Of a stretch of 64,000 nt of DNA, positions 1 through 64,000 are shown in pieces. Origin of the DNA: an uncultured delta proteobacterium (GTDB lineage Bacteria; Desulfobacterota; Desulfomonilia; UBA1062); NCBI GenBank assembly GCA_963752595.1, contig CAVVYZ010000005.1, forward strand, positions 314,751-378,750, read 5' to 3'. The notes below the pieces were generated by a model that saw only the letters and a list, made by a program, of their open reading frames with translations, was not told the DNA's origin and made no database searches. Position 1 is the stretch's first letter, and each line of letters begins with the position of its first letter. The translations under genes were made by a program, and so were the position numbers.

Positions 1-302
1 AGCAGGATAGGCGTAGAGGGCGACATGATGATGAGAAGGGAGCTTAAACTGAAAATCGCGACCCCCCGGATGAAGATGCGTTTTTTCCCGTAGATGTCGG
101 CAGCCCTGCCGAAGGGGAGCAGAAAAACGGCGGTTGCGATAAGGTAGGAGGTGGAGACCCAGTTCAGCGTAATCGCGTTCATGGAAAATTCCCTGGCGAT
201 GGCAGGGAGCGCGATATTGACCGAAGAGCCCATGAACGGCGTCAGGAATGACGAGAGCGATGCCACGATAAGAATGACCGACCTGTTGCCTGCCGTTTTC
301 AT
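1..302 (-). CDS. MFS transporter (DHA2/EmrB-QacA-like), N-terminal part, runs off the window
   Basis: Manual translation from the ATG at 302: MKTAGNRSVILIVASLSSFLTPFMGSSVNIALPAIAREF...LPFGRAADIYGKKRIF, containing MFS motif A. Not in the ORF track because it is truncated. Confidence 0.85.
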   Translation of the reverse strand, partial: MKTAGNRSVILIVASLSSFLTPFMGSSVNIALPAIAREFSMNAITLNWVSTSYLIATAVFLLPFGRAADIYGKKRIFIRGVAIFSLSSLLIIMSPSTPIL

Positions 303-418
303 GCCGCCGCCTCCGGAGTGCATTTCTTTCCCACAAGACCCGATGCCGGTATTCAATCACCAGAGGCAACGTAGCAGAAATGAAAGGCGAGAGGAACACC
401 CTTTTTGCCCATGAGAAG

Positions 419-1504
419 TTATCTTTTTATGACATGGACGGACGTGGCTTTGAAAGAAGCCGCCACTTCCGTACCTTCTGAAAGGCCCAGGTCCTGCAGA
501 GCCTGGTGCGTTACATGTGCAGAGAGAAGGAATCCGCAGTCGATACTCACCCGGTAGAAGAACCCCATGGGGGTGATCTTTTCGATCCTGCCCGAAAATA
601 CATTCCTCGCACTCGACCTGGACAAGGAGGTATCGATGGTAACCTGCTCGGGCCGGATGAAGCACATCACCCGCCTGCCCGTCTCAAAGCCGCCGACAGC
701 CCTGATAACGATCCCATCCACCGAGATGTCGAGGAGCCCGTCGTTCGATCCGCATACCGTTCCCTCGATGATGGTTTCCATGCCCACAAAGGCTGCTACG
801 GTCTCGTTCACGGGCCGGTTCATCACCGCAGCGGCATCTCCGATCTGGACAACGGATCCCCTGTCCATGACCGCGATCCTGTCGGAAAGCCGCAATGCAT
901 CCATCCGGTCGTGTGTCGCCATAACCGCGGTGATTCCCTTTTTCCGCATGACAGAGCTTAAGTCTTCGATGAGCGCTTCCTTGGTGGGAGGGTCGAGCGA
1001 GGCAAAGGGCTCGTCCAGGAAAATCATCTCGGGCTGTAGGGCGAAGGCCCTGGCCAGGCTTGTCCTCTGGGACTCTCCGCCGGAGAGTTTCCGGGCCGAT
1101 CGACCCGAAAGGTGGCCGATACCGAAGAGGGCGAGGTACTCTTCGACAATGGGATGGATCTGTTTTCCGGGATACCCGTGGAACTTCAAGCCCGAGGCAA
1201 CGTTGTCGAAAACGGACGTATCGAAAAGGAGCGGTTCCTGAAAAACCATGGTGATCTTTCTCCGGAGGCCGAGCATATCATTCCGGCCGGACAGCATGTT
1301 CCCCCGGAATCGTATCTCCCCATCATCTCTCCTGATAAGCCCTGAAAGACTCAGGAGCAGGGTGGACTTCCCGGCACCGTTTCCTCCGATGAGCGAGAGG
1401 AACTCGCCCTCGAAAATATCGAACGCGGGCACATCGAGCACCGGGACGCCCCCGCGGCTCACCTTAAGGCCTCGTACAGATAAGATGGGCCGAGTGGGGC
1501 TCAC
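419..1504 (-). CDS. tupC: Tungstate ABC transporter ATP-binding subunit with C-terminal TOBE domain
   Basis: Walker A GGNGAGKST, LSGGE signature, LDEP, C-terminal SARN...FKATSVH TOBE; overlaps tupB. Confidence 0.85.
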   Translation of the reverse strand: MSPTRPILSVRGLKVSRGGVPVLDVPAFDIFEGEFLSLIGGNGAGKSTLLLSLSGLIRRDDGEIRFRGNMLSGRNDMLGLRRKITMVFQEPLLFDTSVFDNVASGLKFHGYPGKQIHPIVEEYLALFGIGHLSGRSARKLSGGESQRTSLARAFALQPEMIFLDEPFASLDPPTKEALIEDLSSVMRKKGITAVMATHDRMDALRLSDRIAVMDRGSVVQIGDAAAVMNRPVNETVAAFVGMETIIEGTVCGSNDGLLDISVDGIVIRAVGGFETGRRVMCFIRPEQVTIDTSLSRSSARNVFSGRIEKITPMGFFYRVSIDCGFLLSAHVTHQALQDLGLSEGTEVAASFKATSVHVIKR

Positions 1505-2199
1505 CGGGGCCGCTCCCTCTGCTGGATACCGGTCAGGATTGCATTGACTATGAATGAGAACAGAAGCAGGAGGATGCCCAGGGCGATCGCGACATCGAAG
1601 TTGCCCCTGCCTGTCTCCATGACCGTGGCTGTCGTGAGCACCCGTGTATAGCCCTTGATGTTTCCGCCCACCATGATGGAGGCACCGACCTCGGAGATCA
1701 CGCTGCCGAACCCTGCCATGACCGCGGCGAGGAGCGGGAGCCTCGCCTCCCTGATGAGCATGACGACCATCTGGAAGCGTGACGCGCCGAGCGCCAGGAT
1801 CTGGAGCCTCAGGTTTTCCGGCAGTTTCTGCATGGCAGCCAGGCTCACGCCCATGATGATGGGCGTGGCGATGACTGCCTGGGCGATGATGATGGCCGTC
1901 GGCGTATAGAGAACTCCGAGAAAACCCAGGGGGCCGTTACGCCACAGGAAGATGGTGACGAAAAGGCCCACGACAACGGGGGGCAGCCCCATGCCAGTGT
2001 TGATGAGGCTGATCACGAACCTCCTCCCGGGGAACCGGTTCAGCGCCACGACCGTGCCCACGGATACCCCGAGGAAGAGGCTGATCAGGGTCGCAGTTCC
2101 CGATATCTTCAAGGAAAGGAGCGTGATCCCCATCACCTCCGGATCGAAGGTGAACAGGAGTTGAAACGCCTTCTTGATGCCTTCGAGGATCAGCTCCAT
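1501..2199 (-). CDS. tupB: Tungstate ABC transporter permease
   Basis: Hydrophobic; MGLPPVVVGL, SEVGA..VGGNIKGYTRVLTTA typical of TupB. Confidence 0.9.
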   Translation of the reverse strand: MELILEGIKKAFQLLFTFDPEVMGITLLSLKISGTATLISLFLGVSVGTVVALNRFPGRRFVISLINTGMGLPPVVVGLFVTIFLWRNGPLGFLGVLYTPTAIIIAQAVIATPIIMGVSLAAMQKLPENLRLQILALGASRFQMVVMLIREARLPLLAAVMAGFGSVISEVGASIMVGGNIKGYTRVLTTATVMETGRGNFDVAIALGILLLLFSFIVNAILTGIQQRERPR

Positions 2200-2205
2200 A
2201 TCACC

Positions 2206-3075
2206 CTACAGTCCTAGGTCTTTCGGGTTTTTGCCCGCATCCGGGAAGAAGAGAGGGGACCCGAACTTGTCCACGCCGAAGGTCCCGATGATCTTCTGGA
2301 CCTTGTCCGATATCATGAAGTCTGCAAATGCCTTACCGCCCTGAACATTGATCTTGTCGAACTTCTTGGGATTGACCTCGATGACATGGTAGATATTGAG
2401 GAGCTTGCTGTCTCCCTCCACGAGGATGGCAAGCCCCAGGTTCTTTTTCAGCGCGAGGTAGGTGCCGCGGTCGGCAAGGGTATACCCCTTCTTCTCGGCG
2501 GCCACGTTCAGGGTCTGGCCCATGCCGAGCCCGGTCTGCTGATACCACTTCTGTCCCTCGGGATTGACGCCGGAGGCCTTCCAGAGGTCTTTTTCCTTGG
2601 CGTGAGTGCCGGAATTGTCGCCGCGGGACATGAAAAGCGAGCCTGTTGATGCTATCTTGGCGCATGCTTCCTTGGCGGACTTCATTCCCTTGATCCCTGC
2701 CGGGTCCGATGCCGGGCCTACGATGACGAAGTCGTTATGCATCACGAGCCTGCGGTTCACCCCATTGCCTTCTTCCATGAAATTTTTCTCAGCAGCCGGA
2801 GAATGGACCAGCAGGACATCCGCCTCGCCTTTCGCGCCCATGGCCATGGCCTGGCCGGACCCGACGGCAATGGTCTTTAAGAAAAACCCTGTCTGCTTCT
2901 CGAAAATCGGGGTGAGCACATCTAAGAGACCGGAATCCTGGGTGCTTGTGGTAGTGGCCAGGATTACATTCTTCTGCGCAGCAAAGAGGCTCGTTCCGCA
3001 GAGAACGAGCGAGAGTGCAACCACAAAAAGACCGGTACGGAACAACTTTTTACCCATGAATTTATTCCTCCCCAT
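2206..3075 (-). CDS. tupA: Tungstate-binding periplasmic protein
   Basis: Signal peptide, LATTTSTQDSGLLD (TTTS TupA signature), SRGDNSGTH. Confidence 0.92.
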   Translation of the reverse strand: MGRNKFMGKKLFRTGLFVVALSLVLCGTSLFAAQKNVILATTTSTQDSGLLDVLTPIFEKQTGFFLKTIAVGSGQAMAMGAKGEADVLLVHSPAAEKNFMEEGNGVNRRLVMHNDFVIVGPASDPAGIKGMKSAKEACAKIASTGSLFMSRGDNSGTHAKEKDLWKASGVNPEGQKWYQQTGLGMGQTLNVAAEKKGYTLADRGTYLALKKNLGLAILVEGDSKLLNIYHVIEVNPKKFDKINVQGGKAFADFMISDKVQKIIGTFGVDKFGSPLFFPDAGKNPKDLGL

Positions 3076-3167
3076 GTAAAATTAATTTTTTGCTTTTTCG
3101 GATTCGATCCACTGCTTTGATTCGGGCAGGAAAGAATCCAGCACTGCTGACTGAATAAGACCTTTTT

Positions 3168-4106
3168 TCATGATTCACCCTCCTTTATTTCCGGTGATGA
3201 ATACAGGATCTTGCCGGAACCGGTGAAGTCATACTCTCCGAGGTTCCGCACACGGTCCTTGAACTCAGGAGACCGGAGCATTTCGATGAGGGCCTGTACC
3301 GGTTTTTCGAAGAAGCCGGACTTTGAGACGACCATATCGAAACTTTCTGTCGTGATGGGAATGAAATCGAGATTCAGGAGCCTCGCCACTGCCACGGTCG
3401 CGATCCCCGCATCGGCCTCGCCGGAGAGAACGGCAATCCCGACATCCAGGTGGGTGGAGACTTTGCGGTCGTATCCTGCAACCGTCTCGGGTCCTATCCC
3501 TTCCCTGAGCAGGAGATGATCGAAGAGGAGCCTGATGCCCGATCCCTCCTGCCGGTTCACGAACATCCGGCCATCTTGTACCAGGTCTTTGATGCCCTTG
3601 ATCTTGAGGGGATTTCCCAGTGCAGTGAGCAGCCCCACCTCGCGGCGGAACATGTTCACCACCACAACAGGGAAGCCGGGGAGAAGGCGTTCGACATAGG
3701 GTATGTTGTACAGCCCGGTTTCAGGATCGAATAGGTGGCACCACGCGAGGTCCACATAGCCTCGTTTCAAGGCTGAAAGGCCTTCCATGCTCCCCGTGCC
3801 CGCGCTGAAAATGTAGAAGTCCGGGTGAGCTCCCCGGAGGAATGCAATGAGCACGTCGAGGACAGGGTCATTGCTCCCTGCCGCCAGCAGCGAGCCTGCA
3901 ATGTGGAGCGATTTCGCCCGCGCCTCCTTCATCCCGCTCTTGGCGCTCTTCTGGATCCAATCGTCGATGAGATTTTTCGGGAAGATCCACTTGCCCGTGA
4001 CCTTGGTGCAGGGAATCTTGTCTTCACGGATCAGGGCATAGACCTGCTTTTCGTGAATATCGAGGTATTTCGCAACCTCTTTTGTGCTCATCATATCCTG
4101 TGACAT
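3168..4106 (-). CDS. Excisionase-type HTH (HTH_17) plus PBP_like oxyanion-binding domain transcriptional regulator
   Basis: N-term MSTKEVAKYLDIHEKQVYALI...IPCTKVTGKWIF; C-term AGSND, GSMEGL, FVNRQEGSGIR as in MoeA-fused PBP domains; directly upstream of tupA. Confidence 0.82.
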   Translation of the reverse strand: MSQDMMSTKEVAKYLDIHEKQVYALIREDKIPCTKVTGKWIFPKNLIDDWIQKSAKSGMKEARAKSLHIAGSLLAAGSNDPVLDVLIAFLRGAHPDFYIFSAGTGSMEGLSALKRGYVDLAWCHLFDPETGLYNIPYVERLLPGFPVVVVNMFRREVGLLTALGNPLKIKGIKDLVQDGRMFVNRQEGSGIRLLFDHLLLREGIGPETVAGYDRKVSTHLDVGIAVLSGEADAGIATVAVARLLNLDFIPITTESFDMVVSKSGFFEKPVQALIEMLRSPEFKDRVRNLGEYDFTGSGKILYSSPEIKEGES

Positions 4107-4185
4107 TCCCTCTCCGGCTCGTATTCTTAAGCATAATACCGAGGGTTTGTCTATACCAGGTATCCAAATATGATAAAATAATTAC

Positions 4186-4206
4186 TTATATATCTTTATA
4201 TATCTT
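4186..4206. promoter_or_regulatory. Tandem 10-bp direct repeat (TTATATATCT x2) in the AT-rich promoter of the regulator-tupABC operon
   Basis: TTATATATCT at 4186-4195 and 4196-4205; operator role is inferred. Confidence 0.4.
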
Positions 4207-4254
4207 TCAATAGAACCCTTGCTTCATCTATACCGACAATCCTTTTCGGAACGA

Positions 4255-5739
4255 TCAGATATCCTGGCGGGTCCTCTTCTTCGTGAGGTTGTATTTCTCC
4301 GCCTTGAGGTAGAACGTCTTGTAGTTGAGCCCTGACTCCCTCGCAGCCTCGGCAATGACCCCGCCGTGCTTTTTCAGGAGATGCTCGAAATACTTCCGCT
4401 CGAACTGCTCAATCAGCGTGCTCTTGATGGAATGGTAGTCTGCACCGTCTCCGGCATCGACCAGGATGGTAGGCGCTTCGGTCGTATCCTCTACCGGGAT
4501 CGAGACGTACTCGTGGAGATTTTTGCCCAAGTCGGGCAGGTATTCGATCCGCTCCGTCCTGCTGGACACCATGGCCCTCTGAATCACGTTTTCCATCTCC
4601 CGGACATTGCCGGGCCAGGAATAGCCTAAAAGTTGGTTTACAGCCTCCCGCGATATCGCTGTCACCGGGGAGTTGAACTTCTTCGAGTATTTTTTTATAA
4701 AATGATCCACGAGCATCGATATGTCGTCCTTGCGCTCCCGAAGGGGCGGGATGATGATGGGAAGCACGCTGATGCGGTAGAAGAGATCCTCGCGGAACAG
4801 CTCTTTCTTGATCATGTCCTGGATCGGCCTGTTCGTTGCGCAGATGGTGCGGAAATCGAGGTCGATCTCGCGGTTGCTCCCCAGACGGGTGATCTTGCCG
4901 TCTTCCAGCACACGCAGGATCTTTGCCTGGAGATCAAGGGGGATATCGCCGATCTCATCGAGGAAGAGCGTCCCGGTGTGCGCCTTTTCGAACTTTCCGA
5001 CCCGCTGGGTTATGGCTCCGCTGAAAGCGCCCTTCTCATGCCCGAAGAACTCGGACTCGAGGAGGTTCTCCGGCACTGCCGCGCAGTTGATGGTCACAAA
5101 CGGCTTCGCCTTCCTGTCGCTGCGGGAATGGATGGAACGGGCAACGAGTTCCTTTCCCGTACCGGTCTCCCCGAGGATCAGGACGGTCAGGTTGGTATCG
5201 GAAGCAGTGATGATCTGGTCGTAGAGTTTCTGCATCTTGGGATTTGCCCCCACAAGCTCATCGAGCCCTTCGGAATACTGGCGTATCCGGCCTTTCAGCT
5301 CGATGTTCTCCTGGAGGATCTCCTGCTGGCGGATGATCTTGGTCAGGGACAGTTCCAGCGTATTCATGTTGAAGGGCTTTTCCAGGAAGTCATATGCCCC
5401 GTATTTCATAGCCTCTACAGCACCCGAGACCGATCCGAAGGCGGTAATGACCACGACATAGGTGGAAGGATACTTTTTCTGGATCTCCTTGAGCAGTGTG
5501 TATCCGTCCATCCTGGGCATCTTGATGTCGGTGATCACGATATCGTGAGGGGCGAACTGAAGCTTTTCCAGGGCATCTATCCCGTCCTGCGCCGTATCAA
5601 TTTCGAGGTCGAGGCTGGAATACAGCAGCGCCTCTTTGATCTGCTCAAGGAAGACCTGCTCGTCGTCCACGAGCAGGATTCTCTTCTTTGCTAGTGCATA
5701 TCCTTCTCTTTCGCCCGTATTGGATCGGTTCTTTTTCAT
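4255..5739 (-). CDS. Sigma-54-dependent response regulator (NtrC family; REC-AAA+-HTH)
   Basis: ILLVDDE, TDIKMPRMDG, GETGTGKELVA, GAFSGA, LFLDEIG, WPGNVRE. Confidence 0.92.
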   Translation of the reverse strand: MKKNRSNTGEREGYALAKKRILLVDDEQVFLEQIKEALLYSSLDLEIDTAQDGIDALEKLQFAPHDIVITDIKMPRMDGYTLLKEIQKKYPSTYVVVITAFGSVSGAVEAMKYGAYDFLEKPFNMNTLELSLTKIIRQQEILQENIELKGRIRQYSEGLDELVGANPKMQKLYDQIITASDTNLTVLILGETGTGKELVARSIHSRSDRKAKPFVTINCAAVPENLLESEFFGHEKGAFSGAITQRVGKFEKAHTGTLFLDEIGDIPLDLQAKILRVLEDGKITRLGSNREIDLDFRTICATNRPIQDMIKKELFREDLFYRISVLPIIIPPLRERKDDISMLVDHFIKKYSKKFNSPVTAISREAVNQLLGYSWPGNVREMENVIQRAMVSSRTERIEYLPDLGKNLHEYVSIPVEDTTEAPTILVDAGDGADYHSIKSTLIEQFERKYFEHLLKKHGGVIAEAARESGLNYKTFYLKAEKYNLTKKRTRQDI

Positions 5740-8030
5740 GTAGGATCCTCGAATCTGTGCGATGTGGACTTTTCCCCCACGGCCGGGTCCATGGGAATGC
5801 GGATGACGAAGCGGGAGCCGGAACCAGGCCTGCTGGACACTTCCACTCCCCCATGGTGCATATCGACAATCTTCTGAACCAGAGCCAATCCAAGACCGGT
5901 CCCCTTCGCTTTATTGGTGTAGAAGGGCTGGAAGATTTGCTGGAGCTCTTCCTCATCCATCCCGCAGCCGGTATCCTCGATGCTGATTTCCATGGCATCT
6001 GCAACGAATTCGAAGCCTTGGGACTTAAACGTATGGCCTGGGACATGGGATGTCGAAATACCCAGTGTACCCCCCTCAGGCATGGCATCCAAGGCGTTTT
6101 CTATGAGATTTTCAATGAGCTGCCGGATCTGTATCCCGTCGATAATGAGCGTGTCATGCTCCGCATCCAGGGAAGTCCTGATTCCGATACCCCGGGCAAT
6201 GCAGTGATCGGTCCGGTTGAACAGGAGCCCGTCAATGATGTTGCTGATGCTGTACGGCTTGGGTTTTATCTTGCCCGAGCGGGTCCATTCAAGGACCTGC
6301 GTAACGAATTTCTCCAGAGTATCGATGCCGCTCGTGACCCCTTCGAGGATCTTCGTCTGCCGTTCCTCCAGGGGATGCAGATTGCGCAGGAGCTCAATGC
6401 CCGTTTTGATCTTCTGGAGGGGATTCCTCACTTCATGGGCAACATGGGCCGACATCTCCCCCAGGATCGCCATCTTCCGGGATTTCTCCAGCTCCCTCTC
6501 CATACTCTTTTTTTCGGTGACATCGATGATGGAGACGATGCTTTGTTTGGTCCCCGGGATCAGGCCGATGGAAAGGAATGCTTCCCTGATGGTGCCATGC
6601 TTGTCCAGGAGCAGGAACTCGTATTCGGACGGCACATCCTTCTTCCCTTCTCTGCGGGCCTTGTGGTAGCCAACCATGCGATCGATATAGCCGGGGTGGA
6701 CGATCTCGGTGAAGGGCATCTTGCCCTCCATCTCGTCTCTACTGTAGCCTGTGAGCTTCTCCATCTGCCTGTTGACCAGCGATATGATGCGGTTTTCTTC
6801 CAGGAGCATGATGGCGGTTCCCGTATGCTCCACCGTGGTGCGGTACTTTGTTTCGGATGCCCGCAGTGCCTTCTGCTGGTTGCGTTTCTGGGTGATATCA
6901 CGGATGATGTTCTGGGTTGCAGGCTTCTTCTCGTATTCGATGATGGAAGGCGTAATCTCGAAGGCCTTCCATTCGCCGCCTTTCGACCTCAGGGCAATCT
7001 CATACTGTTCCGGGACCTTCTCTCCCTTTATCCTCTTTTCATACCGCGTTTCGATGAGCTCGGCGATTTCGGAGCGCATGATGTCCCGGAAGCCTAAAGC
7101 GCTCAGCTCCTCGCTCGTATACCCCAGAAGCTCCCGGAACTTCGGATTCGTATACTTGAAGCGGTGGTCCTGATAGACAAAGATCCCGTCGTTTGCTTTC
7201 TCTACCAGGATACGGTATTTCTGTTCAGAGGATTTAAGCCTCTCCTGGACTTCTTTCATAGGCCTCAAATCCCGGAAAATGCTGATCCCTGCAATGGGCT
7301 TGTCGCCCTGATAAACATAGGATGCGGACAAAGAGATGGGAATGAGCGTTCCGTCCTTGATGTATAGGGAGGTTTCCTCCGCCACCACCCGGTAGGGCTT
7401 TTCCACCGTACCCTGGTCGAGGAGCTTGAGGATGCGTCTCCGCTCTCCTTTGCCCATGAAGTCATCGATGTTGATCGTACGGGAGAGCATGACTTCGGCT
7501 TTGTAGCCGGTGATCTCCTCGGCAGCTTTGTTGAAAACGAGGGCATTGCCCTGAAGGTCCGATGCGATGATCGCATCGCTCGAGTTCTCGATGAGGCCTT
7601 TCAGGAACTGGTTGTAGGATTCGACGGCCTCGACCATCTGCCTTCTCTCGGTAATATCCCTGGCAACGTTTAAGATGGCCGGGCCGCAGCCCAAGGTAAT
7701 AACCGAGGTCGAAAGGGAGATGATGCGTTCTACGCCGAATTTGGTGACGAAGAACACATCATATCTGCCGGGGATGTCCTCCCCGCGGATCAGCCTGGCA
7801 TATCTCTCTTCAAGCCCATCGACCGCATCCGGGCGGACGACGTCACGCAGGGACTTATCATCGAGTTCACCGGAACGAAAGCCCAAGTTCCTGCGGAATG
7901 CGGGGTTTACGTAGAAAAAACTGCTGTCCTGGTAGACAAAGATCCCGGCACTGGCCTTTTCTACCATAGTCTGGAATATGGCCTTGCTGATTTTCTTTGT
8001 GCTCGTATCCTTAGCTGCAACTGGCCCCAT
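5736..8030 (-). CDS. Cytoplasmic multi-PAS sensor histidine kinase
   Basis: About four PAS repeats (ending RDITE/RDLR/RDIT/IDVTE), H-box AHEVRNPL, N box ENALDAM, DTGCG, GTGLGL; no TM segment; 4-bp overlap with the regulator. Confidence 0.92.
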   Translation of the reverse strand: MGPVAAKDTSTKKISKAIFQTMVEKASAGIFVYQDSSFFYVNPAFRRNLGFRSGELDDKSLRDVVRPDAVDGLEERYARLIRGEDIPGRYDVFFVTKFGVERIISLSTSVITLGCGPAILNVARDITERRQMVEAVESYNQFLKGLIENSSDAIIASDLQGNALVFNKAAEEITGYKAEVMLSRTINIDDFMGKGERRRILKLLDQGTVEKPYRVVAEETSLYIKDGTLIPISLSASYVYQGDKPIAGISIFRDLRPMKEVQERLKSSEQKYRILVEKANDGIFVYQDHRFKYTNPKFRELLGYTSEELSALGFRDIMRSEIAELIETRYEKRIKGEKVPEQYEIALRSKGGEWKAFEITPSIIEYEKKPATQNIIRDITQKRNQQKALRASETKYRTTVEHTGTAIMLLEENRIISLVNRQMEKLTGYSRDEMEGKMPFTEIVHPGYIDRMVGYHKARREGKKDVPSEYEFLLLDKHGTIREAFLSIGLIPGTKQSIVSIIDVTEKKSMERELEKSRKMAILGEMSAHVAHEVRNPLQKIKTGIELLRNLHPLEERQTKILEGVTSGIDTLEKFVTQVLEWTRSGKIKPKPYSISNIIDGLLFNRTDHCIARGIGIRTSLDAEHDTLIIDGIQIRQLIENLIENALDAMPEGGTLGISTSHVPGHTFKSQGFEFVADAMEISIEDTGCGMDEEELQQIFQPFYTNKAKGTGLGLALVQKIVDMHHGGVEVSSRPGSGSRFVIRIPMDPAVGEKSTSHRFEDPT

Positions 8031-8115
8031 ATAACCTTGGAAAGATACACGATATGCGAAGGTCTATCAACTAAAAAACATATATTCGAGGAATTACAAT
8101 ACGCTAGAGAAGACG

Positions 8116-8634
8116 CTATGCCTTGAATTTTCCAAAATCTTCCGGGTTCATTTTTTCCAGGATTTCTTTGAGCTTTTCCTTGTCCTGCTCAAACCCGACA
8201 ATGACTTTGCCGGCCGATTCTTTGCCGGTTTCCACGCGGATGGCTTCTTTCACGACGTGGTTTGCGACATAAATAGAGCAATTGGCCCGGAGCGCAATGG
8301 CAATGGCATCCGATGGCCTGGCATCGATGGATAGCTTGTTTCCGTTATACTCCAGCGTAATCAGGGCATAGAACACGTTGTCCCTGATATCTACCACCTC
8401 GATCTTGTCCACGTGGACCCCGAGCGTCTCGATCATTGACTTGAAAAGGTCATGAGTCATCGGCCTGGAATAGTACACCCCTTCAAGGGAGGCCGCTATG
8501 GCGCTCGCTTCCATAATGCCGATCCAGATAGGGAGAACATATTTGCCTTCAAGATCCCTCAAGACCACAATCGGGGCGTTATTCGAAGGATCCAGGGCTA
8601 TTCCGGCCACTTTCATCTCTAAGAAACCAGACAT
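8116..8634 (-). CDS. Bifunctional nuclease family protein (DUF151)
   Basis: LPIWIG..EA, RPMTHDL, IDARPSDAIAIA. Confidence 0.9.
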   Translation of the reverse strand: MSGFLEMKVAGIALDPSNNAPIVVLRDLEGKYVLPIWIGIMEASAIAASLEGVYYSRPMTHDLFKSMIETLGVHVDKIEVVDIRDNVFYALITLEYNGNKLSIDARPSDAIAIALRANCSIYVANHVVKEAIRVETGKESAGKVIVGFEQDKEKLKEILEKMNPEDFGKFKA

Positions 8635-8680
8635 GTGTCTCCCTCCTATACATTAACATTAAGATCGTGCCCCACATTAG

Positions 8681-9520
8681 TCAATACGCAAAGGTGAGGG
8701 ATTCCAGAAGCGTCTCCATATCGAAAATCCCCTGCCCGATCACGATTCCTTCTCTTTCAAGCCGTTGCCGGACCGACAGCACCAGCGGGGCGGAAATTCC
8801 GGAAGCAGCCAGGACATCGATTTGACCGATGAGGTCTTCCCGCTTGAGATCGGCAACGATCCTTGCCCGGGATATGCCGATGCAGCGGTTTATATGGGCG
8901 AGAAAGTCTTCGAGATTGTGGGTTACGATCACGACCGTTGTATCCTGAAGGGTAGCCAGAATTCTTATCAGCTCGCGCCTGCCTTCCGCATCCATCCCGG
9001 CAGTCGGCTCATCCAGGATGAGCACCTCGGGCGAAGAAAGGAGCGCGGAGGCAAGTGCGAGCTTTCTCTTTTCCCCGGAGCTTAACCGGAAGGGAGAGAT
9101 CCGCCTGAGCGCGTCGATGTCCATCCCGAACCTCCCCATCAACGCCCGCGACATCTTCTCGATCTCAGTATCATCAAGGTCGAAGAAGTTCCTCAAGGAA
9201 AAGGTGAGCTCTTCATATGCGGTCTCATGGAAGAACTGGTGCTCGGGAAACTGGAACAGCACGCCGATACGCCGCCTGATGGAAAAGAGTTTCTTCCTCT
9301 TTGTCAGTGCCCGAACGCTCAAACCGTCAAAAAGGACATCACCTCTCGAAGGGAGAACCAGGGCATCGAGGAGCTGGATCAGGGTGGTCTTGCCGGAACC
9401 TGCCGGGCCGATGATTGCTACCTTCTCACCCTGGCCAATGGTCAGGCTGATATCCTGCAGGGCCCATTCATCACCGGGGACCTCGTATTTATAGGATACA
9501 TCGAGGCATTCTATTTTCAT
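8681..9520 (-). CDS. ECF transporter ATPase (EcfA2/CbiO-like)
   Basis: GPAGSGKTT, LFQFPEHQFF, SPFRLSSGEKRK, LDEPTAGMD. Confidence 0.82.
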   Translation of the reverse strand: MKIECLDVSYKYEVPGDEWALQDISLTIGQGEKVAIIGPAGSGKTTLIQLLDALVLPSRGDVLFDGLSVRALTKRKKLFSIRRRIGVLFQFPEHQFFHETAYEELTFSLRNFFDLDDTEIEKMSRALMGRFGMDIDALRRISPFRLSSGEKRKLALASALLSSPEVLILDEPTAGMDAEGRRELIRILATLQDTTVVIVTHNLEDFLAHINRCIGISRARIVADLKREDLIGQIDVLAASGISAPLVLSVRQRLEREGIVIGQGIFDMETLLESLTFAY

Positions 9521-11217
9521 GTCTTCTTCACGAACAGTCCGACATCCTCGATCTCGAAGGTATTAAGGCAAGCCTGTGCGGTCAAAAACCCTTTCCTCGC
9601 GATCCTGACCCCGTACTCCATGTCATCAAGCCCTTCCACCGTATGGGCATCAGGACTTAAGCCGATGATCCCTCCTCTCGATACGAATGGTTCGATGAGC
9701 CTCCAGTCGATATCGAGCCGTAAGGGGTTGGCATTGAGTTCCAGGGCGACCTTGTTTCGAAGGGCCTCTTCGAGGACAGCGTCCATATCGACTGCATAGG
9801 GATCCCGGGACAGGAGGATCCTCCCTGTCGGATGGGCGAATATTGTGGTGAACGGGTTCTGTAAGGCCTTGATGATCCTCCGGGTCATGGTATTGCGGTC
9901 CATGTCCATACCCGTATGAATGCTTGCAACCACAAAATCGAACTCCTCGAGGATTTCGGGTGCATAATCCAGGGATCCGTCTGCGAGGATATCGGACTCT
10001 ATTCCTTTCAGGATCGTAATGTCCTTGAATCCGCCCCTCAACTTATCTATCTCCCTGTGCTGCCTGATTATATCGTCCTGACTCATTCCTCCTGCATAGT
10101 ATGCGCTCCGGCTGTGGTCGGATATCCCGATCCATCGATACCCCCTCTCCCGCGCTCCAAGGACCATTTCCTCCAGGGTTGATGTGCCGTCGCTGAAGAT
10201 TGTGTGGTTGTGGATCGTTCCGCGGATATCTTCAAGCCGTATGAGCTCAGGTAAGGTGTGGCTGCGGGCGAGTATCGATCTCACGTCCCGACCCTCGCGC
10301 ACCTCGGGCGGGAGATACTGGAGACCCAGCATGCGGTATATCTCCTCTTCGTCACGGACAGGTATGGTCTTTCCTTGACGGGAAACACCCCTTTCATCGA
10401 TCTCGATGTCCATGTCCGATGCAAGTCTTTTCAGCTCTCGATGTGTTGTTCAGAGCCCGTAGTAATCAGGAGCCTGGCCGCCAGGACATCCGGGGAGGCG
10501 AACATGAAAGAAGCAGCGGGACGGCCGGCCTTGAGGGCATCACATAAGCGCTTCCTTTGACCTCCATGCCGGGCTCTTTGAGGAGATCCATGATCTTCTC
10601 GATTGCGCCTCGGTGCCTTCCACCAGGAACTCGATTCGTTCAACTATCTCAGCATCCCTCCGGCACTGGCCTGTGAGATGGACCTTCATACCTTTTGAGG
10701 CGAGCACCGAACGGATCCCTTCCGCATGTGCCAGTGCCCGGTCAATGGTGAATTTTCCCCGGTAGCTCAACACCCGTTCAAGGGCACTTGGAAGGTTGTC
10801 GACAAACTTGGCCGGGAAAGCCCTCAGCCCGGCGAGTTTCCTTTCTTTTACCGCTTCCATCAGGTCTTCGATGGTTTTGATGGACCGCTGTTCGTGCAGG
10901 ATCCTGATCCTCTTCATTCCGAGCCCCGGAACCTTGAGGAACTCATCGAGCCCGCTCGGAATCATGGAGCGAAGCTCTTCAAGGTCCGAGAAATCATGGT
11001 CCTTGACCCAGGCTTCGATCTTGGCGGCAATTGTTTTCCCGATACCCGGGATCTCTGAAAGTCCGCTCTTTTCAAGTGTCCGGCTCAAGGGCTCATCGAG
11101 CTGCATGACAGCCTGGGCAGCCTTCCGGTATGCCTTCACCTTGAAAGGGTTCTCATCGAGAAACTCTAAACTCCGCGCCGTCTCCAGCAAAGCTGAGGCG
11201 ATTATGCGATTATCCAA
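9517..11217 (-). CDS. polX: PolX/PHP family protein, split by about three frameshifts between 10420 and 10610
   Basis: ORF 10540-11277 has ENPFKVKAYRKAA, IPGIGK, VPGLGMKR; ORF 10431-10643 ends in LLITTGSEQH; ORF 9517-10413 has the PHP motifs HNHT..SDG, SDHS, AHPTGR, SPDAH. TTG start at 11217 follows a GGAG RBS. Confidence 0.82.
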
Positions 11218-12415
11218 GGGCACTCCCTTTTGCATATCCGTCATGCGCCTCTTCCAGGACAACCCGGGCAAGATCATTCGCCTTTGCCTTGCCCGAGGCT
11301 TCCACCTTCAGGTAGTTCGAGGTGATCCCCTGAAAAGTGCCTTCCTGGACGCGGGTGACAAGCACCTCTGCCTCATGCCCCATTTGCGAGAGGATAAACG
11401 CCTTCCTCTTGGCATGAGACAGCGCCCTGAGCCTGAATGCCCGTTCCTTCATGGTCCGGGTGTCGACCTGATCCGCATAGGAAGCTGCCGGAGTTTTCGG
11501 CCTTTTGGAGTAAGGAAATACATGCAGGTAGCCAAGCTCAAGGTCGGATATGAGCGAAAAGGTCTGCTCGAACTGCTCTTCCCCTTCGCCGGGGAAGCCT
11601 ACCATGACGTCCGAACCGATGGCGACATCCGGGTTCGAATCCCTGATCGCCGAAACGAGATCCCGATAATACCCGGCCTGATAGGGCCTGCCCATCCGGG
11701 TGAGTATTTCGTCCGATCCGCTCTGGAGCGGAACGTGAATGTGTTTGCATACCCTCGGATCCTTCGCAATCAGATCGATGAGCCCTTTCGAGAAGGTCCA
11801 CGGCTCAATGGAGCTGATGCGCACCCTGGGCATGGGACTGTGGTTGAGGATATTCTCGATGAGCGTCTGCACCCCTCCTTCATAGAGGCCTATGTTGATT
11901 CCCGTAAGGATGACCTCCCGGAACCCCGACTCGTACAGCCCTATGGTCTCGCACAGGATATCCTTCAGCGGCCTGCTTCGAGGGACACCCCTTGCCTGGG
12001 GCACGATGCAGAACGTGCAGTGATTATTGCACCCCTGCTGGACATTCACGAATGCCCGGGAATGACCGCAGAAGTCTTTGATATGCGAAGGCAAAGGGAT
12101 GCCGAGGGCCGTGCCCATATCCTCGAAGGCGACGACCTCGATCTTACCTGGCAGGCTCCTTATCTCATCGGGATAGACCTTTGCCTGGCAGCCTGTGACG
12201 ATGATCCTGGCATTATAGCTCAAAGCCCTGCGTATGAGCTTCCGGTCCTCTGCATCCGAACGATGGGTGACCGTGCAGGTATTGATGATGTAAAGATCGG
12301 CGCCGGGACACGAGAAACCCTGTTCGGAAAAACCTCCCGACGTCAGGGCCTCCCTGATGAGCTGACCTTCATACTGGTTTACCTTGCATCCAAGGGTGGT
12401 AATGGCAAATTTCAT
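11210..12415 (-). CDS. mtaB: tRNA t6A37 methylthiotransferase
   Basis: TLGCKVNQYE, INTCTVT, QQGCNNHCTFC, HVFPYSKRPKT. Confidence 0.88.
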   Translation of the reverse strand: MKFAITTLGCKVNQYEGQLIREALTSGGFSEQGFSCPGADLYIINTCTVTHRSDAEDRKLIRRALSYNARIIVTGCQAKVYPDEIRSLPGKIEVVAFEDMGTALGIPLPSHIKDFCGHSRAFVNVQQGCNNHCTFCIVPQARGVPRSRPLKDILCETIGLYESGFREVILTGINIGLYEGGVQTLIENILNHSPMPRVRISSIEPWTFSKGLIDLIAKDPRVCKHIHVPLQSGSDEILTRMGRPYQAGYYRDLVSAIRDSNPDVAIGSDVMVGFPGEGEEQFEQTFSLISDLELGYLHVFPYSKRPKTPAASYADQVDTRTMKERAFRLRALSHAKRKAFILSQMGHEAEVLVTRVQEGTFQGITSNYLKVEASGKAKANDLARVVLEEAHDGYAKGSALG

Positions 12416-12465
12416 AAAAAAAGAGGGTGAAACCAAAGTAATGTTTCGGGTTACAAGGGAGATGC

Positions 12466-13038
12466 CTATGCCTCATCCTTGAGAGTCTGTTTGATCTCCT
12501 TGGTGAACTCGTCGGAGGCTTCCATGAGCTTTATCCCTGTCTCAACATTGCCGGAAGCATCCACAAGAGACCATACGGCCTTGCCGCGTGCCTTCTTCCC
12601 GGAAACCGAGACACGTACCTCCTTATCCACGGCAACCTTCTCCAATGTCTTCAGCAAGAGGCCTTTATCATCGGCATTGAGGAGATTCCCGTTCTCAGGC
12701 CCTTCACCTATATCGTATACGACAGGGGCGCTGATCCTGTGCTGCCTGAGCTTCAGGTGCTGCTGGTGGGCGTCCTTGTGTCCCATACTCCTGAGCTGGG
12801 AATCCATGTTGTAGATCGTATTGAAGTACCTGACCTTCTGCTCATGCCGTGCGACTCTCGATACATCTTTGAGCAGGGTCTTCTTCGCTCTCTGGAGCGT
12901 ATCTACGAGGTGGGTAAAAGCAGCTTCGTATTCCCGGTTTCCCTTGTTGGCAAGATACGTGTTGATCATGGAGGGCAACCGTTTTTTTACCTGGACCTCG
13001 AAATCTTTAAGGATCGTCTCGAATTCTTCCCTGGTCAT
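12466..13038 (-). CDS. Hypothetical protein with a possible degenerate C-terminal PilZ-like domain
   Basis: Helical N-half; C-half RQHRI..., LLNADDKGLLL, GKAVWS...TGIKL has PilZ-like spacing. Confidence 0.5.
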   Translation of the reverse strand: MTREEFETILKDFEVQVKKRLPSMINTYLANKGNREYEAAFTHLVDTLQRAKKTLLKDVSRVARHEQKVRYFNTIYNMDSQLRSMGHKDAHQQHLKLRQHRISAPVVYDIGEGPENGNLLNADDKGLLLKTLEKVAVDKEVRVSVSGKKARGKAVWSLVDASGNVETGIKLMEASDEFTKEIKQTLKDEA

Positions 13039-13163
13039 GAAATCACCATAAAACAACCCCAGGGTAAAAATCAAATCAATGTTTCATGTTTCCTATTTAT
13101 TAAGTGAGCTAAAATTTTTTAAGAGACCTGGAAGATTCTTTACCCAAAGCGTATGATTCTGAT

Positions 13164-14612
13164 ATGCTATCTCCAATGAAAGTACTTTTCTGTTCGCCTG
13201 AAGCGGCACCTTACGCAAAGACCGGGGGATTGGCGGATGTAAGCGGCGCCCTGCCCCAGGAACTGAAGAAGATCGGGGCTGATTGCAAGGTCGTCATGCC
13301 GCTGTATAAATCCATAAGAAAATCCGGGATTGCGCTCGATCACGTCACGGATCTCTCCTTCCTTGCCGGCCTCGGGATCGCCCAGGCAAGGATTTTTTCC
13401 CATAAGGACCTGTATTTCATCGAAAATAACATGTACTTCAACCGGGACGGCATTTATGCCTATGCAAACAGGGACTTTCCGGACAACCTCGAGCGCTTCG
13501 CATTTTTTTCCCGGGCATGCCTGGAGCTCGCGCTCACGCTCGGCGATGTCGACATCATGCACTGCAACGACTGGCAGACAGCACTCATTCCGGCATACAT
13601 CCATTCGCTCGATATCCACCACCTGTCGACCTGCTATACAATCCATAATCTTGCCTACCAGGGAATCTTCGATGCGATGCTGTGGCCCAATCTCTTTCTC
13701 CCCTATGAATACTTCCGCCCCGATCTCATGGAATACTTCGGCCACATCAATATCATGAAAGCAGGGATCGTATTCGCCGATATGGTAACCACGGTGAGCC
13801 CCTCATACGCACGCGAGATCCAGACCCCGGAATTCGGTTCGGGCCTGGATGGACTCTTGAGGTCGGTTTCTCACAAGCTCACCGGCATCGTCAACGGGAT
13901 CGATACCTCGGTATGGGACCCTGCCAATGATCAGCTTCTCGCATATCACTTCAGCATGGACGATCTCTCGGGCAAAGCCCTGTGCAAGAGAGACCTGCAG
14001 CAGAGGCTTTCTCTCGAGGGCCGCCCTGCCCCTCTCTTCGGAATGATCAGCCGCCTGGTGGATCAGAAAGGCATCGATCTGGTGATCTCGATTATGGAGC
14101 GGATCATATCCTTAGGCGGACAGGTGGCCATCTTGGGCAGCGGCGAAAAATGGCACGAAGAGGCGCTTCGCAACATGGCTTCCCTCCATAAGGGGCAGCT
14201 CGGGGCCTACCTGGGGTTTGACGAAAGCCTTGCCCACATCATTGAAGCAGGCTCCGACTTCTTCCTCATGCCTTCACGGTTCGAACCGTGCGGGCTGAAC
14301 CAGATGATCAGCATGCGCTACGGCACGATCCCCATCGTTACCTGCGTGGGTGGTTTGAGGGATACGGTCACGGCCTTAGGCGAAGGCGATCTGGCGAACG
14401 GGTTACGTGTTTTTCAGCCCACGGAAGGCGACCTCTTGAATGCCGTACAGGAGGCCTGTACTATCTATAAGGACAAGCCGGAGCTCTTTGCGGTCCTCCG
14501 GAAGAATGCCATGGGGGAAAATGTCGATTGGACGCAATCTGCATTACAATATTACAGTATGTACAACAAAATGAAAGATTTTCGAGAAAGAGCGAGATTA
14601 ACCGAGCTCTGA
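13164..14612 (+). CDS. glgA: Glycogen synthase (GT5)
   Basis: KTGGLADV, HCNDWQT, TIHNLAYQG, SRLVDQKG, MPSRFEPCGL. Confidence 0.95.
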   Translation: MLSPMKVLFCSPEAAPYAKTGGLADVSGALPQELKKIGADCKVVMPLYKSIRKSGIALDHVTDLSFLAGLGIAQARIFSHKDLYFIENNMYFNRDGIYAYANRDFPDNLERFAFFSRACLELALTLGDVDIMHCNDWQTALIPAYIHSLDIHHLSTCYTIHNLAYQGIFDAMLWPNLFLPYEYFRPDLMEYFGHINIMKAGIVFADMVTTVSPSYAREIQTPEFGSGLDGLLRSVSHKLTGIVNGIDTSVWDPANDQLLAYHFSMDDLSGKALCKRDLQQRLSLEGRPAPLFGMISRLVDQKGIDLVISIMERIISLGGQVAILGSGEKWHEEALRNMASLHKGQLGAYLGFDESLAHIIEAGSDFFLMPSRFEPCGLNQMISMRYGTIPIVTCVGGLRDTVTALGEGDLANGLRVFQPTEGDLLNAVQEACTIYKDKPELFAVLRKNAMGENVDWTQSALQYYSMYNKMKDFRERARLTEL

Positions 14613-14858
14613 GTTTTCTACAAATTGTAGATAATTACTCCGGAGTTAGGGAAAAACATATTCCGGCCTGTCCTGCTCGGATACAGGAGGAACGTGGCTC
14701 CATAATATATTTTATTGTTATTGTTTCACTTTTTTATCTTCACGTAAAATTAACAAGGATGGGTATAATCGAACGGCGTTGGGTTTGATCTTTTCCGGCA
14801 AGTGGAACATTATGCCGGACATACGTTTTCGAGGTCTTCTTTCTCCTTGGAGGTTGAT

Positions 14859-16199
14859 GTGGATCGTTATGCAATTATTAAGGAATCGATTCTCGCAAAG
14901 GTTCCTTCAGCTTCTGAAAGGGCTTTCATCGAACAGATTGACATCATGGAAGAGGACGGGACCGTTATTATTTTCTGCCCGAACAGTTTCTCGCAGAAAT
15001 ACTTGAGCAAGCAGTATAAGGACTCCATTGTCCAGAGCGTCAGGGCAGCGCTTGAACAGCCGGTGGACGTGCAGTTTCAGGTGAGACAGGGGGAGAAACC
15101 TGCTCAAGATACCTTTAGCCGGGAATACCCTGTCCAGATGACCCTGCCGACCTTAAGCGCTCCATCTTCTCAGAACGGCCTCAACAGCAATTTCACCTTT
15201 GAAGAATTCATCGTGGGAAGATGCAATGCCTTTGCATATGAAGCAGCAATGGCAGTCTCGGATGAAGGTATCAGCAAATACAATCCCCTGTACTTTTTCT
15301 CGGACATCGGGCTGGGGAAAAGTCACATCGCCCATGCCATCGGGAACCGCGTGGTCAGATCGAAAGAAAGCGTTTCCGTCAAGTACACAACTGCACGGGA
15401 CTTCTCCCAGGACTATGTCCATTCCGTCCGGAACAATTGTTTGAACGACTTCAAAAACACTTACAACCCCGGAAAGCTCGACATCTTTTTCATCGACGAC
15501 GTGCACATCTTCAAGAATAAGGAAAAAACCCAGATGGAGCTCTGTCATGTCCTGGATGATCTGATCAGTGCCGGCAAACAGGTTATCCTCTCCGGTTTCC
15601 GTCCTCCGTCATCCATGTCGCAGATCGATAAGGGACTTCGTTCAAGGTTCTCCTCAGGCCTCGTCATAGACCTCAAGCGCCCTGACAAGAATACCCGGGA
15701 GAAAATCGTACGCTCCAAGGCAAAGAAAACAGGTGTAACACTCCCTGAAGAGGTAGTGGAGTTCATCAGCACGAATGTGCTCAGCTCCATCAGGGAGCTC
15801 GAAAGCGCGGTCATGACCATCACTGCCATGGGCTCTCTCATGAAACGCCGGATTACTTTGGACCTTGCAAAAGAGCTCCTGGAAGGAACCCTGGAAAAGC
15901 AGCAGAAGATCACTATCGAGCTCATTCAGAACTTCATATCCAAGAATTTCTGTATTGCCAAAGATACCTTGATTTCTCCTTCCCGGAAAAAGGATATCGT
16001 TTATCCGAGGCAGGTGGCTATTTTCCTCTGCAGGCGCTATACCCGTGAGCCCCTTCAGAACATCGGAAACGCTTTCTTAAGAAAGCATTCATCCATCATC
16101 CACTCCCTCGAAACCATCGAGATCATGTACAAACAAAACCTCAAGGTAAAACGGGAAATCGACTTTCTCATCGAAAAGTTCGAGTCCGAGACAGCGTAA
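14859..16199 (+). CDS. dnaA: DnaA-family initiator protein, divergent; probably a second paralog
   Basis: LNSNFTFEEFIVGRCN, YNPL, GLGKSH, IDDVH, LRSRF, IRELES, domain IV PRQVAIFL. GTG start at 14859 after GGAGG; no dnaN adjacent. Confidence 0.85.
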   Translation: MDRYAIIKESILAKVPSASERAFIEQIDIMEEDGTVIIFCPNSFSQKYLSKQYKDSIVQSVRAALEQPVDVQFQVRQGEKPAQDTFSREYPVQMTLPTLSAPSSQNGLNSNFTFEEFIVGRCNAFAYEAAMAVSDEGISKYNPLYFFSDIGLGKSHIAHAIGNRVVRSKESVSVKYTTARDFSQDYVHSVRNNCLNDFKNTYNPGKLDIFFIDDVHIFKNKEKTQMELCHVLDDLISAGKQVILSGFRPPSSMSQIDKGLRSRFSSGLVIDLKRPDKNTREKIVRSKAKKTGVTLPEEVVEFISTNVLSSIRELESAVMTITAMGSLMKRRITLDLAKELLEGTLEKQQKITIELIQNFISKNFCIAKDTLISPSRKKDIVYPRQVAIFLCRRYTREPLQNIGNAFLRKHSSIIHSLETIEIMYKQNLKVKREIDFLIEKFESETA

Positions 16200-16308
16200 C
16201 GAGAGCTGCGATCAGGATTCGATAGTCAGGTTTCAAAACGAAGGTATGGCCGGAAGCCGCGATATTTTATTCAGGATGGGCCTGTTACTCTATAGGACCG
16301 GTACTCCT

Positions 16309-17595
16309 TTATTGTATATTCTTAATCCTGAACAACGGGTCCTGCTTTATGCCCGCTGCCTCTCTGCTGAAGTCTCTGAAATTATCGACACCGGTAAAAA
16401 ATTCGCGCATCATCACCACCCAGTAATACTGGCCTCTCCTGGTTAATCGCATCTTCCCTCCTTCCCGGCGCACGCCGCCGGCAAGGAAAAAAAACAGAGC
16501 CTCGGGCCCGATCAGCCACCAGAGCGGGGCACTGAATCTCTTACGGAAGGATTCCAGGTCCAGGGACAGGCCGAACAGGCCCATGAGGAAGGCGTATCCT
16601 GCCAATTCCCGAACGGAAAAGAGCTTTCTGGCAAACAGCGGAAACTTCCCCTGATCGATGAGCCTTCCATATGCCGGCAACGAAAACGTATTGGCATAGA
16701 TCCCTCCGCCCACGAGACCGAACGCACCGCTGCCCGCACCCACATATTCATCGTTCATGACGATATATTCATCGATCATGGATGTGCCCTTCTTTGAGAA
16801 GCACCAGGCAGAGCCGGGCTGATAGGCATCGTCCAGCCTGGAGAGGATGTGCTGAAAGAAGAGCTTTTCCTTCTTGTGCCTAACATTCCCCATGAGTGCC
16901 TTCATCCTGTTTCTCGTAATATCCGAGACCATGAGGGGGTAGAAGGTAATCTGGTCAGGGCCGACATCCATTAGGGTATTGAGATCCTGCTCAAGCATCT
17001 CGATGCTCTGGATGGGAAAATTGTAGATCATGTCGGCATTGAGCGTATTCACATAGCCTTTTGCCTCCGAAAGCTTCTGCTTCAAGGCCAGGCCGCTGCC
17101 GTACTTATCATATCTGCCCACGGATTTTAAGATACGGTTATCAAATGTCTGGATACCCACTGACACCCGCTTAACCCCTGCATCTGCAAGCCTTTTCAGG
17201 AGATGTGTATCCAGCCTGTCGGGATTTGTCTCAACAGAGACCTCCCCTGGAGAGAAATCCTTCTGAAGCGCATCGAGGAGACCGAGGAGCTCTTCAGGGA
17301 GGATCGTGGGCGTCCCTCCTCCGATATAGACTCCTGAGAAGGAATACCCCCTTTCGTGATACATCCTGAGCTCTTTTCTTAATGAATGGAAATATTCCCT
17401 CGCCTGCCCCTCGTGAAACTGCACCCGATGGAAAGAGCAGTACGGACAGAGTTCCGCACAGAATGGGATATGGATATAGAGATTGATAGGCCTGTCAGGT
17501 GCCGGAGGAGGCTCCAGGAGGCCGCTGTTTTCAAAGGTGAAGCATCCGGAGGTCTTGCGCTTTAATACCCATGCGATGAAATCTTCTATGATCAT
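16309..17595 (-). CDS. HemN-like class C radical SAM enzyme, probable menaquinone methyltransferase (MenK/MqnK family)
   Basis: LYIHIPFCAELCPYC, YIGGGTPT, QITFYPLM, C-terminal MMREFF..VDNFR. Confidence 0.7.
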   Translation of the reverse strand: MIIEDFIAWVLKRKTSGCFTFENSGLLEPPPAPDRPINLYIHIPFCAELCPYCSFHRVQFHEGQAREYFHSLRKELRMYHERGYSFSGVYIGGGTPTILPEELLGLLDALQKDFSPGEVSVETNPDRLDTHLLKRLADAGVKRVSVGIQTFDNRILKSVGRYDKYGSGLALKQKLSEAKGYVNTLNADMIYNFPIQSIEMLEQDLNTLMDVGPDQITFYPLMVSDITRNRMKALMGNVRHKKEKLFFQHILSRLDDAYQPGSAWCFSKKGTSMIDEYIVMNDEYVGAGSGAFGLVGGGIYANTFSLPAYGRLIDQGKFPLFARKLFSVRELAGYAFLMGLFGLSLDLESFRKRFSAPLWWLIGPEALFFFLAGGVRREGGKMRLTRRGQYYWVVMMREFFTGVDNFRDFSREAAGIKQDPLFRIKNIQ

Positions 17596-17599
17596 GCCT

Positions 17600-17818
17600 C
17601 TACCGGAACATCCTTATGAGATAGAATAACACGCTGAGGATGATGCTGATGAGAAGACAGGTCGTAATGGGGAAATAGATCCGGTAACCGGGCTTTACTA
17701 TTCTGATATCTCCGGGAAGCTTCCCCAGCCAGGAAAGATTCCCTCCTGCATAGAGAAATATCCCCGCTATCACAAATACGGCTCCAAACAGGATCAGGAT
17801 CAAGCCGGCGTTTTTCAT
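17600..17818 (-). CDS. DUF2905 family small membrane protein
   Basis: WLGKLPGDIRI...YFPITTCLLISIILS. Confidence 0.85.
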   Translation of the reverse strand: MKNAGLILILFGAVFVIAGIFLYAGGNLSWLGKLPGDIRIVKPGYRIYFPITTCLLISIILSVLFYLIRMFR

Positions 17819-17991
17819 GCACAGGTATATAGAGGAAACAGGGATAATATTCAAGAAGGCAAGGCAAAGACACACGGCTTTGATTCCTCGAGAGTCGTAT
17901 AGGGCTGCACTGTGCATTGCATGGCCGGATTTTCCATGATAAAGATCAAAACGTACTGTGTACAGGGCGATTTGATCTTGGAGGGGGGATC

Positions 17992-18333
17992 ATGGCGGTA
18001 CTTCATTTTTGTGACATTCCTGAGGAGACATCTTTAAAAGGGGCACGCGGCGTCAGTAAACGAACGCTCATCGGCAAGGATCAGTCAGCGCCGAATTTTT
18101 ATTTGCGCCGTTTCCATGTCGAGCCGTTCGGAAACACACCCAGGCATACCCATCCATGGGAGCACGAGATCTATGTCCTTTCCGGGTGCGGTGAAGTAAC
18201 CATAGCAGGAGAAAGCTCAGCACTGAAGGAGGGCATAGCCGTATTCATACCCGGGGGTGCCGATCACCAGATTCGGGCTGGAGACAAGCCCCTGGAATTC
18301 ATCTGTATCGTACCGGCGATCGAGGAAGCATAA
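17992..18333 (+). CDS. Cupin domain protein
   Basis: TPRHTHPWEHEIYVLSG...IPGGADHQ; ATG after GGAGG. Confidence 0.88.
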   Translation: MAVLHFCDIPEETSLKGARGVSKRTLIGKDQSAPNFYLRRFHVEPFGNTPRHTHPWEHEIYVLSGCGEVTIAGESSALKEGIAVFIPGGADHQIRAGDKPLEFICIVPAIEEA

Positions 18334-18336
18334 CTC

Positions 18337-18990
18337 ATGATCCCGATACGGGATACGAGCGTATCACGAGGGTTTGCTCCAGCAACTGCGGTCATCATCC
18401 TCATTAACCTGATTGTCTTTTTTGAGGAACTGCGCGTAGGGGACCAGATCTTTCAGCTCTTCGCCGTCAGCCCCTTTGACATCTACCGCTACCTTACCAA
18501 GGGAACAGGCAATATACTCGCTATTAACTGGTCAATCCTGGTTTCAGCTTTCATGCATGCAGGGTACATCCACCTCCTGGGCAATATGATCTTCCTCTCG
18601 GTGTTCGGCCCGGCTTTGGAAAAAAAGATAGGGGTCATCCGATTCTCGCTGTTCTACCTTGCTGCAGTCTTTTTTGCTTTCTATACTCATACAATAGTAT
18701 ACACTTCATCATCGATACCGGTTGTAGGAGCATCCGGGGCCATCGCAGCCGTAATGGGTGCATACCTCGTCTTCAATCCCAAGGCAAAGATACTCACCAT
18801 AATCCCGCTGCTGTTCTTCATCGAGGTCATTGAAATCCCCTCCGTGGTCTTCATCCTCGTCTGGTTCCTCTTGCAGGGGGCGAATGGATATTTGAGCGTT
18901 CACACCCATACTTCCATCGCATGGTTTTCCCATATCGGGGGCTTCATCATGGGGCTTATCGTGGGGATCCAGATGAAATGGTTCAGATGA
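18337..18990 (+). CDS. Rhomboid family intramembrane serine protease
   Basis: MIPIRD start, HLLGNM, VGASGAIA, AWFSHIGGF. Confidence 0.9.
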   Translation: MIPIRDTSVSRGFAPATAVIILINLIVFFEELRVGDQIFQLFAVSPFDIYRYLTKGTGNILAINWSILVSAFMHAGYIHLLGNMIFLSVFGPALEKKIGVIRFSLFYLAAVFFAFYTHTIVYTSSSIPVVGASGAIAAVMGAYLVFNPKAKILTIIPLLFFIEVIEIPSVVFILVWFLLQGANGYLSVHTHTSIAWFSHIGGFIMGLIVGIQMKWFR

Positions 18991-19264
18991 GCGGGATAAA
19001 AACCCGTATATCATATAAGAAGCAGTCCGAACTGCGTTGGAGCCTTTTCTGCCCCCTGGACATTGTATTTTTTCATAAAAAATTATGACAAAGGAAGTTT
19101 AAGGCATGATGAACTTGAATTACCAATTTGTAATCCCGTTGCGTCACCGGTTAGATAAACGAAACCCTCTCTCGGTCTTTCTGCTGCCCTATATGCATAT
19201 ATCTTCGCTAATTATGAATTTTTCGTAAAGATTCATTTTCATGCTCCCGATAGAGAGACTATGT

Positions 19265-19609
19265 ATGAGAAAGAGTCAAATATCAGACACAATCCGGTCT
19301 CTTGCAGAGACACTGTTCACTGCGGGGATGTCGCGGGCCTTACCCTATGCGCTGATCATGGTAATTATTCTGCTTTTAATATTTACCGTGCCTGGGGACA
19401 AAGGCTTGATAAGGAGTTATCAGCTCCATCAAGAGCTCGAGGATCTGCAGAGCCAGAATGTTATTTTGCGGAAGAAGAATCAGGTTCTCGCCCAGGAAGC
19501 GCTCATGTTGAGAGAAAATCTGGCATACATCGAGCATGTAATCATACAGGAAATGAATCTGGTCAAACCAGGAGATATTATCGTGGTTTTCAAAAAGGGA
19601 AAGAAATGA
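19265..19609 (+). CDS. FtsB/DivIC-like septum formation initiator
   Basis: Single TM, GDKGL, coiled coil, YIEHV..EMNLVKPGD; start uncertain. Confidence 0.7.
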   Translation: MRKSQISDTIRSLAETLFTAGMSRALPYALIMVIILLLIFTVPGDKGLIRSYQLHQELEDLQSQNVILRKKNQVLAQEALMLRENLAYIEHVIIQEMNLVKPGDIIVVFKKGKK

Positions 19610-19624
19610 TCACGGGGTGAGGGA

Positions 19625-20683
19625 ATGTTTTTCGAAAAGAAGACATTATTAGGACTGGATATCGGATCTCAATCGATTAAAATGGTTGACGTTGCAAAGG
19701 TCCGGGGAGGCTATGAACTGAAATCCCTTGGCTTGGGGCTGATTCCTGCAGAATGCATCGTTGACAAGGACATCATGGATTCGGAAACCGTAGTTGATAC
19801 CATAAAGAACTTGCGGGATAATCTCAAGATTCGCAGCCGGGGGACCGCGAGCGCCATTTCCGGCCATTCCGTTATCGTGAAAAAAGCGGAATTGCCACTC
19901 ATGAGCGAGTCCGAGCTGCAGGAAACACTCATGATCGAAGCAGAGCAGTACATCCCCTTCGACATCAATGATGTGTATCTCGATTCTTATATCCTTGGAG
20001 AGAGCCTGGAACGGTCTGACATGATGGATGTCCTCTTTGTAGCTTCAAAGAGGGAACTCGTGGATGATTATGCATCGGCCGTGAGGAATGCAGGTCTGAA
20101 ACCCATGCTCATGGATATCGACGTATTCGCCTTGGAGACAATGTACGAGGTGAACTACCCCGATGCCCCGGAATCGATCGTTGCCCTTGTAGACGCCGGC
20201 GCGTCAATGATCAATATCAATGTGCTCAAAGACGGGATGTCGATTTTTGCGCGAGACATATCCATGGGCGGCCGTCAACTCACGGAACGAATACAGCGAG
20301 AATTCAGCGTGAGTTATGAAAGGGCGGAAAACATCAAGGTGGGCTCGGATATCGAGGGCATAGATCTCGAAAGGATAAACCATATCTTCAGAATGGCGGC
20401 TGAGACCTATGTACAGGAGATCCGCAGGACACTGGATTTCTTCCTCTCCACCATGGTGAACGAGAATATAGAGCGGATCTACATGTCCGGCGGTTCCTGC
20501 AGGATACCGGGGCTGGTTAGCCTGCTGGGACGACAAATGGATATACCGGTCGAAATGGTAAACCCTTTCAATAATATCCGCTGGGACGATAAGATCTTTG
20601 ATCCGGAATATATGGCCTACATCGCACCCCAGATGGCCGTGGCGGTGGGTCTTGCTTTAAGGAGGGCCGATTACAAATGGTAA
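19625..20683 (+). CDS. pilM: Type IV pilus assembly ATPase-like protein
   Basis: GLDIGSQSIK, EAEQYIPF, VDAGA, SGG, AVAVGLALR. Confidence 0.93.
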   Translation: MFFEKKTLLGLDIGSQSIKMVDVAKVRGGYELKSLGLGLIPAECIVDKDIMDSETVVDTIKNLRDNLKIRSRGTASAISGHSVIVKKAELPLMSESELQETLMIEAEQYIPFDINDVYLDSYILGESLERSDMMDVLFVASKRELVDDYASAVRNAGLKPMLMDIDVFALETMYEVNYPDAPESIVALVDAGASMININVLKDGMSIFARDISMGGRQLTERIQREFSVSYERAENIKVGSDIEGIDLERINHIFRMAAETYVQEIRRTLDFFLSTMVNENIERIYMSGGSCRIPGLVSLLGRQMDIPVEMVNPFNNIRWDDKIFDPEYMAYIAPQMAVAVGLALRRADYKW

Positions 20684-21210
20684 AGATCAACCTGCTCCCT
20701 ATAAAATCGGAACTACGGCAAAAGGCCCTTATCGAGCACATTGTGCTTCTGTCCTTGTGTGTCGTTCTTATCTTTATCCTCTCCTGGTTTGTACAAACTT
20801 CGATCACAAATAAAAAAGAATCCCTCCAGCAAGAGATGACGAGTACGAAGCTCGAGATAGCGAAACTCACAGCCGAAGCAGGCGAAATCGAAAAGTTCAA
20901 ACAACAGAAACAGGAACTGGAGAAAAAGCTCAATGTCATTAAAGATCTGAATGCAAAGAAGTCCGGACCTGTGGAAATTCTTGACCAACTGAGCCTGCTC
21001 ATCCCTGAGAAGGCATGGGTTACCTCGATGGAAAATGCCGGGAATAAACTCGTTCTCAACGGGGTGGCAGTAGACAACCCGACAATAGCTGCATTCATGA
21101 AGAGTCTCCAGGCCTCCTCCTATTTCGAAGGAGTAGAGCTCGAGCTCACTGAGCAACAGGGCATGAATCACAAGTTTACCATCAAGTGCCAGATAAAGCT
21201 GCCGAGCTGA
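20677..21210 (+). CDS. pilN: Type IV pilus assembly protein
   Basis: INLLP N-terminal motif, TM, coiled coil; operon position. Confidence 0.92.
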   Translation: MVKINLLPIKSELRQKALIEHIVLLSLCVVLIFILSWFVQTSITNKKESLQQEMTSTKLEIAKLTAEAGEIEKFKQQKQELEKKLNVIKDLNAKKSGPVEILDQLSLLIPEKAWVTSMENAGNKLVLNGVAVDNPTIAAFMKSLQASSYFEGVELELTEQQGMNHKFTIKCQIKLPS

Positions 21211-21218
21211 GGTGATAT

Positions 21219-21839
21219 ATGAATCCTATTGATTTCATATTAAGACAAAAACCAGCCATCAAGATACTCGCTCTCGTCTTCATTCTTGGGGCTATCCTGG
21301 GAGTATACTGGCAGGTCTTCTACAAGCCTGTGGTGGCAGAAATAAAGATCATTGAGCCCGAACTCAATAAGCTCAAAATAGAGCTTTCCCAGAAGAGAGA
21401 TATCGTAAAAGAAAAACCCAGGTATGAAGCAGAGCTCGAACAGACGAGGGCAGAGCTCCACATTGCCTTGAAACAGCTCCCGAACAAAAGCGAAATCCCC
21501 ACCTTGCTGGAGAATATTTCCTCGCTGGGAATGTCTGCCGGATTGCAGTTCAAGCTCTTTAAGCCCAAGGGTGAGGTTCCGAAGAATTTCTATGCGGAGA
21601 TACCGGTAGATATCAAGGTCGAAGGAAGGTACAGGGATATCGTCTCGTTCTTTGACGAGGTATCGAAGATGCCGAGGATAGTCAATATTTCCGATATATC
21701 GATGCAGAATATCACGAAAAGCGGTGGCGGGCCTCTATACTTAAGCACTTCCTGCAGTGCCACGACATATAAATTTATTGAAGAGACAGCAAAACCAAAC
21801 GAAACGGCAAAACCAAACGAAAAAGGGAAAGCAAAATGA
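21219..21839 (+). CDS. pilO: Type IV pilus assembly protein
   Basis: QLPNKSEIPTLL, FYAEIPV, MPRIVNI. Confidence 0.92.
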   Translation: MNPIDFILRQKPAIKILALVFILGAILGVYWQVFYKPVVAEIKIIEPELNKLKIELSQKRDIVKEKPRYEAELEQTRAELHIALKQLPNKSEIPTLLENISSLGMSAGLQFKLFKPKGEVPKNFYAEIPVDIKVEGRYRDIVSFFDEVSKMPRIVNISDISMQNITKSGGGPLYLSTSCSATTYKFIEETAKPNETAKPNEKGKAK

Positions 21840-22357
21840 AAGGGTATCTATCCGTACTTATCATAATCATGTCGGTAGCTGTCGTTTCATGCTCAAAGGG
21901 CAATAACCAGTCCCAGACCTCACCGGGAACCTCTTCCAATGCCGGTACCGCAAAGCAGGAAAAGGTAACACCCGTAATGGTACAGGAAGAGCAGAAGAAA
22001 CCCGAGTACCAGGTAATCGGGATAAGGGACCCCTTCCAGCCGTTTTTGACATCACTGACAAAAGAAGATGAAATGAAGAAAGGTATTATCGATCCCCTCC
22101 AGAGGATCTCCCTTTCCCAGATCGGGATAGTAGGCGTCATTCTCGGGCATGATAAACGCGCACTCATCCAGGAATCATCGGGGATGGGATATATCATCAA
22201 GGAAGGAAGCCTCGTGGGAGAGAACTCGGGGATCGTGACCGGGATTACAGCCGATGGGGTCACCATAAAACAACATTTCAAAGACTACATGGGGCGCGTG
22301 AATACACGGGAAATAGTGTTGTCGCTCAGGAAGGAAGAGGGGGTAACTGGAAAATGA
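21836..22357 (+). CDS. pilP: Type IV pilus lipoprotein
   Basis: Lipobox VVSC, RDPFQP, DPLQ, GENSG. Confidence 0.88.
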   Translation: MKGYLSVLIIIMSVAVVSCSKGNNQSQTSPGTSSNAGTAKQEKVTPVMVQEEQKKPEYQVIGIRDPFQPFLTSLTKEDEMKKGIIDPLQRISLSQIGIVGVILGHDKRALIQESSGMGYIIKEGSLVGENSGIVTGITADGVTIKQHFKDYMGRVNTREIVLSLRKEEGVTGK

Positions 22358-24204
22358 ACAAGAAAATCATCCATACTGTAATAATCGGCCTATTGTTGAT
22401 GCCCGCATGTGGGTTTGGGCTGACCATACAGAGCGTTGATTTCATGACGGTCGAGAATAAATCAAGGCTCCAGATCGGTCTCGACGGGAAGGCCGCCTTT
22501 GATGTGACACGCACAGGAGACAAGCTTATCCTCCGAATTGATAATGCAAAAATACCGAAAAATCTCGCGCGTCCCTTTATCACATCGGAATTCGAGACCG
22601 CTGTCAAAGAGTTCCTCCCGAAGCAGAAGGGAAAGGATGTCCTGTTCGATGTAACCATGAAAAAGGTTGTCCCGTATTTCGTATCCCAGGACAAATCAGT
22701 CCTTATTATGGATTTTGATATTCCCGATTGGGCAAGGAAAGCAAATCAGGAAACAAAAAATCAGGCCGTAACCGTTCAGCAGGCAAGTACGACCAAACAG
22801 GTGGCCCAGCTCATGGGTAAAGAGAAGCAAGCCCCTTCACAGGCAAAAGGAGCTTTCCTGTCTGCAAAATCAAATGACTTCATCAACGAATCAACCAGGG
22901 AACCAAAGTATATAGGAGAGCGCATATCGCTCGATTTCCAGAATGCGGATATTCACAATGTCTTGAGGATCATTGCTGACGTCAGCGGCCTCAATATCGT
23001 TACATCAGATGAAGTAAAAGGCAACATCACCATCAGGCTCAAAGACGTCCCTTGGGATCAGGCTCTCGATGTCGTGCTGGAAAGCAAAGACCTCGGAAAG
23101 ATGGAAGTGGGCAATGTGGTGAGGATAGATGCCGCAGAAAAGATTAAAAAGGCACAGGAAAGAAAACTCGAATCCCTGAAAACCGAAGAGCAGCTCGAGC
23201 CCCTCGTCACTTCCGTTATCCCTGTGAATTTTGCAAAGTCCTCTGAAGTCGCAAAAACGATCAAAGGCAAGGAAGTGGGCCTGGTATCCGACCGGGGCAG
23301 CATTACTGCAGAAGACAGAACAAATGTTCTCATTGTAAAAGATATCAAGAAAAATGTCGATGATATCAATGCGATGATCAAACGTCTTGACAAGGCGACA
23401 CCCCAGGTACTCATCTCCGCACGGATCGTACAGGCAGACGATGACTTCACCAGAGGCCTCGGAGTCCAGTGGGGAGGTTCATGGAGAAACCAGTCGGACA
23501 GGACACATTTCGGTCTCACAGGCGTCAATTCCGGAGCTGCAAGGGATCTCTTCAGCTCAACGACCACTCCGGGAGGTAGTCCCACCTGGTCCACATCGGT
23601 CGTTCCAAGCCCGTCTCTTGCAGTCAACTTCCCGACCAACCAGGCGGCAGGATTCGGCATTTCTGTTGGAAGGCTTGCAGGGTCATCCTTTGATCTCGAT
23701 CTCAGACTGGATATCGGCGAGTCGATAGGAAATGCAGAGGTAATTGCACGGCCGAAGATCGTTACCATGGACAACAAAAAGGCCACGATCCGCCAGGGCG
23801 AGAAATATCCTTACATTGTAAGGGATAAGGATGGGCAGCTCTCCACAGAGCTCAAGGACATCGAGCTGGTCCTTGAAGTGACACCGCGCATTGCCTTTGA
23901 TGGCAGCGTCAATATGGAGATCTCGGTAAAAAGGAATGCGCTCGGCTCCATCAAGAACGCGCTGGGAGATCCGAGTATCTCCTCCCGTGAAGCACAGACA
24001 GAGGTGCTCGTGAGGAACGGGGAGACTTCGGTCATCGGCGGGATCATCGAAGAAGAGGTACGCCAGAATATCAACCAGGTACCCTTCCTCGGGAGATTAC
24101 CCGTCGTAGGCTTCCTCTTCAGGGGAAAGACCATCGACAAATCCAAAAAAGAGCTACTGATCTTCATTACACCCCAAGTGCTCGAACCGGTGGCAATTAA
24201 ATAA
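22354..24204 (+). CDS. pilQ: Type IV pilus secretin
   Basis: ISLDFQNAD, VPWDQALD, QVLISARIV, VPFLGRLPVVGFLF, ELLIFITP. Confidence 0.95.
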   Translation: MNKKIIHTVIIGLLLMPACGFGLTIQSVDFMTVENKSRLQIGLDGKAAFDVTRTGDKLILRIDNAKIPKNLARPFITSEFETAVKEFLPKQKGKDVLFDVTMKKVVPYFVSQDKSVLIMDFDIPDWARKANQETKNQAVTVQQASTTKQVAQLMGKEKQAPSQAKGAFLSAKSNDFINESTREPKYIGERISLDFQNADIHNVLRIIADVSGLNIVTSDEVKGNITIRLKDVPWDQALDVVLESKDLGKMEVGNVVRIDAAEKIKKAQERKLESLKTEEQLEPLVTSVIPVNFAKSSEVAKTIKGKEVGLVSDRGSITAEDRTNVLIVKDIKKNVDDINAMIKRLDKATPQVLISARIVQADDDFTRGLGVQWGGSWRNQSDRTHFGLTGVNSGAARDLFSSTTTPGGSPTWSTSVVPSPSLAVNFPTNQAAGFGISVGRLAGSSFDLDLRLDIGESIGNAEVIARPKIVTMDNKKATIRQGEKYPYIVRDKDGQLSTELKDIELVLEVTPRIAFDGSVNMEISVKRNALGSIKNALGDPSISSREAQTEVLVRNGETSVIGGIIEEEVRQNINQVPFLGRLPVVGFLFRGKTIDKSKKELLIFITPQVLEPVAIK

Positions 24205-24215
24205 GAAAGCCTATC

Positions 24216-24255
24216 GCATACATCGTGCCCTTCCTCAAAGGGGCACGATGTATGC
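24216..24255 (+). terminator. Strong hairpin after pilQ
   Basis: GCATACATCGTGCCC...GGGCACGATGTATGC, perfect 15-bp stem; no clear U-tract. Confidence 0.6.
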
Positions 24256-24318
24256 AAAGTTATCTATAAAAACCCTTCTCTATTCCCAAAACACCTTTCG
24301 CGTGACGCGCAAATTTAT

Positions 24319-24456
24319 GAAGTACCCCACGGCCAAGTTACCGGGTATCAGAATTTTTTATTCTACACTCTCTCCTATATCCTCTCACGACCAGCTTTGC
24401 GGGTGCTCCGGGGGAGAGGAAGAAGAGGTACCCGTTAAGCCAAGCTGCCGGGAATC
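24319..24456. repeat. Degenerate direct-repeat pair resembling an IS200/IS605-derived non-autonomous (REP/PATE-like) element
   Basis: GAAGTACCCCACGGCCAAGTTACCGGGTATC (24319-24349) versus GAGGTACCCGTTAAGCCAAGCTGCCGGGAATC (24425-24456). Confidence 0.45.
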
Positions 24457-24523
24457 TCCTGATTGACAGAACTACTTTATAATTACTATATGGTATTTAT
24501 CTATCTCAAGAGGAGAATTACGT

Positions 24524-25177
24524 ATGGCAAAGGCTTCGAGAAAAGACCTGCTTAACGCCCCGGATGAATTTATAACCACTACCAGTTACGCGGTAAAATG
24601 GATCAAGGAGAACCCGTCGCGGTTTGCAATCATGGTAACAATTATATTCGTTGTCTTCGCAAGCGGGATTGGATTCTATCACTGGAAAACGAGCAGGGAA
24701 AGCTCTGCCATGATCGCATACAGCAATGCAGTGAACAGTTCACAGCTTACCTTGGACGTTATCCAGAAATATTCCGATACCAAGGCTGCAAAGCTTTCCA
24801 AATTAAGGCTTTCACAAATGGCTTACAATGAGAAAAATTTTAGGATGGCTGTTGATTATGCACAGGAGTTCGTCAATGGATGGGGCGGGGAAGATACCTT
24901 CCATTGGCAGGGAGTCATGATCATTGCAGCCGCATACATGAACCAGCGTAATTTTGAGAAGGCGCTGCCTTTGCTTGAAGATTGCATAAAAAGTTCCCCT
25001 GCAAACATCAAAGATCAGGCCCTCTTCTCCAAATCACAGGTACTGATTGCACTCGGCAAGAACGCAGAAGCAAAAAAAGCTCTTGCTGAGATTTCTGAAA
25101 ATTACCGGGATGTTGCCGCACCTTCCCTTGCATCTCTGGAAATGCGCCAAGGAGTGTCTCTTGATGCAAAACAGTAA
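24524..25177 (+). CDS. YfgM-like membrane-anchored TPR protein
   Basis: LNAPDEF N-term, single TM, YSDTKAA, TPR-like helices; precedes ftsH. Confidence 0.7.
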
Positions 25178-26981
25178 ATCCCCGAAGAGCGGGAATGGTA
25201 TGATAAAAAATATTGCCCTGTGGGTAGTCATTGCCCTCATCATGGTCATGCTCTTCCATCTCTTCAATAAACCTTCAACCGAAACGACAGCCCTACCCTT
25301 CAGTCAATTTCTCGAAACGCTGGATAAAGGAGAGGTGAAAGAGGTTGTCATTCAGGGAAATGACCTTAAAGGGAAGCTGAGAAACGGTGCCCCGTTCCAG
25401 ACTTACTCTCCGGATGATCCTAAGCTTGTTGAGCGACTGATGGAGAAAAAGGTTCTCATCTCGGCAAAGCCCAGTGATGATTCTCCATGGTACATGTCCG
25501 TGCTCATCTCCTGGATACCCATGCTGCTCCTCATCGGTGTATGGATCCTCTTCATGCGGCAGATGCAGGCAGGAGGAAGCAAGGCCATGAGTTTTGGCCG
25601 GAGCCGTGCCAAATTGATGACCCAGGATAAGATCAAAGTAACCTTTGCCGATGTAGCAGGGGTGAACGAAGCCAAGGAAGAGCTTGAAGAAATCATCGAA
25701 TTCCTGAAAGAGCCGAAACGGTTCACTTCACTTGGGGGAAGGATTCCCAAGGGAGTGCTCCTACTCGGCCCCCCCGGCACGGGAAAAACCTTGCTTGCAA
25801 AGGCCGTCGCCGGCGAAGCATCGGTGCCTTTCTTTAGCATGTCCGGCTCGGATTTCGTCGAAATGTTCGTCGGTGTCGGAGCATCAAGGGTCAGAGACCT
25901 CTTTGCCCAAGGCAAGCAGCATGCCCCCTGCATCATATTCATCGATGAGATCGATGCCGTGGGAAGACATAGGGGGGCAGGCCTGGGCGGCGGCCATGAT
26001 GAGAGAGAGCAGACGCTCAATCAGCTCCTGGTGGAAATGGACGGCTTCGAATCGAACGAGGGTGTCATCCTCATGGCTGCCACAAACAGGCCGGATGTAC
26101 TCGACCCTGCACTGATGAGGCCCGGAAGGTTCGACCGGCAGGTCGTAGTGGCAAGCCCTGATGTAAAAGGGAGGGAAGGAATCCTGAAAGTGCACTCCCG
26201 GAATATACCCCTTGCCGAAGACGTGGACTTGCGTATCCTTGCAAAAGCAACCCCGGGGTTTTCCGGTGCAGATCTTTCTAATCTCGTAAACGAGGGCGCA
26301 TTACTTGCTGCCCGGAAGAAACGCACCAAGGTATGCATGGACGATCTCGAAATGGCAAAAGACAAAGTGCTTATGGGCGTGGAACGCAAGAGCATGGTCA
26401 TATCGGAAGAAGAAAAGAATGCCACGGCATACCATGAAGCAGGCCATGCACTGATGGCAAAGAAACTGCCCAATGCCGACCCGGTATACAAGGTAAGCAT
26501 CATCCCGCGGGGAAGAGCCATGGGGGTTACCCAGCAGCTTCCCATCGATGACAGGCATACCTATAAGAAGGACTACCTCCTTGCAACCATTTCCGTGCTC
26601 ATGGGAGGAAGGGTGGCAGAAGAGCAGGTCCTTGGTTGCCTCACAACCGGTGCCGGGAACGATATCGAGCGTGCATCCGACATGGCGCGTCACATGGTGA
26701 CCGAATGGGGCATGAGTTCCCTTGGGCCGTTAAGCTTCGGCAGGGTTGAGCAGGAGATATTCCTGGGACGTGAAATCTCCAAACGTGTAGACTATAGCGA
26801 ATTGACTGCCCAGAAGATCGATGAAGAAATTAAAGTGATCATTTTGGACTGCTATAACAACACTAACCACATCATCAAGGAAAACATCGATATCTTGCAT
26901 AAGATAGCAAAACGCTTGCTTGAGAAAGAGGTTATCGACGGTTCTGAGATCGATAGAATCATAGAGGAAGGGATTGCTTAG
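25164..26981 (+). CDS. ftsH: ATP-dependent zinc metalloprotease
   Basis: [30 protein letters not shown]; AAGGAG RBS before 25161/25164. Confidence 0.97.
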
Positions 26982-28158
26982 AGCCAGACTAGTTCCATAT
27001 GCCGACGAGCAGACCATTCTTTCGTGCGGAGCCGATCCGGCATCACTTCCCTACATGGTCCCTAAGCTTACTCACAAGAACCTCCTGCTCGAAGGCGTCA
27101 GGCCGTTCGCAGCAAATATCCTCAAGCAGAACATGCTCTCGCTGGGTGGAGACGTTGCCGTCCACAGGGATGTAATTTCCGGAAAGGTGGATTCCTCAAA
27201 CTGCCTGCTCATGGGAGATCTCCGGCATTACAAGCGCCTTGTGGAAAAGATTAAATCCCAGCCGGGCCTTGAAGCCATAGCCGAAGTTATCGAAGAGCAG
27301 ATCTTTCATGAGATAAAAGGTCTCGTTCTTACCCTGTGTTCAAAGAACTATTCCTGGGACAGCATCCCTATTATCATGGGTATACTCAATATTACCCCCG
27401 ATTCATTTTCGGACGGCGGATTATGGTATGATCCTTACCGGGCACTTGACCATGCTCTCGAGATGGTAGAGCAGGGAGCCGATATTCTAGATGTCGGGGG
27501 AGAATCATCCAGGCCGGGCGCAGAGAGCATCGATGCCAGGGAAGAAACAGCCCGCGTCGTGCCGATCATTGAGAAGGTAGCGCCGCGGGTAAGCATCCCG
27601 ATCAGTATCGATACGAGAAATGCAGAAACGGCCGAAGCAGCGCTCGGTGCCGGTGCATGCATGATAAATGACGTCAGTGCGCTGTCTCATGATCCCCACA
27701 TGCTTGGCATTGCAAAAGAAGCGGGTGCCGGCATCATCCTGATGCACATGCGGGGAACCCCCGGAACCATGCAGAACAATACAGGATACCTCGATATATT
27801 CCATGAAATATACTCGTACCTTGATGATAAGATCAAACAGTGCCTCGAAGCGGGAATCGATCGGAAGTCCATCCTCGTTGATCCCGGCATAGGGTTCGGA
27901 AAAGACCTCAAGGGAAATTTAAGCCTTATCCGTCGTATCTCGGAATTCAGGTCACTACGCGTACCGGTTGTTCTCGGACATTCAAGAAAGTCCTTCATCG
28001 GCTCTGTACTGGATGCATCTGTTGACCAAAGGCAGGAAGGTACGGATGCGGTAAGTTCATGGGCAATCATTCAGGGGGTTGATGTGCTGCGCGTTCATGA
28101 CATCCAGAGAACGGGTCGAATCAAGAAAATGATCCTGGCTGTAAAGGACCTCGTATGA
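26974..28158 (+). CDS. folP: Dihydropteroate synthase with about 130-aa N-terminal extension
   Basis: [46 protein letters not shown]. Confidence 0.93.
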
Positions 28159-28535
28159 TTGTGGGTGTGGGGATTGATATTGTGGACGTGGAGCGGATAG
28201 CATCTCTCCTGGAAAGATATGGGGATCGTTTTCTCCGTCGCGTCTTCACAGAAAGCGAAGTTGATTATTGCAGGAGCAAACGCAATCCATCCCCCCATCT
28301 TTCAGCGCGCTTCGCTGCAAAAGAGGCAGCCTCCAAGGCCCTTGGGACAGGGTTTGCGGACGGCATGAGATTTATTGATATTGAAGTTTCCAGGAACCAT
28401 GCCCGACCGCGCATTCTTCTTCATAATAGAGCACTGGCACTGGCAGAAAAGCTCGGGGTACGCCGGATGCACCTCAGCATTTCACATGATCGCCTCTATG
28501 CCGCAGCAACGGTTATTCTGGAGGATTCCGACTGA
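28155..28535 (+). CDS. acpS: Holo-ACP synthase
   Basis: GVGIDIV, ARFAAKEAASKALGTG, LSISHD. Confidence 0.95.
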   Translation: MIVGVGIDIVDVERIASLLERYGDRFLRRVFTESEVDYCRSKRNPSPHLSARFAAKEAASKALGTGFADGMRFIDIEVSRNHARPRILLHNRALALAEKLGVRRMHLSISHDRLYAAATVILEDSD

Positions 28536-28650
28536 TTTTTCTCTGGTTAAAAGAGTGGGTACCCTGATACATTGTGGTGTAACATATCTGCTTCGGTATG
28601 AAGGTAAAAATAATAATTACTCAAGGGCACTATTCGTAAAGGAAACAGCG

Positions 28651-29112
28651 ATGCCGGCATACATCAGTAACAGCCCTGGAGAGACAAGGAATTTGGGAAG
28701 AAGCATCGGGGAAAGCCTGAAAGGGGGCGAGATCATCCTTTTGCATGGCGACCTCGGGGCCGGGAAAACCCTTCTGACAAAAGGGATCGCGGAGGGATTG
28801 GGCATTGAAGGATCAGTCTCTGTGGTGAGCCCGAGTTTTACCCTGGTAAATATCTATAAAGCAAGGCTTGACATAGTACATGTAGATCTCTATAGGCTAA
28901 ACTCTGACGAGATTTATGATCTTGGGCTGGAAGATTATATGGATCAGGAGCATATCATGGTAGTCGAATGGGCGGAGAAGGCACCCCTTTTCTTTTCAAA
29001 TCGAACTTTTGATATCACCATAGAATACAAAGGGGAAAATTCCCGCACAATCAGCCTGAATTCTCAAGAACCACTACCCGTCCCGAAACCTGCAGGATCT
29101 TCTCAGAAATGA
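28651..29112 (+). CDS. tsaE: tRNA t6A biosynthesis ATPase
   Basis: GDLGAGKT, SPSFTLV, HVDLYRL, VEWAE. Confidence 0.93.
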   Translation: MPAYISNSPGETRNLGRSIGESLKGGEIILLHGDLGAGKTLLTKGIAEGLGIEGSVSVVSPSFTLVNIYKARLDIVHVDLYRLNSDEIYDLGLEDYMDQEHIMVVEWAEKAPLFFSNRTFDITIEYKGENSRTISLNSQEPLPVPKPAGSSQK

Positions 29113-29189
29113 TGCATGGTATAAGAAATGGCTGCATCGATGAGAACAGATCCCACAAACCGGTTCTTTACCCTTAAGGGAAACGTCCT

Positions 29190-30416
29190 ATGGGAGTAGT
29201 TGTCCAGAAATACGGTGGTACATCGGTCGGCAATCTTGAAAAGATAGCTGTCGTAGCAAGAAAGGTTGCAAAGCGCTACCAGGAGGGAAACAGCATCGTG
29301 GTGGTAGTATCTGCAATGTCCGGTGAAACGGACAGGCTCATCGGTCTTGCCAAAGGGGTATCACCAAGGCCCGATCTTCGGGAAATGGACGTGCTGATCT
29401 CCACAGGCGAGCAGGCAAGTATCGCCCTGTTGGCAATGGCGTTGAAGGACCTGGGTGTGCCTGCACGGTCTCTTCTTGCCCATCAGATCAGCATCGTCAC
29501 GGATAATGCGCATACAAAGGCTCGAATTATCCACGTAGAGCTCGAAATGATCCAGAAGGTATTGGCCTTGGGCGAGGTTGCCGTAGTAGCGGGGTTCCAG
29601 GGCGTGACCGAAGGAAAGGATATCACAACCCTGGGGAGAGGTGGATCCGATACCTCTGCAGTTGCCATGGCTGCTGTTCTCAATGCGGATGTGTGTGAGA
29701 TCTATACCGATGTCGATGGAGTGTATACTTGTGATCCTAACATCTGCGATAAGGCCAGAAGGCTGGATAAGATTTCCTATGACGAGATGCTCGAAATGGC
29801 GTCCTTGGGGGCCAAGGTGCTTCAGACACGCTCGGTTGAATTTGCAAAAAAGTATAATGTACCGATTCTGGTCAAGAGCACATTCTCAGACGAAGGAGGC
29901 ACCTTGACCACCACGGAGGACGAGGACATGGAAAAGGAAGTTGTTTCCGGGATTACCTATGATCGCAATGAAGCCCGCATCACGTTGCTTGGGTTACAAG
30001 ACAGACCTGGGATCGCTGCTACTGTTTTCACCGCCCTGGCTGGTGACAATATCAATGTTGATATGATTATCCAAAATTCTTCCGCAGACGGCAAATTTGC
30101 CGATCTGAGCTTTACCGTTACAAAAAACGATTATGACAGGGCCTTGGAGATAGTACGGAAAATGGTGACCGAACTGGGAGCAAGGGACGTAGTTGGAGAT
30201 ACATCCATTGCAAAACTCTCCATTGTAGGAGTCGGGATGCGGTCGCATGCCGGTGTTGCATCCCGGATGTTCGAGGCGCTCTCAGGAGTCGGAATCAATA
30301 TAATCATGATCTCCACCTCGGAGATCAAAGTCTCATGCGTAATAGATGAAAAATTCATAGAATTGGGCATACGTGTCCTCCACGAGGTCTTTGAACTTGA
30401 TAAAGCAAAGGAATAG
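29190..30416 (+). CDS. lysC: Aspartate kinase
   Basis: VQKYGGTSV, TLGRGGSDTSA, two ACT domains. Confidence 0.95.
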   Translation: MGVVVQKYGGTSVGNLEKIAVVARKVAKRYQEGNSIVVVVSAMSGETDRLIGLAKGVSPRPDLREMDVLISTGEQASIALLAMALKDLGVPARSLLAHQISIVTDNAHTKARIIHVELEMIQKVLALGEVAVVAGFQGVTEGKDITTLGRGGSDTSAVAMAAVLNADVCEIYTDVDGVYTCDPNICDKARRLDKISYDEMLEMASLGAKVLQTRSVEFAKKYNVPILVKSTFSDEGGTLTTTEDEDMEKEVVSGITYDRNEARITLLGLQDRPGIAATVFTALAGDNINVDMIIQNSSADGKFADLSFTVTKNDYDRALEIVRKMVTELGARDVVGDTSIAKLSIVGVGMRSHAGVASRMFEALSGVGINIIMISTSEIKVSCVIDEKFIELGIRVLHEVFELDKAKE

Positions 30417-30418
30417 CA

Positions 30419-31999
30419 TTGAGAAAAATTGAGGTCTACGATACCACGCTCAGGGATGGAACCCAGTCCGAAGATGTTAATTTCTCGCTGGACGACAAAC
30501 GAGATATCGCGTGTAAACTCGATCAGCTGGGTGTGGATTTCATTGAAGCAGGCTGGCCCGGTGCGAATCCCAAGGATGGAATGCTGTTTTCCATGCTCCG
30601 GAAAATAAAACTGGACCATGCAAAGGTCTTTGCCTTTGGCAGCACCTGTAAACAGGGCAAGGCACCTGAAAAAGACAAAATGGTCCAGGAATTGATCAAT
30701 GCCCGTCCTGATGGAGTGACGATTTTCGGCAAGGCTTGGGATACCCATGTTACCGGCCAGGGAGGCCTTGGCTGTTCACTGGAAGAAAACCTGCGTATCA
30801 TCAGAGAATCCGTGGCTTATCTCAAGTCTCATTTTGCGAATGTCTTCTTCGATGCCGAGCATTTCTTCGACGGGTTCAAAAGGAATCGGGAATATGCGAT
30901 CGCGGTGCTGAAGGCTGCATCAGAAGGCGGAGCAGACAGGATGGTTCTCTGTGATACGAACGGGGGAAGCATTCCATCGGATATCTCCGCTACCATTGCT
31001 TTTATAAGGGATTCCTTCAAGATGCCTCTGGGGATTCATTGCCATAATGACGGCGACCTTGCAGTGGCCAACACGTTAGCAGCCGCACAGACAGGCGTTG
31101 ATCATGTACAGGGGACGATCAACGGCATCGGAGAGAGATGCGGAAATGCGAATATGTGTTCGATCATACCGAACTTAAGCCTCAAGATGAACCGCATAAC
31201 CATACCTCTTGACAACATGCGGATGCTCAATGAGGTTTCCCGTTTTGTAAGCGACATCGGCAATCTGTCACACAGCAAGAACCAACCCTATGTAGGGGAA
31301 TCGGCTTTTGCCCATAAGGCAGGCATCCATGTCAGCGCAGTGATCAATGACCCCGTCATGTATGAACACATTGACCCTGCCCTGGTAGGGAATCAGCGGA
31401 GGGTCCTGGTCTCGGACCAGGCCGGAAAGAGCAACATTTTATTCAAGGCCAGGGAATTCAATATTGACCTTGCAAAGGATCATACAACCGCAAACGAAAT
31501 CGTAAAGATCATCAAAGACCTTGAGAATTGCGGATTCCAGTTTGAAGGCGCCGATGCCTCCCTGGAACTGCTCATGAAGAAGGCAATGGGGATGTATGTG
31601 CGCTCCTTTAAGCTGAAAGGGTTCCGGGTAAATACCGAACGCAGGAGCGATGATTCAGACCCCATGTCAGAAGCCACCATCATGATCGAGGTGGATGGAA
31701 GTACCGAACATACTGCAGCGATGGGAAACGGCCCGGTCAACGCACTCGACAGAGCACTGCGAAAGGCGCTCCAAAAATTTTATCCGAGCATCAAGGATGT
31801 TGAGCTCCTCGACTATAAGGTCCGGGTGATCTCTTCGAGGACAGGGACAGAATCCGTCGTCCGGGTCCTTATCGAGTCCGGCGACAAGAAAAATCACTGG
31901 AACACGGTAGGCGTATCCAGCAATATTATCGAAGCATCCTGGATGGCCCTTGTAGACAGTATGGACTACAAGCTCTACAAAGATTCCAAGTGCCCGTAA
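30419..31999 (+). CDS. cimA: Citramalate synthase
   Basis: YDTTLRDGTQ, GWPGANPKD, DAEHFFDG, HKAGIH, C-terminal regulatory domain. Confidence 0.88.
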   Translation: MRKIEVYDTTLRDGTQSEDVNFSLDDKRDIACKLDQLGVDFIEAGWPGANPKDGMLFSMLRKIKLDHAKVFAFGSTCKQGKAPEKDKMVQELINARPDGVTIFGKAWDTHVTGQGGLGCSLEENLRIIRESVAYLKSHFANVFFDAEHFFDGFKRNREYAIAVLKAASEGGADRMVLCDTNGGSIPSDISATIAFIRDSFKMPLGIHCHNDGDLAVANTLAAAQTGVDHVQGTINGIGERCGNANMCSIIPNLSLKMNRITIPLDNMRMLNEVSRFVSDIGNLSHSKNQPYVGESAFAHKAGIHVSAVINDPVMYEHIDPALVGNQRRVLVSDQAGKSNILFKAREFNIDLAKDHTTANEIVKIIKDLENCGFQFEGADASLELLMKKAMGMYVRSFKLKGFRVNTERRSDDSDPMSEATIMIEVDGSTEHTAAMGNGPVNALDRALRKALQKFYPSIKDVELLDYKVRVISSRTGTESVVRVLIESGDKKNHWNTVGVSSNIIEASWMALVDSMDYKLYKDSKCP

Positions 32000-32090
32000 A
32001 AAAGCATAAACCCATTATACCTTAAGACTGCCCCTGGTTTATCCGATAAGATAAGTAGGAAGAAGCGATACAGGTTGGAAAGGGGCAGAT

Positions 32091-32369
32091 ATGTATAAAG
32101 AAAATCAGAAGATAGAATTCCAGGGGTTGCGGAAATGGATGAAGCAGGGTGAATACATCATATCCACCATTGCAGATGATGGAACCATCTGGACTTTCAC
32201 CAGCAGAACTCTGCCCATATTCGATTTCGGGAATACCAAGATCTTCCAGGCTCAGGAGTCCGGAATCGCTGAGGTCAGGGGAGTCGAGCGAGGAGACGAA
32301 CTCTACTTCTCGATTCAGGGAATCAAGGTATCCAAGGTATACGACTTCTTCTATCAGGACGATCTATGA
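32091..32369 (+). CDS. Hypothetical protein (92 aa)
   Basis: ORF with purine-rich RBS, followed by a terminator. Confidence 0.6.
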   Translation: MYKENQKIEFQGLRKWMKQGEYIISTIADDGTIWTFTSRTLPIFDFGNTKIFQAQESGIAEVRGVERGDELYFSIQGIKVSKVYDFFYQDDL

Positions 32370-32396
32370 TCCGCGTAACTGAAAGATGATTAACAC

Positions 32397-32423
32397 AGGA
32401 GAGGAAATTCCTCTCCTTTTTTT
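32397..32423 (+). terminator. Rho-independent terminator
   Basis: AGGAGAGGAA-A-TTCCTCTCCT followed by a T-run. Confidence 0.75.
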
Positions 32424-32643
32424 ATTTCCACAATACTCCCAGGAATATTGTGGCAATCGTCATGCACATAATCCACAAAGGTGTCTTTGATCTATTCTTA
32501 TCCCGGGAAACCTGACGGAATTCTATGAGGACGAATATTGCGACAGTAATGAATATGGCCCCGATCGAGTATATATTCAATCGGGATATGATCCCGGTTC
32601 CCATCCAGATACAAAAAGGGATGTAAAGGATTATCCAAGCCAT
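32422..32643 (-). CDS. Small hydrophobic hypothetical membrane protein
   Basis: 73-aa ORF with about three hydrophobic segments, AT-rich. Confidence 0.45.
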   Translation of the reverse strand: MAWIILYIPFCIWMGTGIISRLNIYSIGAIFITVAIFVLIEFRQVSRDKNRSKTPLWIMCMTIATIFLGVLWK

Positions 32644-32805
32644 GAAACCCTGTATACCATAAAGATTATCTTAAGAGAATTCCCAAAGAGGTTTTTACAA
32701 TTTACCGAAGCTTGAGCATATATATGTAGCTATGTTTTTTACGATGCATCCAATGTGTTTTATCCTTGATATTTTTGGTCATCCATGAGATAGGGGGGCA
32801 AATCG

Positions 32806-32878
32806 GAGCCAGTAGCTCAGCTGGTAGAGCATCGGACTTTTAATCCGGTGGTCGAGGGTTCGAACCCCTCCTGGCTCA
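32806..32878 (+). tRNA. tRNA-Lys (TTT)
   Basis: Acceptor GAGCCAG/CTGGCTC, D-arm AGCTCAGCTGGTAGAGC, anticodon loop CT-TTT-AA, GGTTCGAACCC; CCA not encoded. Confidence 0.96.
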
Positions 32879-32884
32879 CTGTAG

Positions 32885-32959
32885 GTCCCCATCGTCTAGC
32901 TAGGCCCAGGACACCGGCCTTTCACGCCGGCAGCAGGGGTTCAAATCCCCTTGGGGACG
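32885..32959 (+). tRNA. tRNA-Glu (TTC)
   Basis: Acceptor GTCCCCA/TGGGGAC, anticodon stem CCGGC CT-TTC-AC GCCGG, GGTTCAAATCC; CCA not encoded. Confidence 0.96.
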
Positions 32960-32967
32960 TTGAGGAG

Positions 32968-33000
32968 AAAGCCCTGGAGGTTATATCCTCCAGGGCTTTT
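32968..33000. terminator. Bidirectional terminator between the tRNAs and the convergent HD-GYP gene
   Basis: AAAGCCCTGGAGG-TTATAT-CCTCCAGGGCTTTT. Confidence 0.85.
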
Positions 33001-33952
33001 ATTTGTTTCCCTGCTTGATGATGTCGGAGAAGAGATCCACCAGTTCCGGATCGAGGACACTTCCTTTCATGGAAATGAGCATTTCCAGGGCCTTGTCCTT
33101 GTCATATGCCTTCCGATACGGCCGTTCGGTTGTCAAGGCATCATAAATATCAGCGACCGCAACAATCCTTGCTTCCAAAGGTATCTCTCCGCTTCCCTTT
33201 AACCCCGAGGGGTATCCCTTCCCATCATATCGCTCGTGATGATAAAGGATGATGTTCACGATCATTTCAGGAAGCCTTGCCTTCCTTGCTACATCTGCGC
33301 CCCACATGGGGTGGTTCCTCACAATATGGATCTCTGCATCATCGAGAGGCCCTTCATAATTCAGGATATTTTCGGAGACCCCTATCTTGCCGCAATCATG
33401 CAGCCAGCTCCCAAAGCGTATTGCCTTGAGATTCTTATCATCGAGGTTGAGTCTGCCGCCTATTGAAATAGCATGCTGCGCAACCCGCTCCGAATGACCT
33501 TTCGTGTAGGGATCTTTCAGTTCAAGGGCACGCACGAGAGAGAGCATGGCAGCATCATCGCCTTTGACAATCGATTTGATGAGCCTATAGCGTTTCAGGG
33601 CATCCATCACCAGCTCAACCAATTGAGTGTTTTCCCAAGGCTTTACAATAAACCTGAAAACCTCTACGCGGTTTATCGCATCTATCGCTGTTCCAAGATC
33701 TGCAAATCCGGTCATGAGGATCTTCACGGTATCGGGAGACATCACTTTAACCCGGGAGAGCAACTCCAACCCCATCATTCCGGGCATATGGTGATCGGAG
33801 ACGATCACTGCAATCTCGTGGCTCTTTACTTTTTCAAGGGCATCTTCTGCATTTTTTGCCGTGAGTATCCGGATCTCGTGTTGTTCGAACACAGCTTCAG
33901 CGATGTCCAAAATATAATTCTCATCGTCAACAAAAAGCACATATTCATCCAT
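32999..33952 (-). CDS. Response regulator with HD-GYP cyclic dinucleotide phosphodiesterase domain
   Basis: VLFVDDE, SDHHMPGM, KDPYTKGHSERV, LHDCGKIG, HHERYDGKGYP. Confidence 0.92.
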   Translation of the reverse strand: MDEYVLFVDDENYILDIAEAVFEQHEIRILTAKNAEDALEKVKSHEIAVIVSDHHMPGMMGLELLSRVKVMSPDTVKILMTGFADLGTAIDAINRVEVFRFIVKPWENTQLVELVMDALKRYRLIKSIVKGDDAAMLSLVRALELKDPYTKGHSERVAQHAISIGGRLNLDDKNLKAIRFGSWLHDCGKIGVSENILNYEGPLDDAEIHIVRNHPMWGADVARKARLPEMIVNIILYHHERYDGKGYPSGLKGSGEIPLEARIVAVADIYDALTTERPYRKAYDKDKALEMLISMKGSVLDPELVDLFSDIIKQGNK

Positions 33953-34055
33953 TTGAGTATCTTTCTCGTCCAAACATCGGAAAATGTTTAACAGAATCTC
34001 TCTGTATGACAAAGAACGCGTGGATATGTCAAATGACTTATGGTAAAAGATCAAT

Positions 34056-34406
34056 ATGCTTTCTTCTGGAGATGTGGTTGCCGTCTATTTCGATAATACT
34101 CCCTCAGTATATGCACGGATAGAAATGATCTCGTCTGATATTAAACCGCACTGGTACCAGATCCGACTGCTTTTTCTGAGTTTTCCTCCTCAAGAGGCCA
34201 CTTGGATTCTCAGGGAAGAATATCTGGAAGGCTCAGAGTTTACGATGAAAGACATACCTATTAAGATCATACCCTTGTCTAAACCGAGTACAGGCGAGAC
34301 ATCCGTTCAGAGCAAGCACCATGAGAAATCGAGTACCGGCAGCGTTTTATCGTTTGTAGATTTTCGTAAGAAGAAGCAAGGGGAGGACCCGGAAGATACC
34401 TCGTAA
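34056..34406 (+). CDS. Hypothetical protein (116 aa)
   Basis: Clean ORF, globular N-term (YARIE...WYQIRL...WILR), low-complexity tail. Confidence 0.65.
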   Translation: MLSSGDVVAVYFDNTPSVYARIEMISSDIKPHWYQIRLLFLSFPPQEATWILREEYLEGSEFTMKDIPIKIIPLSKPSTGETSVQSKHHEKSSTGSVLSFVDFRKKKQGEDPEDTS

Positions 34407-34602
34407 GATAAACTCTATTGCAACGATTCAACAATCTATTCTCTTTGCACTTGGGTAATATCATGGAACCCTTTCTTCTGGTCTTCCAAGGTTATCTCGT
34501 CTCCTTATCACAAAGAGCGTTTTTTTCCGTTCTATCAAGGCTTGGAGACGATCGTTAAAGTGGAGAATCTCATATGCCGATAGGCATTACCAAGGTGATT
34601 TA

Positions 34603-36311
34603 ATGGCGAACGAACGTATAGGCGATCAACTCATAAAGAATGCTTTGATTACCCCGAACAGCTCCTTGAGGCACAAAAAGCCCAGAAGGTATCCGGGACG
34701 AGGCTCGGGTCCCAGCTGGTAAAGCTCGGACATATCACCGAAGAGCAACTGGTGGATTTCCTCGGGAAGCAGTATGGCCTTCCGTCGATAATCCTGAAAG
34801 AACTCAATCCGGATCCGGACGTTATAAAGCTCATCCCGGTCAATATCGTTCAGAAATACAATGCCATAGCCTTTGAGCGGAACGGCTCCACCCTCAAGGT
34901 CGCCATGACGGATCCCACCAATATCTTTGCCGTAGATGACCTTAAATTCCTGACCGGCTATTCCATCGACGTCCATGTCACCTCCGAAGAGTCCCTGAAA
35001 TGGGCCCTGGATCATTACTATGATCAGGCCGCATCCCTGGACGATGCCCTGAGCAGCATGGAAGACGAGCAGGGCAATATGGAGGTTGCGACAGAGGGAA
35101 GCGATGCAGCGGTCGGCGATCTGGAAAAAGAGGCGGATCAGGCACCGGTTATCAAGCTGGTGAACCTTACCCTCGTGGATGCCATAAAAAAAGGCGCGAG
35201 CGATATTCATATCGAGCCCTACGAAAAATTCATGCGCATACAGGTTCAGGCTGGACGGCATGCTCTATGAAGTCATGAAACCTCCGATCCGGCTGAAAAA
35301 CGCCTTAGTATCCCGGTTGAAAATCATGGCCAAGCTCGACATCGCCGAACGCAGACTTCCCCAGGACGGGCGTATCAAGTTGAGGGTACAGGGCGGAAAA
35401 GAGGTCGAATTCCGGGTCTCCGTTCTACCCACCCTCTTTGGCGAGAAGGTGGTCTTGAGAATCCTGGATAAATCCAATCTGCAGCTGGACATGACCAAGC
35501 TCGGGTTCGAAGAAGGCGCACTTGCCAGATTCAAGGAAGGCATCTATAAACCATGGGGCATGGTCCTCGTAACAGGTCCTACAGGTTCAGGAAAAACAAC
35601 AACACTATATTCGGCAATTTCCGAACTCAACAAGATCGACAGCAATATTTCGACAGCTGAAGATCCTGTGGAGTTCAACATGCCCGGAGTGAACCAGGTG
35701 CAGATGCATGAAGAGATCGGCCTTACCTTTGCCGCTGCCCTGAGATCCTTCCTCAGGCAGGACCCGGATATTATCCTCGTGGGAGAGATCCGGGATTTTG
35801 AAACAGCGGAGATCGGCATAAAGGCAGCATTAACCGGTCACCTCGTCCTCTCTACACTGCATACCAACGATGCGCCATCCACAATAAACCGACTTCTCAA
35901 TATGGGCATCGAGCCATTCCTCGTTGCATCGTCCGTGAATCTCATCGTGGCCCAGAGGCTTGCCAGAAAAGTCTGCCCTGCATTGCAAGGAACGGGATGA
36001 CGTCGTCGTTGGAGACCCTCATCCAGATGGGTATGGATCAGGAAGCATGCCCAGAAGATAGAGTGCTTCAAGGGAAAAGGCTGCTCCGTATGCGGGAATA
36101 CCGGATATAAGGGAAGGATAGCCCTCTATGAAGTCATGCCGGTAACCGAAGCGATACAGAGAATTGATTCTCATGGGTGCATCGGCAACCGAGATCAAGA
36201 ACGAAGCAATTACCCAGGGGATGAAAACCCTGAGACAGAGCGGCCTCACCAAGATTCGTCGAGGGCGTGACTTCAGTCTCCGAGATTTTGAGAATCACCA
36301 TGGCAGATTAA
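34603..36311 (+). CDS. pilB: Type IV pilus extension ATPase, reconstructed across about seven single-base indels
   Basis: Fragments give an MshEN-like N-term, [40 protein letters not shown], CxxC...CxxC..TGYKGR; TAA at 36309-36311. Confidence 0.88.
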
Positions 36312-36326
36312 TCATGGGAGGAACTT

Positions 36327-37439
36327 TTGGAACAACAGCATATACGATCTCCTCAAGACGATGGTGGAAAAAGGGGCTTCAGACCTGCATATTACAACGG
36401 GATCACCGCCACAGGTACGAGTCCGGGGAGAGCTTTATCCCCTTGATGCACCCATCCTTGATCCCCAGGTCCACAAGGCAGATACTGTATTCAATCCTTA
36501 CCGAGGCTCAGAAACACAAGTTTGAGGAAGAGCAGGAACTGGATCTCTCCTTCGGAATCAAAGGCCTTGCCCGATTCAGGGCAAATATCTTCATCCAGAG
36601 GGGTGCGCTTGCCGGGGTGTTCAGGATGATCCCCTATGACATCGTCGCCCTTGAAACCCTTGGGCTCCCGAATACGTGATGCAAGCTCACGTACCTTCCC
36701 GAGAGGACTCGTCCTTGTGACCGGACCGACAGGGAGCGGAAAATCCACAACACTGGCCGCGTTCCTCGATAAAATCAATACGGAACGCCACGATCATATT
36801 GTCACCATAGAAGATCCCATAGAGTTCGTACACAAGCACAAGGATTGTATCGTCAATCAGAGGGAAGTCGGAGCGGATACAAAGAATTTTACCAATGCGC
36901 TCAAATATATTCTGAGGCAGGACCCGGACGTCGTATTCATCGGAGAGATGCGAGACCTGGAGACCATGCAGGCAGCTCTTACCATTGCCGAAACAGGCCA
37001 CCTGGTTTTTGCGACGCTCCATACGAATTCTGCTGTGCAGACAGTGAATCGCGTCGTGGATGCCTTCCCGGCCCACCAGCAATCCCAGGTACGGGCGCAG
37101 CTGTCTTTTGTACTCGAAGCAGTAATCTCCCAGCAGCTCCTGCCGAGGTCGGACGGAAAAGGAAGAGCTCTTGCATCGGAACTGATGATATCAACACCTG
37201 CCATCAGAAACCTGATCAGGGAAGATAAAATTCACCAGATCTATTCCCAGATGCAGGTGGGACAGACAAAGCATGGCATGCAGACCATGAATCAGTCATT
37301 GTTCAACCTTTTCACACGTAAAGCCATATCCCTTGACGATGCACTGGGATGGTCCATGGACCCGGACGAGCTGAGACAGATGATGGCTTCGCCCAACCAG
37401 ACCAGAGTAACACCCCCGAACCTTAAGGAAAGGAGATAA
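36327..37439 (+). CDS. pilT: Type IV pilus retraction ATPase, frameshifted in the 5' part
   Basis: [49 protein letters not shown]. Confidence 0.9.
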
Positions 37440-37442
37440 ACC

Positions 37443-38638
37443 ATGCCGGTTTTTGTTTGGGAAGGCAAGCTCGCAAACGGAACCATTAAAAAGGGAGAGA
37501 TCGAGGCGGATTCAAAAGGATCCGTGCAACTTCTGTTAAAGCGCCAGCGCATAGTTCCCACAAAAGTAAAGTCAAAACCGAAACAGATCACGCTCTTCGA
37601 CCAAAAGGTCAAGACAAAAGAAATCGTTATCTTCACCAGGCAGTTTGCCACCATGATCAATGCCGGTTTGCCATTGGTTCAGTGTCTTGATATCCTCTCA
37701 TCCCAGCAGCCAAACCCGACGTTTAAGAAGATCCTCTCACAGATCAAACAGGATGTGGAAAGCGGCAGCACCTTTGCCGATGCCCTGGGCAAGCATCCGA
37801 AAGTCTTCGACAGCCTTTTCGTCAATCTCGTTGCCGCAGGCGAGGTCGGTGGCGTACTGGATACCGTCCTGATACGGCTGGCAGTATATATGGAAAAGGC
37901 TGAGGCCTTGAAGGCGAAGGTTAAAAGCGCCATGACCTATCCCGATCATAGTACTTTTGAGTAGCCTTCCTCGTGGTAGCCGTGCTCATGATATTCGTCA
38001 TCCCGACCTTCAAAGACATGTTCGAGCAGTTCGGTGCAGCCCTGCCGGGGCCTACCCAGCTGGTGGTGGATTTGAGTAACTTCTTCCGGAACTACTGGTA
38101 CGTCATGGTGGTCGTTATCGTGTTTCTCATTGTCGCCTTCAAGTGGATCGGCAAGCAGGAAAAGGGAAGGTTTTATCTGGATACCTTGGCCCTGAAGCTC
38201 CCCATATTCGGTTCTCTTATCAGAAAAGTAGCCGTAGCAAAATTCACGAGGACCCTGGGAACCATGATCTCTTCGGGCGTCCCCATCATGGACGGACTTG
38301 ACATTACCTCCAGGACTGCAGGGAATGTCATTATCGAGAATGCGATCAAATCTGTCAGAAAAGCTATCAGCGAGGGTCAGTCCATGGCAGAACCCCTTGC
38401 TCAGTCAGGCATATTCCCGGGTATGGTGGTGCAGATGATTTCGGTCGGCGAAGCGACAGGTGCAATGGATCAGATGCTCTCCAAGATCGCCGATTTTTAT
38501 GACGAAGAGGTGGATGCGGCAGTCGATGCCCTCACTTCAGCACTGGAGCCCATGCTCATGGTATTCCTTGGCGGCGTAATCGGTTTCGTTGTCGTTGCCA
38601 TGTACCTGCCAATATTCAAGATGGCGGGCAGCGTATAA
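37443..38638 (+). CDS. pilC: Type IV pilus platform protein, frameshift near 37945-37960
   Basis: FTRQFATMINAGLPL, GEVGG.LD, AMTYP; second ORF VGEATG, LEP, MYLPIF. Confidence 0.9.
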
Positions 38639-38657
38639 GAAGTTTCCCGAGCGATGC

Positions 38658-38700
38658 CGATGTGCCCGGGGATCGAAGGATCTTCGGGCACATCGCTTTT
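38658..38700 (+). terminator. Rho-independent terminator after pilC
   Basis: CGATGTGCCCGGGGATC-GAAG-GATCTTCGGGCACATCG then CTTTT. Confidence 0.75.
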
Positions 38701-38875
38701 AATCCCTTCGTCCACAAAGATCTTTTGACGTTATGTCCGGCTGGATGTTATCCGGTTTTTAACACTTCCTCTTTATCCATGATTTAAAGAAAAGGATATC
38801 CTTCACTGCCGGGAAATCATTTTCAATAAAGATAAAGAGATGCTAGAGATGCTTTCGAAGGGAGATATACACAAC

Positions 38876-39181
38876 GTGAGTATTTTCGAGGTTATCATGC
38901 TGATTTGTTTTGGAGCAGCCTGGCCATCTTCCATCTATAAATCCTATATTTCTCGAACCTCCAAAGGAAAGAGCGTATTCTTTCTTTTTATCGTACTCAT
39001 AGGATATGGTTCGGGAGTATTTCATAAAATCTTCTTCAGTCCCGATTGGGTCATTCTCCTCTACATGCTTAATGGGTGCATGATCTGTATCGATATTATC
39101 CTGTACTTCAGAAACGCTTCTCTGGATCAACTGAGAGAAGGCCCTCAAAGGGAGTCCGGCCCATTCATCAGTTCTCGATAA
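38876..39181 (+). CDS. Small three-TM membrane protein, PQ-loop/SemiSWEET-like
   Basis: FGAAWPSSIYKSY.SRTSKGKS.FFL; GTG start after GGAG. Confidence 0.6.
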   Translation: MSIFEVIMLICFGAAWPSSIYKSYISRTSKGKSVFFLFIVLIGYGSGVFHKIFFSPDWVILLYMLNGCMICIDIILYFRNASLDQLREGPQRESGPFISSR

Positions 39182-39897
39182 CTGGTGAGGTGAATCGAAT
39201 TCTTTTCACGGAAAAGACGGTAGCTGCCGGAAAAGAGCATCTCCATCTCTCGGATTCGCCAGGAATCACCTCCCAGTGACGGGTGGACCACAAGTTCGGC
39301 CGGGAATACATCGATGTCGGATACCTTACCGGCACCTTCATATATTGCCTTGCAGAAATATATATTTTCCCTTTGTAAGATCGATCTCATTTCCTGATAC
39401 ATCCCCGGATCATAAGGAATGGGTTTTCTCGTTGTCAAACAATAGCCATGGCTGCTGTAACGTATTGCCGGTATATGATATGCTTTCATGAGATCGACGA
39501 GCAGGACAAAGATAGGATAGAAACCATGTACATGGTGATGTGTATCGATATGTGTGGGAGTGAGACCGGAGCTTAAAAAATGCTCAATTTGAAGGCATGC
39601 GGAATCACGGCAGTTCGAAAGAAATCCCTTGTCCCTGAAAAAATCTCGGAGCCTGTCCCTTGAAAAACGCTCTTCTCCCGGCTTATCCCAGCCCATGTGC
39701 ACATCCAGGTTGATGTGGAGGCCGATGTGCACGAGTCTTATCTCTTCTAGCCTCTCCAGAGCCTCACGAGAGTAGGTCGCATCGATCAACAGGGAGGTAT
39801 CGCTGATGACTCCCTGCTGAAGCCCTTTGATTATTCCCTCATTGATCTCCCTGCTCAAACCCAGATCATCGGCATTGGCGATGACCGGATTCATCAT
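39145..39897 (-). CDS. ChbG/HpnK (YdjC) family deacetylase
   Basis: NADDLGLS, GLHINL, THIDTHHHVH, ELVVHP. Confidence 0.85.
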   Translation of the reverse strand: MMNPVIANADDLGLSREINEGIIKGLQQGVISDTSLLIDATYSREALERLEEIRLVHIGLHINLDVHMGWDKPGEERFSRDRLRDFFRDKGFLSNCRDSACLQIEHFLSSGLTPTHIDTHHHVHGFYPIFVLLVDLMKAYHIPAIRYSSHGYCLTTRKPIPYDPGMYQEMRSILQRENIYFCKAIYEGAGKVSDIDVFPAELVVHPSLGGDSWRIREMEMLFSGSYRLFREKNSIHLTSYRELMNGPDSL

Positions 39898-40366
39898 TGG
39901 TCGCGATGCCAATAGAGCCGGACGAACCTTTCTCCTTCCGAGTACTTCACCTCCAGATCTCCCCGTACGCCTTGTGAAGGGCATCGCCGATATGCCTTGC
40001 CAGATGATCGTCAGTAAGGCTGACCCGGAGTATGCCATTTTCGTTTGTGAAATTGATAACCTTTTTGAGCGGTGAGCGGTTCTCTTCTTCTTTGATAATA
40101 TTCCGGATAAGATTCACAATCTCATTCCGGTGGTTGTTCAGGTACTTTCCGGATACCAGGACTTCCCCTGCAGGAAACCTGTCTCTTATCCTCCTGCAGG
40201 CCGAACAGAGATGCGGCTCCCGAAAAGTATCCCCCTGGTTAGGCCACTTCCATCTGCCGTGCTGGTAAAGAGCCCTGCATTGGGGACAATACATTCCTTC
40301 CGCGGGTTTTTTCCCTTCATCATACGGGTCATACGTTCTCGGCCTGATGGTTCTATCTAAACGCAT
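39894..40366 (-). CDS. BCAM0308-like CxxC zinc-finger protein; 3' end frameshifted near 39960
   Basis: CPQC...GRWKW...CSACRRIRDRFPAG, HLARHIGDALHKAYGG; corrected frame ends at the TGA overlapping the ydjC ATG. Confidence 0.7.
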
Positions 40367-40528
40367 ATCCCCTCCTATCACGTTGTACAAATAATGGTAG
40401 CACTGTAATGATGAAATGCAAGAGTAAATGGTGGGGATAATGGGTCTATGGAATGGGGATTACAAGGAAAGAAAAATTCTTTCAAATTCGTGAAGTATCT
40501 TATCTCCAGGGATCCATGAGACCGCTTT

Positions 40529-41236
40529 TCATGATTGCAACAAGATGGACCCGCTCACGAACTCGCGGATGGATCCGGATACGTTCACCAGAAGATGGCC
40601 CTGCATATCGAGATCTGTAATCCTGCAAGGAATTCCCTCTTCTGTGGTTATTTCATGATCATGGAGAAGTCCGTATTTAAGAAAAGCTTTCCTTACCGGA
40701 GAGAACCCCTGTGTGGAGAAAAGGGAATACCACGTATCAATGCTGAGGACTGCACGCTCCAGGACGCTCTCTTTATCCAGGTCTTCACCAATAACTTGCG
40801 CAAGTGAGGTTGCCCTGCCTTCGAGAAACGGAGGCCAGTTCCTCTGATTTACGTTTATCCCGATGCCGATTGCCGTGATCTTCCTGGATTCGCACAGAAT
40901 TCCGCAGATCTTTTTTCCCCCGGCAATGATGTCATTGGGCCACTTGATTTCAACAGGAACAATACCCTTGGTGAGATAGGAGGATACTGCTTCATGGATC
41001 GCAACGCCGATCACGAGAGGCAGCCTTGAATCCGAGCTGCCTACCGTGATGGTCATATAGATATTCGATCCCCTGGGTGAGAACCAGGAGCTGCCCAGCC
41101 TCCCCCTCCCGGAAGTCTGCTCGGACGCAGTGACCAGAAGCCCGACCTTCCCGGAATCTAGGGCAAAGGTATTTGTGGAGTCTACCTCACCCAGCTCGAT
41201 TGCTTCCCGGACGATTCCTGCAATGGGCTTAGGCAT
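40529..41236 (-). CDS. birA: Biotin-protein ligase (no HTH)
   Basis: VDSTN, QTSGRGRLG..W, IKWPND, KICGILCE, GIGINVN. Confidence 0.92.
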   Translation of the reverse strand: MPKPIAGIVREAIELGEVDSTNTFALDSGKVGLLVTASEQTSGRGRLGSSWFSPRGSNIYMTITVGSSDSRLPLVIGVAIHEAVSSYLTKGIVPVEIKWPNDIIAGGKKICGILCESRKITAIGIGINVNQRNWPPFLEGRATSLAQVIGEDLDKESVLERAVLSIDTWYSLFSTQGFSPVRKAFLKYGLLHDHEITTEEGIPCRITDLDMQGHLLVNVSGSIREFVSGSILLQS

Positions 41237-43873
41237 TATCCTTCAAGCAGCTCGTGGGCCTTGAGCAGTTTCCCCAGCTTGAGTTCGAGCTCGCCTTTGA
41301 TCCTCATCTGTTCTTCAACGACTTCCGGGTTCGCTTTCTCAAGGAAATCCTTATTGGAGAGCTTTTTGCGTTTCCCTTCCAGTTCTTTTTCCAGTTTTGC
41401 TATCTGCTTATCGAGGCGGTCTTTCTCCTTATCGATGTCGATCACGCCTTCCAATGGAACATAAACTTCAGCCTCTCCGGTAACTGCCAGCGCACAGTGT
41501 TTCGGCCGGGGAGCCCCTTCGGGGATGAGCCCGATCGATTTTACCCGGGCCAGATCCCTGATGAAGAAACCGTACTCGCTTACCGCCTCCTCGATCTCCT
41601 TTGATTTCATCCGCAAGACGATATCGAGCTGGGTCGAAGGCGGGATGTTCGTTTCTCCGCGGATACTCCTCACCCCTGAGATTATATCTATGATGTATCC
41701 CATCTTCCGGGCCTTTTCCGGGAAATTCAATTCACTATCCTCTTTCGGGTACCGGGCTATTACGATCGACTTTTCGGACGATCCGGGCAGATCCTGCCAG
41801 ATCTCTTCGGTTACAAAGGGGATCATCGGGTGGAGCAGCTCGAGAATGGATCTGTAGACATGACAGAGGGTCCATTTTGTGTAGGATGCAGCTTCCGTGT
41901 TCAAAAGCGGCTTTGAGAGCTCGATATACCAGTCGCAGAACGTGTGCCAGGTAAACTGATAGAGACTGTCGGCAGCATCGTTAAAGCGATACTCTTCCAG
42001 GGCGCTCCTCGTAGACCGTATAGCCTTATTGAGCTCGGTGAGGATCCAAGCATCTGCTAGGCTTAAGCTATCGGCATCCACGGGAACGCTCCGGGGGTCG
42101 AATCCCTCGATATTGCTCAGAACGAATTTCCCGGCGTTCCAGATCTTGTTGATAAAGAAGCGGTAGCCCTGTATCCGTTTGTCGCTGATCCTCACGTCCC
42201 TGCCCATGGCGGCAAAGGCTGCCAGGGCAAAACGGAAGGCATCCGCTCCGTACTTGTCCATCTCGACAATGGGATCGACGATATTACCCTTTGATTTGCT
42301 CATCTTCTGGCCCTGTTCATCCCGGACCAGCGCATGGAGATATACATCATGGAATGGGACATCGTGCATGAACTTGATTCCCATCATCATCATCCTGGCA
42401 ACCCAGAAGAAAAGAATATCAAAACCGGTGATAAGCACATTCGTAGGGTAAAACTTCCGGAGCGCCTTGGTGTCTTCCGGCCATCCCATAGTCGAGAACG
42501 GCCACAGCCCGGACGAGAACCAGGTGTCGAGAACATCGGTTTCCTGCCTGATGTTCCCCGACTTGCACTTTGAACATGCCGTTGGATTTTCTTCGCTGAC
42601 GATGATCTCTCCGCATTCTTCGCAGTACCATGCCGGAATGCGGTGGCCCCACCAGATCTGCCGGGAGATGCACCAGTCACGGATGTTGTTCATCCATTCA
42701 TAGTAAGTCTTTTCCCACTGCTTGGGTATAATCCTTGTCTTGCCTTCTTTCACTGCCTCGATAGCCTCTTGTGCAAGGGGCTTTGCCTTCACGAACCATT
42801 GCTTTGAGAGATAGGGCTCGATCGTGGTCTTGCAGCGGTAACATTTCCCGACAGGGACCTTATACGGCGTTTTGTCAATGAGATAGCCCTGATCCTGAAG
42901 ATCCTGTTCGAGCCTCTTCCTGCATTCAAAACGGTCCATTCCCTTATATGGTCCTGCGTTCTCATTCATGACCCCGGATTCATCCATGATCACGATGACT
43001 TCCAGACCATGTCTCAGGCTCATTTCATAGTCGTTGAGATCGTGGGCAGGTGTTACCTTTACTGCACCGGTGCCGAAATCCATATCCACGAAAGGATCGG
43101 CAATTATCGGGATGCTCCTGTGAATGATCGGGAGCACGACATGCTTACCGATCAGGGCGGTGTATCTCTGGTCTTTCGGATTGACCGCGACAGCAGGTAT
43201 CACCGAGCATGGTCTCCGGCCTGGTAGTGGCAACCACCACCTCGCCGTTTCCTTCAGCAAGGGGATATCTGATATGCCAGAGGAATCCTTCCTCTTCTTC
43301 ATGTTCCACTTCCAGATCCGACAGGGCGCTGTGGCATCTGGGGCACCAGTTCACGATGTAGTCGCTCCGGTAGATCAGACCTTCCTGATAAAGGGTAACA
43401 AACACCTTGCGCACTGCATTCGAGAGCCCCTCATCCATGGTAAATCTGATCCTGTCCCAGTCACATGATGCCCCCAAGCGCTTGAGCTGATTGATAATGA
43501 GGCCTCCGTGCTTTTCTTTCCACCTCCACACCTCTTCGATGAAAGCCTCTCGCCCGAGATCATGTCGGGACAGACCTTTGGCAGCCAGGTCCTTCTCGAC
43601 CACATTCTGTGTCGCGATACCCGCATGGTCGGTCCCCGGCATCCACAAGGCATCGAAGCCGTCCATTCGCTTGTAGCGAATCATAATATCCTGCAGGGTA
43701 TTATTCAATGCATGGCCCATGTGAAGGACTCCGGTTACATTCGGCGGAGGAATCACAATCGAATAGGGAGGCCTGTTGTTATCGTTCTCGTCGGCGTGAA
43801 AATATCTTTTCTCGAGCCAGAGCTCGTACCACTTCTGCTCGATGTCTTTGGGGTCGTACTCTCTATCCAGCAT
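41236..43873 (-). CDS. valS: Valine-tRNA ligase, one extra base near 43197
   Basis: [29 protein letters not shown]; removing one C restores [17 protein letters not shown]. Confidence 0.95.
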
Positions 43874-44064
43874 CTGATTCTCCTCACTAATATGCTTCTG
43901 GTTTCATAGCATGAAAACTCCGGGAAGGCAAAACATCGGTAGGTAAGGAAGAAACAGGCTGTTGATTTACAGTCAGGGTTTTTACAGGCATGGGGAGTGG
44001 TTCTTTTCATTTTCTGTACGAAATATGCTGCAAGGACTTCCTGCACCTTCAGAAAAAAGTTTCA

Positions 44065-44096
44065 CGGGAGGAGCGCCCTTCGAGAGCGCCCTCCCG
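44065..44096 (-). terminator. Hairpin terminator downstream of the acidic scaffold gene
   Basis: CGGGAGG-AGCGC...GCGC-CCTCCCG with an A6 run at 44053-44058 (U-tract on the minus strand). Confidence 0.6.
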
Positions 44097-44113
44097 GCAT
44101 GATGCATATTCTG

Positions 44114-44945
44114 TCAATCAAGCTTCTTGAGCTTATCGATTTCTTCCCGGATCACCTTCTCGACAATACCCGGAAGCTGTTCCCGTGTAGCTGCAATTAT
44201 CTCTCTGACAAGTTCGGATATGAGCGGTGTTACCACAGCTTCAACCATACCGGGTATCTCCTGCTTCAAATCGCCAAGGTCTTCTCCGGTTATCCGGGAA
44301 GGAGCCGCATCCTGGAACGGATCGGTCTCTAGAGCCATATCCATCCCCATGCTCCTTTTCGCCCCGGCTGATGCCGGCTTCGGATCTTCCGGTATTACCT
44401 CTTCACCATCAAGGGCCCCGAGATCCTCCCTCACCGGGTCAGGTTCGGTTATCTGCTCTTCGCGCTTACTTTCGGTTCCTTCTTCAAGATTGAGATCTAA
44501 CTCTTTCTCAACATTTTCTTCAGCTGCAGCATACACATCTTTCTGTTTCTTACCAGGGAACGGATCGGACTCGCTTGATGGAATCATATCTTCTTCAAGG
44601 ATCTTTTTAGCGGCTTCGTCCAGATCAAGTCCTGATTCCCCGGCCGTATCTTCCGTCATCACGGCGGCTTCTTCGGTTTCCTTTTCCTCCGTAAGAGCTA
44701 TTTCCTCATTGGGGGAGAGGCTTGCATCTATATCAACGGTTTCTCCCCCATGCTCAATCTCCTCTACAGAGACATCGTACTCCATGGAGATTTCCTTGCC
44801 CAGGTCAAAGGAATCCGGTTCATTTGCCTGTTGCCGCGGGCCGGCCGCCCTCTTTCTTTCCCTTGCTCTTTTTCGAGGTGTCTCCCTCTTCCAGCAGGTC
44901 CGTAAGATCAATAATATCATCGTCATCAAGCATCTTATCTGCCAT
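44114..44945 (-). CDS. Acidic, largely disordered protein with RomR/PopZ-like C-terminal helix; frameshift near 44825
   Basis: ATG at 44945 after AAGGAG gives MADKMLDDDDIIDLTDLLEEG; the C-term reads LPGIVEKVIREEIDKLKKLD. Confidence 0.65.
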
Positions 44946-44989
44946 ATCCATCTCCTTTTCTCTCCCCTTTAAGGAATAGCATTCATTCC

Positions 44990-46306
44990 TTAATTCTTCA
45001 TAATCGGTTGCCCGGTTGACTCTTTTACCGACATCCAGAGGCTCCCGTTTATATCGATTTTCTTTCTCTCTCCCACACTCAAGGCTATGGGAATATGGAC
45101 ATATTCATTGTTCCATAATCCGATGAGCATATCAGTCTTCCCGCTCATACCGGCATGGACTGCCATCTGGGCGAGGAATCCGCAGAAAATGGAGTCGGCG
45201 GCATTCGCCACGACGCTCCGTATCACATAGCTCGGATCAATATACTTCAAGTTGACGGGAATGGACTGTGAATAAAAATAATGCTCTATCCTTTCCTTGA
45301 GCAGCAGCCCGATGTCACCCTTCTTCACATTCCCGGATGGGTCCATCTGCTTGGGGAGGTCCTGGAAAAATTTCTGACCCGCCCCTTCTGCGGCTACGAT
45401 CACTGCATGCCCCCTGAGTTTAAGCCTTCGTTCAAGAGTTGCAAGAAGCCCATTTTCCCCCTCGAGATCAAAATCCTCTTCGGGTACGAGTACAAAATTT
45501 GCATCCCTGCATGCAAGGGCAGCATTTGCAGCGATAAAGCCCGAATCCCTTCCCATGAGCTTAACGAGTCCTATGCCGTAAGGCGCCCCCTTTGATTCTG
45601 CATGGGCGCACTGGATGACCTTTCTGGCCTCTTCCACGGCTGTATCAAAGCCGAAGGTCTTGGAGACGAAATTGATATCGTTGTCTATGGTTTTGGGAAT
45701 CGCTATTACCGAACATCGATATCCTCTGGAGAGGACCTCGTTGGCAACGCACGAGGCTGCCTTCATGGTTCCGTCCCCACCGATAAAGAACATGATGTTT
45801 ATGTTCGACCGCTCGATTGCATCAACTATCCGGCCGATATCCTGGGATCCACGGGATGAACCCAGGATCGTACCCCCCAGCTCGTGGATATTTTCCACAT
45901 ATGAGGGGGTAAGCTCGATAAATGAGTGACGATAGCTCGGAATAAATCCCTGGAGTCCATAGGGAATCCCATAAACATTCCCGACCCCGTACATGTAGTA
46001 AAGCTCAAGGACGATCCCCCGTATCACATCGTTTATTCCGGGGCACAATCCTCCGCAGGTAACAATACCGCACTTGGTTTTGGAAGGATCGAAAAAGATC
46101 TTGTTCCTGGGGCCGGCGAGCTCCAATGAAGGGATCTCCTTGTTATCCTGTAGGTAACGGTCAAGGGCGCTCCGTGAGGAATCGATGAGTATCCTCTCAG
46201 AATCATCCATACATTTAGTCGTTACCAGGAGCGGGGAATCTATTGTCGGGATGCCCACCAACGGCACGATGGTATTGATTCCCTCTCCTTCAGTTTCTCC
46301 ATTCAT
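44990..46306 (-). CDS. pfkA: ATP-dependent 6-phosphofructokinase (group X type)
   Basis: TCGGLCPG, GGTILGSSRG, IGGDGT, PKTIDND, LMGRDSG, YIDPSY. Confidence 0.9.
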   Translation of the reverse strand: MNGETEGEGINTIVPLVGIPTIDSPLLVTTKCMDDSERILIDSSRSALDRYLQDNKEIPSLELAGPRNKIFFDPSKTKCGIVTCGGLCPGINDVIRGIVLELYYMYGVGNVYGIPYGLQGFIPSYRHSFIELTPSYVENIHELGGTILGSSRGSQDIGRIVDAIERSNINIMFFIGGDGTMKAASCVANEVLSRGYRCSVIAIPKTIDNDINFVSKTFGFDTAVEEARKVIQCAHAESKGAPYGIGLVKLMGRDSGFIAANAALACRDANFVLVPEEDFDLEGENGLLATLERRLKLRGHAVIVAAEGAGQKFFQDLPKQMDPSGNVKKGDIGLLLKERIEHYFYSQSIPVNLKYIDPSYVIRSVVANAADSIFCGFLAQMAVHAGMSGKTDMLIGLWNNEYVHIPIALSVGERKKIDINGSLWMSVKESTGQPIMKN

Positions 46307-46550
46307 GGAACAGCCTCCAATATGCAAGTATATCGGTTTTTTGTTACCCCATCTTTATTACTCCCTGACCTATTCATCAAGGCCGAATTGTCTTTATCTG
46401 CATATTTCACAAGGTACATTATACAAAAACCATTTGTTCTCGGAAAGGCAGATTTTCTCTATCAGCATTTTGATGGAATATTGTATGATTCCTGATGCCT
46501 TGTACTGAATCTTTTCACCCTTACCCTTCTATGCTATAGGCCTTTTCGAT

Positions 46551-46871
46551 ATGGGAAAAGACAGCGTTGAAAAAACACAAGAAGAACTCGTCGAAGAAAT
46601 GGCCAAGGCTCTGGGCCATTCCGGATATCTGCTTGAGAATGTCCTGGAGAAGATGGCCGATCTGGAAAAGAAAATGGACGGCATCGAGGATACGGAAAGA
46701 TATAATATTCTGGTGGATGAGTTCAACGCACTGAGAAAAGAGGCCGTTATGAGAAGGGATATGCTCATGATCCACCGGGAAGCCATCGGTATCCGCAAAA
46801 ACAGATATCTGGATGCGTATTATCCGATACCGCCTAAAAAGAAGATGAAAAAAGCCCATGAGAACGACTGA
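46551..46871 (+). CDS. Hypothetical helical protein
   Basis: 106-aa ORF (IHREAIG...YPIP) overlapping the lpd start. Confidence 0.65.
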   Translation: MGKDSVEKTQEELVEEMAKALGHSGYLLENVLEKMADLEKKMDGIEDTERYNILVDEFNALRKEAVMRRDMLMIHREAIGIRKNRYLDAYYPIPPKKKMKKAHEND

Positions 46872-48222
46872 TTTCTATGATGTATTTATTATCGGCGCAG
46901 GACCGGGCGGCTATACCGCTGCCATACTCTCTGCCAAGAAAGGCCTGCGCGTGGGCATCGCCGAGGGGTCGCGCTTGGGAGGAACCTGTACGAATACCGG
47001 ATGCATACCCGCCAAAACCTATATCGAAAGTGTAAACCTCCTCGCCAAGATAAAGGGTGCAGCGAAATTCGCGATCGAAACCGGGAGCCCGAGGCTCGAT
47101 TTTACCAAATTGAAGACAAGGAAAGACAGGATCGTCACCCGGCTTTCAAAAGGAATCGAATACCTCCTGAAGCAGCATGGTGTTGATGTCTTTCCAGCCT
47201 CAGCCTCAATTCCGGGACCCGGCTTGATCAAGGTCGGAGATACCCTGATAAAAACACGGAATACGGTCTTTGCCACAGGCGCCCGACCGAAAAGGCTGCC
47301 GCTTCTGGAATCGTGCGATGTCTGGACGAGCAACGAGATATTCGATATTACATCCCTTCCGGATTCCCTTGCAATCATAGGCGGCGGCGTGATCGGAATG
47401 GAGATGGCTCATATCTTCAGCTCGCTGGATGTGAAGGTGACGGTCATCGAGGCTCTGGACAGGGTCCTCCCACTGGAAGACAAGCATGTCTCGGACTATA
47501 TCGCCAAGACTTTCCGAAAGGTCGAGCTCCTCACCTCTGCCAGGATCACCCACGTTGAAGGGCATGAAGATAGAAAGATCTTCGTCGATACGCCCGCAGG
47601 TCAGAAAATACTTGATGCGAAGAAAATCCTTCTTTGTATCGGAAGGCAGCCCGTGCTCCCTGCCGGCAGCGATGAAATCGGGCTGGCACGTACACTCTCA
47701 GGAGGGATCTGGGTCGATGAGTACATGCAGTGTTCTGTCCCCGGCATCTATGCCGTCGGAGACGTGACCGGAGATCGTATGTATGCCTATGTTGCGTCCA
47801 GGGAGGCAGCCGTTGCAGTGGATCACATAACCGGCGGATCGAAAAAGATATCATACCGCAACATTCCGTCGATCATCTTTACGGATCCCGAAGTGGCATC
47901 CGTGGGTGACGCGACTGCCGGTGATTATGCCGGAAAGGAATTGACCGGCACATTTCCCGTTTCGGCCCTCGGCAGGGCCCGGACCATGGAGGCGCAAGAC
48001 GGTTATGCCCATGTGATGTCCAGTCCGGACGGAAAAATGGAGAGGATAAGCATTATTGCCCCGCATGCCACGGAACTGATCCCCTGGGCTGCGCTTGCTA
48101 TTGATCAGGGTTTAAGCATTGGTGAGTTTCTCGATTCCTACTGCCCCCACCCTGTTCTCGCAGAGCTGCTCAAAGAGGCGGCAGAAGAAAGTATAGGCGT
48201 GAGCGTCCACAACGTTTCATGA
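46858..48222 (+). CDS. lpdA: Dihydrolipoamide dehydrogenase family protein
   Basis: IGAGPGGY, GGTCTNTGCIP, GGGVIGME, YAVGD, HPVLAE. Confidence 0.85.
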   Translation: MRTTDFYDVFIIGAGPGGYTAAILSAKKGLRVGIAEGSRLGGTCTNTGCIPAKTYIESVNLLAKIKGAAKFAIETGSPRLDFTKLKTRKDRIVTRLSKGIEYLLKQHGVDVFPASASIPGPGLIKVGDTLIKTRNTVFATGARPKRLPLLESCDVWTSNEIFDITSLPDSLAIIGGGVIGMEMAHIFSSLDVKVTVIEALDRVLPLEDKHVSDYIAKTFRKVELLTSARITHVEGHEDRKIFVDTPAGQKILDAKKILLCIGRQPVLPAGSDEIGLARTLSGGIWVDEYMQCSVPGIYAVGDVTGDRMYAYVASREAAVAVDHITGGSKKISYRNIPSIIFTDPEVASVGDATAGDYAGKELTGTFPVSALGRARTMEAQDGYAHVMSSPDGKMERISIIAPHATELIPWAALAIDQGLSIGEFLDSYCPHPVLAELLKEAAEESIGVSVHNVS

Positions 48223-48308
48223 TCAGGCTATTCCTTGCAGCGAGATAGATGCCTGCTTGACACATCTGACGAAAAATTGGTAAGCGTTTGCCACCAGGAG
48301 AGATAATA

Positions 48309-48689
48309 ATGGGTGATCTTTTAGACTTTGAAAAACAGGGAGGGCTGGTTCCGGCCATCGCACAGGATTGGGAAACCGGAGAGGTCCTCATGCTCGCATA
48401 TATGAACCGTGAAGCTTTCGAAGAGACTGTCCGCACCGGCAAAGCGTGCTACTTCAGCAGGTCGAGGAGCAAGCTGTGGAGAAAAGGCGAAGAGTCGGGG
48501 AATGTCCAGATGATAAAGGAAATCCGGATAGACTGCGACTCGGATACCGTTGTTCTCAAGATAGAACAGATGGGCGGAGCTGCCTGCCATACGGGCTACC
48601 GTTCATGCTTCTTCAGAAAGATCCAGGATGGTGCAATTGTTGAAGACGGGGTTAAGGTATTCGATCCCAAAGAGGTATATAAATCATGA
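48309..48689 (+). CDS. hisI: Phosphoribosyl-AMP cyclohydrolase
   Basis: [24 protein letters not shown]. Confidence 0.95.
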
Positions 48690-49564
48690 GCCTGATACGA
48701 CTTGCCATTCCCAAGGGCAGCCTCCAGCAGTCTACGATTGATCTGTTCAAGGACGCCGGCTGGGCAATAAAGATGTCTTCCCGGAGCTACTTCCCGTCAA
48801 TTGATGATCCCGATATCGAATGCGCTCTGGTGAGAGCCCAGGAGATATCGCGTTACGTTGAATCCGGCCTGTTCGATACGGCGCTCACCGGGAAAGACTG
48901 GATCCTGGAAAACTCATCCGATGTCGTCGAGGTGGAAGACCTCATCTATTCGAAGGCAACATACCGCCCTGCCAGATGGGTTCTGGCAGTTGATGAGAAA
49001 TCTGATATTCACAAACTGGAAGATCTCCAGGGGAAAAAGATCGCAACCGAGCTGGTTAACTTTACGAAGAGATACTTCGAAGAGCGTAACATCTCCGTCG
49101 AGGTGGAGTTCTCCTGGGGTGCGACAGAGGCCAAAGTAGTGGACGGGCTGGCAGATGCAATCGTAGAGGTGACCGAGACCGGCTCCACGATAAGGGCGCA
49201 CAACCTCAAGATCATCGATGAATTGCTCGTCACCAATACGAAGCTCATAGCCAATAAGAAATCCTGGAAGGACGAAAAAAAGCGAACCAAGATCGAGCAG
49301 ATAGCCCTGATGCTCAAATCCGCATTGCAGGCAACAGGGATGGCAGGATTGAAGATGAATGCACCAAAAGACAAGCTGGACAAGATCATATCCATGCTGC
49401 CTGCCTTAACCTCTCCCACGGTCTGCCCGCTCCACGATTCAAACTGGTATTCGCTGGAGATCATCATCCACGAGTCTCAGTCCAGAAATCTCATCCCTGA
49501 GCTTCTCAGGGCAGGTGCACGCGGGATCATCGAGTATCCCCTCAAAAAGGTTCTGAATGGATGA
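48686..49564 (+). CDS. hisG: ATP phosphoribosyltransferase, long form
   Basis: [29 protein letters not shown]-terminal regulatory domain. Confidence 0.95.
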
Positions 49565-50307
49565 TTATCATTAAAAACGAGCAGGAAATTGCTATAATGC
49601 GGGAAAGCAACCGCATCCTGGCGCACCTGTTTGATCACATCCGAAATATGATCCAACCCGGCATAACGACCCTGGAGCTGGATCAGGAAGCAGAAGCGTT
49701 CATCCGCTCTCACGGGGCGATGCCTGCTTTCAAGGGTTATCGAGGCTTTCCCTCGACGCTGTGCACTTCGGTAAACGATGAGGTGGTTCACGGCATTCCC
49801 AGCCCGAATGTGCTCCGGGAGGGCGATATCATCAGCATCGATGTGGGAGCCCTCCATGAAGGGTTCTACTCGGATGCCGCACGGACCTTTCCTGTAGGAA
49901 ACATCTCCAAGCAAGCCCGGAATCTCATCGATGTCACGAGGAAATCCCTGGAAGCAGGCATCTCCCAGGCTGTACCGGGAAACAGGGTTTCGGATATATC
50001 TGCAGCAGTCCAGAAGGTTGTCGAGTCTGCGGGGTTCAGTGTCGTGAGAGACTTCGTGGGCCATGGCGTCGGCAAAAGCCTGCATGAAGGACCGCAGATC
50101 GCCAATTTCGGGAAGCGCGGAAAAGGACCGGTGATACAGGAGGGCATGACCTTTGCCATCGAACCCATGGTAAATCAGGGATCGTGGAGGGTCAAGATAG
50201 AGGGCGACGGATGGACGGTGGTAACTGCCGACGGTTCACTATCAGCCCATTTCGAAGACAGTATCGCCGTTACGAAGAATGGCCCGATCGTCCTGTCGGC
50301 GCCGTGA
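49561..50307 (+). CDS. map: Methionine aminopeptidase type I
   Basis: SVNDEVVHGIP, DVG, GHGVG..LHE, AIEPM, SAHFE. Confidence 0.95.
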   Translation: MIIIKNEQEIAIMRESNRILAHLFDHIRNMIQPGITTLELDQEAEAFIRSHGAMPAFKGYRGFPSTLCTSVNDEVVHGIPSPNVLREGDIISIDVGALHEGFYSDAARTFPVGNISKQARNLIDVTRKSLEAGISQAVPGNRVSDISAAVQKVVESAGFSVVRDFVGHGVGKSLHEGPQIANFGKRGKGPVIQEGMTFAIEPMVNQGSWRVKIEGDGWTVVTADGSLSAHFEDSIAVTKNGPIVLSAP

Positions 50308-50377
50308 GATGTGAGAGATTATCTCCGATGGCAGGCCTTGATCGGTTTTTGTTAAGCCGGATGAATCCAAATCCTGA

Positions 50378-51733
50378 CTACTGGGAGCCTCGGGCCTTGA
50401 TTGCTACCTTGATGGTCTGAAAGATGATAACCAGATCCAGCCAGAGTGACCGGTGCTTCATGTAGAACAGCTCGTATTTGAGTTTTTCCCGGGCGTCTTC
50501 AATAGTATCGCCATAAGGATAATTGACCTGTGCCCATCCGGTGATTCCGGGCTTTGCATGCAGCCTCAGGGCATAGTAGGGGATCACCTTTTCGAGCTGA
50601 TCGACGAAGTATCTCCGTTCAGGTCTCGGGCCTACAAAGCTCATATCGTTCTTGAGGACATTGAGAAATTGCGGGAGTTCGTCAATCCTCAGCTTCCTGA
50701 TGACCCTGCCGACCCGCGTCACCCTCGGGTCGTTCTGTGATGCCCACTGCGGTCCCTTTTTCTCGGCATCCTGCCGCATGGACCTGAATTTGATCACGCC
50801 GAAGTCCTTGCCGTCCAGGCCAACCCGCTGCTGGAAATAAAAGATAGGCCCTGGGGAATCCAGGCGGATTGCAAGTGCGGTAAGAATCATGATCGGAGAC
50901 GTCACCACGATGCCGATCAGGGCAAAAAAGATATCAAACCCCCTTTTCACTGCATCCTGGAGCGGAGAACTTAAAAATCCGCGGGTAAAGATGATCGAAC
51001 TCGGCCGGATCTCTTCCACGAGAATCCTTCCGGTTATTCTTTCATAAAAATTCGGGGCATCGATCACGTCGCACGAAGTGAGCTTGATATGCAGGAGATC
51101 ATCGATGGGCAGCGTCCCTCTCCACCCATCCGGGGCTACGACCAGAAGGTCTGGCTCTACCTCTTTGATAACCCGGTGGAGGTCGGATACGTCTCCCAGG
51201 CATCTCGAAGGGAGATCCCAGTTGTTCCTCCCGATATATCCCTCGAAGATAACGGGATACCCGCCGGCACGCATTTCCCTGAAGAGGAATTTTGCATTGT
51301 CCCCGTCGCCGAGCATCACGATTCTGGTCCCGTTGCTGTCATTGAACCTGAACTTCAGATATCCTGCCCTGATTATGAACGAAACCGACAAAGCAATGAA
51401 CAGAGCACCAAGGAGTACATCCCGTTCAAGGCCTATAGTGGGGATAAGGTAATAAATGAGCGCAAGGACGATCAGCGCAAGCCCTCCGCCAAGGAGTATG
51501 GACGAAGTGAGCTCAGATATCCTTTTCCAATATTTCCAGTTATAAAGATCCTGGAAGTAGAAGCAGAAAATGCCTGTTATGGAGAAAATGCTCGCCTTTA
51601 GCCAGAGCACTTCATCGGGAAGGCTCACCCCGGGCAGCAGCCTCTGCATGTATTTGGCAAAAAAGACAGCGCCTGCAGCTACCGCCAGGTCAAGTACGAA
51701 CAATAATACTGCTGAATAAACACTCCTCGTCAT
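50378..51733 (-). CDS. Polyprenyl glycosylphosphotransferase (TIGR03013-like, EPS/PEP-CTERM associated)
   Basis: N-terminal TMs, KRGFDI, KFRSM, DPRVTRVG, RIDELPQ, VGPRPER, PGITGWAQV. Confidence 0.88.
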   Translation of the reverse strand: MTRSVYSAVLLFVLDLAVAAGAVFFAKYMQRLLPGVSLPDEVLWLKASIFSITGIFCFYFQDLYNWKYWKRISELTSSILLGGGLALIVLALIYYLIPTIGLERDVLLGALFIALSVSFIIRAGYLKFRFNDSNGTRIVMLGDGDNAKFLFREMRAGGYPVIFEGYIGRNNWDLPSRCLGDVSDLHRVIKEVEPDLLVVAPDGWRGTLPIDDLLHIKLTSCDVIDAPNFYERITGRILVEEIRPSSIIFTRGFLSSPLQDAVKRGFDIFFALIGIVVTSPIMILTALAIRLDSPGPIFYFQQRVGLDGKDFGVIKFRSMRQDAEKKGPQWASQNDPRVTRVGRVIRKLRIDELPQFLNVLKNDMSFVGPRPERRYFVDQLEKVIPYYALRLHAKPGITGWAQVNYPYGDTIEDAREKLKYELFYMKHRSLWLDLVIIFQTIKVAIKARGSQ

Positions 51734-51801
51734 TGTTCCTTACATCGTCAGATAAGACTTCGAAGTTTAAGATAATATTAGCCCTTTGTTGCCCTGATCC
51801 C

Positions 51802-52491
51802 TTACTCATCCCTTCCCAGGAGCCCCGCCCTCATCAGAAAATACAGGAGCTGGAGGATAGCCGCCGTTGCAGCAGCAACATAGGTAAGAGCTGCTGCTGA
51901 AAGGACCTTGCGCGCGCCTTTCACTTCATCTTCGGAGAGAATCCCTGTTGCCGGAAGCGCCATGAGAGCCCGTGACGAGGCATTGAATTCCACGGGAAGG
52001 GTAACTACCTGAAACAAAACAGCAAGGCTGAAGAAAATAATCCCTGCCAATATGAGGGATTGGGACATGAATATGAATCCGATCATGAGTAAAGGCCATG
52101 CGAGATTCGATCCCAGTGAAGATATGGGCACCAGAGCGCTTCTCATCCTGAGCGGAGCGTACCCTTGAGCGTGCTGTATCGCATGACCGGCTTCATGGGC
52201 AGCAACGCCTACGCTGGCGATCGAATTACCTGCATACACGGATTCGGATAACCTGAGCACCCGGGAACGCGGATCATAATGATCGGAGAGAAACCCTCTG
52301 GTAAGCTCGATATCCACGTCTCCAATCCCTGAGGCTCTCAAGATCTCCCGGGCGGCCAGGGCACCTGTAACTCCTCTGAAAGTCGGCACCTTGGAAAATC
52401 TGGAATACGTGGATTTGACTTTTATCTGCGCATAGATACTCAAGAGCAGTGCAGGTATAATCATGATGAAATATAAAGGATCGAATATCAT
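51802..52491 (-). CDS. Neutral zinc metallopeptidase (YugP-like)
   Basis: LSDHYDP, AAHEAGHA.QH, TLPVEFNAS.RA, AAALTYVAA. Confidence 0.9.
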   Translation of the reverse strand: MIFDPLYFIMIIPALLLSIYAQIKVKSTYSRFSKVPTFRGVTGALAAREILRASGIGDVDIELTRGFLSDHYDPRSRVLRLSESVYAGNSIASVGVAAHEAGHAIQHAQGYAPLRMRSALVPISSLGSNLAWPLLMIGFIFMSQSLILAGIIFFSLAVLFQVVTLPVEFNASSRALMALPATGILSEDEVKGARKVLSAAALTYVAAATAAILQLLYFLMRAGLLGRDE

Positions 52492-52702
52492 GTTTCTTCC
52501 GCCTTTCTATTAGTATGATAGATAGTATCTTCATAGAGAGAAGTCAAGAAAAGCAGTATCTGCCGGGGATTCAGGATGATCTACCTTCCGAGCTTGAAGA
52601 GAGGAAGAAAGGGATACTTCACCCAATTGTCTCAGAGTATATTCCTTTCCCTTTGGCTTGATGTATGGTACTTTTTATGGAGTTACATAAATTGGAGGTT
52701 GT

Positions 52703-54994
52703 ATGGAAAAATCAATAAGAATCTGTCTTGCGATCCTTATTTCCCTGTCTCTTCTGACAGCCGGATGCAGCAAAAGCCCTGAAGAAAAGAGAGCTGCCTA
52801 CTTGAAAAGCGCAGAGGCCTATGTGGCGCAGGGCAAGTACGCAGAGGCTTCCATACAGTATCAGAACTCCCTTCAGATAGTGCCTGACGATGCGAAAACC
52901 CTTGTCTCTCTAGGTGAGGTCGAGCTCAAGCGCATGCGGGCTGATGAGGCGTATAAGGCATTCTCAAGGGCAGTCAACGTAGACCCCAAGAATTCGAAGG
53001 CTCATGAATATCTTGCATCCATGCTGCTCCTCGCAAAGAAATTCGATAGGGCAGAAAAGGAAGCCTCTACGATACTTAAGTACGAGCCGCAGAATAGGAA
53101 TGCCAAGGAAATGCTCGCCCAGGCCCTTTTCCAGACAGGGAAGCAGCAGGAAGCAGTACGGATCATGGAAGGGCTGTTGAAAAGTCCCAAACCCGAAGAA
53201 TCGACGATTATGAATGCAATGCAGATATATATGGGAACCGACAGAACCGATGATGCTCTGGCGCTCATCTCCAAAGGGTCTGCTCTCTATCCGGCATCTT
53301 CAAAAATCAGGTTCCTTGCCAGTACCATCTATGCTTTCAAAGGTGATGCTGCTCTTGCCCGCAAGTGGGCTGAGGAAGCCTATCAGGTGGATAAAAACAA
53401 CATCGATGCAGGCATCTCTCTTGCCCGCTTCTATGCAAGCTATCACATGGAAGAGCTATTCGCTGCCCACATTTCAGAGCTCAAGAGCAGGTTCCCGAAA
53501 GATCCCAGCCCGTACCTCATTGAATCAGGCATCATGATGCAGAAGAAGGATCTCGACAAGGCCCTCGTTCTGGCCGAAAAGGCAAAGGAACTCAGGGATG
53601 ATACCTTAAGCAAAACCCTTGTGTCTCAGATTCTCATGGGAAAGGGCGACATGAAAAGGGCAGAGAAGATCCTGACAGAGGCAATTGAAAAAGATGCCAA
53701 GGCCATTCCCCCGCGTACACTTCTGGCGCAGATCTATATGCAGGCAGGGAACCCGCAGAAGGTGCTGGATACCCTTGATGTGTTGATCAAGAGTATCCCC
53801 AGGAGGCCTGATATAGCCGTCCCTACCGCCCAGGCGTATCTTATGAAGGGTGATCTCGCCAAGGCACGGGATTTTGTGGAAAAATCCTTGGAAGAATATA
53901 AGAACAATCCTACGCTTCACGCAATGATCGCCAAGATAGATTTTTCCGAAGGAAAATTTAAAGAAGCCCTTGCGGAAGTGGAGTTTCTTGGAAAAAGATC
54001 TTTCACGACCTCTGAAATGCTCTATATCGGCTCCTTATCGGCCCTCAGAACAAATGAAAAGGACAAGGCGGCATCGCTCGTGGAACTCCTGAAGAAAGCA
54101 TCCCCGGAAACATGGCAGGCACTCCATGCACAGAGTCTCCTGGCGTTATCCAAAGCTGATAAACAAGGCGCATATAGTTTTGCGGAAAAAGCTGTCAATC
54201 TCTTTCCTCAGAAACCTCAGGCCCTTGCCCTCTATGCGGGGATAGCGCCGGGTGTGCTGACCAAGGAGGAGGTAATCAAGAAATTTACCGGCCTCTGCTC
54301 CAAGAACAATACGGCCTTCTGTCACATGATTCTCTCACGGTTTCTGGAGGCCTCGGGAAATCTGAACGGGGCGTTGGGCCAGATGAAAGAGGCAATCGGA
54401 CTGGAATCCGAGAATGCCTCCCTTTATCACGCCCTGGCTGGTTTTTATGCCCGGAATAACATGGCGCAGAAAGCGATTAATGAATACGAGACCCTCGTCA
54501 ACAAAAACCCCAATGACATCAGAGCAGCCCTTATGCTGGCCCTTCTCAACCAGAGCCAGGGCAAGATAGCCGATGCCAGGAAGGTCTATTCATACATCCT
54601 CGAACGTGAACCCAAAAATGCCCTGGCAGCAAATAACCTGTCTTGGATATTAGCGGAAAGCGGGAAAGATAGCGACCTGAACGAAGCCTTGAGGCTGGCT
54701 CAGATTGCCAAAGACAAATATCCGGAAGATCCGAGGATTGCAGATACTCTGGGATATATCTACCTGAAGAAAAAGCTTGCCGGAAACGCACTGGCCCAAT
54801 TCCAGCTCGCAATAGAGAAAATGCCCCAAGACCCTACGATCAACTATCATCTGGCCTCTTCACTTGTGGAACTGAGCAGGAATTCGGAAGCCAGGAAATA
54901 TGTTGAGAGCGCTTTGAGCACCAAGTTTCCTTTTACCGAGAGGCAGGATGCCCAGAAACTGCTGGCAAGGATCAATGCGGGCCCGAAAAAGTAA
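52703..54994 (+). CDS. TPR-repeat lipoprotein, PrsT-like
   Basis: Lipobox LTAGC, many TPRs, C-term AANNLSW...ADTLGYIY. Confidence 0.78.
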   Translation: MEKSIRICLAILISLSLLTAGCSKSPEEKRAAYLKSAEAYVAQGKYAEASIQYQNSLQIVPDDAKTLVSLGEVELKRMRADEAYKAFSRAVNVDPKNSKAHEYLASMLLLAKKFDRAEKEASTILKYEPQNRNAKEMLAQALFQTGKQQEAVRIMEGLLKSPKPEESTIMNAMQIYMGTDRTDDALALISKGSALYPASSKIRFLASTIYAFKGDAALARKWAEEAYQVDKNNIDAGISLARFYASYHMEELFAAHISELKSRFPKDPSPYLIESGIMMQKKDLDKALVLAEKAKELRDDTLSKTLVSQILMGKGDMKRAEKILTEAIEKDAKAIPPRTLLAQIYMQAGNPQKVLDTLDVLIKSIPRRPDIAVPTAQAYLMKGDLAKARDFVEKSLEEYKNNPTLHAMIAKIDFSEGKFKEALAEVEFLGKRSFTTSEMLYIGSLSALRTNEKDKAASLVELLKKASPETWQALHAQSLLALSKADKQGAYSFAEKAVNLFPQKPQALALYAGIAPGVLTKEEVIKKFTGLCSKNNTAFCHMILSRFLEASGNLNGALGQMKEAIGLESENASLYHALAGFYARNNMAQKAINEYETLVNKNPNDIRAALMLALLNQSQGKIADARKVYSYILEREPKNALAANNLSWILAESGKDSDLNEALRLAQIAKDKYPEDPRIADTLGYIYLKKKLAGNALAQFQLAIEKMPQDPTINYHLASSLVELSRNSEARKYVESALSTKFPFTERQDAQKLLARINAGPKK

Positions 54995-55031
54995 GAACGG
55001 CAGATGTGGGGTATGGGATCCCGGCCGTCAC

Positions 55032-55721
55032 TCACATGGCGAGGATCCCGACAGCAGTTACGGCTGCGGTATAGGCTCGCAGGGTGGTCTTTCCCATATG
55101 GACAGAGGTGAACCCGGAAACGTGGATCTTTTCCATCTCTTCCGGGGTAAACCCGCCTTCAGGGCCTATGAGGATGCCGGCCTCAGTGACTTTGCAGTCC
55201 TGAATGGATAGCTCCGATTCAAGAGAGGCCACAAGTCTGCACGGCCAGGATGGTGCTGTTTTTATCAGGAACTCATTAAGACTCGAAACCTCGTGGAGTA
55301 GAGGCGTGCTCCTCCGCTGACACTGCTTCATGCCCTCAGAGACAATCTGCCGCCACCGCTTAAGCCTCTTCTCTCCTATTTCACGCACATTTGACCGCCT
55401 GGCGATAAGGGGATGGATCTCAAGAACCCCCAACTCCGTCACCTCTCGGATAAGAAGATCCATGTCTTTTAAATCAATAAGACTCATGCCCAGATGCACG
55501 AGGCGAGAGCCCCTCTCGGACAACTCCTGGGAAAAGAGTATCTCAAGGGATATTTCGCGGGAATTCATGGATACTATTCTCCCCATGTATCCCATTTCAT
55601 GATCCCTTATGGGAAGCTCGTCACCTACCCCTTTACGCAGCGGCCCCATGATGTGATAGACATCTTGGCCGGTGATAACTGCGTGACCGCCGGGGTCTGT
55701 TTCTGCAAAGAACCGAGGCAC
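55032..55721 (-). CDS. rsmE: 16S rRNA m3U1498 methyltransferase
   Basis: MPRFF, TELGV, QCQR, IGPEGGF. Confidence 0.88.
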   Translation of the reverse strand: MPRFFAETDPGGHAVITGQDVYHIMGPLRKGVGDELPIRDHEMGYMGRIVSMNSREISLEILFSQELSERGSRLVHLGMSLIDLKDMDLLIREVTELGVLEIHPLIARRSNVREIGEKRLKRWRQIVSEGMKQCQRRSTPLLHEVSSLNEFLIKTAPSWPCRLVASLESELSIQDCKVTEAGILIGPEGGFTPEEMEKIHVSGFTSVHMGKTTLRAYTAAVTAVGILAM

Positions 55722-55743
55722 TTCTTACTGCTCCTTAAGTAAT

Positions 55744-56745
55744 TTAAATAACAATATTCTTAAGAAATGAAGCCGCATCCTCAGGCATGGTAGCATGCAC
55801 GTACAAGTCGGAGCCCAGCTCCAGCCCGCTCGGGATGCCGATCCTGGGGAGGATTTCCATATGCCAGTGATAGAATTTATCACAGGCACTATCAGAGGGT
55901 GCATTATGCAGGGCATAGTTATACGGCGGCTTATTCAGGGCAAGATCCAGCCTTGAGAGGACCTCTTTGAAAATGACTGCAAGCTCACAAACCTCTTTGG
56001 GTTCGATCTCTTCATACCTGCATGAATGCCTCTTGGGTATGATCCATGTCTCAAACGGCACCCGGGGCGCAAACGGCTCTACCGCGAGAAAGGACCCCGT
56101 CTCAGCAATGATCCGTGCCTCCAGCTGAATTTCCTGTCTGATTATATCACAGTAGATGCACCGTTCCTTGTAATCGAAATGTTTCTGAGCCCCGTGAAGC
56201 TCTTCCACGATGTCCCTCGGCACGACAGGCAAAGCAAGCAGAAGGGAATAAGTATGCTCAAGAGTCGCGCCTGCAGGCTTTCCGCTGTTCTTATAGATGA
56301 GGATATAGCGCATCCTCCTGTCTTTTTTCAGATCGATGATCCTGTCCCGGTATACCCAGAAAAGGTTCTCCAGCTGATCCAGGCTCATATCCGACTGCCT
56401 ATTCCCATGATGGGGGGTCTCGATGATCACTTCATTTGCGCCGACACCGGTTACCTTGTCGTAGATCCCCTCCCCCAGACGCTTCAAATCCTCTTCTACT
56501 ACGAGGAGCGGCGACCTGTTGGGGATAACCCTCAAGTTCCAACGGGGGTCATTGGCAAGGGAATTTCCGGGCCTGTTTGCCAGGATTTCCGGGGGACAGA
56601 GGTGCTCATTTCCCGGACAGAAGGGGCAAAAAGGCTCCCCGCTCTCCTTCAGAATATTATTTCCAGCAATGTCCGGTGATAAGGTGGGGTCTTCGGTTAT
56701 GATCACCCACCTGTCCACCACAGGGTCCTTTCTGAGCTCAGACAT
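55744..56745 (-). CDS. GalT-family (HIT) nucleotidyltransferase homolog with degenerate active-site motif
   Basis: ELRKDP, CPFCPGNE, EVIIETP.H, C.YCD, HWHMEI; HTYSL in place of HPHSQ. Confidence 0.85.
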   Translation of the reverse strand: MSELRKDPVVDRWVIITEDPTLSPDIAGNNILKESGEPFCPFCPGNEHLCPPEILANRPGNSLANDPRWNLRVIPNRSPLLVVEEDLKRLGEGIYDKVTGVGANEVIIETPHHGNRQSDMSLDQLENLFWVYRDRIIDLKKDRRMRYILIYKNSGKPAGATLEHTYSLLLALPVVPRDIVEELHGAQKHFDYKERCIYCDIIRQEIQLEARIIAETGSFLAVEPFAPRVPFETWIIPKRHSCRYEEIEPKEVCELAVIFKEVLSRLDLALNKPPYNYALHNAPSDSACDKFYHWHMEILPRIGIPSGLELGSDLYVHATMPEDAASFLKNIVI

Positions 56746-56747
56746 GT

Positions 56748-58793
56748 TCAACGAACCTCGAGGCTGATCTCGGGTATCTCTCCTTCGAATTTTTTAAGCC
56801 AGTAAATGCTCCAGCCCTGGAAATTTTTCTCAAACCCTTCTTCACTCTGGGAGATACACTCGATCGGCACAATGCAAATATCCCAGGCAGAATCTGATCG
56901 AAGAGAAAGACCCGCTTGCTTCTGATCATCCTTAAGCTCGATGTTTTGCGCGAGGAACCTGCCCCGGTCGTGCTCCATTTCCTTCCCATCTACCAGGGGC
57001 CTCTGGCCGGAAAGAACCATAATGTTGAATTCCAGCCCAAACCATGCATCATCGATCTTGGTATTCATTGTATGGGAGACCCTTATCTGCCCTTGCTTGA
57101 AAAAGCGGTATACTTTTTCGATTTCAAAAGAATCGCAAGCTCCATTGAAAGTTGCAGAAAGGCACTCGTCCGATTCACAATGCGAGGTGAATTCAAAAGC
57201 AAGCTCCGCGGTAAATGACCGGCCGATAAAATTTTTCTTTATGATATCTTCCCATTTTGGCCGGCTATCCAGGCAATGAGTAATGAATGAATACCGCGGA
57301 TAAGCATCGTACAGGAGAAGATTCTTATATTCTTCAGGCGTATCGTGGGAAATATCATGGATTGAGAGCGGCTCCTTCTTACCGGCCTCCTGTGAATTGC
57401 TTTCGGGGTGCTGTATTTTTCTGTGGTAGATCTCCTCGTGCCGCATGAGGACATTTGAGAAATTATACTTCTTTGCTTTATCTTCAATGGCAAAGGCAGA
57501 GGCGGTGTACCGGGGAGAAAGGTAGCAGTTGAACCTCCTGCTCGAGATAAGTATCTCCTCTCTTCCATCGATGTCATAGTCAACCCGTTCCAGCTGCCAG
57601 GATGTGTCGCCGAAGCGTTTCTCATCGATGAGCGATTCTGCAATCAGCAGGTTTTCATATACCGCATGCCTGATTGAGCTTAAGTAGATTCCTCCGAACA
57701 GCCCGTGCCAGTAGGGGCAGTTTGTCTGGGACATCAGGAGATGCCGGAGTGCTTCCGGCGAAGGGCCGAATTCGCGCACCAATTTACCGACCTTCAATCC
57801 TTTCTTGTTCATGAGGTTCGATTCTGGGTACTTTGCCATGAAATTATCCCAGATGCCTCCCCTCAGAAACCCCCGCTGCCGTTCCCACTGCCCTTTGTCT
57901 CTTGCCTCCTTTACAAGGTCCTCATACTGTCTCCCCTTCTCCGCAAAGAGACTCCATTCCATCATTTCCTGGTACGATCCGGTCGGCAGATAGATAAGGC
58001 GGTTCGGAGAAAACTTATCCAACACGTTAGAAAGAGGCACGATCTGCACTTCAGAAGAAACCTTGCGTATCTCATCAAAAAACTTTCTCAGCCAGCCTTC
58101 CTCTATCACCCATTTATACGTTCCCGGCCACATGCCGAATTTTTCCCCGTCATCCCCATAGGTTGCCACCTTGACCCCTTTTCTCTTCAAAGCAAGAAGG
58201 TATTCGACTACTTCATGGGGTTGTCTGAAGGGGATAAGATACCGAAGCTGCATATCGATGGGAAACACCTTCAGGGGACATCCTTCTCTCTCTGTTATAA
58301 AGAAGCCGTGAACATCGTCTGTTGAAAGACCGGCCGAGAGAAAATGGCTGTCGTCGAGAAGGGTATACTCGATACCGGCGCCGGAGATCTTTTTGGGGAT
58401 CCCCGGGTCCCATATCCGTTCTGCACACCACATCCCCCTTGGCCTGGACCCGAAATGATCGTTGAGATACGAGCTCATATACTCGATCTGGTCATGCGCA
58501 TCCGCTTCGGTTATGGCCGGTATGATGGGTTCATAGAACCCACCGCCCATGAGCTCTACCTGTGATCGCTCTACCAGTGTGGTAAGCAGCCTGATAAATT
58601 CCGGTTCGTGATTCTCGAACCATTCCCAGAGAGGGCCGGTGTAGTGGAGCGTCAAGGTGATATCGGGATAATCTGCCAATATGCGCAAGAGCGGGAGGTA
58701 GCAATCCCGCGCACCCTGCTCGAATACACTGTCAAAATTTCCCACAGGCTGATGTGAATGAACGCAAAAGGCCAGATAAATCTTCTCAGACAT
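56748..58793 (-). CDS. GH57 alpha-amylase/4-alpha-glucanotransferase
   Basis: HSHQPVGN, W.AERIW, GDDGEKFG, YWHGLFGG. Confidence 0.88.
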   Translation of the reverse strand: MSEKIYLAFCVHSHQPVGNFDSVFEQGARDCYLPLLRILADYPDITLTLHYTGPLWEWFENHEPEFIRLLTTLVERSQVELMGGGFYEPIIPAITEADAHDQIEYMSSYLNDHFGSRPRGMWCAERIWDPGIPKKISGAGIEYTLLDDSHFLSAGLSTDDVHGFFITEREGCPLKVFPIDMQLRYLIPFRQPHEVVEYLLALKRKGVKVATYGDDGEKFGMWPGTYKWVIEEGWLRKFFDEIRKVSSEVQIVPLSNVLDKFSPNRLIYLPTGSYQEMMEWSLFAEKGRQYEDLVKEARDKGQWERQRGFLRGGIWDNFMAKYPESNLMNKKGLKVGKLVREFGPSPEALRHLLMSQTNCPYWHGLFGGIYLSSIRHAVYENLLIAESLIDEKRFGDTSWQLERVDYDIDGREEILISSRRFNCYLSPRYTASAFAIEDKAKKYNFSNVLMRHEEIYHRKIQHPESNSQEAGKKEPLSIHDISHDTPEEYKNLLLYDAYPRYSFITHCLDSRPKWEDIIKKNFIGRSFTAELAFEFTSHCESDECLSATFNGACDSFEIEKVYRFFKQGQIRVSHTMNTKIDDAWFGLEFNIMVLSGQRPLVDGKEMEHDRGRFLAQNIELKDDQKQAGLSLRSDSAWDICIVPIECISQSEEGFEKNFQGWSIYWLKKFEGEIPEISLEVR

Positions 58794-60912
58794 GCCACAA
58801 TATCCTTTCAAATTTTTCGTCCGGTATGCCAAAGGATAACACGCCTGTGGGAGGATGTCTTTCTATTTCAAGATCTCCTTCCTCAATGGTTGCATAGAAA
58901 CGCATCCTCTGGGAAGAAGAAGCGCACAGTATGGAAAACGGAACTTTGAGCTCATAAATGCTCTGATATGCTATGCTTGAAAGCTCAGCTACTTTCTGCT
59001 TATTTCCATCCACAACGCCATAGACATTCATCACACCGCCCTGCAACTGAATATCCAGGATGAATGGTTCGGGAGACACCACATGGACGCATATGATCCC
59101 ATTCTTTGGAGTACTGGAGAAATCCAGCCGCATGAAGAGATATTCACGGTCGAAGCCGAAATAAAGCCTGTTTAAGAGGGGATGATGCCTGTACATGCTC
59201 GTAGAGGTGCTCGGCGGAACGTAGCATCCTGATTTCATCCACTCATAGTAATGAGATACCTTCCCGTCGATCATGGGATTGACGAATCCCGCAGGGAGAC
59301 GGATGGGAACAACCTCATGGTGAGTAATGATACTTTGAGACAGCTCCGGAGGGGGGACATCCCCATGCAGCCTGTAACAATTCGACAGGTGGGTTCGGAA
59401 AAGGTTATCAAAGGCCTCGTCGTTTCCTGAGCTGAAGTCTTCGCCATACCACCAGAACCAGTCGCTGCCCTCGGCTATCAGAATCTCCTCGCGAGCCAGA
59501 GGATCGGCATTCTCACCTTTCGATTCCACATACCTTCGTGTCCTGGCGAGCTGCTCCCAAGCTTTTCTATCTTCATTATGGCCTATCCAGATGGCAAAGT
59601 TGTGATTAATCCAAGATCCGGTAAAGAGGTTGGTTATGGTCTCATCAGGGGGATTCCTCTCAAGGAAATCACTGTAGCCGGATGTCCTGATCTCAGGCGA
59701 GGAGCTTAATTCATTATATAAACACCGCAGGAAACGCTCACCCCCGTCCGGGTAGTGCTCCCAGGGGTTCTCACCGTCAAGGATAATCGATACAAAAGGC
59801 TCAAAGTCATAGGCTTTTGACGCTTTTGAAATATTTTTCAAGTGATACATGAAGTTATCGGCAGCCTGCGCTGGGGGATTCTTTGCATAGACAAACCCGA
59901 TATGATCGGAGAGAGACCTGTCCCGGAAAAACATGCCGACATCCGAATTTCCATATTCGGCCTTGTAGGGTTTATAGAGCTTCACCCCTGTCCTTGCCTG
60001 GCGCAGGCTGGCAAAAAGAATATCCTCATCCGAGGCGATCCACTGGATGTTATGCGCCGCGAGGAATTCGACCATCTCCGGGCAGACCGATCCCTCGGAA
60101 GGCCACAATCCTTTCGGAGCGTTGCCGAAGAGCTCTTTCTGGTAGTCAACCGCTTTTTCAATGTGCTTATTCAGGTCTTCCGGGTGAGAAAAGGGTTCAC
60201 TCGGCAAAGGTGTATCCATGGATCTTAAGGCATACCCGACGTTCATGACAAGAGGACCGATAGGGTGGTAAAAAGGAGAGGTCGTTATTTCGATCCGCCC
60301 TGATTCATAAGCCTTTTTATAGAGAGGAATGACCTTCCTCATTATCATTATATGGTACTCGAGCAGAAACGTCTTGTCTGATTCGCTATAGGACCTTCCC
60401 TTTCTGATGAGATCCTGGATATTCCTGTCCTTTCTAGCCATGAAGCCTAGCCAGGTGAGGTTAAACAGGACCTGGAGATCAAGAATATCCTGATCCGAGA
60501 ATTTCTTTGCCGCAGCATCGATATTTCCGGACCGTCCTGGACGGCCCCGTTTCTCGAGAAGATTGAGATACCGTGGGAAAGGGGCTATGAGTGTGTTGAT
60601 GTTGCCCATGAAAAACCGTGAGAGAATCTCTTTCTTCTCTTCCAGGGTAAGATCCGACACCCTCTTCTCAGACAGGTAATAGTCGGTATCCCGCAAGCCG
60701 TTGTCAGTATAGTCGGCAATCTGTACAAGCAGTGAGGGAACAAGGTTGAAAGTACAGGTGATCTCCGGATAATCCTCGAGCAGGGCAATCATGTCATAAT
60801 AGCCCCGGACCGAATGCAGCCTCACCCAAGGGAGAAGGTAGGTGCCGGTTAACGGGTCTTTATAGTACGGCTGGTGCATATGCCATAAAAACCCTACCGA
60901 TATTTCCCTCAT
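58786..60912 (-). CDS. GH57 amylopullulanase-type glycoside hydrolase
   Basis: WHMHQP, WPSEGSV, ILDGENPWE, AEGSDWFWW. Confidence 0.9.
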   Translation of the reverse strand: MREISVGFLWHMHQPYYKDPLTGTYLLPWVRLHSVRGYYDMIALLEDYPEITCTFNLVPSLLVQIADYTDNGLRDTDYYLSEKRVSDLTLEEKKEILSRFFMGNINTLIAPFPRYLNLLEKRGRPGRSGNIDAAAKKFSDQDILDLQVLFNLTWLGFMARKDRNIQDLIRKGRSYSESDKTFLLEYHIMIMRKVIPLYKKAYESGRIEITTSPFYHPIGPLVMNVGYALRSMDTPLPSEPFSHPEDLNKHIEKAVDYQKELFGNAPKGLWPSEGSVCPEMVEFLAAHNIQWIASDEDILFASLRQARTGVKLYKPYKAEYGNSDVGMFFRDRSLSDHIGFVYAKNPPAQAADNFMYHLKNISKASKAYDFEPFVSIILDGENPWEHYPDGGERFLRCLYNELSSSPEIRTSGYSDFLERNPPDETITNLFTGSWINHNFAIWIGHNEDRKAWEQLARTRRYVESKGENADPLAREEILIAEGSDWFWWYGEDFSSGNDEAFDNLFRTHLSNCYRLHGDVPPPELSQSIITHHEVVPIRLPAGFVNPMIDGKVSHYYEWMKSGCYVPPSTSTSMYRHHPLLNRLYFGFDREYLFMRLDFSSTPKNGIICVHVVSPEPFILDIQLQGGVMNVYGVVDGNKQKVAELSSIAYQSIYELKVPFSILCASSSQRMRFYATIEEGDLEIERHPPTGVLSFGIPDEKFERILWHV

Positions 60913-61014
60913 ACATATGCTCCAAGTATTGGTGAAGATAAGTTAGCTTAAACAGAGAAGTAACGGAATGCCATAGGAAAATCAATATCACCGAACTAAT
61001 CAATATTTTAGATA

Positions 61015-62708
61015 GTGTCCATCCGGAAACCGGCATTTCTGGAAGAGGAATGGGTTGATAAGCACGGCATATCTCTGCATTTCTTATCTCCTTTTGAAAA
61101 ATACCGGTCCGGATGACTCGATTACCTGATACGTACCCGACAACACCTGATTTTAAACGTAGCTCACCCTTGGTTATAGCGATTGACCTCGGATCGCATC
61201 CCTTCTAAGCCCGTGACAGATTGATCCGGGCAAGCACCAGCAGGTTGTAAGATACAATGCTACTCCATACATATTGCTTGAATCCCTTCCAGCCGGACCA
61301 TGTGCAGCGGTCTAACCCGAAGGCTCTCTTCAGTGTCGAGATGCCGGCTTCGATCCCTGCTCGGAAATTGCGCAGTGCCTTGTACACCCACGCACTCTTT
61401 GCCATATCAAGCACCGACAACCCCCGCTTTTTGGCAAACACCGCGTCCTTTACCTGCTTACCCTTGGCAAATACCAGATTATCATGAGAAGCAAAGCCTC
61501 CATCAGCACTGACCTTCAAGGGCATCCTCCCATACTGAGAAGCATGCCTCTCAAGCAGCGGCTTGTACTTCTCGCTGTCCGCAGGGTTGCCTCGTTCAAT
61601 CATACAGTCAAGGATCAGATTGGAAGATCCGCCGGTCAGAAAAACCTTGTGCCCATACTCGGTATCCCTTCTTCCCTTTACGATAATGTCGGTGTGCTCC
61701 TCAAAGAAGGACACGATCTTCTCCGAGGCAGGAACCTCCTCCCCCCGGATAACCCGGCGCTCCGTCTGATCGATGATCCTCCTCAGAAGACCCACGGCCC
61801 GCTCAAGCTTCAAGGCAAGGTCATGGGCTGCCAACGTGTCCAGGACGTTGCCCCCTTTGAATTCTTCAAGCTCGGGAATCGCTTCCATGGCATACACAAC
61901 CACGCGCTCGGCATAGGCGAGCAAGTCCCGGTAGGCCGCTTCCCGTACCGTGTCCTTCCTGGCATTGAGAATGACTATAACCCGCTTCTTTGCCCCACGC
62001 GTATGATCGGAAAATACATAACCAGGCTGAGGATTGAGCTCTTTACCCTCTGCAAGCATCCGGGTCATGACCCGGATGCCATCCCACAGAAGCGTCGAAT
62101 CCGTCGGATGGTGAATATCCGTCTCCACGACCGTAGAATCAATCCTGATCTTCCTCCCCGTCTCAATACTCTTGCGCTTCGCATAGAGAAGTATCTCCCG
62201 ATGAATCGCTTCCCATGTCTCATCCCCAAGAGACTTGATGTTCTCCTGCAAAACTGACGTGCAGGGATGCTGCCACCTCTCCAAACGGGAAAACTCACGG
62301 AATGACCAGGAATCATCCAGATGATACGAGAGCTCTTCATAGCTGAGTTGACGATACTGCTTCAATATCGCACACCGAAGCACCTGCTCGGCACTCATCC
62401 CTTCTCGACCCGTGTCTGCACGTGCCTCCCTGGTAAGATCCTCATATACAATCTCAACCAACCTCGGGGTCTCATCAAGTACTTTCGATATCTGCTCAAG
62501 TTCTTTCGCTATGGGCTTGCTGCTCGGCGATGTAAAAAGACTCATCTGGGGATTGAATTTCTGTCTCATTTTTCTCATCCTCTTGCTATGATTAATAAGT
62601 ATTATCAACCCTTTACATATTAACCCTAGCAGATTTTACCACAATCCCCAATGAGAAAATGCTCTTTATGCAAATTATTTTAACGGGTTATACTTTCCGG
62701 ATGGACAC
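61015..62708. mobile_element. Complete insertion sequence (1694 bp), ISNCY (ISDol1-like)/IS5-related
   Basis: Perfect 15-bp TIRs GTGTCCATCCGGAAA (61015-61029) and TTTCCGGATGGACAC (62694-62708); 6-bp target duplication TAGATA at 61009-61014 and 62709-62714. Confidence 0.92.
61205..62578 (-). CDS. DDE transposase
   Basis: RIDSTVVETDIHHPTD, ADGGF, FRAGIEAGISTLKR; intact ORF. Confidence 0.92.
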   Translation of the reverse strand: MRKMRQKFNPQMSLFTSPSSKPIAKELEQISKVLDETPRLVEIVYEDLTREARADTGREGMSAEQVLRCAILKQYRQLSYEELSYHLDDSWSFREFSRLERWQHPCTSVLQENIKSLGDETWEAIHREILLYAKRKSIETGRKIRIDSTVVETDIHHPTDSTLLWDGIRVMTRMLAEGKELNPQPGYVFSDHTRGAKKRVIVILNARKDTVREAAYRDLLAYAERVVVYAMEAIPELEEFKGGNVLDTLAAHDLALKLERAVGLLRRIIDQTERRVIRGEEVPASEKIVSFFEEHTDIIVKGRRDTEYGHKVFLTGGSSNLILDCMIERGNPADSEKYKPLLERHASQYGRMPLKVSADGGFASHDNLVFAKGKQVKDAVFAKKRGLSVLDMAKSAWVYKALRNFRAGIEAGISTLKRAFGLDRCTWSGWKGFKQYVWSSIVSYNLLVLARINLSRA

Positions 62709-63145
62709 TAGATAGTAGAATAGTAAAAAAACCTACCATTTATTCGTTGATGATCTTCGTCTAAGTGATATTAGACACTAAATATTTCTCGCCATCCCTA
62801 CCTTTCTAACTTTTTCAGGTTCTCAGAAATTGTAGTTCTAATAATGATATGGTTTATTGACCTGACTGTAAAGAGCTTATAAAGATAAATCCACTACAGT
62901 TAAGCCATCATTCCGACAGACCGGGACAAGATTTAGTTTGTTTTTATTTGCACCGATAAGAAACATACTTATTCGCATAAAGGATGGAAACGATGATCAG
63001 GACTAATGTAGGTAATACTTCCAGGATGACACATTTTCCCTGTAGAAAGACCGCATACCGGCAGACCTGCAAACCGATAATGCAGGAAAACCGGTTAAAT
63101 TTTAGTGAAAAAAGTCCTTGCCCAAATCGTTTTCGGGATAAAAAT

Positions 63146-64000
63146 ATGAAGCCTGCATTAAAATTCATAGCGGTTTTACTTCTTGTGACGGCATTTGCAT
63201 TTTCCGGCTGCGGTGGAGGTGGCGGAGGTGGCGGGAATGGAACCCCCATCTACACAGTGACTTATGCAGGAAACGGGAACACCGGCGGGAGCGTACCCAC
63301 TGACAGCACCAATTATCAAGAAGGAGCTGCGGTCACGGTGCTTGGAAACACCGACAATCTGCAAAGAGATGGTTATACCTTTGTCGGCTGGTGCGTAAAC
63401 GCCAGTGGAACGGGCGACAGCTACACACAGGGTCAGACCTTTATTATGGGAACCGCTGACGTTACTCTGGATGCGAAGCGGATTCCAGCCACTATCCCCA
63501 CCTACACGGTAACCTATAGCGGAAACGGGAACACCGGCGGGAGCATACCCGTTGACAGCACCAATTATCAAGAAGGAGCTGCGGTCACGGTGCTTGGAAA
63601 CACCGGCAATCTGCAAAGAGATGGTTATGCCTTTGCCAGCTGGTGCGTAAACGCCAATGGAACGGGCAGCAGCTACACGCAGGGACAGACCTTTACTATG
63701 GGAACTGCTGACGTTACTCTCATGCGAAGTGGATTCCATACAGCACAGGAATCCTTGATACAACCTTCGACACAGACGGGAAGGTCACCACACAGGTGGT
63801 GGCAGGTATTGATTTAGCCCAGGCCCTGTCCATCCAGGCTGACGGGAAGATCGTGGCGGCCGGGTATTCATATGGCTCCCCTGATGCTACTCTGGTCCGC
63901 TACAACATAAGACGGCTCTCGGGATAGAACCTTCGACGCAGACGGCATCGTCGTCAACACAACGATCGGTTCCAGTAGCCGTTTCCAGGCCCTGTCCATC
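63146..64000 (+). CDS. Surface lipoprotein with two InlB B-type (Flg_new) repeats followed by delta-60 repeats; frameshifts near 63720 and 63910; truncated by the window end
   Basis: Lipobox FSGC plus poly-Gly; YTVTY.GN..TGG...GY.F..W...VTL.A repeats; shifted frame gives GILDTTFDTDGKV...IQADGKIVAAG...LVRYN.DGS.D.TF. Confidence 0.78.
63250..63738 (+). repeat. Two tandem copies of a roughly 252-bp intragenic repeat
   Basis: Copies start at 63250 and 63502 and share long identical runs such as GACAGCACCAATTATCAAGAAGGAGCTGCGGTCACGGTGCTTGGAAACACCG. Confidence 0.9.

Follow-up and report, generated by a model that had tools for sequence, protein, structure and literature searches.

The gene described here lies on the minus strand at 44114..44945 of a 64,000-nt window (the whole stretch of DNA that was analysed), is read in two frames, and encodes a receiver-less, RomR/PopZ-like acidic protein. 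The features of the gene and its surroundings are as follows:

44114..44945, minus strand: whole gene for the receiver-less RomR/PopZ-like acidic protein, from the two frames and intact orthologues
44952..44957, minus strand: Shine-Dalgarno-like AAGGAG, 6 nt 5' of ATG 44945, from the sequence
44883..44927, minus strand: N-terminal acidic-hydrophobic motif DDDDIIDLTDLLEEG, resembling the D-[VI]-[LF]-[DE]-L-T-[DE] motif within PopZ linkers
44834..44846, minus strand: frameshift site, most likely an assembly error, from two contigs and intact relatives
44753..44821, minus strand: second conserved motif EPDSFDLGKEISMEYDVSVEEIE, family-specific, a candidate client-binding element, from orthologue comparison
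44273..44752, minus strand: acidic linker of low complexity that varies in length and sequence and is predicted to be disordered
44117..44272, minus strand: amphipathic helix of the C-terminus that has three conserved prolines and resembles RomR-C and PopZ H3H4
41236..43873, minus strand: valS, the conserved downstream neighbour, split near 43192
44990..46327, minus strand: ATP-dependent 6-phosphofructokinase, directly upstream, conserved there within the family only
19610..24201, plus strand: pilM to pilQ type IV pilus cluster, context without a demonstrated link
34599..38638, plus strand: pilB, pilT and pilC as partial ORFs, context without a demonstrated link

Frame A, entered at ATG 44951 or ATG 44945, carries DDDDIIDLTDLLEEG and reaches a stop near 44820, and frame B is open from 44929 to 44114, carries the acidic linker and ends in VTPLISELVREIIAATREQLPGIVEKVIREEIDKLKKLD. 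The product measures ~276 aa from ATG 44945 or ~278 aa from ATG 44951, with an X at the break; ATG 44945 is the likelier start because AAGGAG stands 6 nt before it. The layout given in the sequence-only reading (an N-terminal motif masked by a frameshift, an acidic linker of ~200 aa, an amphipathic tail and valS as the next gene) was recovered in full on the minus strand; the second conserved motif (EPDSFDLGKEISMEYDVSVEEIE / EPDSFDLGKEISM...) had been missed. That reading had also ascribed disordered linkers, acidic or Pro-rich, to PopZ and RomR. The 202-aa linker here contains 28% D + E, 10% K + R and 6% Pro with a net charge of -0.18 per residue; it is acidic, not Pro-rich, and predicted to be disordered (low pLDDT and composition). 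In an AlphaFold2 model of an intact orthologue, confidence was low throughout except in the helix at 222–274, and a complex prediction with three tail copies scored 0.28 against a mark of 0.42, a value that was counted neither for nor against assembly. Neither a PDB sequence search nor Foldseek returned a significant match, and a scan of the locus for promoters and terminators gave hits at chance level. None of the sequencing runs listed as carrying the gene was of RNA. As had been claimed, there is no REC domain: Response_reg did not match, and the orthologues start at the acidic motif.

The frame breaks near 44844, and two extra bases at that point restore it in two near-identical contigs, one from each of two studies; these contigs, at a depth of 2.4–3, reach only 24 and 28 nt past the site, below the tool's 31-nt bridging rule. 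valS is split as well, at ~43192, and pilB, pilT and pilC are partial ORFs, which marks the assembly as indel-prone and leaves the other split genes of the window open to doubt. The frameshift is thus most likely an assembly error. It would be read otherwise if the gene were a true pseudogene in the source organism, as the frameshift in the window sequence and the failure of both restoring contigs to satisfy the bridging rule might suggest; but the same two bases occur in contigs from two studies, the essential valS is broken in the same assembly, and 21 of 22 relatives are intact, the last being cut by a contig end, which together leave a pseudogene with hardly any probability. Elsewhere in the window, positions 1–8700 differ from 8700–64000 in holding many long overlapping ORFs, with tungstate/molybdate ABC and sigma-54 regulator-like genes recognised by eye. 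An IS-like ORF was seen at 61208–62635.

In a search with the 60-residue tail, 22 of 24 family genomes each gave a single orthologue, against 0 of 16 searched from the class's other family; in four genomes of that other family no such gene precedes valS. Among the 22 relatives, 21 have a single intact ORF with the N-terminal motif. valS, which in the window starts 241 nt downstream of the gene on the same strand, is directly downstream in 18/22 (two of the remainder end at a contig end and two have another gene), and phosphofructokinase is upstream in 20/22. Conservation across the family lies in both N-terminal motifs, the second of which reads EPDSFDLGKEISM..., and in the final 50 residues. 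In the tail, L43 P44, E48, E53 and E54 are invariant, and none of the 22 tails has a Trp. In the 20 long forms, the linker measures 126 to 240 aa, its net charge lies between -0.12 and -0.36 and its Pro content between 5 and 17%. One record labelled Bacteriovoracaceae (L026) encodes a protein identical to that of a same-family genome (G012), and its label is probably wrong.

Across the phylum, a broader tail profile (A3), run on 301 genomes, matched 116. We read 90 loci, made up of the 30 best and 60 spread over families; the window itself is among them, as are four members of its family and a duplicate, and related genomes make these counts non-independent. Receivers were present in 39 loci, 30 of them with the RomR Trp, and absent from 51, a few of which are cut or uncertain in their start and one of which has the Trp. 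valS lies directly downstream in 33/39 receiver-bearing and 36/51 receiver-less loci. Most receiver-less forms begin with an I-I-[DE]-L-[TV]-[DE] motif, which also stands right behind the receiver in five of the eight Trp-less receiver-bearing proteins, and the family profile itself retrieves proteins with REC and Trp. In 30 genomes without a profile match, valS was found in 28; ~9 have a divergent member directly upstream (partly by eye), and ~19/28 have nothing similar before valS, as do the Burkholderia and Acinetobacter records. romR of Myxococcus xanthus (MXAN4460) is flanked by a Val-tRNA synthetase gene (PMC2034494; here and below, published systems are described from the accessible parts of the papers cited). 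Given this valS linkage across the phylum, the gene holds the romR position, and we regard it with high confidence as a romR-slot homologue. A quick, midpoint-rooted ValS tree of 71 rows needs six changes of the receiver-less label, of which well-supported branches force only one; repeated loss of the receiver is therefore suggested rather than shown, and its direction is not set by this tree.

Two further kinds of variant were seen in the survey. Short forms of 75–165 aa (L030–L033, L035–L042 and L049–L056; Syntrophales-labelled where named) carry the acidic motif once, twice or three times, with Arg where RomR has its Trp; their slot is away from valS, behind a probable rsmI and with a probable thrS a few genes further on (by eye). 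In others the C-terminal helix is repeated three to six times (L063, L067, L073, L106, L113 and L124; P0122, P0153 and P0236), and these are natural analogues of engineered higher-valency PopZ variants.

The tail was compared with PopZ and RomR by hhalign over ~40 helical residues. The PopZ set comprised 118 tails from metagenomes, retrieved with a search pattern that includes part of the tail motif; family membership was confirmed for two by Pfam and for one by NCBIfam. The first RomR set was chosen by our own profile. With these sets, the family tail aligned to PopZ-C at 95.9% (score 42.4) and to Trp-type RomR-C at 95.6% (41.3), PopZ to RomR directly at 91.6% (32.1), and the other receiver-less forms to RomR-C at 98.4% (66.0); reversed controls scored at most 22.8 and 40 column shuffles of each at most 20.5. 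An independent set of 80 RomR sequences gave 88% (31) against the family and 85% (28) against PopZ, and its rank in the source genome was non-significant (E 12). The similarity to both C-termini that had been predicted thus stands. A profile built from the family only, without any alphaproteobacterial sequence (A1), had popZ as its sole match in 3/3 alphaproteobacterial replicons (3.7, 4.6 and 0.85 Mb; E 4.5e-4, 1.2e-3 and 0.09) and no match in two non-alphaproteobacterial records. In the other direction, the PopZ and RomR profiles each placed the window ORF first of 55,595 ORFs of its own genome, at weak E-values (0.31, 0.07 and 0.08). One of the records used has side features of its own: the Sinorhizobium meliloti popZ (L291:1263-2187) is frameshifted and absent from the listed annotation, and the 3.7 Mb record that holds it is titled a plasmid and looks like a chromosome.

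Position and linker agree with the tail. Of the PopZ loci, 49 have 700 nt or more of downstream DNA, and valS follows in 30 of them; the popZ–valS linkage is in print for Caulobacter, Agrobacterium and Magnetospirillum (PMC5686542, PMC6414705); conserved valS linkage, as stated in the sequence-only reading, therefore extends over the family and both the RomR and PopZ groups. The D-[VI]-[LF]-[DE]-L-T-[DE] motif occurs in 38/63 PopZ linkers (0.01 when shuffled). The acidic motif is present in 29/43 other receiver-less and 5/8 receiver-bearing Trp-less proteins and in 1/29 and 0/77 Trp-type RomR; a profile match on the motif alone is weak (27%).

Family models did not assign the protein to PopZ. 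DUF2497 (PF10691) scored 20.8 bits on the gene product, below its cut-off of 27, the NCBIfam model PopZ_fam (NF052660) did not match it, and DUF2497 run over 151 genomes of the phylum gave one sub-threshold match and none over the cut-off. The client-binding helix H1 of PopZ reached at best 2.9 bits (hhalign 0.6%) and H2 at best 5.6 bits (hhalign 0.1%) in the gene product, in which an extra helical segment could stand in for H2. Atlas scores against DUF2497 clusters were 0.84–0.85, at lead level, and in whole-library protein searches nothing labelled PopZ appeared among the best 120 of 836 and the best 150 of 541 matches, which were mostly unnamed family members.

Two candidates from other proteobacteria were discarded. 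An ORF located between holC and valS in Pseudomonas resembled the gene by eye, but its tail scored 16.3, no better than reversed controls, and it was kept as a control; since an acidic helical protein in the same slot reaches only 16, the PopZ tail match is not a generic one. This conserved 122-aa ORF (L294:2012-2380), labelled 'DNA polymerase III subunit chi' and without a Pfam match, begins in an H1-like manner (hhalign 23%), and homology of its Pro-kinked tail to PopZ/RomR is unsupported. DUF2486 as a betaproteobacterial member was a weak atlas lead (0.78), and nothing exceeded the cut-off in the records searched.

Roadblock (MglB/MglC-type) proteins, counted in 83 of 84 genomes with one ambiguous case left out and with non-independent kin, were present in 23/23 genomes with Trp-type RomR, 2/9 with Trp-less and 5/51 with receiver-less forms, and in none of the 19 genomes of the gene's own family. 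They thus track the Trp form and not the receiver-less forms, which fits the requirement for W394 of RomR in MglC binding (PMC12719032) and the binding of RomX by REC, through which RomR is connected to MglA (10.1101/2024.02.20.581209). A look-up of mglA and mglB had been proposed: in the source genome the former has a counterpart in an orphan MglA-like GTPase (316 aa, 56% identity, with a C-terminal extension) directly after an SgmX-like TPR gene, and a roadblock MglB was not found. The SgmX-like TPR gene, the MglA-like GTPase, a TPR membrane protein and a DUF4388 gene form one run (L256:4303-8949; G000:C9:138302-142948) that is conserved in 4/6 other loci checked and is a candidate minimal polarity module. 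MglA-like GTPases were detected in 22/22 family genomes. Outside the family, loci of family f10 (L260, L261 and G152:C58) have a second MglA-like gene ~10 kb from romR–valS.

Our main reading, to which we give a probability of roughly 60%, is that the gene product is a static, oligomeric cell-pole scaffold of a RomR/PopZ-like family upstream of valS. By analogy with experiments on RomR and PopZ, copies of the C-terminal helix would bind one another, probably in a coiled coil of three, and collect at the pole: it is RomR-C that drives both oligomerisation and localisation to the pole (10.1101/2022.12.09.519731, PMC3441718), and PopZ H3H4 is a trimer (PMC12999525). For the acidic linker the role would be that of a repulsive spacer, as in PopZ (PMC9512792), and the two N-terminal motifs, of which the second is a candidate client-binding element, would bind client proteins. 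The protein lacks the receiver, with its RomX docking and phosphorylation switch, and the Trp for MglC docking, and would therefore neither oscillate nor enter a RomR–MglC–MglB complex. The scaffold may mark the pole for client proteins, among which the SgmX-like/MglA-like pair, parts of the pilus and proteins of chromosome segregation are candidates. On its own, the output domain of RomR is found at the pole but stays static, without pole switching (PMC2034494), and by analogy this receiver-less domain is the closest experimental model of the gene product. Formation of a condensate is doubtful, because H2, which is necessary for condensation in PopZ (PMC12999525), has no match here.

Three other readings were weighed against the polar scaffold. 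The similarity to PopZ could be convergence between acidic proteins with Pro-kinked amphipathic tails, with the gene a degenerate RomR and the valS linkage coincidental. The match is indeed short and below the family cut-offs, the direct RomR–PopZ score is only 28–32 and the atlas scores stay at lead level; yet the tail, the second motif and the valS position are three separate features in agreement, best matches are reciprocal across whole replicons, and the reversed, shuffled and same-position Pseudomonas controls all lie far lower. We consider convergence improbable, and common ancestry of the family with PopZ likely. If this acidic protein were oligomeric but worked away from the pole, in a chaperone-like or translation-linked function for instance, its persistent co-location with valS and, in the short Syntrophales-labelled forms, with thrS would be explained, but both characterised relatives in the same slot are pole proteins and many genomes carry nothing similar before valS (~19/28, and the Burkholderia and Acinetobacter records), so that such a role has very little to recommend it.

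A pilus role for the gene is possible from sequence context, without being singled out by the evidence. The most explicit form of this reading is a trimmed RomR whose narrow task is to place the type IV pilus machinery, with the orphan MglA-like GTPase and the SgmX-like TPR protein as intermediaries, and in which the PopZ resemblance is secondary. The source genome has pilM, pilQ, pilB, pilT and pilC, the GTPase directly follows the SgmX-like gene and occurs throughout the family, the pair recurs in 4/6 other loci, and pilM is present in 47/52 receiver-less genomes. However, pilM also passes the cut-off in 8/12 genomes without the detected gene, and with pilM near-universal in the sample its co-occurrence was rejected as non-discriminating evidence. 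Family f7 moreover keeps the gene with pilM in 0/5, MglA in 0/5 and roadblock proteins in 0/4 of the genomes searched, an MglA-like match was absent from 24/42 receiver-less genomes outside the family, and the REC domain through which RomR is linked to MglA is missing. We therefore consider this reading unlikely, and specific positioning of the type IV pilus, as first proposed, is not borne out.

A static polar scaffold related to both families would bear on several questions. The accessible part of 10.1101/2022.12.09.519731 states that the way in which RomR-C gets to the pole and reinforces itself is not known; homology with PopZ H3H4, if true, would offer a testable answer in the form of a trimer, higher-order assembly and accumulation in DNA-free poles. 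With a relative in ~40% of the sampled Desulfobacterota genomes, polar scaffolds, possibly condensates, would reach anaerobic syntrophs and sulfate reducers. PopZ linkers are described, in the accessible texts, as lacking primary sequence conservation, and the motif held in common with them is a new target for mutagenesis, and natural variants in linker length and helix repeat number could be parts for synthetic condensates. The likeness of the tail to RomR and PopZ suggests one ancestor for both. In a wider and tentative scenario, which we place somewhat below even odds, RomR and PopZ would both go back to a single ancient gene for a pole scaffold next to valS, the receiver-less Trp-less forms of Desulfobacterota would be condensate-forming PopZ-like organisers with the shared acidic motif as client site, and RomR would be the switchable version, with REC and the MglC-binding Trp.

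In the literature outside subscription papers, a claim of homology between RomR and PopZ was not found. PopZ appears alongside RomR in the accessible texts as a tool or an analogy, the accessible part of the 2026 PopZ structure paper (PMC12999525) does not mention RomR, and in the PopZ literature consulted by topic, as far as accessible, PopZ is described only from Alphaproteobacteria. RomR of M. xanthus and its homologues consists of REC, a disordered linker and RomR-C (PMC2034494, PMC3441718); Geobacter-type and Myxococcota-labelled homologues stood in for M. xanthus RomR in our comparison. The gene resembles romR in its slot before valS, and its product in the (predicted) disordered linker and in a Glu-rich C-terminal helix with an invariant Pro and an EEI..L end, and Trp-less and receiver-less forms in the phylum form a continuum joining the two. 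Unlike RomR, the product has neither a receiver nor the Trp found in the W-E-V-V-P motif, has extra Pro-kinked helical segments and carries two N-terminal motifs missing from Trp-type RomR, and its family has only the orphan extended MglA-like gene, roadblock MglB/MglC being absent from all 19 genomes searched. With alphaproteobacterial PopZ (PF10691 DUF2497, NF052660; PMC9512792, PMC12999525) it shares a receiver-less three-part layout, an acidic linker, a D-[VI]-[LF]-[DE]-L-T-[DE]-type motif, valS downstream and a tail whose alignment with H3H4 takes in both prolines, the P146 equivalent as well as that of the L-P ahead of the last helix. It differs from PopZ in scoring under both family cut-offs, in having no match to H1 or H2, in a 7-residue insertion that the tail alignment requires between the prolines, in Leu at the position of W151, in a Lys-rich rather than Arg-rich end, in a linker with ~6% Pro against 29% in Caulobacter, and in phylum. 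Rare RomR homologues without REC or RomR-C, in genomes lacking complete MglA/MglB, were noted by Keilberg et al. 2012 (PMC3441718), where, in the accessible text, 1/28 RomR-C matches is without REC; loss of REC together with incomplete MglA/MglB is common to both data sets, and some receiver-less forms counted here may belong to theirs. Those were exceptions, whereas the receiver-less forms here make up 51/90 loci and have a conserved motif of their own. To call the locus an undescribed system was therefore too strong for one gene in the romR slot. As judged from its sequence, the gene product is neither RomR, having no REC and no Trp, nor PopZ by the family cut-offs, and it probably works like the shared core of RomR and PopZ.
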